Shown: positions 1 to 64,000, counted from the first letter of the stretch. The stretch is DNA of 64,000 nucleotides from Candidatus Tenderia sp. (GCA_031416075.1 JANOSY010000031.1:64001-128000), one strand, 5' to 3'. Numbers and translations are program-made. The notes: generated from the sequence alone by a model not told the origin.

Positions 1-723
1 CACACCCAGCTGCAAGCCGAGCAGCGTGATCACCGGCAGCAGCGCATTGCGCAGCGCGTGACGCCAGATTACCAACCGCTCACTCAACCCCTTGGCACGG
101 GCGGTACGGATGTAATCCTCATTCAACGTCTCCAGCACGGTGGCGCGCACCATGCGCGACAGGATCGACGACATCGCCGTGCCGAGGGTGATGGCAGGCA
201 GAATCAACGAGATCAGGCCATCGCGACCGCTCACCGGAAACCACCCCAGCCACAACGAAAAGACCAGGATCAAAATCGGCCCCATCAGAAAATTGGGCAC
301 CGATATACCCACCAGCGACAGCCCCATCGCCCCCTGATCCCAGGGTGTGTCCTTACGCACCGCCGCCAACACCCCCATCGGGAAGGCGATCAGCACCGCC
401 ACCAACAGCGATGCCAGCGCCAACTCCACCGTTGCCGGCATACGCTCCAGCAACATCTCGCTGATGGGGCGTTGTGAATAGAGTGAGTTGCCCAGATTGA
501 GATGCAGCAGATTGTTGTAATAGTTACCCATCTGCGTCAGCAGTGGCTGATCCAGCCCAAGTGCACGGCGCAGCGCCTCGCGGTCGGCAGGCTGCGCCGA
601 CTCCCCGAGCATCACCTCCACCGGATCGCCGGGCACCATATATAAGAATAGGAATACCAATGCCGAAACGCCCATCACAACGATGAGGGCGCTGGCAATA
701 CGGGAGAGGAGGAATTTCAACAT
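1..723 (-). CDS. Peptide/nickel ABC transporter permease (DppB/OppB family), 3' end outside window
   Basis: Manual translation from ATG at 723: MLKFLLSRIASALIVV...PGDPVEVMLGE...LGLDQPLL...EDYIRTARAKGLSERLVIWRHALRNALLP (EAA motif). Absent from ORF track because it runs off the window. Confidence 0.92.
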   Translation of the reverse strand, partial: MLKFLLSRIASALIVVMGVSALVFLFLYMVPGDPVEVMLGESAQPADREALRRALGLDQPLLTQMGNYYNNLLHLNLGNSLYSQRPISEMLLERMPATVELALASLLVAVLIAFPMGVLAAVRKDTPWDQGAMGLSLVGISVPNFLMGPILILVFSLWLGWFPVSGRDGLISLILPAITLGTAMSSILSRMVRATVLETLNEDYIRTARAKGLSERLVIWRHALRNALLPVITLLGLQLGV

Positions 724-729
724 TAATCT

Positions 730-1293
730 CTACTGTTCCGTCAACTTCTGGGCGATCTTATCCAAGTAGATACGAGGGTGATTTTTTAACCGAAAAATGG
801 GGATACTACCAGGATTTAAAGTGGGCTTTGGTAACTCGGGTCGCGATGTCTCACCTTTTCGCTCCTGCTTACGAGGTTTGAAGCTGATAACACCACAAAA
901 TTCTGGCTCGATTGCACAATGGCCATTAAGACTCAGCAGTTTTACCAGCCATTGCATAAAAGCATGGCTTCTTAAAATTTGTTTTTCAGCACCGTTTTCA
1001 CCTCCCGATTTCATTTCAATCATGATTATAATAGGTTTGCTATTGATATCCGCCACAACAATAGCATCACATACACTGTGCATTCCCTTAAGCGGGGTAT
1101 CGTTACGCATGAACGGAAAAGCATTCGGTCCCAACTGATCTAACGAAAATACCAGAGATTTTCCTCCCTGTATCTCAATCAAGGTATGTGTAGCACCTTT
1201 ACCAGACTCTCTCAGTTGCCAGCGCCCGTCTGACCGAGGAAGTTTCCAATTATTGGTGATTAGATTATCAAAGCATGCCACAAAGTTGCTCAC
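730..1293 (-). CDS. Hypothetical protein with PD-(D/E)XK-like nuclease motif
   Basis: 187 aa; CDAIVV...IMIEMKSG...AEKQI motif; GTG start overlaps the upstream TGA (GTGA at 1290-1293); AT-rich. Confidence 0.6.
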   Translation of the reverse strand: MSNFVACFDNLITNNWKLPRSDGRWQLRESGKGATHTLIEIQGGKSLVFSLDQLGPNAFPFMRNDTPLKGMHSVCDAIVVADINSKPIIIMIEMKSGGENGAEKQILRSHAFMQWLVKLLSLNGHCAIEPEFCGVISFKPRKQERKGETSRPELPKPTLNPGSIPIFRLKNHPRIYLDKIAQKLTEQ

Positions 1294-2711
1294 TGAGAAC
1301 TCTCCTCAGAATCAGATTCTCCGCGATATGAATAATAAATTTCATCACTGGTCTCATTAAGGTCATGGATCACCTTGTCGAATGTTTCAGCCTGGATGCC
1401 CTCTTCTTTAGTTATTTTCATGGAAGATATTTTCCGATCATCAAAAAGATAAGCTGCCACTTTATCTGGCTGGAGCACCTCAGTTTCTTGATAATCGAAG
1501 CGTTTCATCAACTTGTCTCTGTTCCTATTTGGTTGTGACAACATAATCAATGAATTAATTTCTCTGACCAAATAATCACTGTGCGTACTCACCACTACAC
1601 GTAAACCACTGTTTACTAACTTGGCGAGTAATCTTGCCAGCTTGCGCTGATTTCCTGGGTGGAGATTAAGTTCCGGCTCATCAATCATAAGCACATCACC
1701 TGACTTAGCCTGATGCTCTAGATAAAACCACAAACCAAACAAACTTTTAACGGTGGAGGAAGACAGATGCAAGTCCAATCTTTGAGGATCGCCACCTTTC
1801 AGTTTTTTTGGGGTAAAATAAATATTTCCGTCAGCATCGACCTCGTATTTTCCGCAGACAACTTTTTTGACCTCTTCAGCCAAAGCATGAAATTGACCAC
1901 CTTTTCTTTTTCTTGTATCAGGGATCTCATTCAGCCAATCAATATAGTGAGCAATAGGCTCTGCATATCGAGAACCCCATACATCACGAATAAGTGCACT
2001 TATCTCAAACTCTTTGTCTTTTTTGGTGGCATGATGTAGCAAAGCAGTGCGTCTATTAGCCAATTCTTTATAAAAAAGATGCAACCCATTCCTCTCAGCA
2101 GGCATCAAAAATACGCTTCGACGCGAAGTCACACCAATCAAATGACTGACAACTGCATCACATAATATAAATTCAATATCAGGGAATCTTTGGGCACGGA
2201 GTGTTATTTGAACAGTTCTATCATTTGGCTGCTTTACTAATCTCAATACCTCGTTTTTTTCCAAACCAAGAACCAAACTAAAGTCCATTTTCCGTTCGAT
2301 AGCTGACGAGACAAGATGTTCCTCTTCAATTAGCCAGTCAAAATGGCTGTGAGAAAAAAGAGTTTTCGGAGCATTAAATATCCTTGGGAGACGATGTTTT
2401 GTCGCATTATGTATAGATTCAAGTATTTTCTTCGAATATTGTTTCAGCCAAGCCTCCATGTCCCACGACACTTGCCCCTCCTTCATTAAATCCTCAATGA
2501 GTGATTCGGTCTCTGGCAGATGCCCAAGAGGAGTCGATGAAAGGAAGCCATACAGAGCATACATAACCCATGTTTTGCCAGTATTATTCGGGCCACAAAC
2601 AATCGTCAAAGGCTTGAAATCGATATTTTGCCCACTCTCAAGGCATCCAAGACGTGAAGCGCTAAATTTCCAGCTTTGAAGATTAAATATTGCTTGTTCA
2701 TCTGTACTCAT
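1290..2711 (-). CDS. ABC-type ATPase (AAA_15/AAA_21-like), candidate defence sensor
   Basis: Walker A GPNNTGKT, PAER motif, SSSTVKSL signature, Walker B LMIDEPELNLHP, H-loop STHSDY; no TM domains; ATG at 2711 preferred over ORF-track start 2729. Confidence 0.85.
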   Translation of the reverse strand: MSTDEQAIFNLQSWKFSASRLGCLESGQNIDFKPLTIVCGPNNTGKTWVMYALYGFLSSTPLGHLPETESLIEDLMKEGQVSWDMEAWLKQYSKKILESIHNATKHRLPRIFNAPKTLFSHSHFDWLIEEEHLVSSAIERKMDFSLVLGLEKNEVLRLVKQPNDRTVQITLRAQRFPDIEFILCDAVVSHLIGVTSRRSVFLMPAERNGLHLFYKELANRRTALLHHATKKDKEFEISALIRDVWGSRYAEPIAHYIDWLNEIPDTRKRKGGQFHALAEEVKKVVCGKYEVDADGNIYFTPKKLKGGDPQRLDLHLSSSTVKSLFGLWFYLEHQAKSGDVLMIDEPELNLHPGNQRKLARLLAKLVNSGLRVVVSTHSDYLVREINSLIMLSQPNRNRDKLMKRFDYQETEVLQPDKVAAYLFDDRKISSMKITKEEGIQAETFDKVIHDLNETSDEIYYSYRGESDSEESSQ

Positions 2712-2778
2712 AACAAGTTCTCCAATCAATAATTTTTAATTCTATGCCATAACATACAATTCAATTCATATGAATTAA

Positions 2779-3276
2779 TTACTCATGAATCAGTACCCGT
2801 GTACCGGCCGGTACACGATCAAACAGCTCGATCAATTCACTATTGCGCATGCGAATACAGCCGTGCGAACCGGGACGGCCCATCTCCACGCTATCGGGTG
2901 TGCCGTGAATATAGATGTAACGGCGCATGGTATCAACGTTGCCAAGACGATTACAGCCCGGCTCCAGACCACTGAGCCAGAGGATGCGGGTGAGTATCCA
3001 GTCACGCTTGGGATGCTGTTGATGCAGCTCTGGAGTGTAGGTCTCGCCGGTAGGGCGACGGCCAACAAAGATCGTATTCACCTCACAACCACCACCAATC
3101 CTGGCACGGATCTGGTGCCAACCGCGTGGGGTGCACTGGCTGTTGGCCACTTCGCCAGGACCATTTTTGGCGCTGGAGATCAATACGTCCATCAATAGCC
3201 CACCACCACACAACAGCTGCAACCGTTGCGTGGTGAGGTTGATATCAATCAGATATTGATCAGTGGCGTGTGACAT
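2779..3276 (-). CDS. L,D-transpeptidase (YkuD family)
   Basis: YIYIHGT...GSHGCIRM catalytic motif; TPRG motif. Confidence 0.9.
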   Translation of the reverse strand: MSHATDQYLIDINLTTQRLQLLCGGGLLMDVLISSAKNGPGEVANSQCTPRGWHQIRARIGGGCEVNTIFVGRRPTGETYTPELHQQHPKRDWILTRILWLSGLEPGCNRLGNVDTMRRYIYIHGTPDSVEMGRPGSHGCIRMRNSELIELFDRVPAGTRVLIHE

Positions 3277-4756
3277 GCATCAATCCATCGTAGTTGCCAT
3301 CGCGGGCAACCGTATAGCCGCTGATATTTTTGCGGGCGGCAAAGATGTGATCTTCGTACCACAACGGCACGTAAGGGAGCTGTTCTAACAGACGCGCCTG
3401 AACTTTTTTGTACTCTTCAGCCTGCTGTTCCAGCGTTGGTGCCGCTTCGGCCGCTTCAATTAAAGCATCGGTGATGCTGTCGCTGTAGCGGCCACGATTA
3501 CTCCCCTCCGGCGGCACAGCACTGCTGTGAAAGGCGTAACGGAAGATGTCAGGGGTCTTAATGCCAACCCAGCTGAGGCTGAACATCTGGAAGCGCCCTG
3601 CTTTGATGTCACCATAAAAGGTACCCCAGTCATAACTGCGCAGATCAACATCAATTCCTATGTCGGTGAGCTGTTGTTGAATGATGGTGGCGAGGCGAAT
3701 GCGGAACGGATCGCTGGAGGTTTTGTAGACCAGATGGGGACGTTTGTCTTGTGTATAGCCTGCCTCTTTTAACAACAGGCGGGCACGCGCTGGATCGTAG
3801 CCATAGAGCGGCAGTTTGATGCCCGCCCAGTGGTCGGGCGGTAACAGTGCGCTGGCAGGCGTGGCGGCGCCGCCCATCACGTAACGGATAATGGCGTCGC
3901 GGTCGAGTGCATGGGCTATGGCCTGACGCAGCTTTAAATTATCCGTCTCTGCATCTTCAAGATTGAACCCTAGATAGGTGAAGTTGGAACCGCGCCCCTT
4001 GATCACCTGAATGACATCCTGTTTTTCCAGATAGGTGACCATCTCTGACGGGATGTCATTCTGCAACATGTCGATCTCACCACGCATTAGCTTGAGCACT
4101 CGCACGGTGGGGTTCTCCACCGCGATAAAACTGAAGCGCTGACTATCGGCTAGACGTTTGAGGTGCAGCGTGCCCTCCTCTGGCCAAGCGTCAAAGGCAA
4201 ATGGACCGCTGCCCAACGGCTGTTGGTTGAAGGGGTGTTTTGCATTAAGCGCGGCAGCGGGCATGATGCCAATCACCAGGCGGCCGGGGAAGAGCAGGTC
4301 CGGTTTGTTAAGCATGAAATCGACCGTGTTGTTATCCACCACCTGAATGGTGTCGACCATGTCGAATCCGGCACGGTGAGGTGAGTTGATGGCGGGGTCA
4401 AGAATGGAGTCGTAAGTGGCTTTGATGTCCGCCGCTGTCAGCGGGCTGCCATCGTGAAACGTGGCGCTGTCGCGCAGCTGGAAACGGTAGTGGCGCGGCG
4501 AAATCTGCTGCCACTGCGCCAGTGCCGGGATGACACGATAGCGCTCATCAAAATCGATCAAACTCTGATAGATCAGCCGGTTGATACGCGACGAAACGGC
4601 ATCGGTGGCAAAACGTGGATCAAGGGTGATGGGCGCTTTTGCGAGGCCAAAACGCAACGCGCCATCCGGCGCCTTGCTGCATGCGGTGATACCCAACAGC
4701 GCCAGCAGCAGCGCCAGAATTGTGAAGCGCGAAAGTTTCAGAGCGAATCCTTCCAC
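3260..4756 (-). CDS. Peptide ABC transporter substrate-binding lipoprotein (SBP family 5)
   Basis: Lipobox ITAC; TLDP, FHDGSPLTAADI, GSGPF, LRQAIAHALDRDAII motifs. Confidence 0.9.
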   Translation of the reverse strand: MEGFALKLSRFTILALLLALLGITACSKAPDGALRFGLAKAPITLDPRFATDAVSSRINRLIYQSLIDFDERYRVIPALAQWQQISPRHYRFQLRDSATFHDGSPLTAADIKATYDSILDPAINSPHRAGFDMVDTIQVVDNNTVDFMLNKPDLLFPGRLVIGIMPAAALNAKHPFNQQPLGSGPFAFDAWPEEGTLHLKRLADSQRFSFIAVENPTVRVLKLMRGEIDMLQNDIPSEMVTYLEKQDVIQVIKGRGSNFTYLGFNLEDAETDNLKLRQAIAHALDRDAIIRYVMGGAATPASALLPPDHWAGIKLPLYGYDPARARLLLKEAGYTQDKRPHLVYKTSSDPFRIRLATIIQQQLTDIGIDVDLRSYDWGTFYGDIKAGRFQMFSLSWVGIKTPDIFRYAFHSSAVPPEGSNRGRYSDSITDALIEAAEAAPTLEQQAEEYKKVQARLLEQLPYVPLWYEDHIFAARKNISGYTVARDGNYDGLMHVTRH

Positions 4757-5220
4757 TCTTTGTAGGGGTGCTGCGCCAGACAGACGTTGTAGTAACGTTC
4801 ATCATCCGACACCTCTTTTCCTGCCCACTGCGGCAGTTCAAACGGCTCGTCTTCGGCGAAGAGTTCAATCTCCGCCACAATCAGACCGGCGTTATCCCCC
4901 TCAAAGACATCAATCTCCCAGGTATGATTACCGTAATCAACCAGATGGCGGCGCTTCTCGATCACTGGCCCAACGCAGAGACTATCAAGCATCTCGCGAC
5001 CATCCTGGAGTGGAATCTCATACTCATACTCCTGGCGGGTCACCCCCAGCGTCATGCTCTTGATGTTGAGATTGGCATGGCCATCGGCAATACGCACCCG
5101 CACTGAGGCGTTACCCGTCATGGCGGCCAGATAGCCCTGGCGGTAGTCACCACTCTTTTTCACGGCGGCGCGCCAGCTATCGTTGGTCACCAAAAATTTA
5201 CGTTCGATCTCTACAGCCAT
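4738..5220 (-). CDS. CYTH domain protein (triphosphate tunnel metalloenzyme)
   Basis: N-terminal EIERKFLV; RQGYL; WEIDVF; AEIEL. Confidence 0.9.
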   Translation of the reverse strand: MAVEIERKFLVTNDSWRAAVKKSGDYRQGYLAAMTGNASVRVRIADGHANLNIKSMTLGVTRQEYEYEIPLQDGREMLDSLCVGPVIEKRRHLVDYGNHTWEIDVFEGDNAGLIVAEIELFAEDEPFELPQWAGKEVSDDERYYNVCLAQHPYKEWKDSL

Positions 5221-5306
5221 TGTTATATGTCGCTTATCTTTTAGCCGGTAAATTGAATGGGTGTAATATTACCCGATTTAAACACTAATCACTGCAAGGA
5301 GTTGCA

Positions 5307-6305
5307 ATGAAAGCGATATTAATGACCGGACCCGGAACACCTGACGTATTAAGACTGAGAGAGGTGGCAATTCCAGAGATCACTCATCGCAACGATATTC
5401 TGGTCCAGCTTAAGGCTGCGGGTGTCAACCCTGTTGATACCAAATTACGCAGCCGTGGCACTTATCACCCCGACCGTCTGCCCACCATTCTTGGCTGTGA
5501 TGGTGCCGGCATTGTTGAGGCCATTGGCCGGGATGTATCCCGGTTCAAGGTGGGTGATGAGGTCTATTTCTGTAATGGCGGTATCGGTGGCCATCCGGGC
5601 AACTATGCGGAATATGCCGTCGTTAACGAACACTTTGCTGCCGCCAAACCACACTCAATCAGCTTTGCCGAAGCGGCCGCCGCGCCGTTGGTGCTTATCA
5701 CCGCCTGGGAGAGTCTGTTTAACGCCTGTGAACTGGAAGAGGAAGACAGTGTGCTGATTCACGCCGGGGCGGGCGGCGTCGGCCATGTTGCCATTCAATT
5801 GGCCAAAGCCGCCGGTGGTTTTGTCTGTACCACCGTCAGCAACACGGACAAAGCAGCGTTTGTCTCTGACCTGGGCGCTGACAAGGTCATTCAGTATCGG
5901 GATGAGGATTTTGTTAAGGCCATACACTCATGGACCGGCGGTGAAGGGGTTGATCTTGCACTGGATAGCATTGGTGGTGAGACACTCAACCGCACCTTCG
6001 AAGCCGTCCGCTTTTATGGCGACATCGTTACCTTGCTGCAACCTGATACCAACATCCGTTGGCATATCCCGCGCCTGCGTAACCAGCGCCTGGCCTTTGA
6101 GTTGATGTTGACACCGATGCAGCACGGCCTGTTTGAGATGCAGAAACACCACGGCAAAATACTCACCGAAAGTGCCAACCTGTTTGACGCAAAAAAATTA
6201 AAAATTCATGTTAGCCATACCCTGCCACTGGCTGACGCTGCAGAGGCCCATCGCCTGATTGAAAAGGGGAAAACAACCGGTAAAGTAGTATTAATAATGG
6301 ATTAA
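5307..6305 (+). CDS. MDR-family NADPH:quinone oxidoreductase-like protein
   Basis: AAGVNPVD, LGCDGAG, HAGAGGVGH Rossmann motif, GKTTGKVVL. Confidence 0.88.
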   Translation: MKAILMTGPGTPDVLRLREVAIPEITHRNDILVQLKAAGVNPVDTKLRSRGTYHPDRLPTILGCDGAGIVEAIGRDVSRFKVGDEVYFCNGGIGGHPGNYAEYAVVNEHFAAAKPHSISFAEAAAAPLVLITAWESLFNACELEEEDSVLIHAGAGGVGHVAIQLAKAAGGFVCTTVSNTDKAAFVSDLGADKVIQYRDEDFVKAIHSWTGGEGVDLALDSIGGETLNRTFEAVRFYGDIVTLLQPDTNIRWHIPRLRNQRLAFELMLTPMQHGLFEMQKHHGKILTESANLFDAKKLKIHVSHTLPLADAAEAHRLIEKGKTTGKVVLIMD

Positions 6306-6512
6306 AAACTATTCAAAAAGACTAAATACCCCATATAAATCAATATATTACACTTAATAATTAGATAACAAATAGTCTATTTTCATGTGCTTAGCAGAGT
6401 TTCCTAGACATGAAATATCGAGCTATGGTATCTAAACAGTCCAGCAGAAAAACAATAGCTGTGAAACACAATAACAACACTGTAATAACCAATAAAAAAG
6501 GGGAATAAACAG

Positions 6513-7766
6513 ATGAATAAGTCTGCAATAGGGATGTTGATATTTGGCTCAGCTTTATCTGTTGGCACATATGCTGACAGTGACATAGGAGAAGGACATG
6601 TGCACGCCGGAGCCTCAACAGAATTAGATCACCACACCATGCACGATCTGCTCTCTGATAAAACCTGGGAGTTTTACGGAATGCTTTATGCCTCATTGCA
6701 AAGCAGCGATGCGGGCAATGCACTCGACCACGGCGGCAACAGCTCCCAGACCAACCTCTGGCTCTCTACCGGGGAGACAACCCTGGGGTTTAAAGGGTCA
6801 GTACCTCTGGATAACGGCCTTCAGGCCATCTGGCAGATCGAGTCCACTATTAATCTCGATGAGTTTGGCGAGGCCGCAGGCCATGCCCACGGTGATCAAC
6901 CCGCAGGCTACAACAGCAGCAAGCTGGCCGGTGGCCACAACAGCTTCATCGGTTTAAGCGGTAACTGGGGCATACTGCTGGCGGGTAAACATAACACGCC
7001 ATTTTTTGACGCCACCATTCAATTCGACCTCTTCCACCACATACCCGGTGACGTACGTGCCATGTTAGGCCGACTGCCTAACGTGGAGAGTGGTTCTGGC
7101 GACCACCATGGCGGCACATTTAACGTCTCGGCATCAGATACCATCATGTACAAATCGCCAAAACTGGCCAGTGGCCTTTCGTTTGAGGGGGCAATTTTTG
7201 CCCTGAACGAAACATTGGTGGATGACAATCAAGCTGACCCTTCCGCCTTTGGTTTGGGTGCCCGTTGGCAGCAGAAGACATTTGCACTGGTGGCTGCCTA
7301 CGAACAGCACAAAAACTACGACTCGTATAACCACGATGGACGTGGTGCCACGCCATCACTCCCGATTGATAAAACAACGGGGCTTATTGTGGGTGGCATG
7401 ATGCACTTCAACGATAACAATACGATGGTCGGGGCGTTTTTTGAGCAGCTGGATACAAGCTCATCATCACCCTCCGTTCCTAACCTGAGTCGTGATGGTT
7501 ATTACGTCAATCTTCAACAACGTTTCATGGGCAAAAACAAGCTCAAACTGGCCTTGTCTGAAGCCGACGCCTTTCAGATAAGGGATGGCGCACAGATGGT
7601 GGCTATAGCGCTGGCCAGAGAGCTGGGAGCATCAACTGAGATATATGCCACTTATGCCAAAACCAATAATAAGCAGTTTGCCAGTTACAACAATGGCACC
7701 GCTGGTCCTTTAGGAAAAGGTGGCGATCCACAGACACTTGCAATTGGCATTGTGCATAAGTTCTAA
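6513..7766 (+). CDS. Gram-negative porin with His-rich segments
   Basis: Signal peptide; LGFKGS..LDNGLQAIWQIES; SFIGLSGNWG..LAG; C-terminal GIVHKF. Confidence 0.85.
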   Translation: MNKSAIGMLIFGSALSVGTYADSDIGEGHVHAGASTELDHHTMHDLLSDKTWEFYGMLYASLQSSDAGNALDHGGNSSQTNLWLSTGETTLGFKGSVPLDNGLQAIWQIESTINLDEFGEAAGHAHGDQPAGYNSSKLAGGHNSFIGLSGNWGILLAGKHNTPFFDATIQFDLFHHIPGDVRAMLGRLPNVESGSGDHHGGTFNVSASDTIMYKSPKLASGLSFEGAIFALNETLVDDNQADPSAFGLGARWQQKTFALVAAYEQHKNYDSYNHDGRGATPSLPIDKTTGLIVGGMMHFNDNNTMVGAFFEQLDTSSSSPSVPNLSRDGYYVNLQQRFMGKNKLKLALSEADAFQIRDGAQMVAIALARELGASTEIYATYAKTNNKQFASYNNGTAGPLGKGGDPQTLAIGIVHKF

Positions 7767-7806
7767 GCCGTACAGTCACCATTAACATTTTGTACTAAAA
7801 GCGGGC

Positions 7807-7843
7807 ACAAGGCCGACCAGCACCCTATGCTGGTCGGCCTTGT
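7807..7843. terminator. Hairpin between convergent porin and truD
   Basis: ACAAGGCCGACCAGCA / TGCTGGTCGGCCTTGT, perfect 16-bp stem with 5-nt loop. Confidence 0.75.
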
Positions 7844-7872
7844 CATTTTATACCTTCCCCCTCTTTCACCCA

Positions 7873-8895
7873 CTACCGCTCACTATATATAAGCAGCTCA
7901 CGCAAGACGGAGGTGGCATAACTGCCCGCGGGCAGAAAAAAACTCATGTTTAATGATTCATCACTCATATGCCACTGCAGCTCTCGCACGGGCAGACGCA
8001 GGGCACGGCGCTCCTGCTTCATATCAACCGCCTCAAGCCCTTTGCAAAAAAGAGGAAACAGCTCCGCCAGCGGCTGCTCCAATGCCATCACCTCACCACT
8101 ACTGGATAACGCCCCCTTGCCCCACAGAGGTCCCGTTGGGTGAATATCCTGCTGCTGCAGGCGATCTCGAACCTCTTGATCAATCTCCTCTGCAAAAAAA
8201 ACAGAGTGGCTGCCATCAAGCATCATCATCTCACCGGGTAGACCACTGTTCCAGTTACCTGCAGCCACACGTTGTGACAACAGGTAATTAAAAACAGCAG
8301 AACGGGCCGATGAGAGGTACATGCTGCGTTTGTTGCGGTCACGCACCTTGATGCGCCCTTCGAACATGGCGCTGACACGCTCAAGGTTGTCGTGACCAAA
8401 ACGCTGTTCACCAAAGTAGTTGGGGACACCTTGAGTGGCGATCTGCTGCAAGCGTGGTTCGAGGGTAGCGATGTCGCCTTGCAACTCCCGTATCACCAGT
8501 GTGAAGCGGTTGCCTTGCAGTGCACCGCGCCGCAGTTTGCGGTTGTGACGTGTGACTGTAAGCACCTCGATCTCGTCGCTGTTGAGTTTGGTCCAGTCCG
8601 GCTCGGGTTTGCTGGAGAGGTAGAGACTGAACCATTGGGTAGTAACGGCATGGCGATCTTTCAAACCGGCATAACTGACATCCATCAGTTTGATGCCCGC
8701 CAGTTTGGCCAGCTGTTCGGCGACAAAGGCAGTATTGCTGTTGCGTTTGCGGATCAACAGGCAGGCGTGTTCACCTTCGCCACTCGGTTCAAAACCAAGC
8801 AGTTCGTCGACTTGAAAATCTTCAGGTGTGGCGCGTATTTTGCCGCTGACAGCGGGATGGGAAAAGGCGTAGCTGAGTGTATCGATCGTTGGCAT
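7873..8895 (-). CDS. truD: tRNA pseudouridine(13) synthase
   Basis: PEDFQVDE, GEGEH, YAGLKDRHAVTTQW, PNYFGEQRFG, LPAGSYAT; ATG 8895 preferred as start. Confidence 0.96.
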   Translation of the reverse strand: MPTIDTLSYAFSHPAVSGKIRATPEDFQVDELLGFEPSGEGEHACLLIRKRNSNTAFVAEQLAKLAGIKLMDVSYAGLKDRHAVTTQWFSLYLSSKPEPDWTKLNSDEIEVLTVTRHNRKLRRGALQGNRFTLVIRELQGDIATLEPRLQQIATQGVPNYFGEQRFGHDNLERVSAMFEGRIKVRDRNKRSMYLSSARSAVFNYLLSQRVAAGNWNSGLPGEMMMLDGSHSVFFAEEIDQEVRDRLQQQDIHPTGPLWGKGALSSSGEVMALEQPLAELFPLFCKGLEAVDMKQERRALRLPVRELQWHMSDESLNMSFFLPAGSYATSVLRELLIYSER

Positions 8896-8973
8896 TAATT
8901 GGGGCCTGTTGTGTGTGCAAAGGTCTACTGACACTATAAAAATCCATTCTCCCCCGACATTGAAACTACAGTG

Positions 8974-9453
8974 CTAATCATCGGCCTCTTTTAGCAGCAC
9001 TACTGCATAGGTTGCAATTCCCTCTTTGCGTCCGGCAAATCCCATACCTTCCGTTGTGGTTGCCTTGATGTTGAGCCGTGTTTCGTTGATCTCCAGATCG
9101 GCGGCAAGCACGGCTATCATCTGCGGGATATGGGGTTTCATCTTGGGTGTTTGGGCAACGATGGTGATGTCGGCATTGCCGATGCTGAAACCACCCGCTT
9201 TAAGCTTAACCATCACCTCACGCAGCAGGATACGGCTATCGATATCTTTGTAACTGGCACTGGTATCGGGAAAGAGTCCGCCAATATCCCCCATGCCGGC
9301 GGCACCCAGCAGTGCGTCGATCAGGGCGTGAATCACCACATCACCATCGGAATGGGCCAACATCCCCTGCTCATGGGGGATATTCACCCCGCCCAGTATC
9401 AACTTTCTGTTGACGGCAAAGCGGTGGGCATCATAACCGTGTCCTATACGCAT
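8974..9453 (-). CDS. ispF: 2-C-methyl-D-erythritol 2,4-cyclodiphosphate synthase
   Basis: MRIGHGYDAH, HSDGDV, KATTTEGMGF. Confidence 0.97.
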   Translation of the reverse strand: MRIGHGYDAHRFAVNRKLILGGVNIPHEQGMLAHSDGDVVIHALIDALLGAAGMGDIGGLFPDTSASYKDIDSRILLREVMVKLKAGGFSIGNADITIVAQTPKMKPHIPQMIAVLAADLEINETRLNIKATTTEGMGFAGRKEGIATYAVVLLKEADD

Positions 9454-10167
9454 CTACTCGTGCTCCTGTCGGGCCATGTACATCTCGGCCAGGGTTAAGT
9501 CTTCGGGGCGGGTGATTTTAATGTTATCAGCGCGGCACTCAACCATGCGTGGTATATGGCCTGCCCGTTCAATGGCCGCGGCCTCATCAGTCACCAATGT
9601 ATGGGTATTCAACGCCTCTGCCAGCGCCTGTTTCAGCAGCCCATAACGGAACATCTGCGGCGTCATGGCGCGCCAGAGATTATCGCGACTGACCGTGGCG
9701 ATCACTGCGCCCTGTTCATCGGTACGTTTCATGGTATCGGCCACCGGCACACCGAGCAGACCACCCACAGCATGATCGGACAATGCGGTAATCAATCGAT
9801 CGATGTCGTTGTGATGCAGACAAGGGCGCGCGGCATCATGTACCAGCACCCAGTCATCATCATGGGCGCGACCTTCAAGTTTAAGCAAACCGTTGTAGAC
9901 CGAGTGGCAACGCTCAGCCCCACCCACCGTGGTGAGCAGCTTGTTTTGTTTGGAGAGTTTGGCGACAACCGTTGGCCAGTGCTCGTCATCAGCACCCAGT
10001 GCCACCACTACAGCATTGATCTGCATATGACGACACAAACGACGGAGGGTATGTTCGATAACAGTGCAACCATGCAGGTTAAGATACTGCTTAGGAATAG
10101 CAACGCCCATGCGTCTGCCCACGCCAGCGGCAGGCACAACGGCCCAATAGTTAGGTGGGTTGTTCAT
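9454..10167 (-). CDS. ispD: 2-C-methyl-D-erythritol 4-phosphate cytidylyltransferase
   Basis: PAAGVGRRM, PKQY, VLVHDAARP, NIKITRPEDL. Confidence 0.97.
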   Translation of the reverse strand: MNNPPNYWAVVPAAGVGRRMGVAIPKQYLNLHGCTVIEHTLRRLCRHMQINAVVVALGADDEHWPTVVAKLSKQNKLLTTVGGAERCHSVYNGLLKLEGRAHDDDWVLVHDAARPCLHHNDIDRLITALSDHAVGGLLGVPVADTMKRTDEQGAVIATVSRDNLWRAMTPQMFRYGLLKQALAEALNTHTLVTDEAAAIERAGHIPRMVECRADNIKITRPEDLTLAEMYMARQEHE

Positions 10168-10433
10168 TCGACGATCTGGAAGAAGACTTCATCTTTTTTG
10201 ACCATGCCCAACTCGCTGCGGGCACGCTCTTCAATCGCCTCTACACCCTGCTTAAGGTCTTGCACCTCAGCATCAAGGGCGGCATTACGTTCATGAATCT
10301 TGGCGTTCTCCGCCTTCTGTTTTTCGATGGAGTGATGTAGCCGCGAAACCTCGGCCAGACTCCCCTCGCCTACCCATAGCCGGTATTGCAGACCGGCCAA
10401 TAGAATAATCAGTATGACGTTGATCCACTTCAT
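10164..10433 (-). CDS. ftsB: Cell division protein FtsB
   Basis: LQYRLWVGEGS, AIEERARSELGMVK; eno-ftsB-ispD synteny; ATG at 10433. Confidence 0.95.
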   Translation of the reverse strand: MKWINVILIILLAGLQYRLWVGEGSLAEVSRLHHSIEKQKAENAKIHERNAALDAEVQDLKQGVEAIEERARSELGMVKKDEVFFQIVE

Positions 10434-10475
10434 GAGGTATGCCGTCGGCAATACGCCGACGGCCTCGGTTTCACC

Positions 10476-11798
<1,323 letters not shown>

Positions 11799-11843
11799 CT
11801 AAGTACAACACTGGGCGCTGACATGCACCAACACCCCAATTTT

Positions 11844-12676
11844 TTATTGATTTTGTTCGATAAAGCCGCTCGACTTCACCGTCATATCTAACTGCTTCAA
11901 CGTCTGCAACAGCGCCTCCATCTGACCCAACGGCCAGGCATTAGGGCCATCGCTCAGCGCTTTATCGGGATCAGGGTGGGTTTCCATGAACAGGCCGGAA
12001 ATCCCCGCCGCCACCGCCGCCCTTGCCAATACCGGCACAAACTCTCGCTGCCCACCGGAGCTCTGCCCCTGACCACCGGGCTGCTGCACCGAATGGGTGG
12101 CATCAAAGACCACCGGGCAACCGGTCTCACGCATGATCGCCAGGCCGCGAATATCCGTAATCAGCGTATTGTAACCGAAGGAGGTGCCACGATCGCAGAC
12201 CATAATCTGATCGTTACCCACTTCACGGGCCTTGGCGACGACATTGGCCATATCCCAAGGGGCCAGGAACTGCCCCTTTTTGATATTCACCGGTTTGCCC
12301 TGACGGGCAACATTCTGAATAAAGTTAGTCTGACGACAGAGGAACGCCGGGGTTTGCAATACATCCACCACACTGGCTACCTCATCCAATGGAGTATCTT
12401 CATGGACGTCGGTCAACACCGCCACACCCAGCTCATCTTTCACCCGTTGCAGGATACGCAGCCCCTCTTCAATACCGGGACCCCGAAAGCTCTTGCTCGA
12501 CGTGCGGTTGGCCTTATCAAACGAAGACTTATAGATAAAAGGGATGCCAAGACGTGAAGTCATCTCTTTCAACGCCGCCGCCGTCTCCAGCGCCAGCGCC
12601 TCACTCTCAATCACACAGGGACCGGCAATGAGGAAAAAGGGGTGATCAAGTCCTGCTTCAAACCCACATAGTTTCA

Positions 12677-12677
<1 letters not shown>
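11844..12677 (-). CDS. kdsA: KDO-8-phosphate synthase
   Basis: [42 protein letters not shown]. Confidence 0.98.
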
Positions 12678-14380
<1,703 letters not shown>

Positions 14381-14509
14381 TCAATGCGGGAAGCCGGAAT
14401 TTTTAACACTCACCCATACAAGATTGGCCAAGATCGGCCAAACCCCTCACCACCGGCAAAATTCAGGCACATATAGACACCAGCAACAGCAATCGCTAAC
14501 ATACGCCCC

Positions 14510-14614
14510 GTCATTGGGGAGTAGCCGCCTTTCTATATTGAAGGGGCTGACGTCAACACACTTGGCCCTCACGGCCATGGCGTCAACAGAACATTTCCTG
14601 GCAAGACCTTTGAC
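14510..14614 (+). ncRNA. yybP-ykoY (Mn2+-sensing) riboswitch
   Basis: GTCATTGGGGAGTAGCC...CGTCAACACACTT...TGGCAAGACCTTTGAC matches the family hallmarks; lies directly upstream of a UPF0016 Mn exporter. Confidence 0.88.
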
Positions 14615-14681
14615 CATACCACCCTTGCATTGGCCGGGGGGGAGTATGGTCATTGGAATTAAACCGGCCAGGAGCTCTAAT

Positions 14682-15248
14682 ATGGACGCATTTTTTATAT
14701 CAACAGGCATTGTCGCCCTGGCCGAAATTGGCGATAAAACCCAGCTACTGGCCTTTATGCTGGCCGCCAAATACCGCAAACCCACCCCTATCATCCTCGG
14801 CATTTTAGTCGCCACCCTCGCCAATCATGCGGCGGCTGGGGCATTAGGCGGATGGCTCAGCACGCTGTTCAGTGCCGAAGCATTACGCTGGGCACTGGGG
14901 GCATCCTTTATTGCCATGGCAATCTGGATATTAATCCCCGACAAACTCGATGATAAACAGAGCCAGCTCACTCACTTCGGTATATTTGGCACTACGCTCA
15001 TCCTCTTTTTTCTGGCTGAAATGGGCGACAAAACCCAAATTGCCACCATCGCTCTGGCCGCTCAATACCAGCACATAGTAGCCGTGGTGGCAGGAACCAC
15101 CCTTGGCATGATGATAGCCAACGTGCCTGCGGTCATATTTGGTGAAAAAATAACCCGGCACATCCCACTCAACGTAGTACACGGCATCGCTGCGCTTATT
15201 TTTGCCGTGTTGGGCATTATCACCCTCATAGGGGCGATAACCCTATAA
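14682..15248 (+). CDS. TMEM165/GDT1 (UPF0016) family Mn2+/Ca2+ exporter
   Basis: Two ExGDKT motifs (AEIGDKTQL, AEMGDKTQI); AGGAG RBS before ATG 14682. Confidence 0.93.
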   Translation: MDAFFISTGIVALAEIGDKTQLLAFMLAAKYRKPTPIILGILVATLANHAAAGALGGWLSTLFSAEALRWALGASFIAMAIWILIPDKLDDKQSQLTHFGIFGTTLILFFLAEMGDKTQIATIALAAQYQHIVAVVAGTTLGMMIANVPAVIFGEKITRHIPLNVVHGIAALIFAVLGIITLIGAITL

Positions 15249-15304
15249 AATGAGAGGCCAAACATCCGCCCCCCACTCTTACCAACCATATCCAACACAT
15301 TAAA

Positions 15305-15334
15305 AGGCCCACTACTGGGGGCAGTAGCGGGCCT
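15305..15334. terminator. Likely bidirectional intrinsic terminator (UPF0016 gene / efp)
   Basis: AGGCCCACTACTG-GGGG-CAGTAGCGGGCCT stem flanked by an A tract and a T-rich tail. Confidence 0.7.
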
Positions 15335-15362
15335 CTTAACTACAACGCGGTTTTAATGAGTA

Positions 15363-15923
15363 CTATTTGGCGCGGCTGCGGTACTCATCAGTACGGGTAT
15401 CAATTTCGATTTTATCGCCAATTTCAACAAAGGCGGGAACCGAAAGTTCATAGCCAGAAGGCAACTTAGCCAGTTTCATCACCTTGCCAGAGGTATCCCC
15501 TTTGGCAGCGGGTTCTGTGTAGATAACTTCACGAACCAGGGTGGTTGGCAGGTTAACGGAGATCGCCTTACCGTTATAGAAGACCACTTCACACGGCATT
15601 CCATCTTCGAGGTACTTCAGCGCGTCTTCGACGTTTTCAGCTTCAATTTCATACTGTTCGTAATCGCCATCCATAAAGACATACATCGGATCGGCAAAAT
15701 AGGAGTAGGTAACCTCTTTGGCATCCAGGATTACCTGTTCAAACTTATCATCAGCACGGTAAACAGTCTCCATCGCCGCACCGTTGAGCAGATTTTTCAT
15801 CTTCATCTTCACAACGGCAGAGTTACGACCGGACTTATTAAAATCAGCCTTCAGCACCACCATCGGATCGTTACCGACCATAATTACCTGACCTGCACGC
15901 ACTTCCTGAGCAACTTTCATCAT
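15363..15923 (-). CDS. efp: Elongation factor P, Arg32 (EarP-type) loop
   Basis: [14 protein letters not shown] loop; KGDTSG; [14 protein letters not shown]. Confidence 0.97.
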
Positions 15924-15962
15924 GGGAGCATCAACCTTGGCTAATAAAAAAAGAGAGGGAGA

Positions 15963-16250
15963 TTATAAATATTTTTCACAAAAATGCACTAAATTCGTCA
16001 TCATGCCCCCCAAATCACCCAGTCCATCGACCTGTTTCTCACCATAATTCAGCCAACTGCTCGCACCAAACCACAAAGGGCAACCACCACCCAGCCACTC
16101 TTCCCTCTGGCGGAAAACCTTCCCTATCAGGGATCTACCGGCCCACTGGGCGCAAACAAGGAGTCTTCCCCGCTCACAAAATTGAGGCCACGCACCCACA
16201 GCAACCGGTCATAACCATCCTGCTCCAGGAATGGGCAGATGCACCGTCAA
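15963..16250 (-). pseudogene. earP: Degraded 3' remnant of EF-P arginine rhamnosyltransferase
   Basis: Minus strand reads LTVHL/(+1)PFLEQDGYDRLLWVRGLNFVSGEDS/(-1)VCAQWAGRSLI...NLVHFCEKYL*, matching the EarP C-terminal signature (LPF.PQ..YDRLLW.CD.N.VRGEDSFVRAQWAG.P); earP normally precedes efp. Confidence 0.85.
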
Positions 16251-16256
16251 ACCACC

Positions 16257-16337
16257 TTAGGGAAGCGCTGAATACCCACTCCGTTTATAGTGGATTTGTC
16301 GAGCCATGGCCAGAGAGGATATTCAGAGACTCACTTA
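16257..16337. mobile_element. MITE-like element, 75 bp, IS5-family-like ends with TTA flanks
   Basis: TTA-GGGAAGCGCTGAATA...TATTCAGAGACTCAC-TTA; 11/15 inverted-repeat match; internal hairpin CCACT...AGTGG. Confidence 0.55.
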
Positions 16338-16423
16338 GAGCTATGTACGTTAAGAGTTCAGGTTAAAATCCTCTGCCAGTCCAAAGCAACAACCCATTGG
16401 GTTTTTTTGCAATGAGCGCAGAA

Positions 16424-18658
16424 CTATTTTAATAACATCTCTACTGCACCACGCCACGCAACAGGTGGTGTCTGCACATAACGCTGACAGAGTTTTAGAT
16501 AAAAAGCACTGGGGCCATCCTCTGGGTAACGCATGGCCAGGCGTTGGAACATAATTAGTGACTCATTCCATGCCTGTGAAAAAAACAGCGCTTGTGCCAG
16601 TTCAAAGTCAGCGCATAAAACCTGCTCTGCCATTGAGTGTTGACTGGTATAACCCAGCAGCTCATGAAGGGTGACGGCCTGCTCTTTACCTACCAATATA
16701 AAACACCCCAATTTTCGCGTGACTATTCCCATTACGTTTTGCAGCACCTCTTCCGAGGCGATGACGTTAGTACCGAGCTGTTTATTCAACCCCTGAATAC
16801 GTGACGCAGTATTAACGATATCACCCACTGCACGATATTCGTAGTGGTCCAACGCGCCGATGTTTCCAATCATCATCTCCCCGGCATGAAGACCTATACG
16901 TGTATGCAATACCCTGTTTTGCTGCTGACTGAATTTAACCGCAGCAGCAGCAATATCAAGCGCGGCTTCACACGCCTGTTGCCGCAACTGTGGCTCTGGC
17001 TGTGGTGAGGACCAGAGCGCTAACATTGCATCACCGATAACATCGGAGACGATGCCGTGATGAGCGCGCACCGGTGCAAAGAGTACTTCGTAGTAGGCGT
17101 TCATCAAATCACTTAATACGTGGGGGGCAAGCCTTTCTGCCAGATGGGTATAACGCTCTGCATCCGTTGCCAGGCAGATGCCGTACATTAACTGGCCGGT
17201 GGCTGTGATGGGGGTGGCGTTGTCTGCAAAATGGTCAGCTACATTGCGTGGTACATAGTGGCTGAATGCCTGATGTATCTGTTGCTGGCTGCGATGCACA
17301 TCACCATAACGACAGAGCAGTGAGACGACTAATGCAATCGGTGTTTGAATAAACAGCGGGACCACCCAGGGCAGCCATATATTGGCCACATTAAACAGGA
17401 TCGAGGCTGTCATCAGGTAGAGTCCCGCGATAGTAACGCTGCCAATCACTATCAACAGGGATGACGGTAACCGCCCAACCCCTGCAATAAAAAACCCATA
17501 CGCCGCTATTGATAACATAAAAACGGTTGCTGTCAGGGGTTGAAGGGTTGTCTCTTCCAGAACATTGGCAAATGTGGTGGCGGCAATCTCCACACCACTT
17601 ACATCGACACCGTTTGGTTGGGAGTAGACGGTAAAAAACCCATCTTTCTGTTCAGGCTGGCGATTTTCTGCGAAGCCTACAAACACTGCTTTGCCTCTGA
17701 ACCGGGCAAGTGTCTCAGCATCTCCCCTCAATACATCGGCATACTCTATGGTAGGTATGGTGTGGGGGGGGCCATACAGATTTAAATAAGGTCTATTTTC
17801 CCCAGTATATGTAGTCAGTAGCGCTTCGACCTGCTTCTTATTTGCATCGCCGGATAACGCTGACTGAGAGATGTTCTGTTTTATTTTTCTCAAAAGCACG
17901 GGATGTGTAAGCAGCATTTCACGCGCATCGGGGTTAAAACTGGTGGCGTCTTCATTCACTATCTTTTTTTCCAGTAACTGCTGCATTAATGCAGCATCAT
18001 CACCCGCCAGCTGCCGTAACCACTGCCTGACGGCTGGTGCGGTATAACGCTCCAGCGCCACAACGGGCAGTGTTGCAACATCGCCGGCAGAGGTATGAAA
18101 ACTCCAGAACTGACTAACACGTATGGGGACCTTGGGTAAAACAAAAGGCGCGACACCACTGGCCGCCTCTGCAAGTGCGGGAAAAGGCAGCACCAGCTGC
18201 TCCACATAGATATCACTGCTGCTGTTGTCCGTAATTTCACGTTTAAGATAGGCAAACAACAGTACGTTTCCGGCCCGCCGGGTGGCGTCCACCAGCAGCT
18301 GATCTGTTTTCGGATCCCGTGGTTCTTTAAAAAAAACATCAAATGCCACCACAGTGGCCCCTGCCTCGGCCAGCTGGTCTATAATCTGTGCATGCATCTC
18401 CCGTGGCCACTGGGCTGGATCATTGATCAATCCCAAACGATCAGCAGAGCCTTTGTCTATAGACACAAGCACAACATCAGCCGGGGGCACACGATGGCCA
18501 CGCAGTGTATATAGGGTTTCCAGGCCGATGTTTTCTTCCCAATCCAGTCCAAAAGGTAGAAAATAGCTCAACAGGCCAATGGCCGCTGTGGATAGACCTA
18601 ACAGCAGTACCTTGTTAAGCGCTACTGTTCTGCTAAAACGACGGCGTTGATCAGGCAT
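16424..18658 (-). CDS. CHASE2-domain membrane class III nucleotide cyclase
   Basis: CHASE2 motifs (VVLVSIDK, QWPREMHA, VVAFDVFF, VSGVEIAAT), three TM helices, cyclase motifs ATDAERYT, IGDAML, RIGLHAG, GDIVNTASRIQG; start could be 18691. Confidence 0.9.
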   Translation of the reverse strand: MPDQRRRFSRTVALNKVLLLGLSTAAIGLLSYFLPFGLDWEENIGLETLYTLRGHRVPPADVVLVSIDKGSADRLGLINDPAQWPREMHAQIIDQLAEAGATVVAFDVFFKEPRDPKTDQLLVDATRRAGNVLLFAYLKREITDNSSSDIYVEQLVLPFPALAEAASGVAPFVLPKVPIRVSQFWSFHTSAGDVATLPVVALERYTAPAVRQWLRQLAGDDAALMQQLLEKKIVNEDATSFNPDAREMLLTHPVLLRKIKQNISQSALSGDANKKQVEALLTTYTGENRPYLNLYGPPHTIPTIEYADVLRGDAETLARFRGKAVFVGFAENRQPEQKDGFFTVYSQPNGVDVSGVEIAATTFANVLEETTLQPLTATVFMLSIAAYGFFIAGVGRLPSSLLIVIGSVTIAGLYLMTASILFNVANIWLPWVVPLFIQTPIALVVSLLCRYGDVHRSQQQIHQAFSHYVPRNVADHFADNATPITATGQLMYGICLATDAERYTHLAERLAPHVLSDLMNAYYEVLFAPVRAHHGIVSDVIGDAMLALWSSPQPEPQLRQQACEAALDIAAAAVKFSQQQNRVLHTRIGLHAGEMMIGNIGALDHYEYRAVGDIVNTASRIQGLNKQLGTNVIASEEVLQNVMGIVTRKLGCFILVGKEQAVTLHELLGYTSQHSMAEQVLCADFELAQALFFSQAWNESLIMFQRLAMRYPEDGPSAFYLKLCQRYVQTPPVAWRGAVEMLLK

Positions 18659-18846
18659 TAAAGGTATGGCTCTTATGAGTATGCAATCCAACGAAAGTGA
18701 GCATTTTGCCGAGCGGGGTCTGCTTGTGCAAGCAATGATGCCGGTATGTGATGGGATTCTAGGCTACACTGAGGCGCTGTTGAATAGATGGCTGGGGGCG
18801 CAACCATTATCCAATTCTCAGGCATGTAACCAAAGGATAGATAGTA

Positions 18847-19524
18847 ATGCACCACAATATTTCTGATGATTTATCTGCCACATTAAAACGTGTGCCACTG
18901 TTTGCGGCCCTGGATGATGATGAGCTGGAGGCTGTTCGCCCCCATATTGTGACGCGAAGTTATGCCAAAAACAGTGTCTTGATCACTGAGGGTGATGTCA
19001 CGGACTCGCTCTATATCATTTTAAAAGGCAAAGTCAAAGTCTACCTGAGCGATGACCGCGGCAGAGAGGTTATCCTGAGCCAGCAGGTACCAGGGGAATA
19101 TTTTGGTGAACTGGCTCTGATTGACGACGCCGAACGCTCTGCTTCGGTGATGACTACAGAACCCTGTACTTTTGCAATTATTACCAAACAGGCATTTAAA
19201 GATATCCTGGCAGCCAACCCCAGTATCGCCATTACCCTGATCAAGGATTTGAGCCACCGCGTCCGCACGCTGACCGACAACGTTAAAAGCCTGGCGTTAA
19301 TGGATGTTTACGGCCGTGTCGCCAAAACCTTGTTGAGCCTGGCCCAACAGTCTGGCGATAAGCTATTAATTGATGAAAAGCTGACGCAACAGGATATCGC
19401 CGACCGGGTTGGGTCTTCACGCGAAATGGTGTCCAAGATACTAAAAGACCTGACCAATGGCGGTTATATTAGTGTTGATCACAAGCGTATTGTAATTAAT
19501 GAACGGCTGCCTGCACGTTATTAA
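18847..19524 (+). CDS. Crp/Fnr family transcriptional regulator
   Basis: cNMP-binding FGELALID...RSASV; HTH LTQQDIADRVGSSREMVSKIL. Confidence 0.93.
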   Translation: MHHNISDDLSATLKRVPLFAALDDDELEAVRPHIVTRSYAKNSVLITEGDVTDSLYIILKGKVKVYLSDDRGREVILSQQVPGEYFGELALIDDAERSASVMTTEPCTFAIITKQAFKDILAANPSIAITLIKDLSHRVRTLTDNVKSLALMDVYGRVAKTLLSLAQQSGDKLLIDEKLTQQDIADRVGSSREMVSKILKDLTNGGYISVDHKRIVINERLPARY

Positions 19525-19657
19525 CACTCTCAGAACAGGCACATGCGTAGCCATCCAATAGCTCATATATAAGATGGCTGTCCCCGGTAACGTTATGACA
19601 CTGGTGATGTAACGGCGGCGCTATCGCCGCCGCAGCGACACAGTTATAATAACCCTC

Positions 19658-22006
19658 ATGTCCAGACCACCTAAACACCGCACCCGCCGCACGCCTTCAT
19701 CCACCCCATCCAAACGCCGTCTTTTGCCCGCTTTTTTACTGGCAATGGTACTGCCCGCCATAGTGGTACTGACTGTGTATGTGCTTTACCTTGACCATCT
19801 GGTACAACAAAAATTTGAGGGGAAACGCTGGGCCATTCCATCCCGTGTCTATGCACGGGCGCTGGAGCTGTATCCTCAGGCAGCACTATCATCTGAGTCG
19901 CTGGAGAGTGAGTTAAAACTCATCGGTTATCAGCGTTCCAGCGATGGTATCGCTCCGGGCAGTTACTATCGTACCGGCAATACCTTTGTCATTTCCAGCC
20001 GTGCTTTTACCCACTGGGATGGTGAGGAACCCGCCCGTTCGTTGCGCCTGACAATTGGCCAGAATCGTGTGACATCGCTCACCAACAAACGTAATGGCAA
20101 GTCACTCACCCTGGCCCGCCTGCAGCCAATGGAGATTGGCAGCATCTACCCGGCGCAAAAAGAGGATCGTATCCTGGTGAAGCTCAGCGACCTACCGCCC
20201 GAGCTGACCAGCGCCCTGCAAGCCGTTGAGGATCGCAATTTTCAGGAGCATTACGGTGTTGATATCACCGGTATTGCCCGCGCCGCCTGGAGCAACATAC
20301 GGGCTGGCCACGTGGTTCAAGGGGGCAGCACACTCACCCAGCAGCTGGTAAAAAATTTCTACCTTAATAATGAACGCACCCTCTGGCGCAAGGTTAACGA
20401 GGCACTGATGGCGCTGCTGCTGGAGTACCACTACAGCAAGAATGATATTCTCGAGGCCTATGCCAACGAGATCTACCTCGGGCAGGATGGTGCACGTGCC
20501 ATTCATGGCTTCGGCCTGGCAGCACAGTTCTATTTCAACAAACCAGTACAGGAGCTGACACTGCCAGAATCAGCAATGCTGGTAGCAATCCTGCGCGGCC
20601 CCACCTACTACGATCCGCGCCGTTCACCAAAACGGGCATTGGAACGGCGTAACCAGATTATTGACACCCTGCTGGCGGACGGCTTGATCAAACAGGAGAA
20701 GGCATTGCCCGCCAAGCAGGCGTCACTGGGCGTTATTCCCAAACCGGTGCGCGGCACGGGTCTGCACCCCGCCTTTATCGATCTGGTGAAGAGGCAGTTG
20801 CAGAAGGATTATCAGGAAGAGGATCTGCGCAGCGAAGGACTACGCATCTTCACCACACTCGACCCAATCGCCCAGCGCACTGCCGAACAAGCGTTGGTGC
20901 GCTGGACCGAAAAACTCGAACAGTCACGCAAATTAAAGGCCAACTTACTCCAGGGCAGCGTGGTGATCAGCCGTGTTGGCAGTGGCGAGGTGAGTGCCGT
21001 GGTGGGTGGTCGCGACGTGCGTTTTGATGGTTTTAATCGCGCCCTTGATATCCGTCGCCCGATCGGATCGCTGGTTAAACCTGCGCTCTACCTCACGGCG
21101 TTGATGCAACCACAAACGTATACACTGACAACACTGCTCAACGATGAACCGCTGCAACTCAAACAGCCCGGCAACGACAAGGTCTGGGCACCTGAAAATT
21201 ACGACCGTATCAGCCACGGCTCCGTACCGCTGATCGATGCCCTGGCCCACTCCTACAATCTGGCGGCGGTGAATCTGGGCATGGCGCTGGGTGTTAATCA
21301 GGTGATCAAGACACTACATGCACTGGGCATAGAAGCGACCATACCTACCTACCCATCGGTGCTGCTTGGCGCAATGGACCTCTCCCCGATTGAGATAGCG
21401 CAGATATACCAGACACTTGCCGATCAGGGTTTCTACACCCAGCTACGGGCGGTACGTGAAGTGCTGACACAGGATGGCAAACCGCTGCAACACTTTGCCA
21501 TGGATACCGAACAGCGCCTCTCCGTACCTCACGTCTACTTAATCAACTATGCGCTCCGAGAAGCCCTGCGCAATGGCACCGGTGCCAACGTTGCCCAACG
21601 CATACCGGCCGATATTGAGCTGGGAGGCAAAACCGGTACCACCAATGATCTACGCGACAGCTGGTTTGCGGGCTTTGGCAGTGAATACGTCGGTGTCGTC
21701 TGGATGGGCAACGATGACAACAAGGTCACCGGTCTTACTGGTGCCAGTGGTGCGCTGCAAGTCTGGGCCGACATCATGACCCGCATCAACCTCAGTCGTG
21801 GTGAACAACCACCACCTGTTGATATCGAGATGGTACGTATCGATCGCACCACCGGACTACGAGCGGACAATGGCTGCAATGATAGCGCGCGTCTACTCCC
21901 CTTCATCAACGACACCGCCCCTAATGAGGATGCCCTTTGTGCCCACAGCGCTGTCGAAGATACGCTTAATGATTTGCTTGATAATGTGAAAGGGTGGCTT
22001 GAATAA
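19658..22006 (+). CDS. mrcB: Penicillin-binding protein 1B
   Basis: UB2H-like region, glycosyltransferase EDRNF and QGGSTLTQQLVKN, transpeptidase SLVK, SYN, KTGT. Confidence 0.95.
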   Translation: MSRPPKHRTRRTPSSTPSKRRLLPAFLLAMVLPAIVVLTVYVLYLDHLVQQKFEGKRWAIPSRVYARALELYPQAALSSESLESELKLIGYQRSSDGIAPGSYYRTGNTFVISSRAFTHWDGEEPARSLRLTIGQNRVTSLTNKRNGKSLTLARLQPMEIGSIYPAQKEDRILVKLSDLPPELTSALQAVEDRNFQEHYGVDITGIARAAWSNIRAGHVVQGGSTLTQQLVKNFYLNNERTLWRKVNEALMALLLEYHYSKNDILEAYANEIYLGQDGARAIHGFGLAAQFYFNKPVQELTLPESAMLVAILRGPTYYDPRRSPKRALERRNQIIDTLLADGLIKQEKALPAKQASLGVIPKPVRGTGLHPAFIDLVKRQLQKDYQEEDLRSEGLRIFTTLDPIAQRTAEQALVRWTEKLEQSRKLKANLLQGSVVISRVGSGEVSAVVGGRDVRFDGFNRALDIRRPIGSLVKPALYLTALMQPQTYTLTTLLNDEPLQLKQPGNDKVWAPENYDRISHGSVPLIDALAHSYNLAAVNLGMALGVNQVIKTLHALGIEATIPTYPSVLLGAMDLSPIEIAQIYQTLADQGFYTQLRAVREVLTQDGKPLQHFAMDTEQRLSVPHVYLINYALREALRNGTGANVAQRIPADIELGGKTGTTNDLRDSWFAGFGSEYVGVVWMGNDDNKVTGLTGASGALQVWADIMTRINLSRGEQPPPVDIEMVRIDRTTGLRADNGCNDSARLLPFINDTAPNEDALCAHSAVEDTLNDLLDNVKGWLE

Positions 22007-22488
22007 TGGCTAATCAGATGACTAAAAGCAGAATCAGACTCTACCTACTGGTCAGCATCACAATGGGCGCTGCAGGTTGCAGCAACATCCCCATTCAAAC
22101 CACTCAACCTGCTCAACCTCAACCGATCCAATCTCAACCGGCTCAAACCCAACCTGCTCAACCTATTCAACCTATTCAACCTATTCAACCTGCTCAACCT
22201 GCTCAACCTGCTCAACGCAGCGCTGTTTCGGTACAGCTATTAACACAAGCCGAAACGCTGCAACAGAGCGGCAACCTCAGCGGTGCCATTGCCCAGGTCG
22301 AGCGTGCCGTGCGTATTGAACCACGCAATGCGTATGCCTGGTACAGGCTTGCCACACTCCAACTTGCCGCAGGTGATTTAAACAGGGCAGAACAGTTCGC
22401 CCGCCGCTCCAACCAATACGCAGCGGGCAACCGGGAGCTCATTGAGGCCAATCAGAAGGTGATGGATGAGGTGAGACGTTTGCGGTAA
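22006..22488 (+). CDS. TPR lipoprotein, LpoP-like PBP1B activator
   Basis: Lipobox AAGC, Q/P-rich linker, TPR ERAVRIEPRNAYAWYRLA; overlaps the mrcB stop. Confidence 0.8.
   Translation: MANQMTKSRIRLYLLVSITMGAAGCSNIPIQTTQPAQPQPIQSQPAQTQPAQPIQPIQPIQPAQPAQPAQRSAVSVQLLTQAETLQQSGNLSGAIAQVERAVRIEPRNAYAWYRLATLQLAAGDLNRAEQFARRSNQYAAGNRELIEANQKVMDEVRRLR
22150..22212 (+). repeat. Coding 9-bp tandem repeat, 7 units of CAACCTGCT/CAACCTATT
   Basis: Read directly; degenerate copies extend back to about 22105; encodes QPA/QPI. Confidence 0.9.
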
Positions 22489-22630
22489 TAATCAGCGGGA
22501 TAAAAACCGTCATGCCTGCTCTATAAGGTCACTCATATTTACCTACACCCACGATGTGACCATCTAACGCAGAAACACCGGCATATAGTTACTTCGGGCA
22601 GCTCCTGACAAACATAGTGAAAAGGAAAAG

Positions 22631-23755
22631 ATGAAACTCTCAACATTATGTCTCGGAAGTGTGGCTATCATCACGGCTTATAGCCATCCGGTTAATGCCG
22701 CTGCCCCCTCCTTTGATGCATAGGTAGTGAGCAACAACCCCATTACTGACGGTGCATGCCAGACTGGTTTTTCCTGTGGCACTGCCGTTGCGGACACCGG
22801 CTTTTATCAACGAATGGTAATTGACACGGTGGGGCAACAGTTTTTTCAAACCATCATCACCGAAAACAGCGCCAGTGATGCAGAGACACAAGCCCTGTTG
22901 GCACTATTTCAAACCACCGATAATACACAGACCAACACCGATCTACCCTGTCTGACTGAATATAGCTGTGGTGACAAAATCACTGGCCTGAATTTCCTTC
23001 AGCAAGAGATTACCAACGGTACGTCCATCTGATTTCAAACCGTCACCACAAATCTATCTGCCCCAATAAATAGTGAGAGTGGGCTATACCAACCAACACC
23101 ACACCACCTCTTCCATACAGAGGCCGGTCTGCTGTTAAAACCAGGCCAACACCTGGTTGCTGCCGCTGGCGACACATTGGCCGATACTCCGGCCAACCTA
23201 CATCTTGCCCGCACTGCGCTGATACCAGACCCTGACTACGTTGAACTGAACCAGCAGAGCGCAGCCGATCAGCAGATTTTTCGCATGGTCATGGATGTGC
23301 AGATTACTAACGTCATAACAGCGGCGGCGGCCAAATTATCAGCGCAGTTGAATGTGCCGCTGAACATGCCCGACAACTATGAATTACAGGCGCGCGTGTT
23401 AACCGCCGAAGGATGGATTGATTTTATCAGTGATGACCATAACCATATCGCTGCCGCACAAAGGCTGAGCAATGGTGATTGCCCGGAGGTGAGTTCTGCT
23501 CTCTACCAGAGCAAATTGAATGCAGGCAGTGAGTGTGTGCAAATCACCATCCAGGATGGTGGTGTTAATGATGGCGATAGCGCAACAGATGGCAATATCG
23601 CACTCATTCTCGGATCAGTATTGAAGAGAGTAGAACCTTTTTCAATACCACTTCCAAAAGATGAAGCAACACCATCTAACCAAGGTGGCGGAGCGTGGTC
23701 CTGGTGCATGTCACTGGTATTGTTGTTCAGATTGAGAAGATCAAAGATGGGCTGA
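22631..23755 (+). pseudogene. Secreted GlyGly-CTERM surface protein with two in-frame stops
   Basis: One frame from ATG 22631 (signal peptide MKLSTLCLGSVAIITAYSHPVNA) to TGA 23755, interrupted by TAG 22721 and TGA 23030; C-terminus CVQITIQDGGVNDGD...GGGAWSWCMSLVLLFRLRR. Confidence 0.75.
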
Positions 23756-24087
23756 GGGTGCGGATCAGTATGACAGCGAAGCGCTGTTTCAAGTATCATT
23801 AAAAATAACCAGCTATGTAGTTATTTCTTGGAACCGCGTACTCAAACTTTCACAAAACATATATAAAATACACTTGCCATTCATTAAAGCACCCCCGCCG
23901 AACATCCTGTCCAACAGGGTTTTATTACAGAGGCCTACAGCTTGCCTCAATCCGCATCATCCTTAACGCGTTTCACAACTTTGCTATTCAGTGCAATCTT
24001 TCCAATACTGCATCCATGCTTTTTATAACTTACATGTGGATTTAAAGAGTCATTCAGCTGGACCAGACGGCCCCACTATTTTTCAAG

Positions 24088-24552
24088 TTACTTCGGTCCC
24101 CAGTAAATTACGATAATAACTGCTGCTGCAAATATCAACGTAGCAACCACAAGCAGCCAGTTCGCAACCCGAGGGCTAAGTGTTTCACCCTTCGGCTCAT
24201 CGTGCACCTCTGAGGCAGCGATACTGTGATCATATGCGTGCTCTTTGTCGACAATGGGAGTATGGCCCATCGCAGACTTTACCTGATAAGGAAATGTGCC
24301 ACAGACATTGTTGTGCCCAGCGCCACAGGTACGATAGTTAAACAGTGTATACAGCGGGTCCCATCCTAAAATGGCAGTCAGCGACGGATACAACCCTATG
24401 AATATCAAATATACCTCTTTACCTACAAACTCATCACCCTGCATACTCAAAAACGGATATCCGATTACAAGCAGCGCAAGTACACCGCGTATAATTCGAT
24501 CATTAAGCCCGATATTTTGAACAGGACCCAATTTTTTTCTTTTAGCAATCAT
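24088..24552 (-). CDS. DUF2892/YgaP-like membrane protein
   Basis: QNIGLNDRIIR...TAILGWDPLYTLF...TC motif plus an extra C-terminal TM helix. Confidence 0.75.
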   Translation of the reverse strand: MIAKRKKLGPVQNIGLNDRIIRGVLALLVIGYPFLSMQGDEFVGKEVYLIFIGLYPSLTAILGWDPLYTLFNYRTCGAGHNNVCGTFPYQVKSAMGHTPIVDKEHAYDHSIAASEVHDEPKGETLSPRVANWLLVVATLIFAAAVIIVIYWGPK

Positions 24553-24786
24553 ATGAATTACACCTCAGTTAGTATGATCATCCATTACTACTTTAGCCAT
24601 TAATGAATTAAAAGTTCTGCTAGTTATCAGCCCTGCACAAACAACCTGTCAAAAATTTAATCATTGGCCACAAATGGGTAGAAGTTAACTACACAACCAC
24701 CGGATTTAAGCCCGATAAGTGTGTAGTAACATGGAATGAAACTACGTGTAGTGAAACATCACTATTCATTCACACATCACAGTGGA

Positions 24787-25368
24787 CTAGAAGCGGTATC
24801 CGCCACCCAGGTTCCATGCGTGAACATTGTCTTTTGTACCATCCACACCAGAGATATCTGTATATACCTGGTACTCGGCACGCAACATCCAGTTATTATC
24901 AAGGTCATACTTAAAGCCTGCACCTAAATAGGGTTTTGTGCTGTTCTTACTATCCACTCCCACATTTTGAACAGTTCCGCTATTACTAAGGTCATATCTG
25001 GCCATACCCAACCGACCAAAGAGACCAAAGCGATCGGCAAGTGGCAATGTTCCCAACGCACTGATCGTCCATGCACTGGCGTCTTGCTTGGCACTTACAT
25101 TATTGTCATCGGCATTAAACAGAGTTCCAAAGCTGGTATAACCAATCTCGGCGGCGATATTATTGCCAAACTCATAACCGACCTCACCACGCAGCGTGGT
25201 ATCAGAGCTATCGCAGTTAACGATGTTATCGCAGTATTTGCGCGCTTCTGCTTTGCCTACATCCAGCCCTAGATAAAAACCTGCGCCCTCAGCCTGAACA
25301 ACATTTGTACTCAATGCGCCCACTAGCGCGATACATAATGAGGTAGCTTTTGTTTTGTTATTTAACAT
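24787..25368 (-). CDS. OmpA-like 8-stranded outer membrane beta-barrel
   Basis: Signal peptide; GFYLGLDVG, AAEIGY, GAGFKY, LRAEYQ, terminal GYRF. Confidence 0.85.
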   Translation of the reverse strand: MLNNKTKATSLCIALVGALSTNVVQAEGAGFYLGLDVGKAEARKYCDNIVNCDSSDTTLRGEVGYEFGNNIAAEIGYTSFGTLFNADDNNVSAKQDASAWTISALGTLPLADRFGLFGRLGMARYDLSNSGTVQNVGVDSKNSTKPYLGAGFKYDLDNNWMLRAEYQVYTDISGVDGTKDNVHAWNLGGGYRF

Positions 25369-25696
25369 GGCAATTCCTTTTTAATGAAGGTTGGGAGAGT
25401 CATGGCAACCTAAAGAGATGGCCGTGGATCAAGAATAAGTTTGCCGGGAAAATTGGTCTGTGCGCTGTATAACATAGCGAAATAAAAACTGCGGGTGTGT
25501 GCTGATATCAGGCTGAGAAGACGATATAAAAGTCGCAAATACACAACTACAGGGGGGTGATAAAACTTCCAGATATTGACTATAAAATTGAGAATCATGT
25601 GCAATAAATGATTCACAAAAAACAGCTCACACTGTATATATCGCAGATCTTGCTATTCGGACCGGGAAAATAAAAACGGTATTAATACAACAGTAT

Positions 25697-25731
25697 TGAG
25701 CAGGATGATTACAACACCCCCATCCTGCTCA
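25697..25731. terminator. Hairpin downstream of the ABC-F gene
   Basis: TGAGCAGGATG / CATCCTGCTCA, 11-bp stem. Confidence 0.5.
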
Positions 25732-25763
25732 GCAGTTCACTCTGCACAAGTCAATAAAACTTA

Positions 25764-27359
25764 CTACTTGACCCCTTGGCTGCGTAGATACTCGTCATAA
25801 CTACCGCTGAAGTTGGTCACACCATATGGTGTCAATTCGATGATTCGTGTTGCCAGTGAGGAGACAAACTCGCGGTCATGGCTGACGAAGATGAGTGTGC
25901 CAGGGTAGTTCTCCAGCGCCAGATTGAGTGACTCAATCGACTCCATATCAAGATGGTTGGTCGGCTCGTCCATCACCAGAATATTGGGACGTTGCAACAT
26001 CAGCTTGCCAAACAGCATACGTCCCTCTTCCCCCCCGGAGATCACCTTGACCGACTTGCCTGTCTCATCGGAGGAGAACAACAGTCGGCCGAGGATAGCG
26101 CGGATCGCCATGTCATCATCACCGGGACGACGCCACTGGCTCATCCACTCAAACAGTGTCATATCCTGGGCAAACTCTGAGGCGTGATCCTGGGCAAAAT
26201 AACCGATGTTGCAGTTTTCTGACCACTTTACACTACCGCTGGTAGGCACCATGTTGTCACCCACCACTGCTCGCAACAGCGTGGTTTTACCGATGCCGTT
26301 GGGGCCGATGATAGCAACACGCTCACCTACTTCGATCATCAGGTTAAGATTTTTGAAGAGTGGTTTGTCATCATAGCTTTTGCTCAGCCCCTCCACCTCC
26401 AGCGCCAGACGGTAGAGTTTTTTCTCCTGTTCAAAACGGATGTAGGGATTCACACGGCTTGATGGTTTAACCTCATCCAGCTGGATTTTATCGATCTGAC
26501 GCGCACGTGAGGTGGCCTGTTTGGCCTTGGAGGCGTTGGCAGAGAAACGGCTGACGAAGTTCTGTAGCTCGGAGATCTGCGCCTTTTTCTTGGCGTTCTC
26601 AGAGAGCAGGCGCTCACGCACCTGGGTGGCTGCCATCATGTAGTCGTCATAGGTGCCGGGGTAGAGACGCAGCTCGCCGTAGTCAAGATCGGCCATGTGG
26701 GTACAGACGCTGTTCAGAAAATGACGATCATGAGAGATGATGATCATGGTGCTGTTGCGCTCATTGAGCACTGTTTCAAGCCAGCGGATGGTATTGATAT
26801 CAAGATTGTTGGTCGGCTCATCGAGCAGCATGATATCAGGATCGGCAAACAGCGCCTGGGCCAGCAGCACACGCAACTTCCAACCGGGTGCCACCGCGCT
26901 CATCAGACCAAGGTGCTGCTCAATAGGTATGCCAACCCCCAGCAGCAATTCGCCTGCACGTGATTCAGCGGTATAACCATCCATCTCGGCAAACTCCACC
27001 TCCAGCTCCGCCACCCGCATACCGTCCTCTTCACTCATATCCGGCAGCGAATAGATGCGGTCACGCTCCTGCTTCACCCGCCACAGTTCGGTGTGGCCCA
27101 TGATGACGGTGTCGATCGGTGTGAACTCTTCAAAGGCAAACTGCTCCTGCCGCAACTTGCCGACCCGCTGGTTAACATCCACCGAGACGTTGCCAGCCGT
27201 TGGCACCAGATCACCACCCAAAATTTTCATGAAGGTTGACTTGCCACAGCCGTTGGCGCCGATCAGGCCGTAGCGATTACCGCCGCCAAACTTGACCGAG
27301 ATGTTTTCAAAGAGTGGCTTGGCACCAAACTGCATGGTGATATTGGCTGTTGTGATCAC
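25764..27359 (-). CDS. ABC-F family ATPase (YbiT-like)
   Basis: Two NBDs ([18 protein letters not shown]), [32 protein letters not shown] linker, no TM. Confidence 0.93.
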
Positions 27360-27462
27360 GGGAGTGTCCTGGAATTAAGGTCAAAAGTGGCGCACATTAT
27401 CGCACAGAATGGGCGGCAACCCTGCGCCTTTGAGGTGGGAAAATTAAAAGCTGGGAGCCATT

Positions 27463-27879
27463 TCAATCATCTGTGACCCGGCCACGCCCGGCCTTTATCT
27501 GCCCCTGGCGCTTTTTGCCCTCCAGCCGCCGTGTCTTGGAGGCGCGGGTTGGCTGGGTGGCCCGGCGGGTACGCTGGACCTCGGCAGCACTCTTGATCAA
27601 CTCCTGAAGTCGTTGCAACGCCTCTTCGCGGTTTTTCTCCTGAGAGCGAAATTGCTGCGCCTTGATGATGATCACACCCTCTTTGGTGATGCGCTGGTCG
27701 CGCAGGTTCAGCAAGCGCTCCTTATAGAAATCGGGCAGCGACGAAGCGTTAATGTCAAAACGCAGATGAATCGCGGATGAGACCTTGTTGACGTTCTGGC
27801 CGCCACTGCCCTGGGCACGGATGGCGCTGATCTCGATCTCGTTATCGGGGATGGAGACGTTGTTGGAGATCATCAGCAT
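27463..27879 (-). CDS. arfB: Alternative ribosome rescue peptidyl-tRNA hydrolase
   Basis: [10 protein letters not shown]; [10 protein letters not shown]; basic C-terminal tail. Confidence 0.95.
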
Positions 27880-27915
27880 GCGGCTGCCTCTATATTAATA
27901 TACAACCACTATTGA

Positions 27916-27980
27916 CGTAGGGTGTGCTGTGCGCACATTGCCGTCCTCCAACAGTGTCCGTGCGCACAGCGCACCCTACG
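27916..27980. repeat. GTAG-family REP inverted doublet (REPIN-like)
   Basis: CGTAGGGTGTGCTGTGCGCAC...GTGCGCACAGCGCACCCTACG; 21-bp arms with one mismatch. Confidence 0.75.
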
Positions 27981-29364
27981 CTGGTTTGAACCACGCCAAC
28001 TGCTCATGCAGCTTTACTACCTCACCGATGATCAGCAGTGTTGGCGCGTGAATCTCATTGTCAGCCACGATCTGATGGAGTGTGGTGACGGTGCCGGTAT
28101 AGACCCGCTGCTGCTGCGTGGTGCCCTGCTGCACCAGCGCGGCGGGCATATCGGCGCTCATACCATGGGCGATCAGCTGTTGGCAGATGATGTCGAGCCC
28201 GGCCAACCCCATGTAGACCACCACGGTCTGGCGCGGCTGCACCAGCGTCTGCCACTCCAGATCCACAGTGCCATCCTTGAGCTGGCCGGTGACAAAGATA
28301 ACCGACTGGGCGTAGTCGCGATGGGTGAGCGGAATGCCGGCATAGCTGGCGCAGCCGGTCGCCGCCGTCACACCCGGCACCACCTGAAAGGGGATCCCCT
28401 CCGCCGCCAGGCCGGCAATCTCTTCACCGCCGCGGCCAAAGATAAAGGGATCACCACCCTTCAGACGTAATACCCGTTTACCCTGTTTGGCCAGCTCGAT
28501 CAGCTGCTGATTGATATCCTCTTGCCGCACGGCGTGGAAGGCGCGCTTTTTACCGACGTAGATCTGTTCCGCCTCGCGCCGTACCAGATCGAGAATCTGC
28601 GGCGAGACCAGACGATCATAGAGCACCACATCGGCCTGCTGCATCAGCCGCAGGGCGCGAAAGGTGAGCAGATCGGGATCACCGGGACCGGCGCCCACCA
28701 GATAGACCTCGCCCTTGGCAAGGCCATCAACATCGGCGTGATCGATGGCGTGTTGCAACGCCGCCTCCGCCTCTTGCCACTTATTGGCATAGGCCAGTTC
28801 GGCGACACTGCCTTGCAGCTGCTCTTCCCAAAAACGACGCCGCTGATCAAAACTTTTGAAATGGTTTTTCACCGGCCCACGGAAACGTCCCGCCAATTCT
28901 GCCAGACGACCATAAGCAGCCGGAATCAACGTCTCCAACCGGGCACGCAACAACCGCCCCAACACCGGCGAGGCTCCACCAGTGGAGACCGCGACGATAA
29001 CAGGCGAGCGGTCGATGATCGACGGCAGGATAAAGGTACAAAGCTCAGGGTGATCCACCACATTCACTGGCAGCCCTAACCGCTTGGCATCATTTGATAT
29101 TGTGGCATTAAGCGCACCGTCGTTGGTTGCTGCGATCACCAGCGCGCAACCGGCCAGCTGTTGCTGTTCATAGGTCGTTTTAAGCTGACTGATCACCCCG
29201 TCATCAAGCTGTTGTTGTAATACGGTGCACAGCTCAGGCGCCACCACCACCACGCTGGCCTGCGCCCGCAACAGCAGGCTCACCTTACGTGCTGCAATCT
29301 CACCACCGCCAACAACAAGTACCGGGCGTTTTTTGATGTCTATGAAAATCGGTAGGTAATCCAT
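27976..29364 (-). CDS. cysG: Siroheme synthase
   Basis: [47 protein letters not shown]. Confidence 0.97.
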
Positions 29365-29427
29365 GACGCAGTCCTGTCAGAAGGGGGCAGTTCACCCCTC
29401 ACGAATGAGGGGGGATAAATGAATCTA

Positions 29428-30726
<1,299 letters not shown>

Positions 30727-30797
30727 TTAATTCAATTTCTTAGAGTTACTATATAACTTAACGAATTAGACTCAAAGCTATGCCAGTCATGGGTATG

Positions 30798-31172
30798 TTA
30801 TATCTGCCTGCCCACAACCACCCCCAGCCAGCAGCCACCCACACAGAGCAACAGGCTCAACACCATATTACTAACAGCCTTGAGATGCTCCCCCGTGTCG
30901 ATCAGCGCCAACGTCTCAATCGAAAAGGTAGAAAAGGTGGTAAAACCGCCCAGCACCCCAAGCAAAATGGCCGCCCGCCATTCTGGTCCCAGGCTCATGC
31001 GCTCAATCAGCACCACGGTCAACAACCCCATCAGCAGGGAGCCTACAACATTGACCGCCAGTGTGCCGTAGGGAAAACCACGCCCGGCGATGGAGTAGAC
31101 CCAGCTGGACATCAGGAAGCGCAACACCGAGCCAACAGCGCCACCAGCGGCGATGGCGAGCAGTTGGTTCAT
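30798..31172 (-). CDS. crcB: Fluoride channel FluC
   Basis: [27 protein letters not shown]. Confidence 0.96.
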
Positions 31173-32521
31173 GATGAGCTGTTGCCCCCTTTTGCCCGCG
31201 CCTGCCTATCCAACTCACGCAAGTGGCTCAGCTTATCGGCAATCTTATTCTCAAGTCCACGCGGTACTGGGTTGTAGTAGCACCGCTCACCCATCGCTTC
31301 AGGAAAGTAGTTTTCACCGGCGGCATAGGCATCGGGTTCATCATGGGCGTAGCGGTAGCTCTTGCCGTAACCGAGCTCTTTCATCAGTTTAGTGGGCGCG
31401 TTGCGCAGATGCACTGGCACTTCATAGGAGCCATGTTTTTTGATCTCGGCCATGGCTGCATTGAAGGCGGCATAAACGGCATTGCTCTTCGGTGCAGAGG
31501 CGAGATAGATCACTGCTTGGGCGATGGCCAGCTCCCCTTCAGGACTGCCAAGCCGCTCCTGTACATCCCAGGCGTTGAGCGCCACTTCAAGCGCCCGTGG
31601 GTCGGCATTACCGATCTCCTCGCTGGCCATGCGCACCACCCGTCTGGCGATGTAGAGTGGATCACAACCGCCGTCGATCATGCGCACAAACCAGTAGAGC
31701 GCGGCGTCGGGGCTGGAGCCACGCACCGACTTGTGCAGCGCTGAGATTTGATCGTAAAAGGCCTCACCGCCTTTATCGAAACGGCGTGGCGCGCCACCGC
31801 TGAGGATTTCATTGATCAGCTCTTCACCAATCACGTCACCCTCCTCCCCCGGCTGCGCCAGATCGGCGGCGATCTCTAAAAAATTGAGGGCGCGGCGGGC
31901 ATCGCCGTCAGCCACTTCGGCCAGACGGTCACGCAGCACTTCAGCCATTAACAATGGTTTACCGATACCGCGTTCGTGATCACTCAGGGCACGGTCGATG
32001 ATCTGACGAATCTCCTCAACACTCAGACTGCGCAGCACATAGACACGGGCCCGCGACAGCAGCGCGTTGTTGAGTTCAAACGAGGGATTTTCGGTGGTGG
32101 CGCCAATAAAGGTGAAGGTGCCATCTTCAACGTAAGGGAGAAAGGCATCCTGCTGCGCCTTATTGAAGCGGTGTACCTCGTCGACAAACAGCACTGTTGA
32201 ACGTCGCTCAACATCGCGGGCGTACTGCGCCTGTTCAACGGCGGCACGGATCTCCTTTACCCCACCCAGCACGGCGGAGATACTGAGAAACTGGGCATGG
32301 GCGCGATGGGCCAGCAATCTTGCCAGGGTAGTCTTGCCGGTGCCGGGCGGCCCCCAGAAGATCATGGAGTGGATGCGGTCGGCCTCAATCGCCTGCCGCA
32401 ACGGTTTGCCCGGTCCTAATAGATGGCCCTGGCCTACATACTCGGCCAGTGTTTGCGGACGCATGCGGTCGGCCAGTGGTTTCCACACTGGCGCACGGCC
32501 CTCATCCAGCAGGTCCCGCAT
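31169..32521 (-). CDS. rarA: Replication-associated recombination protein A
   Basis: [40 protein letters not shown]. Confidence 0.97.
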
Positions 32522-33159
32522 TATTTCTTGGTCGTCTCGTCGATCACATCCACCCCCTTAGGAATGGTGAATGCAAAGGTATCGGCAGCGACGCTGCTAT
32601 TGGTCTGTACGTTATCAAACTGAATGTCAGTCTGCTGACCAAAACCATCTTTAATCTCAAGACGATGGAGCTGTTTCTGTTTAAGCCCGAGCAGGATGTT
32701 TTCAAAGCCGCTCTCTTTGGCCTTGGGTGTCAGCTCAAACCACTGCAAACCGTCGTTGCGCTGCACCGTGCGGATCTTGAACTCACTCTCCAACTTGCTG
32801 CTATTACTGAGCAGTGATGCGGGCGAACCGGCCAGTGCCTGATCCTGAGATTTAACGGTTACCTGTTCAAGATCAACATCATAGAGCCAGACCTTTTTGC
32901 CGTCGGCCACGATTTCCTGCTCATAAGGGGCCTGGTAGTTCCAGCGGAACTTGCCAGGGCGTTGAATCACCAGACGACCCCGCATCTGCTGCTGCACATT
33001 GCGCTGCTGATCCAAAATCTCCTGGGTAAAATCAGCCTTCAGGGTTTTATAGCTGAACAGCGCCTTCAGCTCGGCCTCACCTTCGGCATGGACCAGCGGC
33101 GCAGCCATTAATAGAGACGCGGCCATCGTAAAACGGATAAATAACTTTTTCAGAGACAT
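32521..33159 (-). CDS. lolA: Outer membrane lipoprotein chaperone
   Basis: [36 protein letters not shown]; ATG 33159 preferred as start. Confidence 0.95.
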
Positions 33160-33237
33160 ACAAATACCTATGTAAAATCGATCAAGCCGCAAGGGCAAAA
33201 CGCCCCTGACCCTTGCACATCACTAATGGAACAACCA

Positions 33238-34476
33238 TTACACCCTCCCAGCCCTGGGCAAAATAGTCTTCACGTAATCGTCCGTCGCATCAAAAACTGG
33301 TTCAACCTGATTAAACTTCATCATCAGAGGAATCACCTTCGTACGTACCCCCATGCCACGAGAATCGACATAGGCGTAATCACGAAGGATATCCATAATT
33401 AACGTATTTCGTGGCGATCGCTGCCCTGCGATCATCTTGCTAATAGTCATAGAGTTTTGAAATTTTCCGGGGCTAATAACTTCTAACCGGTCCGAGTAAT
33501 TGGTTACTTCTATGTCTACCGCCCTAGTCCAGTCACGATGCGCCAGAGCATTGACGACCGTTTCGCGAACCGCTTCCCAAGGATAAAACTCTATCTTTTC
33601 TCGGCGCATGTGTTCGTCAATGCTAGCCGCCTCTAGTGTAATAAAAGGAGCTATGGCTGCCGCGAACTTTTCGATCAGGCCTTCATCGACCAACTGTTTC
33701 CCCCCAGTCTCGTTGATTTTCCATCTCCCAACGAGCGGCGCATCCAGCACTATATCCAGCAAAGCTTGGTACTCTTTTTCTGCCCCGGCAAAGGCCATTA
33801 CGCGCAATCCTGCTTGCCGAAGAAATCGCCGTGGATTGATTCCGAAACAGATCAATCCGGCTACTGAGCAAACTGTATTCCCGAGCCCATCGGAAGCCAT
33901 CAGGCCAAGGCCCAATAAACGTTCCTCCCATACTGAGTCTAGCGTGGGAACATCAGGGTCGTTTATTATGTTCGATAGGTAATAGTGCAGTCTCTCCAGG
34001 TCAAGATCAGCCAAAGAGGTCCCCGCCACAGGAAGGACTTCAACATGTAGTAGTCCTCCGCTTTCAAAAAGCCGCAACTGTTGTTCTCGGGAAGCCAGTT
34101 CTGAACGATTCCCCATGCGGATGTAAATCTCTTCGCGATTGTTATGTTTCAACATGTAAGGTTTGGAAATGCCGGACGCAATCGTAATAACAGCAACTTG
34201 GTGCTGATCATCAATCTTTATCTCCTCATAAAAGGGGATAATTTGAGGAAAGATTTTGTCACGAAATACATTCAGAACCCATTCCTGGGTATTCTTTTGT
34301 TGGAGCCCTGATATTGTTCCATCATCCTCAACGCCGAGGATCAACCTGCCACCTTGAAGGTTTGCCAAGGCTACTATTTCTTTGGCTAACTGTTCTGGAC
34401 GAATATCGTCACGTTTGAATTCCACCCCGGAATTTTCACCGTTAGCGATGATTTCCAATAATTCAGCTTTTAACAT
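33238..34476 (-). CDS. Schlafen/AlbA_2 domain plus HATPase_c_4 ('RecG C-terminal'-like) protein
   Basis: GENSGVEFK, ALANLQGGRLILGVEDDG, YIRMG; RETVVNALAHRDW, EVISPG, PRN, DSRGMGV; no C-terminal HTH visible. Confidence 0.85.
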   Translation of the reverse strand: MLKAELLEIIANGENSGVEFKRDDIRPEQLAKEIVALANLQGGRLILGVEDDGTISGLQQKNTQEWVLNVFRDKIFPQIIPFYEEIKIDDQHQVAVITIASGISKPYMLKHNNREEIYIRMGNRSELASREQQLRLFESGGLLHVEVLPVAGTSLADLDLERLHYYLSNIINDPDVPTLDSVWEERLLGLGLMASDGLGNTVCSVAGLICFGINPRRFLRQAGLRVMAFAGAEKEYQALLDIVLDAPLVGRWKINETGGKQLVDEGLIEKFAAAIAPFITLEAASIDEHMRREKIEFYPWEAVRETVVNALAHRDWTRAVDIEVTNYSDRLEVISPGKFQNSMTISKMIAGQRSPRNTLIMDILRDYAYVDSRGMGVRTKVIPLMMKFNQVEPVFDATDDYVKTILPRAGRV

Positions 34477-34484
34477 GGTTGGCC

Positions 34485-37193
34485 TCAGTATCCGTATTTG
34501 GCTTTACGCTGATTGAAGGCAGTCTTTCCGCCTTCAAGAATATTGGCGGCTTTATCCCGGATTTGTGTTACATCAATGGCGCCTTGCGATTCCGCAGGCA
34601 TTTTCGATTGACCCTCTTGCACCTCAAAAACACCGATCCATTCGGCATCACCAAACACCGGTATATTTGCGTTGTGCGTTGCAAAGATGAATTGGCGGGC
34701 TATTTTTGCCGACCTTAATTCCGTCACAATGCGATCCGCAATAAAGGCGTTATCCAGATTATCTTCTGGCTGATCCATAAGCAATGGATCAAGATTCTGC
34801 AGCAGCAGAAGATGCAAAATCGCTGTGCATTGCTGGCCGGTGGATAACCTATCCAGCGGCCTAAAAGTTTCCGCACCCTCATGCGCTGTGTTCAACTCAA
34901 TACTGATCAAGTCAGGCAATTCAATCTCTTCCAGCTTAAGAAGCTGTTCGGTTGTGAGGCGTAACAGAGCATTCTCTACTGTAGATGTCATTCCCCATTT
35001 TTTGAAATCCAACGACACAAGGGCAGCATCAAAAGTTTCCTCACTGTCGTCACGCCTGGCATCGGCGTATTGCCGCACCATTTCAGCCAGTTTAACCGGC
35101 GAAAAATCGTCTGCTTCATGCACCCAGGCAAGCCTGGCTTCGCCAACGTTCTCCAGTTTGCAGCCCAACAGGAATTGAATCACTGGCGCGCGATCAGCTT
35201 CAGGTTTAACCGTCAATTTCAGTTTGCTTGAAAGTCGTTTATTCAAACGCTTCAGTGATCGCTCAAACTGTGCTGATCTATCCGCACGGATGGATGATAA
35301 ATCATCAAGGATGGCTCTGCGTTGCCTGGATAGCTCGGTTACAACCTTGGTGCGGTTATCAATCATCGTTTTCTTTGGCCGAATTCGCTCAATTTCTTTT
35401 AACAAGCGCTGGAACTCAAGACCAATTTCCTTACCCGTTTTTCCTTCAGAGGCTGGCAACTCCTTGAAAGTTTTTTCCAATACCGACTCTTCTTGTTGTA
35501 TCGCCGCATCCAGTGCCTGAGCGTGTGATGCCATCGTGGCTTTCGCAGTGGCATATTTTTGTTGCCACTGACTCAGCAGTGCTTCGGCATCCCCACGGAG
35601 CGCATCCAATGTTGCACGCATCTTGCGCAGGTTTTCGGCATGGGGAAGATGGCCAATGGCTGCGTCACTCAGGAATACGGTATCGGGCAGGCTGTCGCGC
35701 ACAGCCTGGAAAGCCGTATCAAGATTTGGGCCTTCTTCTTCTATCGCCCTTTTCTGTAGGCGCTTTTCTGTCTCCAGTAGCGGCACTATTTTAAGTTTAT
35801 CTTCCAGCCCGAGTACTTTCAATTGGCCTACCTGTTCTTCCAGTTTCGGAAGAAGTGCGACCTCATCTTCAATGGATGCCACAGCAGCTTGTGCTTCGAT
35901 CAACTTCTTTCTGTTCTCTGCCAGCTTACTTAACGACTCCTGAATACGCGCCTCGCCGTCCTGTTGTCCAGCGTCCAGAAACCGGGTCAACAATTGCCGC
36001 TGACTGGTTTTGTCTTGGGCAATTTCGTATATCTCGTTCTGCCCGTAGATTTCAATTCCGGGCAACAGGTCAATCGGCGTAAATGTCGATAAGTTCCCGT
36101 TCTCATCCTTCACACTGGTACTTTCACCATAACGCCGCGCAACCGTAAAACTTTTGCCATTCATTCGAGAGGAACGGATCACCAGCTCTATTCGGCCCTT
36201 GGATGGTTTGCCCAGATTTTCTTTGACGATTTCATCATGTTTTTTTTGTGCATCTTTGCCTATGGGTTTCAGTTGCAAGGCGTAGCGGATGCACTCAAGT
36301 AGTGTCGATTTCCCTGTTCCTCGTCCACCAATCACTGCATTCAGATGTTCGGAAAATTCAATTTGAACGCCATCCAGATACCCGTCCGTGATTCTCAGGC
36401 TTTCGATGCGGGAATAGTATTTCTCGGTAACGTCAGTGTTCAAACGCACCCGTGATTCAGGGTCTTGAAATGCCAGCTTGAAAGACTCAAAACAGGGCCG
36501 GGTCATTTTGATCAAGCAGGATGCTTTTGGGTTTGTTAGCGTTTCTGGTTGTTCCACATCCTTGGCATTGATAATGGCAACCGGCTGCTCGCGCTTGTAT
36601 TCCGGCGTCTTGTTTTGGAGGATTTGTTGATAGCCATAGCCTTCTCCGTTTGTCAGGTCGTCAAGTGTGCCGGGTATCTGAGCGGCCTTTAGCAAGGGAT
36701 TTTGCCAGACATGGTTAAGTTTTTGATACAGGACGCCATTGTCATCCGTGCAGTGAGCCGCAAAAGCAAATCCACCAAGCTCTTCAACCTTTGCAAGTAG
36801 ATCCTTTCCGCTGAAATTTGAAGGCCAAACACCATTGGCGGGATTGGTCAAACCTAGCGCGCCTAAAAAACGGTTGAGTTGATCTATTGACGTATTTTCT
36901 GGGAAAAGGCACACAAAGTGCGCTTTTTCGGTAGAGGCTATCTCGAAGCCGGGAAACACCAGGATGTCATGTTTATTCATCAGAGACCGGATGGCCTCCA
37001 CTCCATCCACATTGCCGTGATTCGCCAAGCCGATGACCTTGATCTCGTGTTCCTTGGCTATGCGCACCAGCTCTTGGTTGTACTGCTCTTCCGTCATTCC
37101 GTGATCACCACCACGATAGGCGATGTAACCCGCTGGGTTAACTTGTAGAGCGCACTTCCAGAATCTGGCTTTGGTGTATTGCTCAGACATCAA
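34485..37193 (-). CDS. PHP-domain plus SMC/ABC-type ATPase (Ppl/TrlF-like)
   Basis: N-terminal PHP-like motifs (FPGFEI, AHFVCLF, AAHC), Walker A GGRGTGKST, long coiled coil, LSTGQQ, LMDQPEDNLD, ATHNAN. Confidence 0.85.
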   Translation of the reverse strand: MMSEQYTKARFWKCALQVNPAGYIAYRGGDHGMTEEQYNQELVRIAKEHEIKVIGLANHGNVDGVEAIRSLMNKHDILVFPGFEIASTEKAHFVCLFPENTSIDQLNRFLGALGLTNPANGVWPSNFSGKDLLAKVEELGGFAFAAHCTDDNGVLYQKLNHVWQNPLLKAAQIPGTLDDLTNGEGYGYQQILQNKTPEYKREQPVAIINAKDVEQPETLTNPKASCLIKMTRPCFESFKLAFQDPESRVRLNTDVTEKYYSRIESLRITDGYLDGVQIEFSEHLNAVIGGRGTGKSTLLECIRYALQLKPIGKDAQKKHDEIVKENLGKPSKGRIELVIRSSRMNGKSFTVARRYGESTSVKDENGNLSTFTPIDLLPGIEIYGQNEIYEIAQDKTSQRQLLTRFLDAGQQDGEARIQESLSKLAENRKKLIEAQAAVASIEDEVALLPKLEEQVGQLKVLGLEDKLKIVPLLETEKRLQKRAIEEEGPNLDTAFQAVRDSLPDTVFLSDAAIGHLPHAENLRKMRATLDALRGDAEALLSQWQQKYATAKATMASHAQALDAAIQQEESVLEKTFKELPASEGKTGKEIGLEFQRLLKEIERIRPKKTMIDNRTKVVTELSRQRRAILDDLSSIRADRSAQFERSLKRLNKRLSSKLKLTVKPEADRAPVIQFLLGCKLENVGEARLAWVHEADDFSPVKLAEMVRQYADARRDDSEETFDAALVSLDFKKWGMTSTVENALLRLTTEQLLKLEEIELPDLISIELNTAHEGAETFRPLDRLSTGQQCTAILHLLLLQNLDPLLMDQPEDNLDNAFIADRIVTELRSAKIARQFIFATHNANIPVFGDAEWIGVFEVQEGQSKMPAESQGAIDVTQIRDKAANILEGGKTAFNQRKAKYGY

Positions 37194-37261
37194 ACGCCTT
37201 CCCTTTTATATTTATTCTCGTGAATAACATGGCTTCAGCGGATTTAAAAAAATGCCCACAC

Positions 37262-39574
37262 TCAATCCTTGGGAGGGGGGGGAGCCAGCACTTCACGGTT
37301 GCCGTTGGACTGCATCGGGCTGACGACGCCGGCGCGTTCCATATCTTCCACCATGCGGGCGGCGCGATTGTAGCCGATTTTAAGGCGGCGCTGAATGCCA
37401 GAGACCGAGGCGCGGCGCGATTCAGTGACGATCCTGACCGCTTGATCATAAAGCTCGTCGGCCTCATCGCTGCCGTCAAAACCACCGCCCATGCCATCAC
37501 CATCGGTACTTGGGCCATCGAGGATCTCGTCGATGTATTCCGGGGTACCGAGCTGTTTCAGTGCATCGACCACCTTATGTACCTCATGGTCGGCTACAAA
37601 GGCACCGTGTACCCGTGTCGGCACATTGGTGCCGGAGGGTTGATAGAGCATGTCACCGTGGCCAAGCAACGACTCGGCGCCACTCTGGTCGAGGATGGTA
37701 CGTGAGTCGATCTTCGATGAGACCTGAAAGGCGATACGGGTCGGGATATTGGCCTTGATCAGACCGGTGAGTACATCAACCGAGGGGCGCTGTGTGGCCA
37801 ATACCAGATGGATGCCGGAGGCACGGGCCTTCTGCGCCAGGCGGGCAATCAGCTCTTCCACCTTTTTGCCCACCACCATCATCATGTCCGCCAACTCATC
37901 CACAATCACCACAATGTGTGGCAGCGGCTCCAGCGGCGGACGGATCTCGTCCGGTGACATCATCTCAATAAAGGGATCGCGGATCGGCTCGTCACTCTCC
38001 AGCGCCTCTTTTATCTTTTTGTTGTAGCTGCTCAGGTTTCTCACCCCCACATAGGCCATCAGCCGGTAGCGACGATCCATCTCCACCACACACCAGCGCA
38101 GGGCATTGGCGGCGTTTTTCATATCGGTGACAACCGGCGTCAACAGATGGGGAATCCCCTCATATATAGAGAGTTCCAGCATCTTGGGGTCGATCATGAT
38201 CATGCGTACCTCTTCGGCGGTGGCCTTGTAGAGCATGCTCAGGATCATGGCGTTGATACCGACCGACTTACCGGAACCGGTGGTACCGGCCACCAGCAGA
38301 TGGGGCATTTTGGCCAGGTCGGCCACCAGCGGCTGACCGGAGATATCCTTGCCCAGCGCCAGGGTGAGGGGCGATAGCGCATCGTCATACTGCTTTGATT
38401 GCAGGATCTCGCTCAGACGTACCGTCTCACGATGTTCGTTGGGGATCTCCAGACCCACCGTAGTTTTGCCAGGGATGATCTCCACCACCCGCACACTGAT
38501 AGCCGAGAGTGAACGGGCCAGATCTTTTGAGAGATTGCTGATCTGGCTGACCTTAACACCTACACCAGGCTGCATCTCAAAACGGGTAATAACCGGGCCG
38601 GGGTGAACCTCCACCACTTCAACCTCGATACCAAAATCCTTAAATTTAATCTCCACCAGACGTGAGAGTGCCTCCAACGCCTCCACCGAAAAACCTTTGC
38701 CGGTATGTACCGCCCGATCCAGTAGCGCCAGGGGTGGTAACCCCCGCCTCTTATCTTCGTCGGTCAAAAAGAGTGGCTGCTGACGCTCCTGCTCTACACG
38801 TTTACTCACCTCAACCTTTTTGATCACCGGTTCGATGCGTGGTGGCAACCGTTTTTCCTGCTTTTTAGTCTCTGTCTGCAAGGCTACCGCACGTTCATGG
38901 CGCATCTGGCGCGCCGCCAGCCACTCACGCAGCCCACCAAACCAGCTGCGTACCAGAGCCGCAAACTCCAGACTCCAGCGCCCGGTCACATCCATCAGCC
39001 ACAACCAGGAGAGACCGGTAAAGAGTGTCACACCCGTCAGGAAAAGCGCCAGCATAAACAGCGTCGCCCCCACAAAACTGAACGGTTCTTCCAGAGAGTC
39101 GCTCACCACCCCCCCCAGAATCCCCCCCGGCGTCAGTGGCAATCCCAGCGGGGCCTGAAAATGGAGTGCGGCCAATCCACACCCGGCCATGACAGTCAGC
39201 ACAAAACCACCAAACCTCAGTACAAACTCTGTGGAGGTGACCGTCTCTTCCGACTTACGATCATGAAATATCAACCAGCCGCTGTAAGCGACCATAATAG
39301 GTATTAGATAAGAGAAGTACCCAAACAGATGCAATCCTACATCCGCAAACCAAGCCCCCACCACACCGCCGCTGTTGGCAATCTCATTGACATGACCACT
39401 GTGTGACCAGCCTGGATCGGTCGGTTCATAACTGCCCAACGAAATCATCAGGTAGAGCGCTACTGCGCCAAACAGGAATAGCGCCCCTTCACGTAAACCG
39501 CGCATCCCTTTAACCAAGCGCGCTGGACGTCCCAATCCACCCGCTGCATCCTTTTTTCGTCTTGCCTGTGCCAA
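37262..39574 (-). CDS. ftsK: DNA translocase FtsK
   Basis: 4TM N-terminus, [25 protein letters not shown], gamma domain [13 protein letters not shown]. Confidence 0.98.
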
Positions 39575-39837
39575 GTGTGTCCCGTACCTTTTTTCAGAAA
39601 CAAAAAACTTACATATCAGCGCATTATACCCGCATCAGCGGTGAATGCTCACTACTGGCTTTACATCATAAAGGGCAGGACAATAGCAGAGGGGGTCCGT
39701 TGCAATCACCTTTATCCCGCACACAATACCTTGTTATTGCTAAACGTCCGAACATTAACACCCCATAATGTTCCACACCCCTCTCCCTCTTTACCCAACC
39801 ATTAACATCACCTATGATGGGACAACCCGTTTTTAGA

Positions 39838-39875
39838 GTGCGTGTCAGACACTATATATAGTGTCTGACACGCAC
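39838..39875. repeat. Perfect 38-bp palindrome in the ftsK/trxB divergent intergenic region
   Basis: GTGCGTGTCAGACACTATA|TATAGTGTCTGACACGCAC. Confidence 0.95.
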
Positions 39876-39908
39876 CAGAAACACTGGATATACTGCATCA
39901 TACCTTAA

Positions 39909-40883
<975 letters not shown>

Positions 40884-40898
40884 CTGATACGGTGAATG

Positions 40899-40922
40899 GA
40901 GGGGGCGCATATCGCCCCCCTC
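40899..40922. terminator. GC-rich hairpin after trxB
   Basis: GAGGGGGCG-CATAT-CGCCCCCCTC; no clear U tract. Confidence 0.45.
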
Positions 40923-40960
40923 GATTCGTGGATAGACCATGACAATATGGTGACCGCCTT

Positions 40961-41254
40961 ATGATTTTAAGCAGAGACGAAAAACGGGCCTTTATGCGGA
41001 TGAATATTGAGTCGGAGGTCAGCTTTAGCCGTTCCGGCTCAAACCAGACCTACACCGGCCAAAGCATCGATCTCAGTGCATCCGGCATGCGCTTTACCAC
41101 CCAGATGCCGATCGCGGTTGGTGAAACGCTGGCGGTACTTGTCAATCCCGGGGTCTCTATTACCCCTCCTCTGGCGGTCACCCTCTCTGTGATGCGTGTT
41201 ATCGAGGATGGGGATGGACAATACGATGTGGCCGGCCTGACCCAACCAGGTTAA
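40961..41254 (+). CDS. PilZ domain protein
   Basis: EKRAFMR (RxxxR) and DLSASG (DxSxxG) c-di-GMP-binding motifs. Confidence 0.85.
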   Translation: MILSRDEKRAFMRMNIESEVSFSRSGSNQTYTGQSIDLSASGMRFTTQMPIAVGETLAVLVNPGVSITPPLAVTLSVMRVIEDGDGQYDVAGLTQPG

Positions 41255-41338
41255 ACATGTAGGGTAGATAGATACCAGCAACAGGGGCTTGTCTGCTGTT
41301 CTGCCCACCCCTAACCCTAGTGATGTAAAGAGCCAACA

Positions 41339-42079
41339 ATGCGCGGTCCCTTCTGGATAGATCAACGTGATACCACTTACATCTTCCCCCCCGTAGATCT
41401 GGCACTGGATGAGCCTGACGGCCTGCTCGCCGCAGGTGGAGACTTAACGCCGCGCCGTATCATCAACGCCTACCGCCAGGGGGTTTTTCCCTGGTACAGC
41501 AGCGATCAACCGATCCTCTGGTGGTCACCCAACCCCCGCTCCATATTAATCCCTGCACAACTGAAGGTTAGCCGCAGCCTACGCAAACAGCTTCGCAAAC
41601 AGCCCTTCCGCATCACCATCGATCACTGTTTTAAAGAAGTGTTACAGCAGTGTGCAGCCCCCCGCAGCTATGCCGATGGCACCTGGATTACGGCTGAGAT
41701 GCAAACCGCCTATTGTGAACTGCATGATCAGGGGGTTGCCCACTCGTTTGAGGCATGGCAAGGTGAGACCCTGGTGGGTGGGCTGTACGGGTTGGCGCTG
41801 GGCAAACTGTTTTTTGGTGAATCTATGTTCAGCCGTGCCACCGATGCCTCTAAAATTGCCTTTGTGTATGCTGTAAAACAGCTGGAGGCGTGGGGCTTTG
41901 CCTTGATTGACTGTCAGGTTGCCACTGAGCACCTCAAATCCTTTGGCGCAATCCAGGTACCACGTAACCGTTTTATAGAATATACATTGCAGCTAACCAG
42001 TCTTTCGCCTCATCCACTCCCCTGGCAGTTTGATGAGGGGTTTGACCCTCTCATAAACACAGGGCATAGCGATGACTAA
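41339..42079 (+). CDS. aat: Leucyl/phenylalanyl-tRNA--protein transferase
   Basis: GLLAAGGDL, AYRQGVFPW, WWSPNPR, FFGESMFS, DASK. Confidence 0.96.
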   Translation: MRGPFWIDQRDTTYIFPPVDLALDEPDGLLAAGGDLTPRRIINAYRQGVFPWYSSDQPILWWSPNPRSILIPAQLKVSRSLRKQLRKQPFRITIDHCFKEVLQQCAAPRSYADGTWITAEMQTAYCELHDQGVAHSFEAWQGETLVGGLYGLALGKLFFGESMFSRATDASKIAFVYAVKQLEAWGFALIDCQVATEHLKSFGAIQVPRNRFIEYTLQLTSLSPHPLPWQFDEGFDPLINTGHSDD

Positions 42080-42788
42080 CCAGACGAATGAACAGACAAT
42101 CCGTTGTTTTTCTTCCGTACCCTTTGCATGCAGCTATCTGCCCCAGCATGAAGCACGCAACCTGATCATTGACCCGGCAATCCCATTAACATCATCACTG
42201 TTAGGCACACTGCTGAACACTGGTTTTCGCCGCAGCGGCCAGCACCTCTATCGACCTGACTGCCAGCAGTGCCAAAGCTGCATCCCGGTGCGTCTGGAGA
42301 GCCGCCATTTTAAACCCAACAGGAGCCAACGCCGCAACTGGCGGCAAAACAGTGAGTTAATCCACCAGACTACCGTTGGTTTTAGTGACGAGCAGTTTGA
42401 ACTGTATAAAAAATACCTCGATGCACACCATAGTGACAGCAATATGGCCAACCCGAGCATCAAAGAGTACATCGGCTTTTTAACCGCCAGTGGCGTTGAT
42501 ACCCGCTTCCATGAGTTTCGTTTAAAAGGCCAGCTGATAGCCGTGGCCGTTACCGACCACACACCACTCGGACTCTCCGCTGTGTATACCTTTTACCACC
42601 CCGATTTCCAGCAACGGGCACTCGGCACCTACGCCATCCTCTGGCAGATCCACCATGCTCAACAGCTCGAACTACCTTGGGTCTACTTAGGTTATTGGAT
42701 TAAAGAGTGCGACAAGATGAGTTATAAAAACCATTTTCAGCCATCGCAGGGGTACCAACAAAATCGCTGGCACGACCTAACTCGTTAA
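42072..42788 (+). CDS. Arginyl-tRNA--protein transferase-like (Ate/Bpt)
   Basis: CSYLP, GFRRSG..LYRPDC..C..CIPVR, SAVYTFY, YLGYWI...KMSYK. Confidence 0.92.
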   Translation: MTNQTNEQTIRCFSSVPFACSYLPQHEARNLIIDPAIPLTSSLLGTLLNTGFRRSGQHLYRPDCQQCQSCIPVRLESRHFKPNRSQRRNWRQNSELIHQTTVGFSDEQFELYKKYLDAHHSDSNMANPSIKEYIGFLTASGVDTRFHEFRLKGQLIAVAVTDHTPLGLSAVYTFYHPDFQQRALGTYAILWQIHHAQQLELPWVYLGYWIKECDKMSYKNHFQPSQGYQQNRWHDLTR

Positions 42789-42957
42789 TATCAAATAAAA
42801 AACAGTACTATCCATCTTTATAAATCTAAATATTACAATCATTTCCACATCATGAATTGAGGTATCCGCCGGTAATGGTATGATCAAACCCGACACCGAG
42901 CCGCACTTTAATAACCACTGGAAGTACATTTTTTGGGTGTAACCACCAAAAATTGGC

Positions 42958-44904
42958 GTGACTATACTGGAGCTAAAAATGTATCCGATGAATTCCCTGC
43001 GCAATCCCCTCAACCTAATGGGTCTCTTTCTGATCGCTGCGCTACTGACGGCATGTAGCGGTGGCGGTGGCAGTTCAAAATCTCCGACGCCCACTCCGCC
43101 GCCCGCCAACACCGGTTCCTTACCCACACAACCCACACTTGCACTTGGTTACGGCACCAACCAATTCAACTTCACTTGGGGCGCAATAAGCAACGCCACC
43201 AATTACCAACTACTAGAAAATCCCGACGGTGCGTCGGGCTATACCCTGATAGGCGCTGACCTCACAACCACCGCTTATGACCACGCCATCGCCCTGCCGC
43301 AGCGGGTCAATGCCAGCTATCTGCTTAAGGCCTGCAACAGCGAAGGCTGCACCAGCTCGACAGAGGTTTTTGTAAGCGCCAGTGTGGTGGCAGCTATTGG
43401 TTACGTAAAGGCTTCAAACACGGGGGCAGGTGATACCTTTGGTTACGCAGTTGCCTTAAGCGGCGACGGCACTACCCTTGCCATCGGCGCCGCAGGCCCT
43501 AACCCCAGCAATACCCCCCCCATAGACAACCTGCTTCCTGGCGCGGGTGAAGATAGCAATGCTACCGGCATTGGTAGCGATCAGGCCAACAACAGCGCCA
43601 GCAGTGCCGGGGCGGTCTATCTCTTCAGCCGCAACAACGGTGCATGGGTACAGCAACAGTACATCAAGGCGACCAACGCCGAGAGCAACGACTATTTCGG
43701 CTGGTCACTGGCCCTGAGCAATGATGGCAATACCCTCGCGGTCGGTGCCCCGGGAGAGTCGAGCAACGCCATAGGTATTAATAATGGCGGTCAGGGCGAC
43801 AACAGCGCCCTCCAGTCAGGTGCAGCCTACGTCTTCAACCGCGCTGGCAACACTTGGGCACAACAGAGCTACATCAAGGCATCAAATACCGGAGCGGGGG
43901 ATTTCTTCGGTTGGTCACTCGCCTTGAGTGCCGACGGCAATACCCTGGCCGTTGGTGCCTATGGTGAAGACAGCAACGCCAAAGGCGTAGGCGGCAGCCA
44001 GAGCAATAACAGCCACAGTCTTGCCGGCGCGGCCTACATCTACACCCGCAATGCAGACACCTGGGCACAACAGGCCTATCTCAAAGCCTCCAATACAGAT
44101 CTAGCGGCAAGCCCTCTAACTCCAGACGCAGGAGTCGACTATTTTGGCTGGTCACTCGATTTAAGCAGCGATGGCAATACCCTGGCTGTGGGTGCCTTTG
44201 GGGAAGATGGTGGTGCCACGGGGGTGAATAGCAACCAGAACAATAACGACGCCTACGACTCCGGCGCCGTTCACACCTTTAGCCGCGCTGACAACGTCTG
44301 GGCACCACAGGCCTACATCAAGGCATCCAATACCAACATCAGCGATAAATTTGGCATGTCTGTCAAACTCAGTGGCGACGGCACCACCCTCGCCGTCGGC
44401 GCCCCTAACGAGGATAGCAACGCCATCAACGTTGGTGGCAGCCAGAGCGATAATAGTGTCGCAGAGTCCGGCGCGGTCTACATCTTCAGCTACGACAGTG
44501 TGAATTGGGTACAGCAGGCCTATATCAAGGCCTCAAATACCGGCACGGGTGACTGGTTTGGCATGGCGACCGCCTTGAGCGAGGATGGCGATACCCTCGT
44601 CGTCGGCGCCCCCTACGAGGCCAGCAACGGCACCGGCATCAATGGTGATCCAAACAACAACAGCGCGACCTACTCCGGCGCCATCTACCGCTACAGCCGC
44701 AGCAATGATCTCTGGTCGTCCCCGCTCTATGCCAAGGCACCCAATGCCGAGGCTAACGACTCTTTTGGTCGTTCACTCGACCTGAACGCCGACGCCACCA
44801 GCATCGCAGTGAGTGCCCCTTATGAGTCCAGCAGCGCCACGGGCATAGGTGGCAATCAGAGTGACAACAGCGCAGCACGTGCTGGTGCGGTCTATATTTA
44901 CTGA
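42958..44904 (+). CDS. FG-GAP (integrin-like) repeat lipoprotein
   Basis: Lipobox LTAC; repeated YIKASNT..GD.FG.S.ALS.DG.TLAVGA..E units; true start may be ATG 42979, 42988 or 43018. Confidence 0.85.
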   Translation: MTILELKMYPMNSLRNPLNLMGLFLIAALLTACSGGGGSSKSPTPTPPPANTGSLPTQPTLALGYGTNQFNFTWGAISNATNYQLLENPDGASGYTLIGADLTTTAYDHAIALPQRVNASYLLKACNSEGCTSSTEVFVSASVVAAIGYVKASNTGAGDTFGYAVALSGDGTTLAIGAAGPNPSNTPPIDNLLPGAGEDSNATGIGSDQANNSASSAGAVYLFSRNNGAWVQQQYIKATNAESNDYFGWSLALSNDGNTLAVGAPGESSNAIGINNGGQGDNSALQSGAAYVFNRAGNTWAQQSYIKASNTGAGDFFGWSLALSADGNTLAVGAYGEDSNAKGVGGSQSNNSHSLAGAAYIYTRNADTWAQQAYLKASNTDLAASPLTPDAGVDYFGWSLDLSSDGNTLAVGAFGEDGGATGVNSNQNNNDAYDSGAVHTFSRADNVWAPQAYIKASNTNISDKFGMSVKLSGDGTTLAVGAPNEDSNAINVGGSQSDNSVAESGAVYIFSYDSVNWVQQAYIKASNTGTGDWFGMATALSEDGDTLVVGAPYEASNGTGINGDPNNNSATYSGAIYRYSRSNDLWSSPLYAKAPNAEANDSFGRSLDLNADATSIAVSAPYESSSATGIGGNQSDNSAARAGAVYIY

Positions 44905-44912
44905 GTCTTACC

Positions 44913-44944
44913 TTTATCCGGCCTCGGCAACGGGGCCGGATAAA
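44913..44944. terminator. Hairpin with GCAA loop between convergent FG-GAP gene and recJ
   Basis: TTTATCCGGCCTCG-GCAA-CGGGGCCGGATAAA. Confidence 0.7.
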
Positions 44945-44978
44945 ACCACACACTCCAGGCGCGTCAGCTATTCACCTC

Positions 44979-46718
44979 TCAGCACGACCAGAGTGGTTCG
45001 ATATAGTCGATCAACAGCTGCACATCACAGGCACCACGAAACTCGTTTACATCCAATTTATAGGCGGCGTGCAGTTGCCGCACACCGCTTGGCCAGTCGT
45101 TATCATCGGTATTAAAGGCGATAGCGCCGATGGTGATGTCACTCCCTTCAGGTTTAAGCGTTAGCTTGAGATGGCGCTCCCCCACAATGCGGCGATTCAC
45201 AATCTCAAACATGCCATCAAACAACGGTTCTGGGAAGCCTTGTCCCCATGGGCCGCCATGGCGCAACGTCTCGGCCAACTCTAAGGTGAAATCGGCGGGC
45301 GTTAACTCACCGTCACTCCAGAGTCTGCCGTGCAGATCATCACTATTAAGATGGCGACGCGCCTCCTTATCAAAGGCCACCACAAACTCCTCAAAACGGT
45401 TTTTATCGAGACCCAACCCAGCGGCCATGGCGTGGCCACCAAACTTCTGGATCAGACCTGGGTGGCGGGTCGCCACCGCATCCAGGGCATCACGGATATG
45501 AAAGCCAGGCACAGAACGAGCCGAGCCTTTGAGTGTATCCGCATCCGCCTCGGCAAAGGCGATCACCGGGCGGTGGTAACGATCCTTGATACGCGAAGCG
45601 AGGATGCCAATCACCCCTTGGTGCCAGTCCGGTTGAAAGATACACAGCCCGGTGGGCAGCGCCTCGGCATCGCCCAACTGCAAAGAGTCCAGATGGGCCA
45701 GGGCCTGACCCTGCATCTCTGTTTCAATAGAGCGACGTTCACGATTGAGTCCGTCCAGTGTCTTGGCCAACTGCTGCGCCTGACCATGATCATCCGTCAG
45801 CAGACAGTGAATACCGATGGCCATATCCTCCAGTCGTCCGGCGGCATTGAGGCGCGGCCCCACCACAAACCCCAGGTCAGAAGCCACCGCCCGCCCACGT
45901 GAACGACCCGCCACCTCCAGTAGCGCCGTGATGCCGGCACAGCACTGCCCCGCCCGAATCCGCGCCAGCCCCTGGGCCACCAGAATACGGTTGACCTGAT
46001 CCAGCGGCACCACATCGGCCACCGTGCCAAGCGCCACCAGGTCGAGCAGCTGCGCCAGATTGGGCAGTGGCACCGCCCGCTGTTCAAACCAGCCCGCATC
46101 ACGTAGAGCACCACGTAGCGCCATCATCACATAGAAGATAACCCCCACACCGGCCAACATCTTGCTGGGAAACTCACAACCGGGCTGATTGGGATTGACG
46201 ATAGCATCGGCCAGCGGCAGCGTCGCGCCCGGCAGATGGTGGTCCGTCACCAGCACCTGAATACCGAGCTTTTTAGCTGTGGCCACCCCGTCAATACTGG
46301 CAATGCCGTTGTCCACGGTAACGATGAGATCAGGCTTCATCTTTGCCGCCACCGCCACGATCTCCGGCGTCAGGCCGTAACCGTACTCAAACCGATTCGG
46401 CACCAAAAACTGCACATCACGCGCCCCCATCAGACGCAACGCCCGCAGCGCCACGGCGGTACTGGTGGCACCATCACAATCAAAGTCACCCACCACCAGG
46501 ATGCGTTGCCCCTGCTGCACGGCACGGGCAAGCAGCGCCACAGCAGCGTCGATTCCCTTCATGGCGCTAATAGGGTGCAAGCGGCCGAGACCACACTCCA
46601 GCTCATCAACAGACGCCACCCGGCGGCTAGCATAGAGCCGCGCCAGCACCGGCGGGAGATCAGGGAAGGTGACAGCCCAGTTATCGGGCAGCGGACGACG
46701 GAGGATTTTATGACTCAC
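44979..46718 (-). CDS. recJ: ssDNA exonuclease RecJ
   Basis: VGDFDCDGATS, TVDNG, TDHH, GPRLNAAGR, GGHAMAAG. Confidence 0.98.
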   Translation of the reverse strand: MSHKILRRPLPDNWAVTFPDLPPVLARLYASRRVASVDELECGLGRLHPISAMKGIDAAVALLARAVQQGQRILVVGDFDCDGATSTAVALRALRLMGARDVQFLVPNRFEYGYGLTPEIVAVAAKMKPDLIVTVDNGIASIDGVATAKKLGIQVLVTDHHLPGATLPLADAIVNPNQPGCEFPSKMLAGVGVIFYVMMALRGALRDAGWFEQRAVPLPNLAQLLDLVALGTVADVVPLDQVNRILVAQGLARIRAGQCCAGITALLEVAGRSRGRAVASDLGFVVGPRLNAAGRLEDMAIGIHCLLTDDHGQAQQLAKTLDGLNRERRSIETEMQGQALAHLDSLQLGDAEALPTGLCIFQPDWHQGVIGILASRIKDRYHRPVIAFAEADADTLKGSARSVPGFHIRDALDAVATRHPGLIQKFGGHAMAAGLGLDKNRFEEFVVAFDKEARRHLNSDDLHGRLWSDGELTPADFTLELAETLRHGGPWGQGFPEPLFDGMFEIVNRRIVGERHLKLTLKPEGSDITIGAIAFNTDDNDWPSGVRQLHAAYKLDVNEFRGACDVQLLIDYIEPLWSC

Positions 46719-46809
46719 AGGTGACTACCCTTAAAATACACTTTCAACATCATCTCCTCTGCTTGCATACGTTTCTTCATGCAGCCTGGTTGAATTTTGC
46801 GCATGATCG

Positions 46810-47892
46810 CTAAAGATACCGGCTGAATGGACGGCGCCGCTGCCACCAGCGCCCCAGCTGTTTGCGGTTGAGCTGAAAATGGTGACCATCACTGATCAGG
46901 CTGATTTCACTCAGATCACCACTTTTCAGCGCTGCCAGCAGGGGCACAAACCAGCTCTGGTTTAGTTCCTGCACAACTCCTTGCCACTGCATCAGCTCTT
47001 CCGGCTGGTTATAGCGTTGGCGCATGCCGTCGATCACCACCAAGTGCTGCCCCGCTACGCTTGCCTGCTCCAGCCACTCTTCGCCGGTGGCTGGCAGGCT
47101 TGAGGTTTTCACCTGAAATAGGTGCGCCAGTCCGCGACTCAGCAGCTCATTGCTCCAGAGCTGATGCCATGGCGTGGTTGTAGTGTTGACTACGGGCAAC
47201 TGGCCGCCGCCCCAGAACCAGAGGCTATTGATCTCCGGCAACCCCTGCTGACGGCGCTGCTGATTAACACTGCTGCCATAAAAGAGCATCTGCACCTCAC
47301 TGAGCAGTCTATTCCAGTAGAGTCCCTCGGCCCCCTGTGGCAGGTGGGGATAGATGCCCTGCCCCACCACTGCCGACAAGGGCGTGGTGGTGATTTGTGG
47401 TGTACGTTCGACCCGCAGGTACCAGCGCTGATTGACCGGTGTTTCAAGTTGCAGACCATCGTCGCGACAGAGTTGGTTGAACTCATCACGCAGCTGCGCC
47501 ATCTCTGCGCCGCTGACGTTAAGCTGGTGGTTGCCGGCCATGATCACCTGATCATGGCTCGGCTGCATGTGTACCGGATCGGCACGTAGCCAGTAGTGAC
47601 CGTCCGCTGTGCCGCCATCAATCAACCGCGTTACCGCCGCCACCGGCCAATCCCCCATTGCGGCGTGGATGCCAAACAGGGTGAACAACCGCTGCTCGAT
47701 ACCACTATGTTCGCTGCGTTGTTGTTGGGCGCGGGCCAACAACAGCTCCAGCGCCGTCAAATCATCAAAGGGCATCTCTTTAAGCAGTGCCGTCAACTGC
47801 GCGGGTTCAGCGGCTGCGGCAAACAGACCGGGAATGTATAGAGTGATAGAAGGTTGCGGCATTGGCAGGTGATTGAGTGAAAGGGGGTACAT
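46810..47892 (-). CDS. Phosphoglycerate-mutase-like / RpfE-like protein upstream of recJ
   Basis: WLRADPVH, W.RLLSEVQMLF, VNQQR..QGLPEINSLWFWGGG motifs; recJ adjacency. Confidence 0.7.
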   Translation of the reverse strand: MYPLSLNHLPMPQPSITLYIPGLFAAAAEPAQLTALLKEMPFDDLTALELLLARAQQQRSEHSGIEQRLFTLFGIHAAMGDWPVAAVTRLIDGGTADGHYWLRADPVHMQPSHDQVIMAGNHQLNVSGAEMAQLRDEFNQLCRDDGLQLETPVNQRWYLRVERTPQITTTPLSAVVGQGIYPHLPQGAEGLYWNRLLSEVQMLFYGSSVNQQRRQQGLPEINSLWFWGGGQLPVVNTTTTPWHQLWSNELLSRGLAHLFQVKTSSLPATGEEWLEQASVAGQHLVVIDGMRQRYNQPEELMQWQGVVQELNQSWFVPLLAALKSGDLSEISLISDGHHFQLNRKQLGRWWQRRRPFSRYL

Positions 47893-47989
47893 GATAGTGC
47901 CTCAGCCACGCAGTGGCCACCGCAAATAAAAAAAGGGCTCCTACCCTGGCACCCCGAACAACTCCAAATATTCGACTACCGATTTATTA

Positions 47990-48325
47990 CTAGCCAGCTT
48001 TCAACAGCCCCATCAGGTCCTGTGTGAGGTTGCCCGTTTGAGCGGCCAAGCCTTGGCCGCTGTTTGCACCAAACAGCGCACCCAACCCTTTTGCCAGCTG
48101 TGCGGCTTGGTCGGATGATTTGATCACCCCTTCACCACGCAGGTTGGTTTGCTGGTTTAGTACTTGGGCCGCTCGGCTTACCATTACATCGTCGTCATCA
48201 CTGCCACTGCCTGCTGCGGCTGGTTGCTCTTTCTCTTGCCCTGACACCTGCCGCTGCGTCTCTGGCGGCAACGTTTTATTGCTGCCTATCAGCGCCGGGG
48301 AGTTGTTGGTGACTGGTGTGGCCAT
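47990..48325 (-). CDS. Small hypothetical protein with FlgM/flagellin-like features
   Basis: 111 aa, AGGAG RBS; DDDVMVSRAAQ and LAAQTGNLTQDLMGLL. Confidence 0.55.
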   Translation of the reverse strand: MATPVTNNSPALIGSNKTLPPETQRQVSGQEKEQPAAAGSGSDDDDVMVSRAAQVLNQQTNLRGEGVIKSSDQAAQLAKGLGALFGANSGQGLAAQTGNLTQDLMGLLKAG

Positions 48326-48461
48326 CTGATCTTGCTCCTATTGGTATGACATTTTCTTGACGAACAGAGGGGTTGATCGCCGCTTGATAACAACAGGAGC
48401 AAAGAGCGGGCCATCTCTGCTAGGCTTTGGCTTCAATCGACGTTTGAGACTCGATGTTCAT

Positions 48462-48860
48462 ATGCGCTACCACCCACAAATCCGCCACATCCCACGCCTG
48501 ATAACGGTGTGGCTGCTGACCTGCACTGCCACAGCGCTGGCCGATGTGCCAGCCGCGCAGCAACATGAGGTGCAACATCTGCTGACGTTTATTGCTAAAA
48601 GTGATTGCACCTTGATGCGTAATGGCAAACCGCACACGGGGGAAGAGGCGTTGGTCCACATAGAGCGTAAATACGATTATTTGAGGAAGAAGATCACAAC
48701 GACAGAAGGATTCATCGAACTTGCCGCCAGTTCTAGCAGCATGAGTGGCAGCGATTACCGGGTAAGGTGCCCAAGGCTACCAGAGACCAAAAGCAGAGAG
48801 TGGTTGATGCAGGAGCTGAGGCGTTACCGCCAACTGCCACCTAAAACCAACCCGCCGTAA
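48462..48860 (+). CDS. DUF5329-family secreted protein
   Basis: EVQHLL, SDC...RNG, HIERKYDY, FIELAASSSSMSGSDYRVRC; ATG 48462 preferred as start. Confidence 0.75.
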   Translation: MRYHPQIRHIPRLITVWLLTCTATALADVPAAQQHEVQHLLTFIAKSDCTLMRNGKPHTGEEALVHIERKYDYLRKKITTTEGFIELAASSSSMSGSDYRVRCPRLPETKSREWLMQELRRYRQLPPKTNPP

Positions 48861-48863
48861 TGG

Positions 48864-49580
48864 TTAGAGATGCAGCCCACACTCCGCTTTGGGGGTGTCG
48901 ATCCAACGGCCGCTGCGGTCATCGCCCGGCTTGGTGCAGTGTGTGCAGCCGATGGAGGAGTACCCCTCGGCTACTAATGGATGAAACGGCAGTTGGTGAT
49001 CGCGGATGTAGGTATCACGCTGTTCTTTGGTGACGTCGATAAGGGGATAAAATTTGATGATACCGCCACGGTATTCAAAAACATCCAGCGATGAGCGATG
49101 CTCGGTCTGCCAGCGCATCAAGCCGGAGACCCACACCTTGAAGTTCTTCTTGATCTCCTGCAACGGCTCAACCTTATTGATGGAGCAGCAGAAGTCAGGG
49201 TCTGTTTTCCAGGTCTGATCCTTGACGGTGTACTCATGTTTCCACGCCTCGGCACGTACATCCTCAACCTTAAGATGGTAAAGCTCAGTGAGTTTGGCCT
49301 TATACTCCAGCGTCTCGGAAAAATGGAAACCAGTATCAACAAAATGGACCTTCTGCTGTGGCGCAACCGTTGCGAACAGGTGCAGCAAAAAGGCGGAGTT
49401 GGCGGCAAATGAGGAGGTGAGCATCACCTCCTGCTCAGCAAAGTCATGATAGAGCGCCCTGACACGCGCTTCCGGGGTTAAGTCACGGTAGCGGGTATTG
49501 AGTTCGTCAATGACGGCCTCTACGCTCAACCCGTGCACTGTTTTCTCAACGGCGGCTGTCATCATGGCATAGGATTCCAT
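48864..49580 (-). CDS. cysH: Adenylylsulfate/phosphoadenylylsulfate reductase (4Fe-4S type)
   Basis: VDTGFHF, CCSINKVEPL, SIGCTHCT, terminal ECGLH. Confidence 0.9.
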   Translation of the reverse strand: MESYAMMTAAVEKTVHGLSVEAVIDELNTRYRDLTPEARVRALYHDFAEQEVMLTSSFAANSAFLLHLFATVAPQQKVHFVDTGFHFSETLEYKAKLTELYHLKVEDVRAEAWKHEYTVKDQTWKTDPDFCCSINKVEPLQEIKKNFKVWVSGLMRWQTEHRSSLDVFEYRGGIIKFYPLIDVTKEQRDTYIRDHQLPFHPLVAEGYSSIGCTHCTKPGDDRSGRWIDTPKAECGLHL

Positions 49581-49707
49581 ATTATTTAAACGGGTTACGC
49601 TGCAAGGTTAGCGTCGCAATGTATATAAAATTACACTATATGAAATGTCAGGCGTTATAAATTAAACAGATATAATATAGCCACCGGCTATTAGGCTTTT
49701 GCAAATA

Positions 49708-50013
49708 CTACGGTTTAACAGGGTCTCTATCGCTAACAAACAGCTGCTGGTAGTAACCAAGCTGACGCCGTAAAACCTCCCGTTCAACCGGCCGAAATAT
49801 CTCATCCACCACGGTAAATTGGAGCCTCTCAACAACAGCATCGGGGGACTCTGTTTGCCAGGGGATGATGGTGAGCCCCTTCGGCAATTCACTACTACCA
49901 AATATGCTTATCCCCTTTTTAATCTCCATCACCTCTTCCGCTGGCGCTGTAGTAACCACACCCGCCATTATGAATAGTAGAAAGATCGGGGCCAACCTCA
50001 GTCGCACCATCAT
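49708..50013 (-). CDS. Small exported protein, GltF-like
   Basis: Signal peptide; ISIFGSSELPKGLTIIPWQ and PVEREVLRR motifs; last gene of the TPR operon. Confidence 0.55.
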   Translation of the reverse strand: MMVRLRLAPIFLLFIMAGVVTTAPAEEVMEIKKGISIFGSSELPKGLTIIPWQTESPDAVVERLQFTVVDEIFRPVEREVLRRQLGYYQQLFVSDRDPVKP

Positions 50014-50639
50014 CTATTGGGCCCTGTTGTTGCTGCAGGCGTTTTAAGGCGCTGAGTCAGCTCTGCAATCCACATGGAGACCTGAGCATCATCATTGGAG
50101 GTCATAAATTGATAACGGATGTAGTGCTGTAACGCCTTTTCGCCCTCAAACAGATAGAGGTCATAAAGAATGCCAAGATTCAGGTAGGCATCGGCATACT
50201 CTTCATCCGCCGCAATGGCACTCTTGTATGCAGCCAGTGCTTCGTTGAAACGTCCACGCTCACGGTAGACCATGCCAAGACGATTTTGGGCTACAGCACT
50301 TTTAGGATTCAGCGCCACCGCCTTTAACAACGCTTCCTCCGCCTCATCGAGGCGACTCATTCTGTGATAGAGAATGCCCAGATTGACATAAGGACCGGAA
50401 TAATCAGGATGGCGCTCAATAAAAATATTGAGTTCTTTAATCGCCAGCGGATAGTTACCCTCGCGGATGCTGGTGAGCGCCAGATCATACTCCTGTTTCT
50501 GCAGTTCAAGCTGTCGTAACTGCTCCGCCGTTAAAGGTATAGGCGCTGCATCACTCTGCTCAATCGACGTTGTTGCACATCCACTCAAGTACAGCCCCAG
50601 CAAGATTGCCGCCACCGCTTTACTGCAACGCTTCAACAA
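50010..50639 (-). CDS. TPR lipoprotein (GltE-like)
   Basis: Lipobox LSGC; TPRs; AYLNLGILYDLYL...ALQHY. Confidence 0.75.
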   Translation of the reverse strand: MLKRCSKAVAAILLGLYLSGCATTSIEQSDAAPIPLTAEQLRQLELQKQEYDLALTSIREGNYPLAIKELNIFIERHPDYSGPYVNLGILYHRMSRLDEAEEALLKAVALNPKSAVAQNRLGMVYRERGRFNEALAAYKSAIAADEEYADAYLNLGILYDLYLFEGEKALQHYIRYQFMTSNDDAQVSMWIAELTQRLKTPAATTGPNR

Positions 50640-53415
50640 TGCTGGCCCCTTTTTCAGATTTTGAATACCGTACCGGCAATAACTCTTTGAGCTTGCCGTA
50701 GCTCTTTTTCACCCAGGTATCGTAAACGCCGCTGGAAACACGCTGGGTATTTGACTCAAGAATCGCAATGGCCTTCTCCTCAAATGGAAAGGCCTGCTCT
50801 TCAAGCATGATGTTGTACTCCTCCAGCTCATCCCGCCCCAACTCTTTGGGCCGTTCGGACTCCATCAAGTTTTTACTGAACTGGTAATAAATTTCACCTA
50901 TGCGATAGGTAGAGGCTGTCACCACGTCAGAGACACTGTATGTGGCCGCCTGGTTATAGGCGCTCAGTGCATCTTCCATGCGCTCTTTTTTTATCAGCAG
51001 ATTTTTGGCCAACGGCTCAACCAGTTTAACGCTCTGAAATGCACTCAACTTTCCCTCTGCCATATCCAGGGCCGCCTGTGCCACAAGGTATCGGCTTCGA
51101 TCGGTATGCCCAGGGCGATCCAGCTCAACATCCATCAGCTGTGTTGTTATAAAATTGGACCGTGCAGTCTGCCCCAGTGCCAGGTAAAGCTGGCTCAGGC
51201 GATAACGTGCCTCGATCTGCTGACTGTAAGGCTCTGCAAATTGCAGCAGATAAAACTCATACACATTGGCGCTGCGGTCGAGCTGTCTGGCCTTTTCATA
51301 AAGCTCGGCTGACTGCCACGCGGCCTCCCTTTTTACATCCACTGAGTGGTCGGCACGGGCGATTTTCTCATACTCTTCCGCGGCCTGAACCCCTTTGCCA
51401 GACTCCATGTAGACCAGTGCCAGTTTAAAGGGCAGCTCCTGCTGCAGCCCATGCTCTGGATAGCTTTTTCGGAAATGTTCCAGTGTTGTGATCGCTGCAT
51501 CCCACGCCTTCATCTCAATCAGGACTGAGGCCGCTTCATATTCTGCCTGTATGCGAATATCCGCCGCTGGGGCAACGGCGGATATTCTCAGGTAGTCATC
51601 CACCGCTGCGGTCATGTTGCCCACCGCCTGTTTCTCTTTTGCCTGTTTGTAGATGGAGGCTGCCAGCCACTCAAACGCCACCGGCTTAACACTTCCTTTA
51701 CTTCGCGCCAGTGCTATCGCCTGCTGATATGAACGTTCAGCGTTGCGGTACTCTTTCTGCTCGTAATAGCCGTGGGCATTCACCGTCCACGCCGCCTCAA
51801 GCAACTCAGGCGCTGCATTCTCACCCATGGTGATTACGCGCTGGGCCAACATCTGTGCCTTATCGAACTCTTTGGCACCGTAGGCCTCTTGCGCCAGAGT
51901 GGTCATGATCGTCGCCATGCGGCTATCGTCTGGATAACGCTCGGCATACTGCAATAGATTGGCAGTCTGTTTATCACTCCACTCTTTCTGTGTCTCCGGG
52001 CCGATCGTTTTCAGTAGTTCGCGGTAGGCCAGGATGGCGGCGTAACCCGCCTCCTGAGAGTTGGTGCTGGCAGGAAACTCGTACGCAACACGTTCATACT
52101 CTTTGCTGGCCTCGGCGTAACGTTTGCCCTCGTAGAGCATGTCCGCCAACAGGTAGTGGATCTTGGCCTCATCTTTGTCATTGGGCAGATCCCGCAAATA
52201 GGCGCGATACCAGTTCTCTGCCAGATTGTAATCGGACTCACGTTTCTCTCTCTGCGCCACCGCATGGTAATACTGGGTAATATCGGTCAGCGCCAACCGC
52301 ACATTGGGCATCAACTGGGCGCGAACTTTATCGTTGTAATTTATCCACAGACTACTACTAGGGCCATAGACCTGAACAAAGTGCTTTTTAGCACTCAATA
52401 CCGCATCAGGCTTCTCTGCCAGGGCAAAGATATCAAACAGTTTCAACTTGAAAAATGCCGCCTGCGGCTCCTTCAGATAACGGACAGAGTAGGTTGTGTA
52501 GATGTTCACCGCGTCCTGATAACGCTTTTGGCGCAGATAAAAATCGGCCAACGTCTGGTAGATCACGTGGTCGTAGTTTTTGCGGCCACGTTTGGCAATC
52601 TGTGCCTCGATGCGATCGACACTGTTGACGTATGAGAAGACCAGCGCGACAGCGTAGAGGGTATCGTCGATCAGCTCCTGATCCGTCTGCCCCACAGGTA
52701 GCGCGGCAAACGGGTCTCCATCCAGCTCCAGTGGTACCAATTTAAGATCGAGAAGGGAGAAAAACGATACCAGCGCCTGGTCAAACTGGTCCAGCTTCAA
52801 CATATTCCAGCCATGTTTATGCAAGGCCAACTCATAAAAGCGGGATGTTTCACCAAGCTCCACCACACTATGGAACACCCTGGCCGACGCTTCGTACTCA
52901 CCATCCACAAAAAACAGCTCACCGCGACGGAACTGCACCTCGGCATAAAGTGGGCTACTGGGGTACTCTTCTGCCAGCCTTGCCAAGGCTGCCATTGACT
53001 CATCCACCATTCCCAGCCGTTCATAGGCCTGGGCCAGTTGGTAGAGCACCTGATCATTACCAACAAAATCGGGGTAACTCTGGAGCAACTCCTTATATAT
53101 ATCAATGGAGACCTGATACTCCTTAATATCACCAGCACTTAATGGCGTGACGGTTTTGACCTCTTTGTCCAATCCGGTCTCCAGCTCCAGATCGGCCAGC
53201 CGCTTCATGGCTCGGGCACGAAAACGGTTATCAATATCCTGCTCCATCGTCGAACGGTAATATTTCATGGCATCGTTGCGATTCACCTCAACCGGTGTAT
53301 CAACATCAATCACCACCTTGGAACGCTCCATGCTCCCTAACGTCAACTCCTTTGAGCCACTACAGGCGACCAGTAACAGGGTCGCCAGGACGAGCAGGGA
53401 TATACGACGCATCAT
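50620..53415 (-). CDS. Large TPR lipoprotein (GltD/AgmU-like)
   Basis: Lipobox LVAC; DQVLYQLAQAYE, EVQFRRGELFF; C-terminal LEEQAFPFEEKAI. Confidence 0.75.
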   Translation of the reverse strand: MMRRISLLVLATLLLVACSGSKELTLGSMERSKVVIDVDTPVEVNRNDAMKYYRSTMEQDIDNRFRARAMKRLADLELETGLDKEVKTVTPLSAGDIKEYQVSIDIYKELLQSYPDFVGNDQVLYQLAQAYERLGMVDESMAALARLAEEYPSSPLYAEVQFRRGELFFVDGEYEASARVFHSVVELGETSRFYELALHKHGWNMLKLDQFDQALVSFFSLLDLKLVPLELDGDPFAALPVGQTDQELIDDTLYAVALVFSYVNSVDRIEAQIAKRGRKNYDHVIYQTLADFYLRQKRYQDAVNIYTTYSVRYLKEPQAAFFKLKLFDIFALAEKPDAVLSAKKHFVQVYGPSSSLWINYNDKVRAQLMPNVRLALTDITQYYHAVAQREKRESDYNLAENWYRAYLRDLPNDKDEAKIHYLLADMLYEGKRYAEASKEYERVAYEFPASTNSQEAGYAAILAYRELLKTIGPETQKEWSDKQTANLLQYAERYPDDSRMATIMTTLAQEAYGAKEFDKAQMLAQRVITMGENAAPELLEAAWTVNAHGYYEQKEYRNAERSYQQAIALARSKGSVKPVAFEWLAASIYKQAKEKQAVGNMTAAVDDYLRISAVAPAADIRIQAEYEAASVLIEMKAWDAAITTLEHFRKSYPEHGLQQELPFKLALVYMESGKGVQAAEEYEKIARADHSVDVKREAAWQSAELYEKARQLDRSANVYEFYLLQFAEPYSQQIEARYRLSQLYLALGQTARSNFITTQLMDVELDRPGHTDRSRYLVAQAALDMAEGKLSAFQSVKLVEPLAKNLLIKKERMEDALSAYNQAATYSVSDVVTASTYRIGEIYYQFSKNLMESERPKELGRDELEEYNIMLEEQAFPFEEKAIAILESNTQRVSSGVYDTWVKKSYGKLKELLPVRYSKSEKGASIVEALQ

Positions 53416-55283
53416 GGATGCTCCTTCTGTATATGTTGGGCCTCATCATAAATCTGCGCCACGGCAAACAGTGCCTGACTTCGATACGCTTCAACCTGAA
53501 ATTTCACACCCGCCACGGCTGATTGTGCCAAGTGCTGCAAACGCGCCTCTGACGCCTGTGCCAGATTTTTTGTCTGTTGTTGCAGGCGTTCTGTCTGATG
53601 ACGTCGTGCCTGCAACGTTTGGCGATAATGGTCAAAATTGCCGGGGCTCCGCTCAAGAACACTGTTCAACCGCTGCTGCTGGCCACGACTCTCAGCCAAC
53701 CTCTCATCCAGCTGCTGTAGCTGCTGTTTTGCCCGCCATAAACGTGCCGGATACTCACTCTCCAGCTGCCAGAGTAGCCCTCCTTGCAGCACGGTGAGTT
53801 TACGCCGCTGCTTATCAATCTCTACGCGCCCCTCAAGCTGCTGCAACCGTTTTTCAACCTGGGTCAGTTGTACCCAGCGCTGCTGCTCTTCCGCTGTTGT
53901 CAGGTCCATGGCATCTTCCTGCGCCTCGATCCCCTGTAACCTCTGGGTGTGGGCATCACGTTGCTGCTGAAGTCTCTCCCCTTCGAGCTTGGCCAGCGCC
54001 TTCAAAATGGTTGGCAGGCGTCTTTCGTAGCCGGTTTGGCGCGTATCTACCATCGCCTCATAGGCCTCCAGATCATCCCGCCAGCGGGATAAGTTCGTCT
54101 CCAGATGGAGCAGATCACGATAGTTGCGTAACGCCTCCTGAAATTCATGGCCCGCCATCACGCGGTAGAGGTAAGGTGTCAATGTCGTCTCCGGGGTCAG
54201 CTCGGTACGCCAGTGCCAGCCTGTTTCAGCTGCGCCACGTGGGTCCACTAATTCGTGTGCCAGGGCGGTAAAATTCATGCCGGCAATAATTCCTTCCAGG
54301 GTTGTCAGCGCTTCGTTATAGTGCTCAATCGCTGTTTGATAATGATCCAGCGCCTGCTGTCGTGCGCCAAGTTGATTGAAGGTATAGGGTACCGCTAAAA
54401 GCCCCTCCAATACAGCGGGGTCTGAAACATTCCGTTCAATCAAAGGCAGCCAGATCGCCAACGCCTCTTTGCCGCGCCCCATGCCAGACTCTACCCATCC
54501 CAACCCCAACAGCGCCTGGCTGACAAACGGGCTGTTAAGCCGCACATGTTCAAACCAGCCCTTGGCTGCAACAAACTCTTTTTTTCGTAAGTGGCTGTAC
54601 CCTAAAGCAATTCTGCTTTTATCGTACAGCTCAGTACGTCCTGGCTCACCGCTATCACCCTGTTGCAGCAGCGCTGCCAGCAGGGGCCGGCCCTGCTCAT
54701 CACGTCCCTCGCGGATATGGTGAAGTGCCAGATTGTATTGGGCAAAACCGCTATCCAGGGAGTTGGGCCGATAACTGGCCAACTGTGCCGCTGCTTCGGT
54801 ATAGAGACCTCGCTGGGCCAGCAGGATACTGGTTAACTGCTGACGTTCATCCTCCTGCCCGGTTGGCAACTGGGTATCGAGCCGTTGTAACAGTTTTGCC
54901 GACTCAGTGTGGCTACCACTCTTGTAATGGATGTTTGCCAGCGCTAACCAGACACGGTTGCGCTGTGTTGGGGTGAGCTGGTTTTTAAGCAGTCGGCTAA
55001 AGATCGCTTCGGCATTTTTTTGCATGCCGTAGGAAAAATAGAGTCCCCCCAACAGCAGCTCCGCCTCAACCCCCTGATTAGGCAGACGCCCTACCTGTTG
55101 CGCGGCACTCAGCTGGATGATGGCGGAAAAGTAGTTCTGCTGATAAAAATCAAACAACACCTCTCCATAAAAGGGGTCTTTGACTACCGCTGGGAGCGCC
55201 TGCTCTGCCTTAACGGCAGCAGTCACCGCCATCAAACAGGGCAACAGGCAGAGCAAGACAGAACCTTTCACCCCTACTCCCAA
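53412..55283 (-). CDS. TPR plus coiled-coil exported protein
   Basis: Signal peptide; VKDPFYGEVLFDFYQQNYFSAI; TPRs; C-terminal coiled coil. Confidence 0.75.
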   Translation of the reverse strand: MGVGVKGSVLLCLLPCLMAVTAAVKAEQALPAVVKDPFYGEVLFDFYQQNYFSAIIQLSAAQQVGRLPNQGVEAELLLGGLYFSYGMQKNAEAIFSRLLKNQLTPTQRNRVWLALANIHYKSGSHTESAKLLQRLDTQLPTGQEDERQQLTSILLAQRGLYTEAAAQLASYRPNSLDSGFAQYNLALHHIREGRDEQGRPLLAALLQQGDSGEPGRTELYDKSRIALGYSHLRKKEFVAAKGWFEHVRLNSPFVSQALLGLGWVESGMGRGKEALAIWLPLIERNVSDPAVLEGLLAVPYTFNQLGARQQALDHYQTAIEHYNEALTTLEGIIAGMNFTALAHELVDPRGAAETGWHWRTELTPETTLTPYLYRVMAGHEFQEALRNYRDLLHLETNLSRWRDDLEAYEAMVDTRQTGYERRLPTILKALAKLEGERLQQQRDAHTQRLQGIEAQEDAMDLTTAEEQQRWVQLTQVEKRLQQLEGRVEIDKQRRKLTVLQGGLLWQLESEYPARLWRAKQQLQQLDERLAESRGQQQRLNSVLERSPGNFDHYRQTLQARRHQTERLQQQTKNLAQASEARLQHLAQSAVAGVKFQVEAYRSQALFAVAQIYDEAQHIQKEHP

Positions 55284-55831
55284 CTGCTAATGGTAAATTC
55301 AGGCTGCTGTTTGGCTGCGGAGTCACTGATCCTAATCTCGATAAATTGAGGCTCCAGCCCCTTTTCAAAAAGATAGCTGGCGGCACGGCGATAGTCGCGG
55401 CCATTAGGACCCTTGCCGCTAAACAGGGCGACCAGCTCATGTTGGCCACTGCGCAGGTTTTCAATATGGAGCCGCTGCACACCGCCCTTGGCCAACGCGT
55501 TCACTTCACGTTCGGTATAGAGGTAGTGGGTCACCGATTTACCATCGATTTTCAACTCGACCGCGTCAAGCGCAAAAAAGAGCCCACTGTTCATGGCAAG
55601 AAAAATGGTGGTCTGGGTGGTGGCAGGAAAGAGTAGCTCCTCTTCCAGAATAAACAGTTCACGGTTGAGATCAAGCACCTCTTTTTTTAGATCCTCCACC
55701 TGCTCACTCAGGCCACCTGCTGCGGCTCTACTAACCTCCTCCGCCATCACTATCGACATACTCACAGGCAACAGCCAGAGCAAAAACAGCCCCGCCAACA
55801 ACCGTTTTATTGCACCCTTCATCACATCCAT
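55274..55831 (-). CDS. Conserved exported hypothetical protein
   Basis: Signal peptide, coiled coil LKKEVLDLNRELFILEEELLFP, HYLYTERE..AL.KGGVQRL. Confidence 0.7.
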   Translation of the reverse strand: MDVMKGAIKRLLAGLFLLWLLPVSMSIVMAEEVSRAAAGGLSEQVEDLKKEVLDLNRELFILEEELLFPATTQTTIFLAMNSGLFFALDAVELKIDGKSVTHYLYTEREVNALAKGGVQRLHIENLRSGQHELVALFSGKGPNGRDYRRAASYLFEKGLEPQFIEIRISDSAAKQQPEFTISSWE

Positions 55832-55841
55832 TCCTACAACC

Positions 55842-57434
55842 TTAAGACGGGGTTAGAATTTTGCCATTCACAATCGGTGTAAAGGCGGAGAGGCTGTCAC
55901 GCATCGCCACACCGCCCAAACCATGTTTCGGAAAGCGGGTGGCAAAGTTACCCTGCTCACCATGCAGTGCCATGTAGTTCAGGATGACTGTCTCCACTAG
56001 CAGATTGACATTATTGGCCGCCGGCGTAGCCGATGTTTCGACCGATGCATCAGGGCGGAACCAGCCAATCTGTTGGTGGCGCGCCTGCTGTGTCACCGTA
56101 TCGCCCATCAAAACCGGGCGTCCGGCGGGATTATATACCAGGAAAAACGAGCTGGCGGTATCCGAATTATCCCCGGTCCAGACACCTTTACCGCCCCCCT
56201 CTGCTGAGTTGTCCAACATACCGTTACTGAAAACCGAACCATCACTACAGACGTACAACATAAGTGGCACACCGATACGCGCCGCATATTCGAGGCAGGC
56301 ACCGATACAGCGCCCAGCGCGCAGATCACGCACTTCCCCCGCTGCCCGGTCGCCCGTATGGTAGTCATAACCACCCAGTTCAATAGTCCCGGCCCCCGCA
56401 TTACCATTGATCACCAGCTTCATCACTGAAGCGGTTTTGCGGAACTCGCCGTTTTTCATCTCATCGACACTAAAGATAGGACCGACGATGTCAGGGTCAA
56501 TCTCTGGATTCAACATCGCAGGATTACCGTAACGATCCACCAGATCCGCAGCCTTCACATATCCACAATCGATCAGATCCTTAATTACCGCATCAGCGGT
56601 GACCTGGGTATTAACCTTTTTTAACTTCATGGAACTGATACGTTCGATGGACTCCAGTACCGCCACCGCATCCTCCTGGCTCAACAGTCCCACCAGTTTG
56701 CCGGTATCCACCAGCCCCGTCACGTCGCTGGGGCGATCAATTTTGGTGGGGCGAACGGCAGGGTTCATCATGGTTGCCGGTGCCATGGAGTTGCCGCCCG
56801 AGTCGGAGTTGCGCGAACCGATCAGCGTCAGCAGCGCCCCATCGGCCCCGGCCCGGTTAATGCCATACATTGGATTGTGTGGATTGTTGCCCGTATCGTT
56901 TTCAGATCGGGCCGGGAGCACAGCGCCGTTAATTTTGGCGGCTGTTGCTGGTGAAACCTTCTCCAGTATGCCACGCAAAAACGCACTCTCAGAATGGAAT
57001 GCCAACCCCAAGGTGGTGTTGGCAAAGGGGAGCCCTGTCGCCAGATTGGTCAACGACGGAATCATATCCCCCGGTAACCCCAATTTGCTGTAACCCGCCG
57101 TGGTCAGAAAATCGAGCTGCCCGCCCTGTTTGCCTACCAGTACATTGGAACCGGCAATGTTGGCACCACCGGCCAGATCAAAACAGATAAACGGGATCTT
57201 GCCAGCCCCCTGGGTGGCGATACCACAACTGGTTTTAAGTGTCTGCAGGTCCGCCGACAGCGCCGCCCGCGCCTCACGTGGGTTGGCAAACAGCCCGAAA
57301 ATTGTCGGCCCCACCACCAGACCAAGGCCGGAGGTAAGCCCGTAACCAAGAAAATCCCGCCGTGTTACGGGCCGTTGATGGTCCGCATGTAACAGCGGTG
57401 TATCGGGTGAAAGTGGAGTCTTTTGTCTGGTCAT
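55842..57434 (-). CDS. Tat-exported protein, DUF1501/DUF1552-like
   Basis: Twin-arginine TRRDFL; DLAGGANIAGSN; GGYDYH; WTGDNS. Confidence 0.65.
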   Translation of the reverse strand: MTRQKTPLSPDTPLLHADHQRPVTRRDFLGYGLTSGLGLVVGPTIFGLFANPREARAALSADLQTLKTSCGIATQGAGKIPFICFDLAGGANIAGSNVLVGKQGGQLDFLTTAGYSKLGLPGDMIPSLTNLATGLPFANTTLGLAFHSESAFLRGILEKVSPATAAKINGAVLPARSENDTGNNPHNPMYGINRAGADGALLTLIGSRNSDSGGNSMAPATMMNPAVRPTKIDRPSDVTGLVDTGKLVGLLSQEDAVAVLESIERISSMKLKKVNTQVTADAVIKDLIDCGYVKAADLVDRYGNPAMLNPEIDPDIVGPIFSVDEMKNGEFRKTASVMKLVINGNAGAGTIELGGYDYHTGDRAAGEVRDLRAGRCIGACLEYAARIGVPLMLYVCSDGSVFSNGMLDNSAEGGGKGVWTGDNSDTASSFFLVYNPAGRPVLMGDTVTQQARHQQIGWFRPDASVETSATPAANNVNLLVETVILNYMALHGEQGNFATRFPKHGLGGVAMRDSLSAFTPIVNGKILTPS

Positions 57435-57453
57435 GGTTATCTCTCAATCCCTG

Positions 57454-59973
57454 TCACTGCAACAGCATCACAGCGCTACCCAATGTGGCGGCACAGCTGG
57501 CCTTGACCACGGTCTGGGTACGATCAGCCGCACAGCTTCCACCACAAGCCGTCAGTCTGTCGATCAAACTGTTTAGCTCTGTTTTAACACTGGCCACACT
57601 TGGTTGGGTTGCCAGATTGATGCCCAGCACCCTATTCAACAGTGGGTCCAGCACTTGATCACGTTTAGCCATAGCATTAAAGGCGGTGACCGCCCCTGCC
57701 CCAAAGTCAAAACCGGGGAAGTAACTGCTACGCAGCGGCGCATCACTTACCAATGCATTGCAATACTCAATGGCCAGCTGTGATACTGCCACCTGATGGG
57801 CGGCAAGAAAGCCGTTGATATTTTCCACCGTCGGCAGCTGCTGCATGATGGTTTGGTAGGTCTGTTTGACATCCGCATGGGTGAGACTCACCCCAGTCAT
57901 CACCGCCATAGTGGCGTTGATCTCGGCAAACGTACGCAGGCCAATCTCTGGTTTTGGCGCAGCATCCACAGGGGCTGCTTGTTGCAGCGGCTGTGGCTCT
58001 ACCACCACATTGCGGGCGCTGCCCAGCTGCTCAAAACTGAGGAAAAACTGATCAACCAGCGGTCCCTTCTCCAGCGCAATCACCGTACCTAACGTTGAGA
58101 GCCGTTGGGCACGGGCATTAAACTGCTCGCTAGGCAATAACTGACTGTTGCTGACTGTTGTTTCAAGATGGCGATAGGCCTGCCCCACACTCGCCTCTTT
58201 GCCGTTGATGCCAATACGCATCGCCCGAATGGGTATGTCCGCCACCACACTGTCACCATTCAGGTTGATAAAGGTAGGGCGGTTAAACAGATAGCTGTAA
58301 CTATCAAACTGGCTCACCTCAAACAGGATGTAACTCTGTGGTGCCTTCACTACATCACTCACATCAAACAGCAGGAAAAATTTCTCACCCACGCCCACAT
58401 TAAAGTTACGCGATACCTGCTCTTGGGTCAGCGCTCGATTATGGATGGCCACCAACCGCAACTTGCCCTGCCACTGCCGATCATTGGTCACTTCGTTGCC
58501 CAACACCAGGGCAAAGGTATCATCCCAGTCATTCAGATTACCGGCTGCCTGGGCATCGATGTGATTAACAAGCAGACCGTTGACATAGATGCGGCGTCCA
58601 TTCAGCGGATCAAAGCTGACCACCACATGCTGTTCAGTGGCCTGCAGCAGCTCATCAGCATCAGGGGTAGAAAAGGCTGGCTGCCCGTTACCGTTGGTGG
58701 TACTGCTACGGTGGAGAAAATTGTAATTGTAGAGCGTCTGCCCCAGGGTAAAGTTACGGCTATTGGTACCGGCAGAGTAGCTGATGATGCGCGCCGGTCC
58801 ATCTTGCGTCACGTTGGCCGGTACGACCCACGCCTCAATGGAGTACTCCCCCGTGGCACGAATAAAGTTGTGGAGTTTACGGCTGGCGCTAGTGCTGCCC
58901 TGCGCCTTGCTGTTAACAAACTCCACGCCCCAGCCACCGACCCACTTATAATCGACCTCCGCCAACCCCGAAAGCTGTAGATGCAGGGCAGGTTCAATAC
59001 CGCTGGTATCGTATATATAGTCACCAAAGCCGGTCTTAAACTCGTACAACGCAATTACATTCTCATCATAACGGGTACCACCACTGGCAATAATGCCCTG
59101 CCCCAGGGTCAGCGCCTTGCTCACCACCAGCTGTGGATCAATCTGGGTCAGCGGCACACCATCAGCAAATGCTTTGATAGCATCTTCCATCTTTTGTGAG
59201 TCCTGCTGACAATCACCACTCCAGCAGTTATGAAACTCATTCCGCAGGCGGACCACCAGCCGTGAATTGGCGGGGGTATCAAGATCCAGCTTGTGGCTAC
59301 TCTTCACCGACTCATAAGCAGTGGCCGCATCCGCCGCCGCAAAATAGGGCGCTTGTGGTACCGGCGCTGAGTTGATGTGGCAACCGCTGCAATAGGTCAC
59401 TAACAACGGATGAACTGTAGTGGCAAACAGGGCTGCGTTATCAGGAAAGGCCTTGCTGTCAGCCGCATTCATCACCGGTGGTGGTGTGAGCTGAATCTGC
59501 CGTCCAACACTATCCCCACCCTTCCCAGCCCATTGGGTTATGTAAGCGGTCATGATTTCACCACACGCCTTGCTGCTCACCTCCCAGCAGTTATGGCCAC
59601 CCGCCACCTTGGTGACCAGACGGGAATCCGCTGGCGAGTTGAGATTCAATAGTGTAATTGCCTGACTGTAGGCAAGGTTCACATCATCAGTACGGGCAAA
59701 GTTGGGGGACTGTTTGCTTTCACCACTGCCGTGGCAATTGCCACATTTATTGACCAGCTCTGGCCAAAGGGTGGTCTGAAAAGTACGGGTTGCCTCCGCT
59801 TGAGCCTGCGGGCCTTGATAGTTTTGAACACCTGTAGAGTTTGTCTGCGGTGTCGCACCAGGCACAGCCTGTGTCGAAACGCTATCACAACCACTGACTC
59901 CAACCAGAAACATCAACATCAACACCGCGCTGATGAGCCGATGAATATCAACCATAATCACCCTCACCATCAC
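57454..59973 (-). CDS. Diheme c-type cytochrome / LamG (ConA-like) lipoprotein
   Basis: Lipobox VSGC; CGNCH and CSGCH, each followed by SRLV...HNCW; LamG motifs YSIEAWV, HVVVSFD, IYVNG, IHNRALT. Confidence 0.8.
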   Translation of the reverse strand: MMVRVIMVDIHRLISAVLMLMFLVGVSGCDSVSTQAVPGATPQTNSTGVQNYQGPQAQAEATRTFQTTLWPELVNKCGNCHGSGESKQSPNFARTDDVNLAYSQAITLLNLNSPADSRLVTKVAGGHNCWEVSSKACGEIMTAYITQWAGKGGDSVGRQIQLTPPPVMNAADSKAFPDNAALFATTVHPLLVTYCSGCHINSAPVPQAPYFAAADAATAYESVKSSHKLDLDTPANSRLVVRLRNEFHNCWSGDCQQDSQKMEDAIKAFADGVPLTQIDPQLVVSKALTLGQGIIASGGTRYDENVIALYEFKTGFGDYIYDTSGIEPALHLQLSGLAEVDYKWVGGWGVEFVNSKAQGSTSASRKLHNFIRATGEYSIEAWVVPANVTQDGPARIISYSAGTNSRNFTLGQTLYNYNFLHRSSTTNGNGQPAFSTPDADELLQATEQHVVVSFDPLNGRRIYVNGLLVNHIDAQAAGNLNDWDDTFALVLGNEVTNDRQWQGKLRLVAIHNRALTQEQVSRNFNVGVGEKFFLLFDVSDVVKAPQSYILFEVSQFDSYSYLFNRPTFINLNGDSVVADIPIRAMRIGINGKEASVGQAYRHLETTVSNSQLLPSEQFNARAQRLSTLGTVIALEKGPLVDQFFLSFEQLGSARNVVVEPQPLQQAAPVDAAPKPEIGLRTFAEINATMAVMTGVSLTHADVKQTYQTIMQQLPTVENINGFLAAHQVAVSQLAIEYCNALVSDAPLRSSYFPGFDFGAGAVTAFNAMAKRDQVLDPLLNRVLGINLATQPSVASVKTELNSLIDRLTACGGSCAADRTQTVVKASCAATLGSAVMLLQ

Positions 59974-61199
59974 TCCCCCTTACAGTAGACAGCAGTATCG
60001 GAAAATACCTGCTTGAGGTTGTAATTACTGCCCTTGAAATTGGCGATAATGGTATCGACTATGCTGCGATCAGCACTGTTACCCGGTTCACGAAAGCAGA
60101 CTGTTGCAAAGACCTTTTTTACCTGACAGCGGGCAAAGGCCTCACTGTTGGCCAACTCCATCCCCAACGACTTGGCACCAGTGCCAGAGGCAGGCAACGA
60201 TAACTGCTGAGTGTCCCAACCCAACCTTGCATTGGGGCCATGACGCCAATAGTTGTGCCAGCCATCATCTGCTGTGACATACCCCGGTTTGAAATTACTG
60301 GCATTGATCAGATTTTTAGCCTGCACACGACTCCCCGTTTTAGGGTCAACCGTGCCCACACCGTTGTAGACCAGTTTGCCATTGGCGGCATCGGGGTCGA
60401 TCTCAACGTTGTAATCGTAATTATAATAGGCAAACGCTTGAGTCATGGGGTCCATGCCCGCATGGCAACCGACACAGGCGTTAAGATAGATCCGGCTATC
60501 ACCGCCCGGACTGCGCGACACATCCTGGCGCACACGATCGGGCGAACGTGTCACATCTTTGACCTGTTCCATGTCATTACAGAGATGGTTCATAAACGTA
60601 AAGCGGAACATGGCCCGATTAGTACCGTCAATAAAAAAAGCCTTGGCCGCCGCGCGACTGGTCATAACACCCGCCGTGGCGGCAACAGGCAGGCCGGTGA
60701 CGACAGATTGTGTGGTTCGGACCAGCCCACTCTTAAGATCAAGACCACGATCATCCAATGCCTCGTAGTGGGCATTACTGGTATTGGCGTACGCTGGCAG
60801 CGTGAGTGTATTTTTGCCCACATAAAGAATGTCGTCATACAGAATGCGGCGGAAATCAAGCTCATCACGCACCACCCCAATCACCGTGGCGGTATAATCA
60901 TTCAGTGGTGCAAAGAGTGTTTGCGCCTCATTAGTCCACGGGGTGACAAAATTTTTCAACGTCACATTGTAGAAAGAGGGGTGCTCAAGTGCGCGTTGGG
61001 CCGCCTTGTTGTAATCACCTGCTGCAATAAATCCCGCCATTGCATCAAGCGTAGCGGCATCGGCAGGCACGCCGGCAACACGGTCATGAATCCGCTTGGC
61101 CTGCTCCCTCGGCCCTGCCTCAACCACTGCAACGGCGACCAGTAATGCACAAAATAGAGATGCACGAAATGACAGATTCAACACTTTTTTGCAACCCAT
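59970..61199 (-). CDS. Monoheme c-type cytochrome with DUF1585-like C-terminus
   Basis: Signal peptide; CVGCH; LANSEAFARCQVKKVF...YNLKQVF. Confidence 0.7.
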   Translation of the reverse strand: MGCKKVLNLSFRASLFCALLVAVAVVEAGPREQAKRIHDRVAGVPADAATLDAMAGFIAAGDYNKAAQRALEHPSFYNVTLKNFVTPWTNEAQTLFAPLNDYTATVIGVVRDELDFRRILYDDILYVGKNTLTLPAYANTSNAHYEALDDRGLDLKSGLVRTTQSVVTGLPVAATAGVMTSRAAAKAFFIDGTNRAMFRFTFMNHLCNDMEQVKDVTRSPDRVRQDVSRSPGGDSRIYLNACVGCHAGMDPMTQAFAYYNYDYNVEIDPDAANGKLVYNGVGTVDPKTGSRVQAKNLINASNFKPGYVTADDGWHNYWRHGPNARLGWDTQQLSLPASGTGAKSLGMELANSEAFARCQVKKVFATVCFREPGNSADRSIVDTIIANFKGSNYNLKQVFSDTAVYCKGE

Positions 61200-61433
61200 A
61201 ATATTTTAATAGCAACCATTCTAACGCCCCTCCAGCGCCGCCCATTCTATAACATGGATGGGCCACTGGGATAATTATTCATCCCCTTGAATACATCACA
61301 AAACACTTATATTCCATGATTGTACGTGACAAAAGATTTTATATTTTTACCATCGCAAGATAGCAATACTTTATAATCACTCTCAATAAAAAAATTAAGT
61401 GTCTCTGTTCCGCGACACACCAGAGTTGAAGGC

Positions 61434-64000
61434 ATGGGTAGAATTAAACATCAGATAACCAAGTGGGTTGGCCGCGCTATTACGTTGCTGATAGCCACAT
61501 CCGTAATCAGTGGCTGTCTATCAAAGACAGAGACCAGCGACCCCGTTGTCATTGATTTCCCCGTTGCCTATGTCAAACGCCCTATCCCCGTCAACAACCA
61601 GAACCAGCCCCGCAATCTGGATATACGGGCGTTGGATGATTTTAATGCCGGGGCAGACCTTTACCTGAAGGCGCGCTCCACCGCCGGTGCAGCAGAGCGC
61701 AATATCACCGCCACATTCACACAGGGCATGGGGGACGTTAAAGATATTGAGGTCTCATACGATGGTGGAAAACTCCTCTTCAGCATGCGTGCCGCCGAAA
61801 TTGAAGATGCTGATGAAGACGATCAGCCAACGTGGAATATCTGGGAGTATACAATCGCTGAAAACAGCCTACGCCGCATTATCACTTCCGATATCACCGC
61901 CGAAGCAGGCGAAGATGTAGCCCCCCACTATCTACCCGATGGCCGCATCATATACTCATCCACACGCCAGCGCCAAAGCGGGGCCATCCTGCTTGATGAA
62001 GGCAAACCGAAGTTTACCGCAGGGCATGAAGGAGGTAACGGACCGGCCTTTTCACTCCATGTAATGAATAGTGATGGCAGCGACATTCATCAGGTATCGT
62101 TTAATCAGAGCCACGATTTTGATGCCAGCGTAATCGCCTCCGGCGAAGTTGTATTCAGCCGCTGGGACGCTATGGGGGAGAACAACGCTATCAACCTCTA
62201 CAAAATAAATCCCGACGGCACCAACCTGCAACTATTATATGGTGGCCACAGCCATGATAGCGGCAACCCCAACATCGACATACAGTTTACAGCGCCGCGT
62301 GAACTGCCCGATGGTCGACTCTTATCCACCCTGTTACCCTTTCGTGGCAGCACACTGGGTGGCAATATTATTGCGATCGATATCAACCACTACGGCGACA
62401 ACCAACGTGCGCTGGATAATCTGCAATCACTCTCCACCACCACAGCACAGAGCTCACTTGTTAATGATGTAACACATAACGGTAACGCTATTTCACCTGG
62501 TGGCCTCTACCGCTCTGCCACACCCCTGTGGGATGGCACTGGACGGCTATTGGTGAGCTGGAGTCCATGTCGACTGATCAACGGCAATGCCATTGTTACC
62601 TGTAATAAGACGTTACTGGCACAATCCAATACAGTAGCCGCACCACCACTTTATAGTGTGTATATCTATGATCCCATCAAACGTACACACGCTCCACTGG
62701 TGGTCCCCGTGGAGGGCACCATCATTGCTGATGCGGTGATCGCCCAACCTCGCCCACGCCCTACAGTCATTATCGACAGCCAGATCAATAGCAGTCTCGA
62801 CCAAATACTGGCCAATGAAAATAGCGGCATACTTCACATCCGCAGTGTTTATGACTTTGATGGCAATGACAACGCTACGCCCAACATTAAAGCAGTGGCC
62901 GACCCTCTATTAACCAGTGCCGACAATCGCCCGGCCCGTTTTTTACGTATCATTAAAGGCGTAGCACTACCCGATCGCCAGGTATTACAAATCCCCAACA
63001 GTGCCTTTGGTGTGACCGGCAGATCAATGCGTGAGATCATCGGTTACGCAACCATTGAACCCGATGGCTCGGTGATGGTTAAACTACCGGCCAATGTGCC
63101 CCTGACCCTTGACGTCTTGGATAAAAATGGCCGCAGCATCACCCCGCGTCACCAAAACTGGCTACAGCTGCGCCCCGGCGAAACACAACATTGTAACGGC
63201 TGCCATACACACAGCAGCGGCATACCTCATGGCCGTAATAATCTACCGACCACAGTGAACAGTGGCGCTACTACCAGCGGTCTCCCGTTTCCCAATACCA
63301 ACACCACGCTGGTTGCACAGATGGGTGAAACCATGGCACAGAGCCGCATCCGCATCAGCTGCGCCAGCAACTGTGCTGCACTCACCCCCAGTGTCGATAT
63401 TCTGTTTGACGATCACTGGACCAACACCTCACAACGGACAAAAGATAGCAGCATCGCTTATCGCTATGCCGATCTCACCACCGCCATCCCCGTCAGCAGC
63501 AGCTGTATCAACCAGTGGAACTCACTCTGCCGCACTGTCATCAATTACGAAACACACATTCATCCACTCTGGAACAAAGATCGTGGTGGTGATAGCTGTA
63601 TCCTCTGCCATACCAGCACCAACAGTAGCGCCATGCCTCAGGTGCCTGCAGCCCAGCTCGACCTGAGTGACGGTCCCAGCGGTGACGTGGCCACCAACTT
63701 CAACAGCTACCGTGAGTTGCTGTTTGCTGACAATGAGGTGGAGCTGGATTTGGTTAATAATATTCTGCGCGACCGTTTGGTAGCGGACACCGATAACAAC
63801 GGCAACCCCCGTTTTGAAACAGATGCTGATGGCAATCAAATCCTCGACAACAGCGGCCAACCTATTCCCATCATGATACCGGTCCCGGCAAACGGCCCGG
63901 TGCTCTCTGCCAACGGTGCCAATGGCAGTCTGTTTTTCACTAAATTTGATGTCGGCGGCAGCCATGCGGGGCGACTCAGTGCCGCAGAGTTACGGCTGAT
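61434..64000 (+). CDS. HzsA-like beta-propeller diheme lipoprotein, 3' end outside window
   Basis: Manual translation from ATG 61434: lipobox ISGC, PVAYVKRP, VSYDGGKLLFSMR, PHYLPDGRIIYSSTRQ, SFNQSHD, FSRWD; CNGCH at 63192-63206 and CILCH at 63597-63611 in frame. Confidence 0.8.
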   Translation, partial: MGRIKHQITKWVGRAITLLIATSVISGCLSKTETSDPVVIDFPVAYVKRPIPVNNQNQPRNLDIRALDDFNAGADLYLKARSTAGAAERNITATFTQGMGDVKDIEVSYDGGKLLFSMRAAEIEDADEDDQPTWNIWEYTIAENSLRRIITSDITAEAGEDVAPHYLPDGRIIYSSTRQRQSGAILLDEGKPKFTAGHEGGNGPAFSLHVMNSDGSDIHQVSFNQSHDFDASVIASGEVVFSRWDAMGENNAINLYKINPDGTNLQLLYGGHSHDSGNPNIDIQFTAPRELPDGRLLSTLLPFRGSTLGGNIIAIDINHYGDNQRALDNLQSLSTTTAQSSLVNDVTHNGNAISPGGLYRSATPLWDGTGRLLVSWSPCRLINGNAIVTCNKTLLAQSNTVAAPPLYSVYIYDPIKRTHAPLVVPVEGTIIADAVIAQPRPRPTVIIDSQINSSLDQILANENSGILHIRSVYDFDGNDNATPNIKAVADPLLTSADNRPARFLRIIKGVALPDRQVLQIPNSAFGVTGRSMREIIGYATIEPDGSVMVKLPANVPLTLDVLDKNGRSITPRHQNWLQLRPGETQHCNGCHTHSSGIPHGRNNLPTTVNSGATTSGLPFPNTNTTLVAQMGETMAQSRIRISCASNCAALTPSVDILFDDHWTNTSQRTKDSSIAYRYADLTTAIPVSSSCINQWNSLCRTVINYETHIHPLWNKDRGGDSCILCHTSTNSSAMPQVPAAQLDLSDGPSGDVATNFNSYRELLFADNEVELDLVNNILRDRLVADTDNNGNPRFETDADGNQILDNSGQPIPIMIPVPANGPVLSANGANGSLFFTKFDVGGSHAGRLSAAELRL

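Follow-up and report, generated by a model that had tools for sequence, protein, structure and literature searches.

A trlF-trlG gene pair between ftsK and lolA in Candidatus Tenderia sp. as a possible mobile defence module

The closest described relative of the gene pair analyzed here is the 'temperature restriction locus' (TRL) of Photorhabdus laumondii DJC, the operon trlR-trlF-trlG, in which trlF is annotated as a histidinol phosphatase (PHP) and is followed by trlG, with AlbA_2 (residues 14-128) and HATPase_c_4 domains (Hapeshi 2020, PMC7554251). The published growth arrest depends on trlG: arrest at 36 °C was relieved by trlG mutations or by deletion of the operon and was restored by the operon in trans, and the heat-tolerant mutations reported as mapped are all in trlG and none in trlF, which is twice as large (PMC7554251). 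TRL is transcribed more strongly after a shift to 36 °C and on approach to stationary phase, after which growth stops while most cells stay viable, and the authors read this temperature-dependent arrest as a physiological adaptation; the operon is not called a defence system there, nor TrlG a Schlafen RNase (PMC7554251). A review describes Ppl as a PHP exonuclease that acts 3'-5' on ssDNA and is controlled by NTPs and 3'-OH ends. Prokaryotic Schlafens are reported to cleave tRNA and abort infection, and both tRNA/RNA cleavage and ATP-driven oligomerisation have been reported for RzAgo and RorSlfn5.

Within the window, that is, the whole 64,000-nucleotide stretch analyzed, two co-oriented minus-strand genes, here called A (902 aa) and B (412 aa), form a cassette between ftsK and lolA (Table 1). 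Past lolA follow a RarA-like gene, then CrcB and then SerS, and trxB forms the far flank of ftsK, away from the cassette. The order in E. coli K-12 is trxB-lrp-ftsK-lolA-rarA-serS, with ftsK and lolA contiguous and no insert. The first-pass annotation had described two co-oriented genes 8 nt apart that split a normally contiguous ftsK-lolA, and the open reading frames, their flanks and the E. coli gene order agree with it on both points. The cassette has a GC content of 0.482 versus 0.529 in the rest of the window, and the GC3 of its genes is 0.50 and 0.48 versus 0.61-0.65 in ftsK, lolA, rarA and serS, which we count as signs of foreign origin. No tRNA gene was found within the 64-kb window and no integrase among the genes neighbouring the cassette, and the repeats flanking it were only short matches of chance size. 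In the spacer upstream of gene A no minus-strand promoter-like site was called (a count of 5 in the region versus a shuffle mean of 5.1), and its 68 nt are too short to hold a regulator gene like trlR. One codon inside the TTG of gene A, at 37190, is an ATG, which is the more likely start; the catalogued copy of the protein (P0005) has 901 aa. The GAGG ribosome-binding site of gene B sits 8 nt ahead of its ATG.

Table 1. Features of the cassette and its flanks (positions counted from the first letter of the window)
Feature	Position	Strand	Description
ftsK	37262..39574		Upstream of gene A; FtsK_SpoIIIE, 4TM, alpha and gamma domains
ftsK stop-gene A start spacer	37194..37261	-	68 nt, read from the sequence
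Gene A, trlF-like	34485..37193	-	PHP + SMC/Rad50-like ABC ATPase with coiled coil; 902 aa from TTG
Divergent PHP (polymerase/histidinol-phosphatase) domain of gene A	36408..37193	-	Residues 1-262
Coiled-coil arm of gene A	35229..35978	-	About residues 406-655; apex around 500-520
ABC ATPase head, C-terminal half, of gene A	34485..35228	-	Residues 656-902 + stop
Gene A-gene B spacer	34477..34484	-	8 nt; ribosome-binding site (GAGG) partly inside the end of gene A
Gene B, trlG-like	33238..34476	-	Schlafen (AlbA_2) + middle domain + GHKL ATPase ('Schlatpase'); 412 aa, ATG, no HTH
Schlafen/AlbA_2 domain of gene B	34093..34437	-	Residues 14-128; Pfam SLFN_AlbA_2, 81.1 bits (cutoff 25.3)
GHKL (HATPase_c_4, PF13749) domain of gene B	33262..33516	-	Pfam residues 321-405; 57.2 bits (cutoff 26)
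lolA	32521..33198		Downstream of gene B; LolA domain match

Gene A had been taken for the PHP-ATPase Ppl, an identification that was right about the general layout and wrong about the family. Against the NCBIfam model TrlF_fam_ATP (NF045780, TrlF family AAA-like ATPase), gene A scored 563.8 bits (cutoff 350), its residues 9-901 aligning to model positions 3-944 of 944. Against Ppl_antiphage (NF042955), it scored 179.9 bits (cutoff 1000; residues 72-896 versus positions 72-878 of 882), and the PADLOC Ppl model gave 126.1 bits with only positions 221-888 of 894 covered. Both NCBIfam models are equivalog models with curated cutoffs. The identification as Ppl was rejected, and by these profile matches gene A is a member of TrlF, a sister family of Ppl.

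The Pfam PHP family gave no score against gene A at E<=0.01. A profile built from 34 N-terminal domains matched the PHP phosphoesterases 3e0f (1.4e-5), 9etk (1.8e-5) and 7ug9 (6.8e-4), the Atlas look-alikes of the domain are PHP clusters at 0.95, and H59, E84, H92, H147 and D212 are invariant in all 34 aligned domains. At motif I, assigned by position only, a near-invariant Q17/N19 is found instead of the usual His-x-His, so the chemistry of gene A may differ from that of Ppl. In the AF2 model of gene A (pLDDT 87.2), long helices span residues 409-445, 469-500, 519-577 and 587-653, and the folds retrieved by Foldseek are ATPase heads with coiled coils from Smc, MukB, LmuB, JetC and Rad50. Walker A, signature (LSTGQ, 783-787), Walker B (D807/E810) and H-loop (H840) are all intact, in columns invariant across a 37-sequence alignment, and the C-terminal tail is conserved. 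Between paired and solo TrlF proteins, the largest gap in conservation falls at residues 496-525, where F507 is kept in 97% of the former versus 29% of the latter.

In gene B, the Schlafen-like motif and the GHKL-like domain recognized at first reading were both recovered, the former as E14-x4-E19-F-K21 and G48-V-E-D-D-G53 within the SLFN_AlbA_2 match and the latter as HATPase_c_4. Among 58 aligned partners of TrlF, E14, K21 and D23 are invariant (58/58 each), and E19 is present in 56, with D in the other two. The N-box E305/N309 lies just upstream of the Pfam GHKL span, and E305, N309, H313, R314, S335, G337, N341 and G376 are invariant in all 58. The AF2 model (pLDDT 89.6) retrieved 3lmm (3.5e-20), the SAMD9 tRNase domain, SLFN11/12/13/14 and histidine-kinase CA domains in Foldseek, and in PADLOC gene B matched a pAgo model over the model's N-terminal SLFN-GHKL portion (2e-17). 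Gene B had been said to lack the usual C-terminal HTH; indeed, no HTH family was detected at E<=0.01, and only 7 residues follow the GHKL domain, but the absence of an HTH is not unusual, as Schlafen-HisKinase proteins without HTH are reported to make up 34.0% of prokaryotic Schlafens and those with HTH 19.2%.

Of 80 related loci, 64 have gene B directly downstream of gene A in the same orientation, even where identity in A is as low as 30%, and the gap between them ranges from -4 to 38 nt with a median of 11 (58 related loci). Pairwise identities of A and B are correlated (Mantel r 0.85; 0 of 2000 permutations as high), and even the B homologues with only 28-29% identity that IncC and Pseudomonas plasmids carry adjoin or overlap a TrlF gene. 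No third conserved gene was found: of the 320 flanking ORFs, 259 were singletons, and the biggest cluster had 5 members. These data indicate that the two genes are a conserved and co-inherited pair, and the earlier view of them as two components of one system is borne out to this extent. Conversely, gene A occurs without B in 16 of the 80 loci, including a Bacillota clade of 4, and also on 4 of 4 plasmids inspected, indicating that TrlF does not need TrlG. Every close B inspected had A or a remnant of A alongside. On two plasmids an intact B ORF accompanies a broken A, frameshifted in one (L088) and cut by IS26 in the other (L089), which counts against strict restraint of B by A.

Judged by its families and gene order, the pair is the trlF-trlG of the published Photorhabdus locus, so the combination is not new but already in print (Hapeshi 2020, PMC7554251). 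The same two families stand in the same order, gene A passes an NCBIfam model that is named after TrlF, and the pair of Photorhabdus akhurstii (L018) shares 50% identity with the cassette in A and 62% in B. The two loci differ in that trlR stands upstream in TRL and is absent here, and in that the chromosomal site is polA/dsbA in Photorhabdus and ftsK/lolA here. The temperature phenotype is described for P. laumondii only. That phenotype, an arrest read by its authors as physiological, counts against a defence reading.

At least 591 loci of the module were confirmed among species-representative genomes. The module spans many phyla and is present on clinically common IncC plasmids, and phyla are intermingled in the tree of A, where one tight clade unites Chlamydiota, Geobacter and Methylococcales and an ANME-1 archaeon occurs besides. 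The pair is often nested in type I/III restriction, BREX and related operons. In 17 loci its immediate neighbour is hsdS/hsdR, a PglZ or PglX-like gene, type III mod/res, DUF1156/DUF499, SNF2, HEPN, McrB-like or DUF4411, and plasmids carry the operons hsdR-trlF-trlG-hsdS-(anticodon nuclease)-hsdM and hsdM-hsdS-trlF-trlG-hsdR. These defence-island and plasmid settings are defence-like and suggest an anti-phage role for the pair. The cassette here lies inside a housekeeping operon with no adjacent defence, restriction or mobility genes, and at least ten other pair loci have housekeeping neighbours, a setting that counts against a defence reading.

We consider it quite probable that the pair acts jointly against phages or other mobile DNA, and probable that TrlG is the RNase effector. 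TrlG would be a growth-arresting, Schlafen-fold RNase, most likely a tRNase, in which the GHKL domain, by binding ATP, probably drives assembly of the active oligomer. TrlF, a putative PHP phosphoesterase/exonuclease built on an SMC/Rad50-like ABC ATPase, would probably watch DNA for ends or odd structures, and may also degrade it. The two proteins may contact each other, and TrlF may sequester TrlG. More likely, TrlF would hold TrlG quiet until it is itself engaged, disabled or unfolded; less likely, it would be a required activator. Given joint action with TrlG as the effector, we lean slightly towards restraint over activation, since trlF mutations are absent from the heat-tolerant isolates although trlF is the larger target, and since A is found without B but every close B inspected was accompanied by A or its remnant.

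Taken as a whole, the reading of the cassette as a horizontally acquired TrlF-TrlG member, and of the module as a mobile, abortive-infection-type defence in which TrlG would be the RNase that arrests growth, under gating by TrlF, is tentative and falls somewhat short of an even chance. A more specific version we regard as rather doubtful: an anti-phage 'guard' of two genes, in which a Ppl-like DNA-end nuclease/SMC ATPase checks a Schlafen tRNase and releases it when TrlF is occupied by foreign DNA, blocked by a phage inhibitor or unfolded by heat, the temperature restriction of Photorhabdus being autoimmunity and the module a widespread second layer in restriction/BREX operons. The literature searches turned up neither a phage nor a plasmid challenge of a TrlF-TrlG pair.

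The first-pass annotation had proposed a sensing ATPase with a Schlafen effector; as a rival model, TrlF would be needed as the sensor that turns TrlG on, TrlG would be the sole effector, and the PHP domain would have a sensing or minor role. SMC/ABC ATPase sensors are reported to control separate effectors in Lamassu, PARIS and Gabija, LmuB of a nuclease-sequestration complex is among the nearest folds of gene A, and the tight, co-diverging linkage of the pair would fit such a scheme. However, a required activator encoded by a gene twice as large as trlG would be expected to collect many mutations in the heat-tolerance screen, whereas all mutations mapped in Photorhabdus, in the sole genetics reported, are in trlG, which leaves the division into a sensing ATPase and an executing Schlafen protein unsupported. 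Moreover, the invariant PHP metal-ligand residues point to catalysis rather than mere sensing, and A persists without B; the retention of nuclease-type residues and the solo loci argue that gene A is more than a sensor. We regard this proposal as unlikely.

A housekeeping-type growth governor, which would arrest replication or growth in response to heat or another stress along the lines proposed for Photorhabdus, appears very unlikely. It would accord with the rise in TRL transcription that precedes a largely viable arrest (PMC7554251) and with the position of the pair among core genes in the window and at several other loci, but not with a patchy, clearly horizontal distribution over phyla and plasmids, the repeated nesting in restriction and BREX operons, the anti-phage relatives reported from experiments for both protein families, or the presence of a trlR-like HTH_73 gene in only 3 of 64 pair loci and its absence here. 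Least probable are two defences that work independently with one gene each, a nuclease like Ppl and a Schlafen-GHKL RNase that stands alone, made co-operonic by the clustering of defence genes. In their favour, solo TrlF exists, Schlafen-GHKL is reported as the commonest Schlafen architecture, and modules resembling B at 53-57% identity are found in other architectures (P0394 with DUF4062; P0396). Against them, 64 loci keep the same gene order, strand and near-zero spacing although their surrounding genes almost all differ, A and B co-diverge, and the linkage persists down to 28% identity in B.

The pair joins three lines, namely the TRL arrest locus of an insect pathogen, the Ppl nuclease-ATPase, and the HTH-free Schlafen + GHKL proteins, which are the commonest and still uncharacterised class of bacterial Schlafens. 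If the pair is a defence system, stand-alone Schlafen-GHKL proteins would gain a sensor or controller, the failure of such genes to protect when tested alone would be accounted for, and the coupling of an SMC-like ATPase that watches DNA to an RNase that shuts off translation would become tractable.

Compared with Ppl, a single-gene PHP-ATPase anti-phage system (Gao_Ppl), gene A falls into one length class with it and shares its layout of a divergent PHP domain and an SMC/Rad50-like ABC ATPase with a coiled coil, and like Ppl it probably combines a PHP nuclease with an ABC ATPase; it differs in falling far below the Ppl cutoff, in usually having a Schlafen partner, and in the Q/N at motif I. 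Both domains of gene B, together with its Ex4(E/D)xK motif and its Mg/ATP-binding E-x3-N box, recur in the Schlatpases (SLFN+GHKL; SLFN-pAgo RzAgo) and pSlfn-HisKinase, of which the former are reported in the SLFN-pAgo preprint to lie next to type I restriction subunits or to be fused with them; unlike these proteins, gene B is a separate, small protein without an Argonaute, Ig-like or HTH sensor and with TrlF as a fixed partner. The words PHP, TrlF, Rad50, ABC and SMC are absent from the main text of that preprint, and the words ATPase, PHP and operon from the main text of the Nature Microbiology Schlafen paper. Enterobacterales Schlafen-HisKinase genes expressed alone, which may or may not have TrlF partners, are reported to have given no robust protection, which among the genes tested was seen only with a DUF262 fusion and an Ig-like fusion; this result counts against a defence reading. 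With Lamassu, where LmuB holds LmuA, and PARIS, where AriA holds the AriB tRNase, the pair shares an ABC/SMC ATPase and a separate abortive-infection nuclease, and LmuB (9hqu_A) is among the best structural matches of gene A (E 6.1e-9). In contrast, the PADLOC LmuB and AriA models match gene A weakly (32-39 bits), the effector has a Schlafen fold and not a Cap4 or TOPRIM one, and a PHP nuclease is part of TrlF itself; identity with Lamassu was rejected on the best LmuB score (32.3 bits), the lack of an LmuC-like third gene and the unrelated effector fold. PrrC/EcoprrI belongs to unrelated families, and no restriction genes adjoin the cassette here, but this anticodon nuclease is likewise a latent tRNA-directed nuclease among type I restriction (hsd) genes, and IncC plasmids place trlF-trlG in one hsd operon with a gene annotated as 'anticodon nuclease'.

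The cassette between ftsK and lolA is a real, foreign and intact two-gene module that belongs to the published TrlF-TrlG family. ORF order, spacing and flanking genes confirmed what the first-pass annotation had described, namely two co-oriented genes 8 nt apart that split ftsK from lolA; gene A encodes a TrlF-like protein (PHP plus SMC/Rad50-like ABC ATPase) and gene B a TrlG-like protein (Schlafen plus GHKL). In E. coli K-12, the order is ftsK-lolA-rarA-serS, with no gene separating ftsK and lolA. The GC3 of the cassette is 0.48-0.50, compared to 0.61-0.65 for its neighbours, and beyond ftsK lies trxB, transcribed divergently. A GAGG lies just ahead of the gene B ATG; in gene A the codon after the TTG is an ATG and probably the true start, and the copy of its protein in our homologue collection (P0005) has 901 aa. 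The tRNA scan, repeat search and neighbour annotation revealed neither a tRNA gene nor a flanking repeat or integrase with the cassette; the first two were also used to look for mobile-element scars at the insertion, of which none was seen. Promoter and terminator scans were both at chance level (5 versus 5.1 and 3 versus 4.9, respectively).

Coordinates of the cassette, its neighbours and other features in the window
Feature	Position	Strand	Remark
ftsK	39574..37262	-	upstream neighbour of gene A
gene A (trlF-like)	37193..34485	-	902 aa
gene B (trlG-like)	34476..33238	-	412 aa
lolA, rarA, crcB, serS		-	in this order after gene B
PD-T4-4 ORFs	730-2729	-	ORFs of 479 and 187 aa, overlapping each other
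cyclase and CRP-like regulator	16424-19524	-/+	CHASE2-sensor adenylate/guanylate cyclase (755 aa, -), divergent from regulator (225 aa, +)
seven-ORF cluster	50010-61199	-	co-oriented, tightly packed, 209 to 931 aa

Two further clusters were seen in the window. One, some 30 kb away from the pair, is another two-gene defence system, of a known type: PADLOC matched the PD-T4-4 ORFs to PD-T4-4_A (413 bits, E 3.8e-124) and PD-T4-4_B (37.9 bits). The ORFs of the seven-ORF cluster have TPR repeats, a Laminin_G_3 domain or no family match.

Gene A scored 563.8 bits with the NCBIfam model "TrlF family AAA-like ATPase", above the cutoff of 350, whereas it fell below the cutoffs of the Ppl (179.9 versus 1000 bits) and Spaf_1101 (213.6 versus 475 bits) families and reached only 126 bits with the PADLOC Ppl model. 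Judging from these scores, gene A is a sister of Ppl, the single-gene PHP-ATPase anti-phage system, with which it has its layout in common, but is not Ppl itself, as it had first been named. The Pfam PHP model gave no score on gene A at E<=0.01. A profile of 34 N-terminal domains matched the PDB PHP phosphoesterases 3e0f (1.4e-5) and 9etk (1.8e-5), and also exoribonuclease 7ug9 (6.8e-4), and the language-model look-alikes of the domain are PHP clusters (0.95). In the alignment of this domain, H59, E84, H92, H147 and D212 are invariant in 34/34 sequences, and near-invariant Q17 and N19, assigned by position only, stand in the TrlF family where PHP domains usually carry His-x-His. The AlphaFold model (pLDDT 87.2) predicts an ABC head interrupted by long antiparallel helices, with Foldseek matches to Smc, MukB, Lamassu LmuB, Wadjet JetC and Rad50; Walker A, signature motif, Walker B and H-loop are invariant across 37 sequences.

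Gene B carries SLFN_AlbA_2 (14-128) and HATPase_c_4 (321-405) and no further Pfam family, and no NCBIfam family matched it. Its model (pLDDT 89.6) matched the uncharacterised structure 3lmm over the full length (E 3.5e-20); the predicted N-terminal domain resembles the SAMD9 tRNase domain and SLFN11/12/13/14, and the predicted C-terminal domain resembles histidine-kinase catalytic domains. PADLOC aligned the N-terminal part of its Schlafen-Argonaute model with residues 28-366. The acidic Schlafen-like motif noticed earlier was borne out as E14/E19/K21: E14 and K21 do not vary among the 58 partner proteins, nor does the GHKL E305/N309 box, and residue 19 is E in 56 of them and D in the remaining 2. 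The missing HTH, in contrast, is no departure from the usual form as had been thought; since 58 of the 62 partners with a callable ORF span 393-430 aa, the HTH-less form is the rule in this clade. Gene B also has close relatives, at 53-57% identity, within longer proteins: P0394 (824 aa) includes a DUF4062 domain, and P0396 (1203 aa) has ~800 extra residues unrelated to gene A. The Schlafen-GHKL module thus seems to move between architectures.

Co-occurrence of the two genes, on which the first-pass annotation had staked its two-component reading, proved common. A profile scan of species-representative genomes found at least 591 confirmed gene A relatives, and 64 of the best 80 loci (30-76% identity) have gene B as the next gene downstream, in the same orientation, with a gap of -4 to 38 nt (median 11, 58 loci). 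Over 52 pairs, the pairwise identities of A and B co-diverge (r 0.85; 0/2000 permutations as high), and 27 clusters in the A and B homologue tables, as we read them, agree in the length of their longest contig, an independent hint of pairing. Clustering of the 320 flanking ORFs, three per side, brought out no third conserved gene (largest cluster 5, 259 singletons). The gene A tree crosses phyla, an archaeon included. Except for one Bacillota clade of four, the 16 loci that lack B are spread over a FastTree tree of 72 A sequences (10 changes), a pattern that looks mostly like repeated loss. Identical pair copies, with flanks equal for several kb, were found on two contigs of one metagenome-assembled genome (L031 and L032), reflecting either duplication or assembly redundancy.

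While the genome scan started from A, the census starting from B covered plasmids only. The plasmid search from A found the A-like gene alone in 4/4 records inspected; that from B found B-like genes in 52 records, and among 40 of these, 30 had an overlapping TrlF or "histidinol-phosphatase" feature and 4 more had A adjacent. Three of the six unclear rows were inspected, revealing one intact A, one frameshifted A and one A cut by IS26. In the frameshifted case (L088, 840-3516) trlF is split over two frames and in the IS26 case (L089, 2251-3516) it is truncated, and the downstream trlG is still an open frame in both.

Apparent A-B fusions were not counted. P0365 (1354 aa) has PHP, ABC, SLFN and GHKL domains in that order with a junction devoid of the conserved A C-terminal tail, and P0395 is a frameshifted A fragment joined to B; both were taken as read-through or frameshift products. 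P0396 was rejected for want of similarity to gene A. Complex prediction for the A coiled coil (residues 396-660) with full-length B scored 0.00, which is no answer and bears neither way on binding. Paired and solo TrlF differ most in conservation over residues 496-525, the apex of the coiled coil (F507, 97% versus 29%), a lead for a candidate contact site, no more.

The scan of immediate neighbours of the pair loci took in 113 of 115 ORFs, the two from L032 being left out because it duplicates L031. Defence-type neighbours occur at 17 pair loci (hsdS/hsdR, PglZ, PglX-like methylase, type III mod/res, DUF1156/DUF499, SNF2, HEPN, McrB-like, DUF4411), and other pair loci have plainly housekeeping ones, such as purH, leuA, mnmE, smpB and rph. 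Solo TrlF genes neighbour type I restriction, McrBC, BREX PglZ/BrxL, a TOTE-type gene, conjugation genes and an integrase. On IncC plasmids the pair is nested within type I operons, one also with an "anticodon nuclease".

Two IncC loci (L081, 4377-12181; L090, 880-8143) hold hsdR, trlF, trlG, hsdS, a gene annotated AAA ATPase or "anticodon nuclease" and hsdM in one type I restriction operon, in which trlG overlaps trlF by 19 nt and which a Tn7-like tnsD adjoins; two predicted RNA nucleases would share this operon. Elsewhere (L039, 676-1839), a distant Schlafen-GHKL gene with 26% identity to B heads a BREX-type cluster (PglZ, BrxL), at the other end of which a solo TrlF precedes a TOTE-type primase-helicase-PLD gene. 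Among phage genome records, 5 carry distant A-like and 14 distant B-like genes, with none in common. Yersinia phage vB_YenM_42.18 (36 kb) encodes at 8633-11230 a full-length distant A relative, which bears the annotation "chromosome partition protein" and has 24% identity across 99% of the query; no B relative was found in the same record.

Among the literature matches listed for "TrlG" in microbiology, only one study was relevant. The "temperature restriction locus" (TRL) of Photorhabdus laumondii consists of trlR (79 aa), trlF ("histidinol phosphatase") and trlG, the last with AlbA_2 (14-128) and HATPase_c_4 and mis-annotated recG; spontaneous 36 °C growers carried substitutions, stops and IS insertions in trlG and none in trlF, operon deletion lifted the restriction, the operon in trans brought it back, and transcription rose after a temperature up-shift (Hapeshi et al. 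2020, PMC7554251). In the sections of that paper used here, TRL is not treated as immunity. Only four of 13 published TrlG wild-type residues (positions 16, 35, 36 and 126) agree with the equally numbered residue in the P. akhurstii homologue, and mapping of the substitutions onto gene B was given up; Ser16, within the E14-x4-E19 motif, is tentatively the sole transferable position.

Excerpts of related work describe prokaryotic Schlafens as phage-triggered tRNases, most commonly of a Schlafen-HisKinase form without HTH (34.0%); of seven Schlafen genes tested singly, robust protection was confined to two, a DUF262 fusion and an Ig-like one. One sheet of source data from the Schlafen paper has 76 "Gao_Ppl__PplA" occurrences near Schlafen genes, two per row in the 15 rows displayed. 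According to a review, Ppl is an exonuclease that acts 3'-5' on ssDNA, and NTP depletion and 3'-OH ends release it. The passages of later Schlafen and Ppl literature used here make no mention of a TrlF partner; Krishnan et al. 2020 (ABC ATPases in conflict systems), cited in an excerpt of a BREX paper for Schlafen-linked systems, may hold an earlier computational description of the pairing.

From context and relatives, a defence role is well supported for the TrlF-TrlG pair as a candidate system, for which we infer TrlF-TrlG binding, RNA cleavage, DNA sensing and phage defence. TrlG would be the effector, a Schlafen RNase whose GHKL domain would assemble the active oligomer, stopping translation and growth, and TrlF would be a Ppl-like, DNA-watching nuclease-ATPase gating it. 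The earlier order of events, in which the ATPase senses and the Schlafen protein executes, needs correction, as the heat-tolerant mutations lie in trlG and none in trlF. We lean towards restraint of TrlG by TrlF over activation, because the heat screen never struck the larger trlF gene, TrlF persists alone in many lineages, and close TrlG homologues were beside TrlF or its remnant in every case inspected; a strict dependence of the toxin-antitoxin kind is disfavoured by the two plasmids in which A is broken and B intact. The parts are already known, and their pairing has not yet been studied as immunity. TRL and the pair in the window have a TrlF-family followed by a TrlG-family gene in common, the phenotype being known from Photorhabdus, and a defence role would explain that odd published temperature phenotype.
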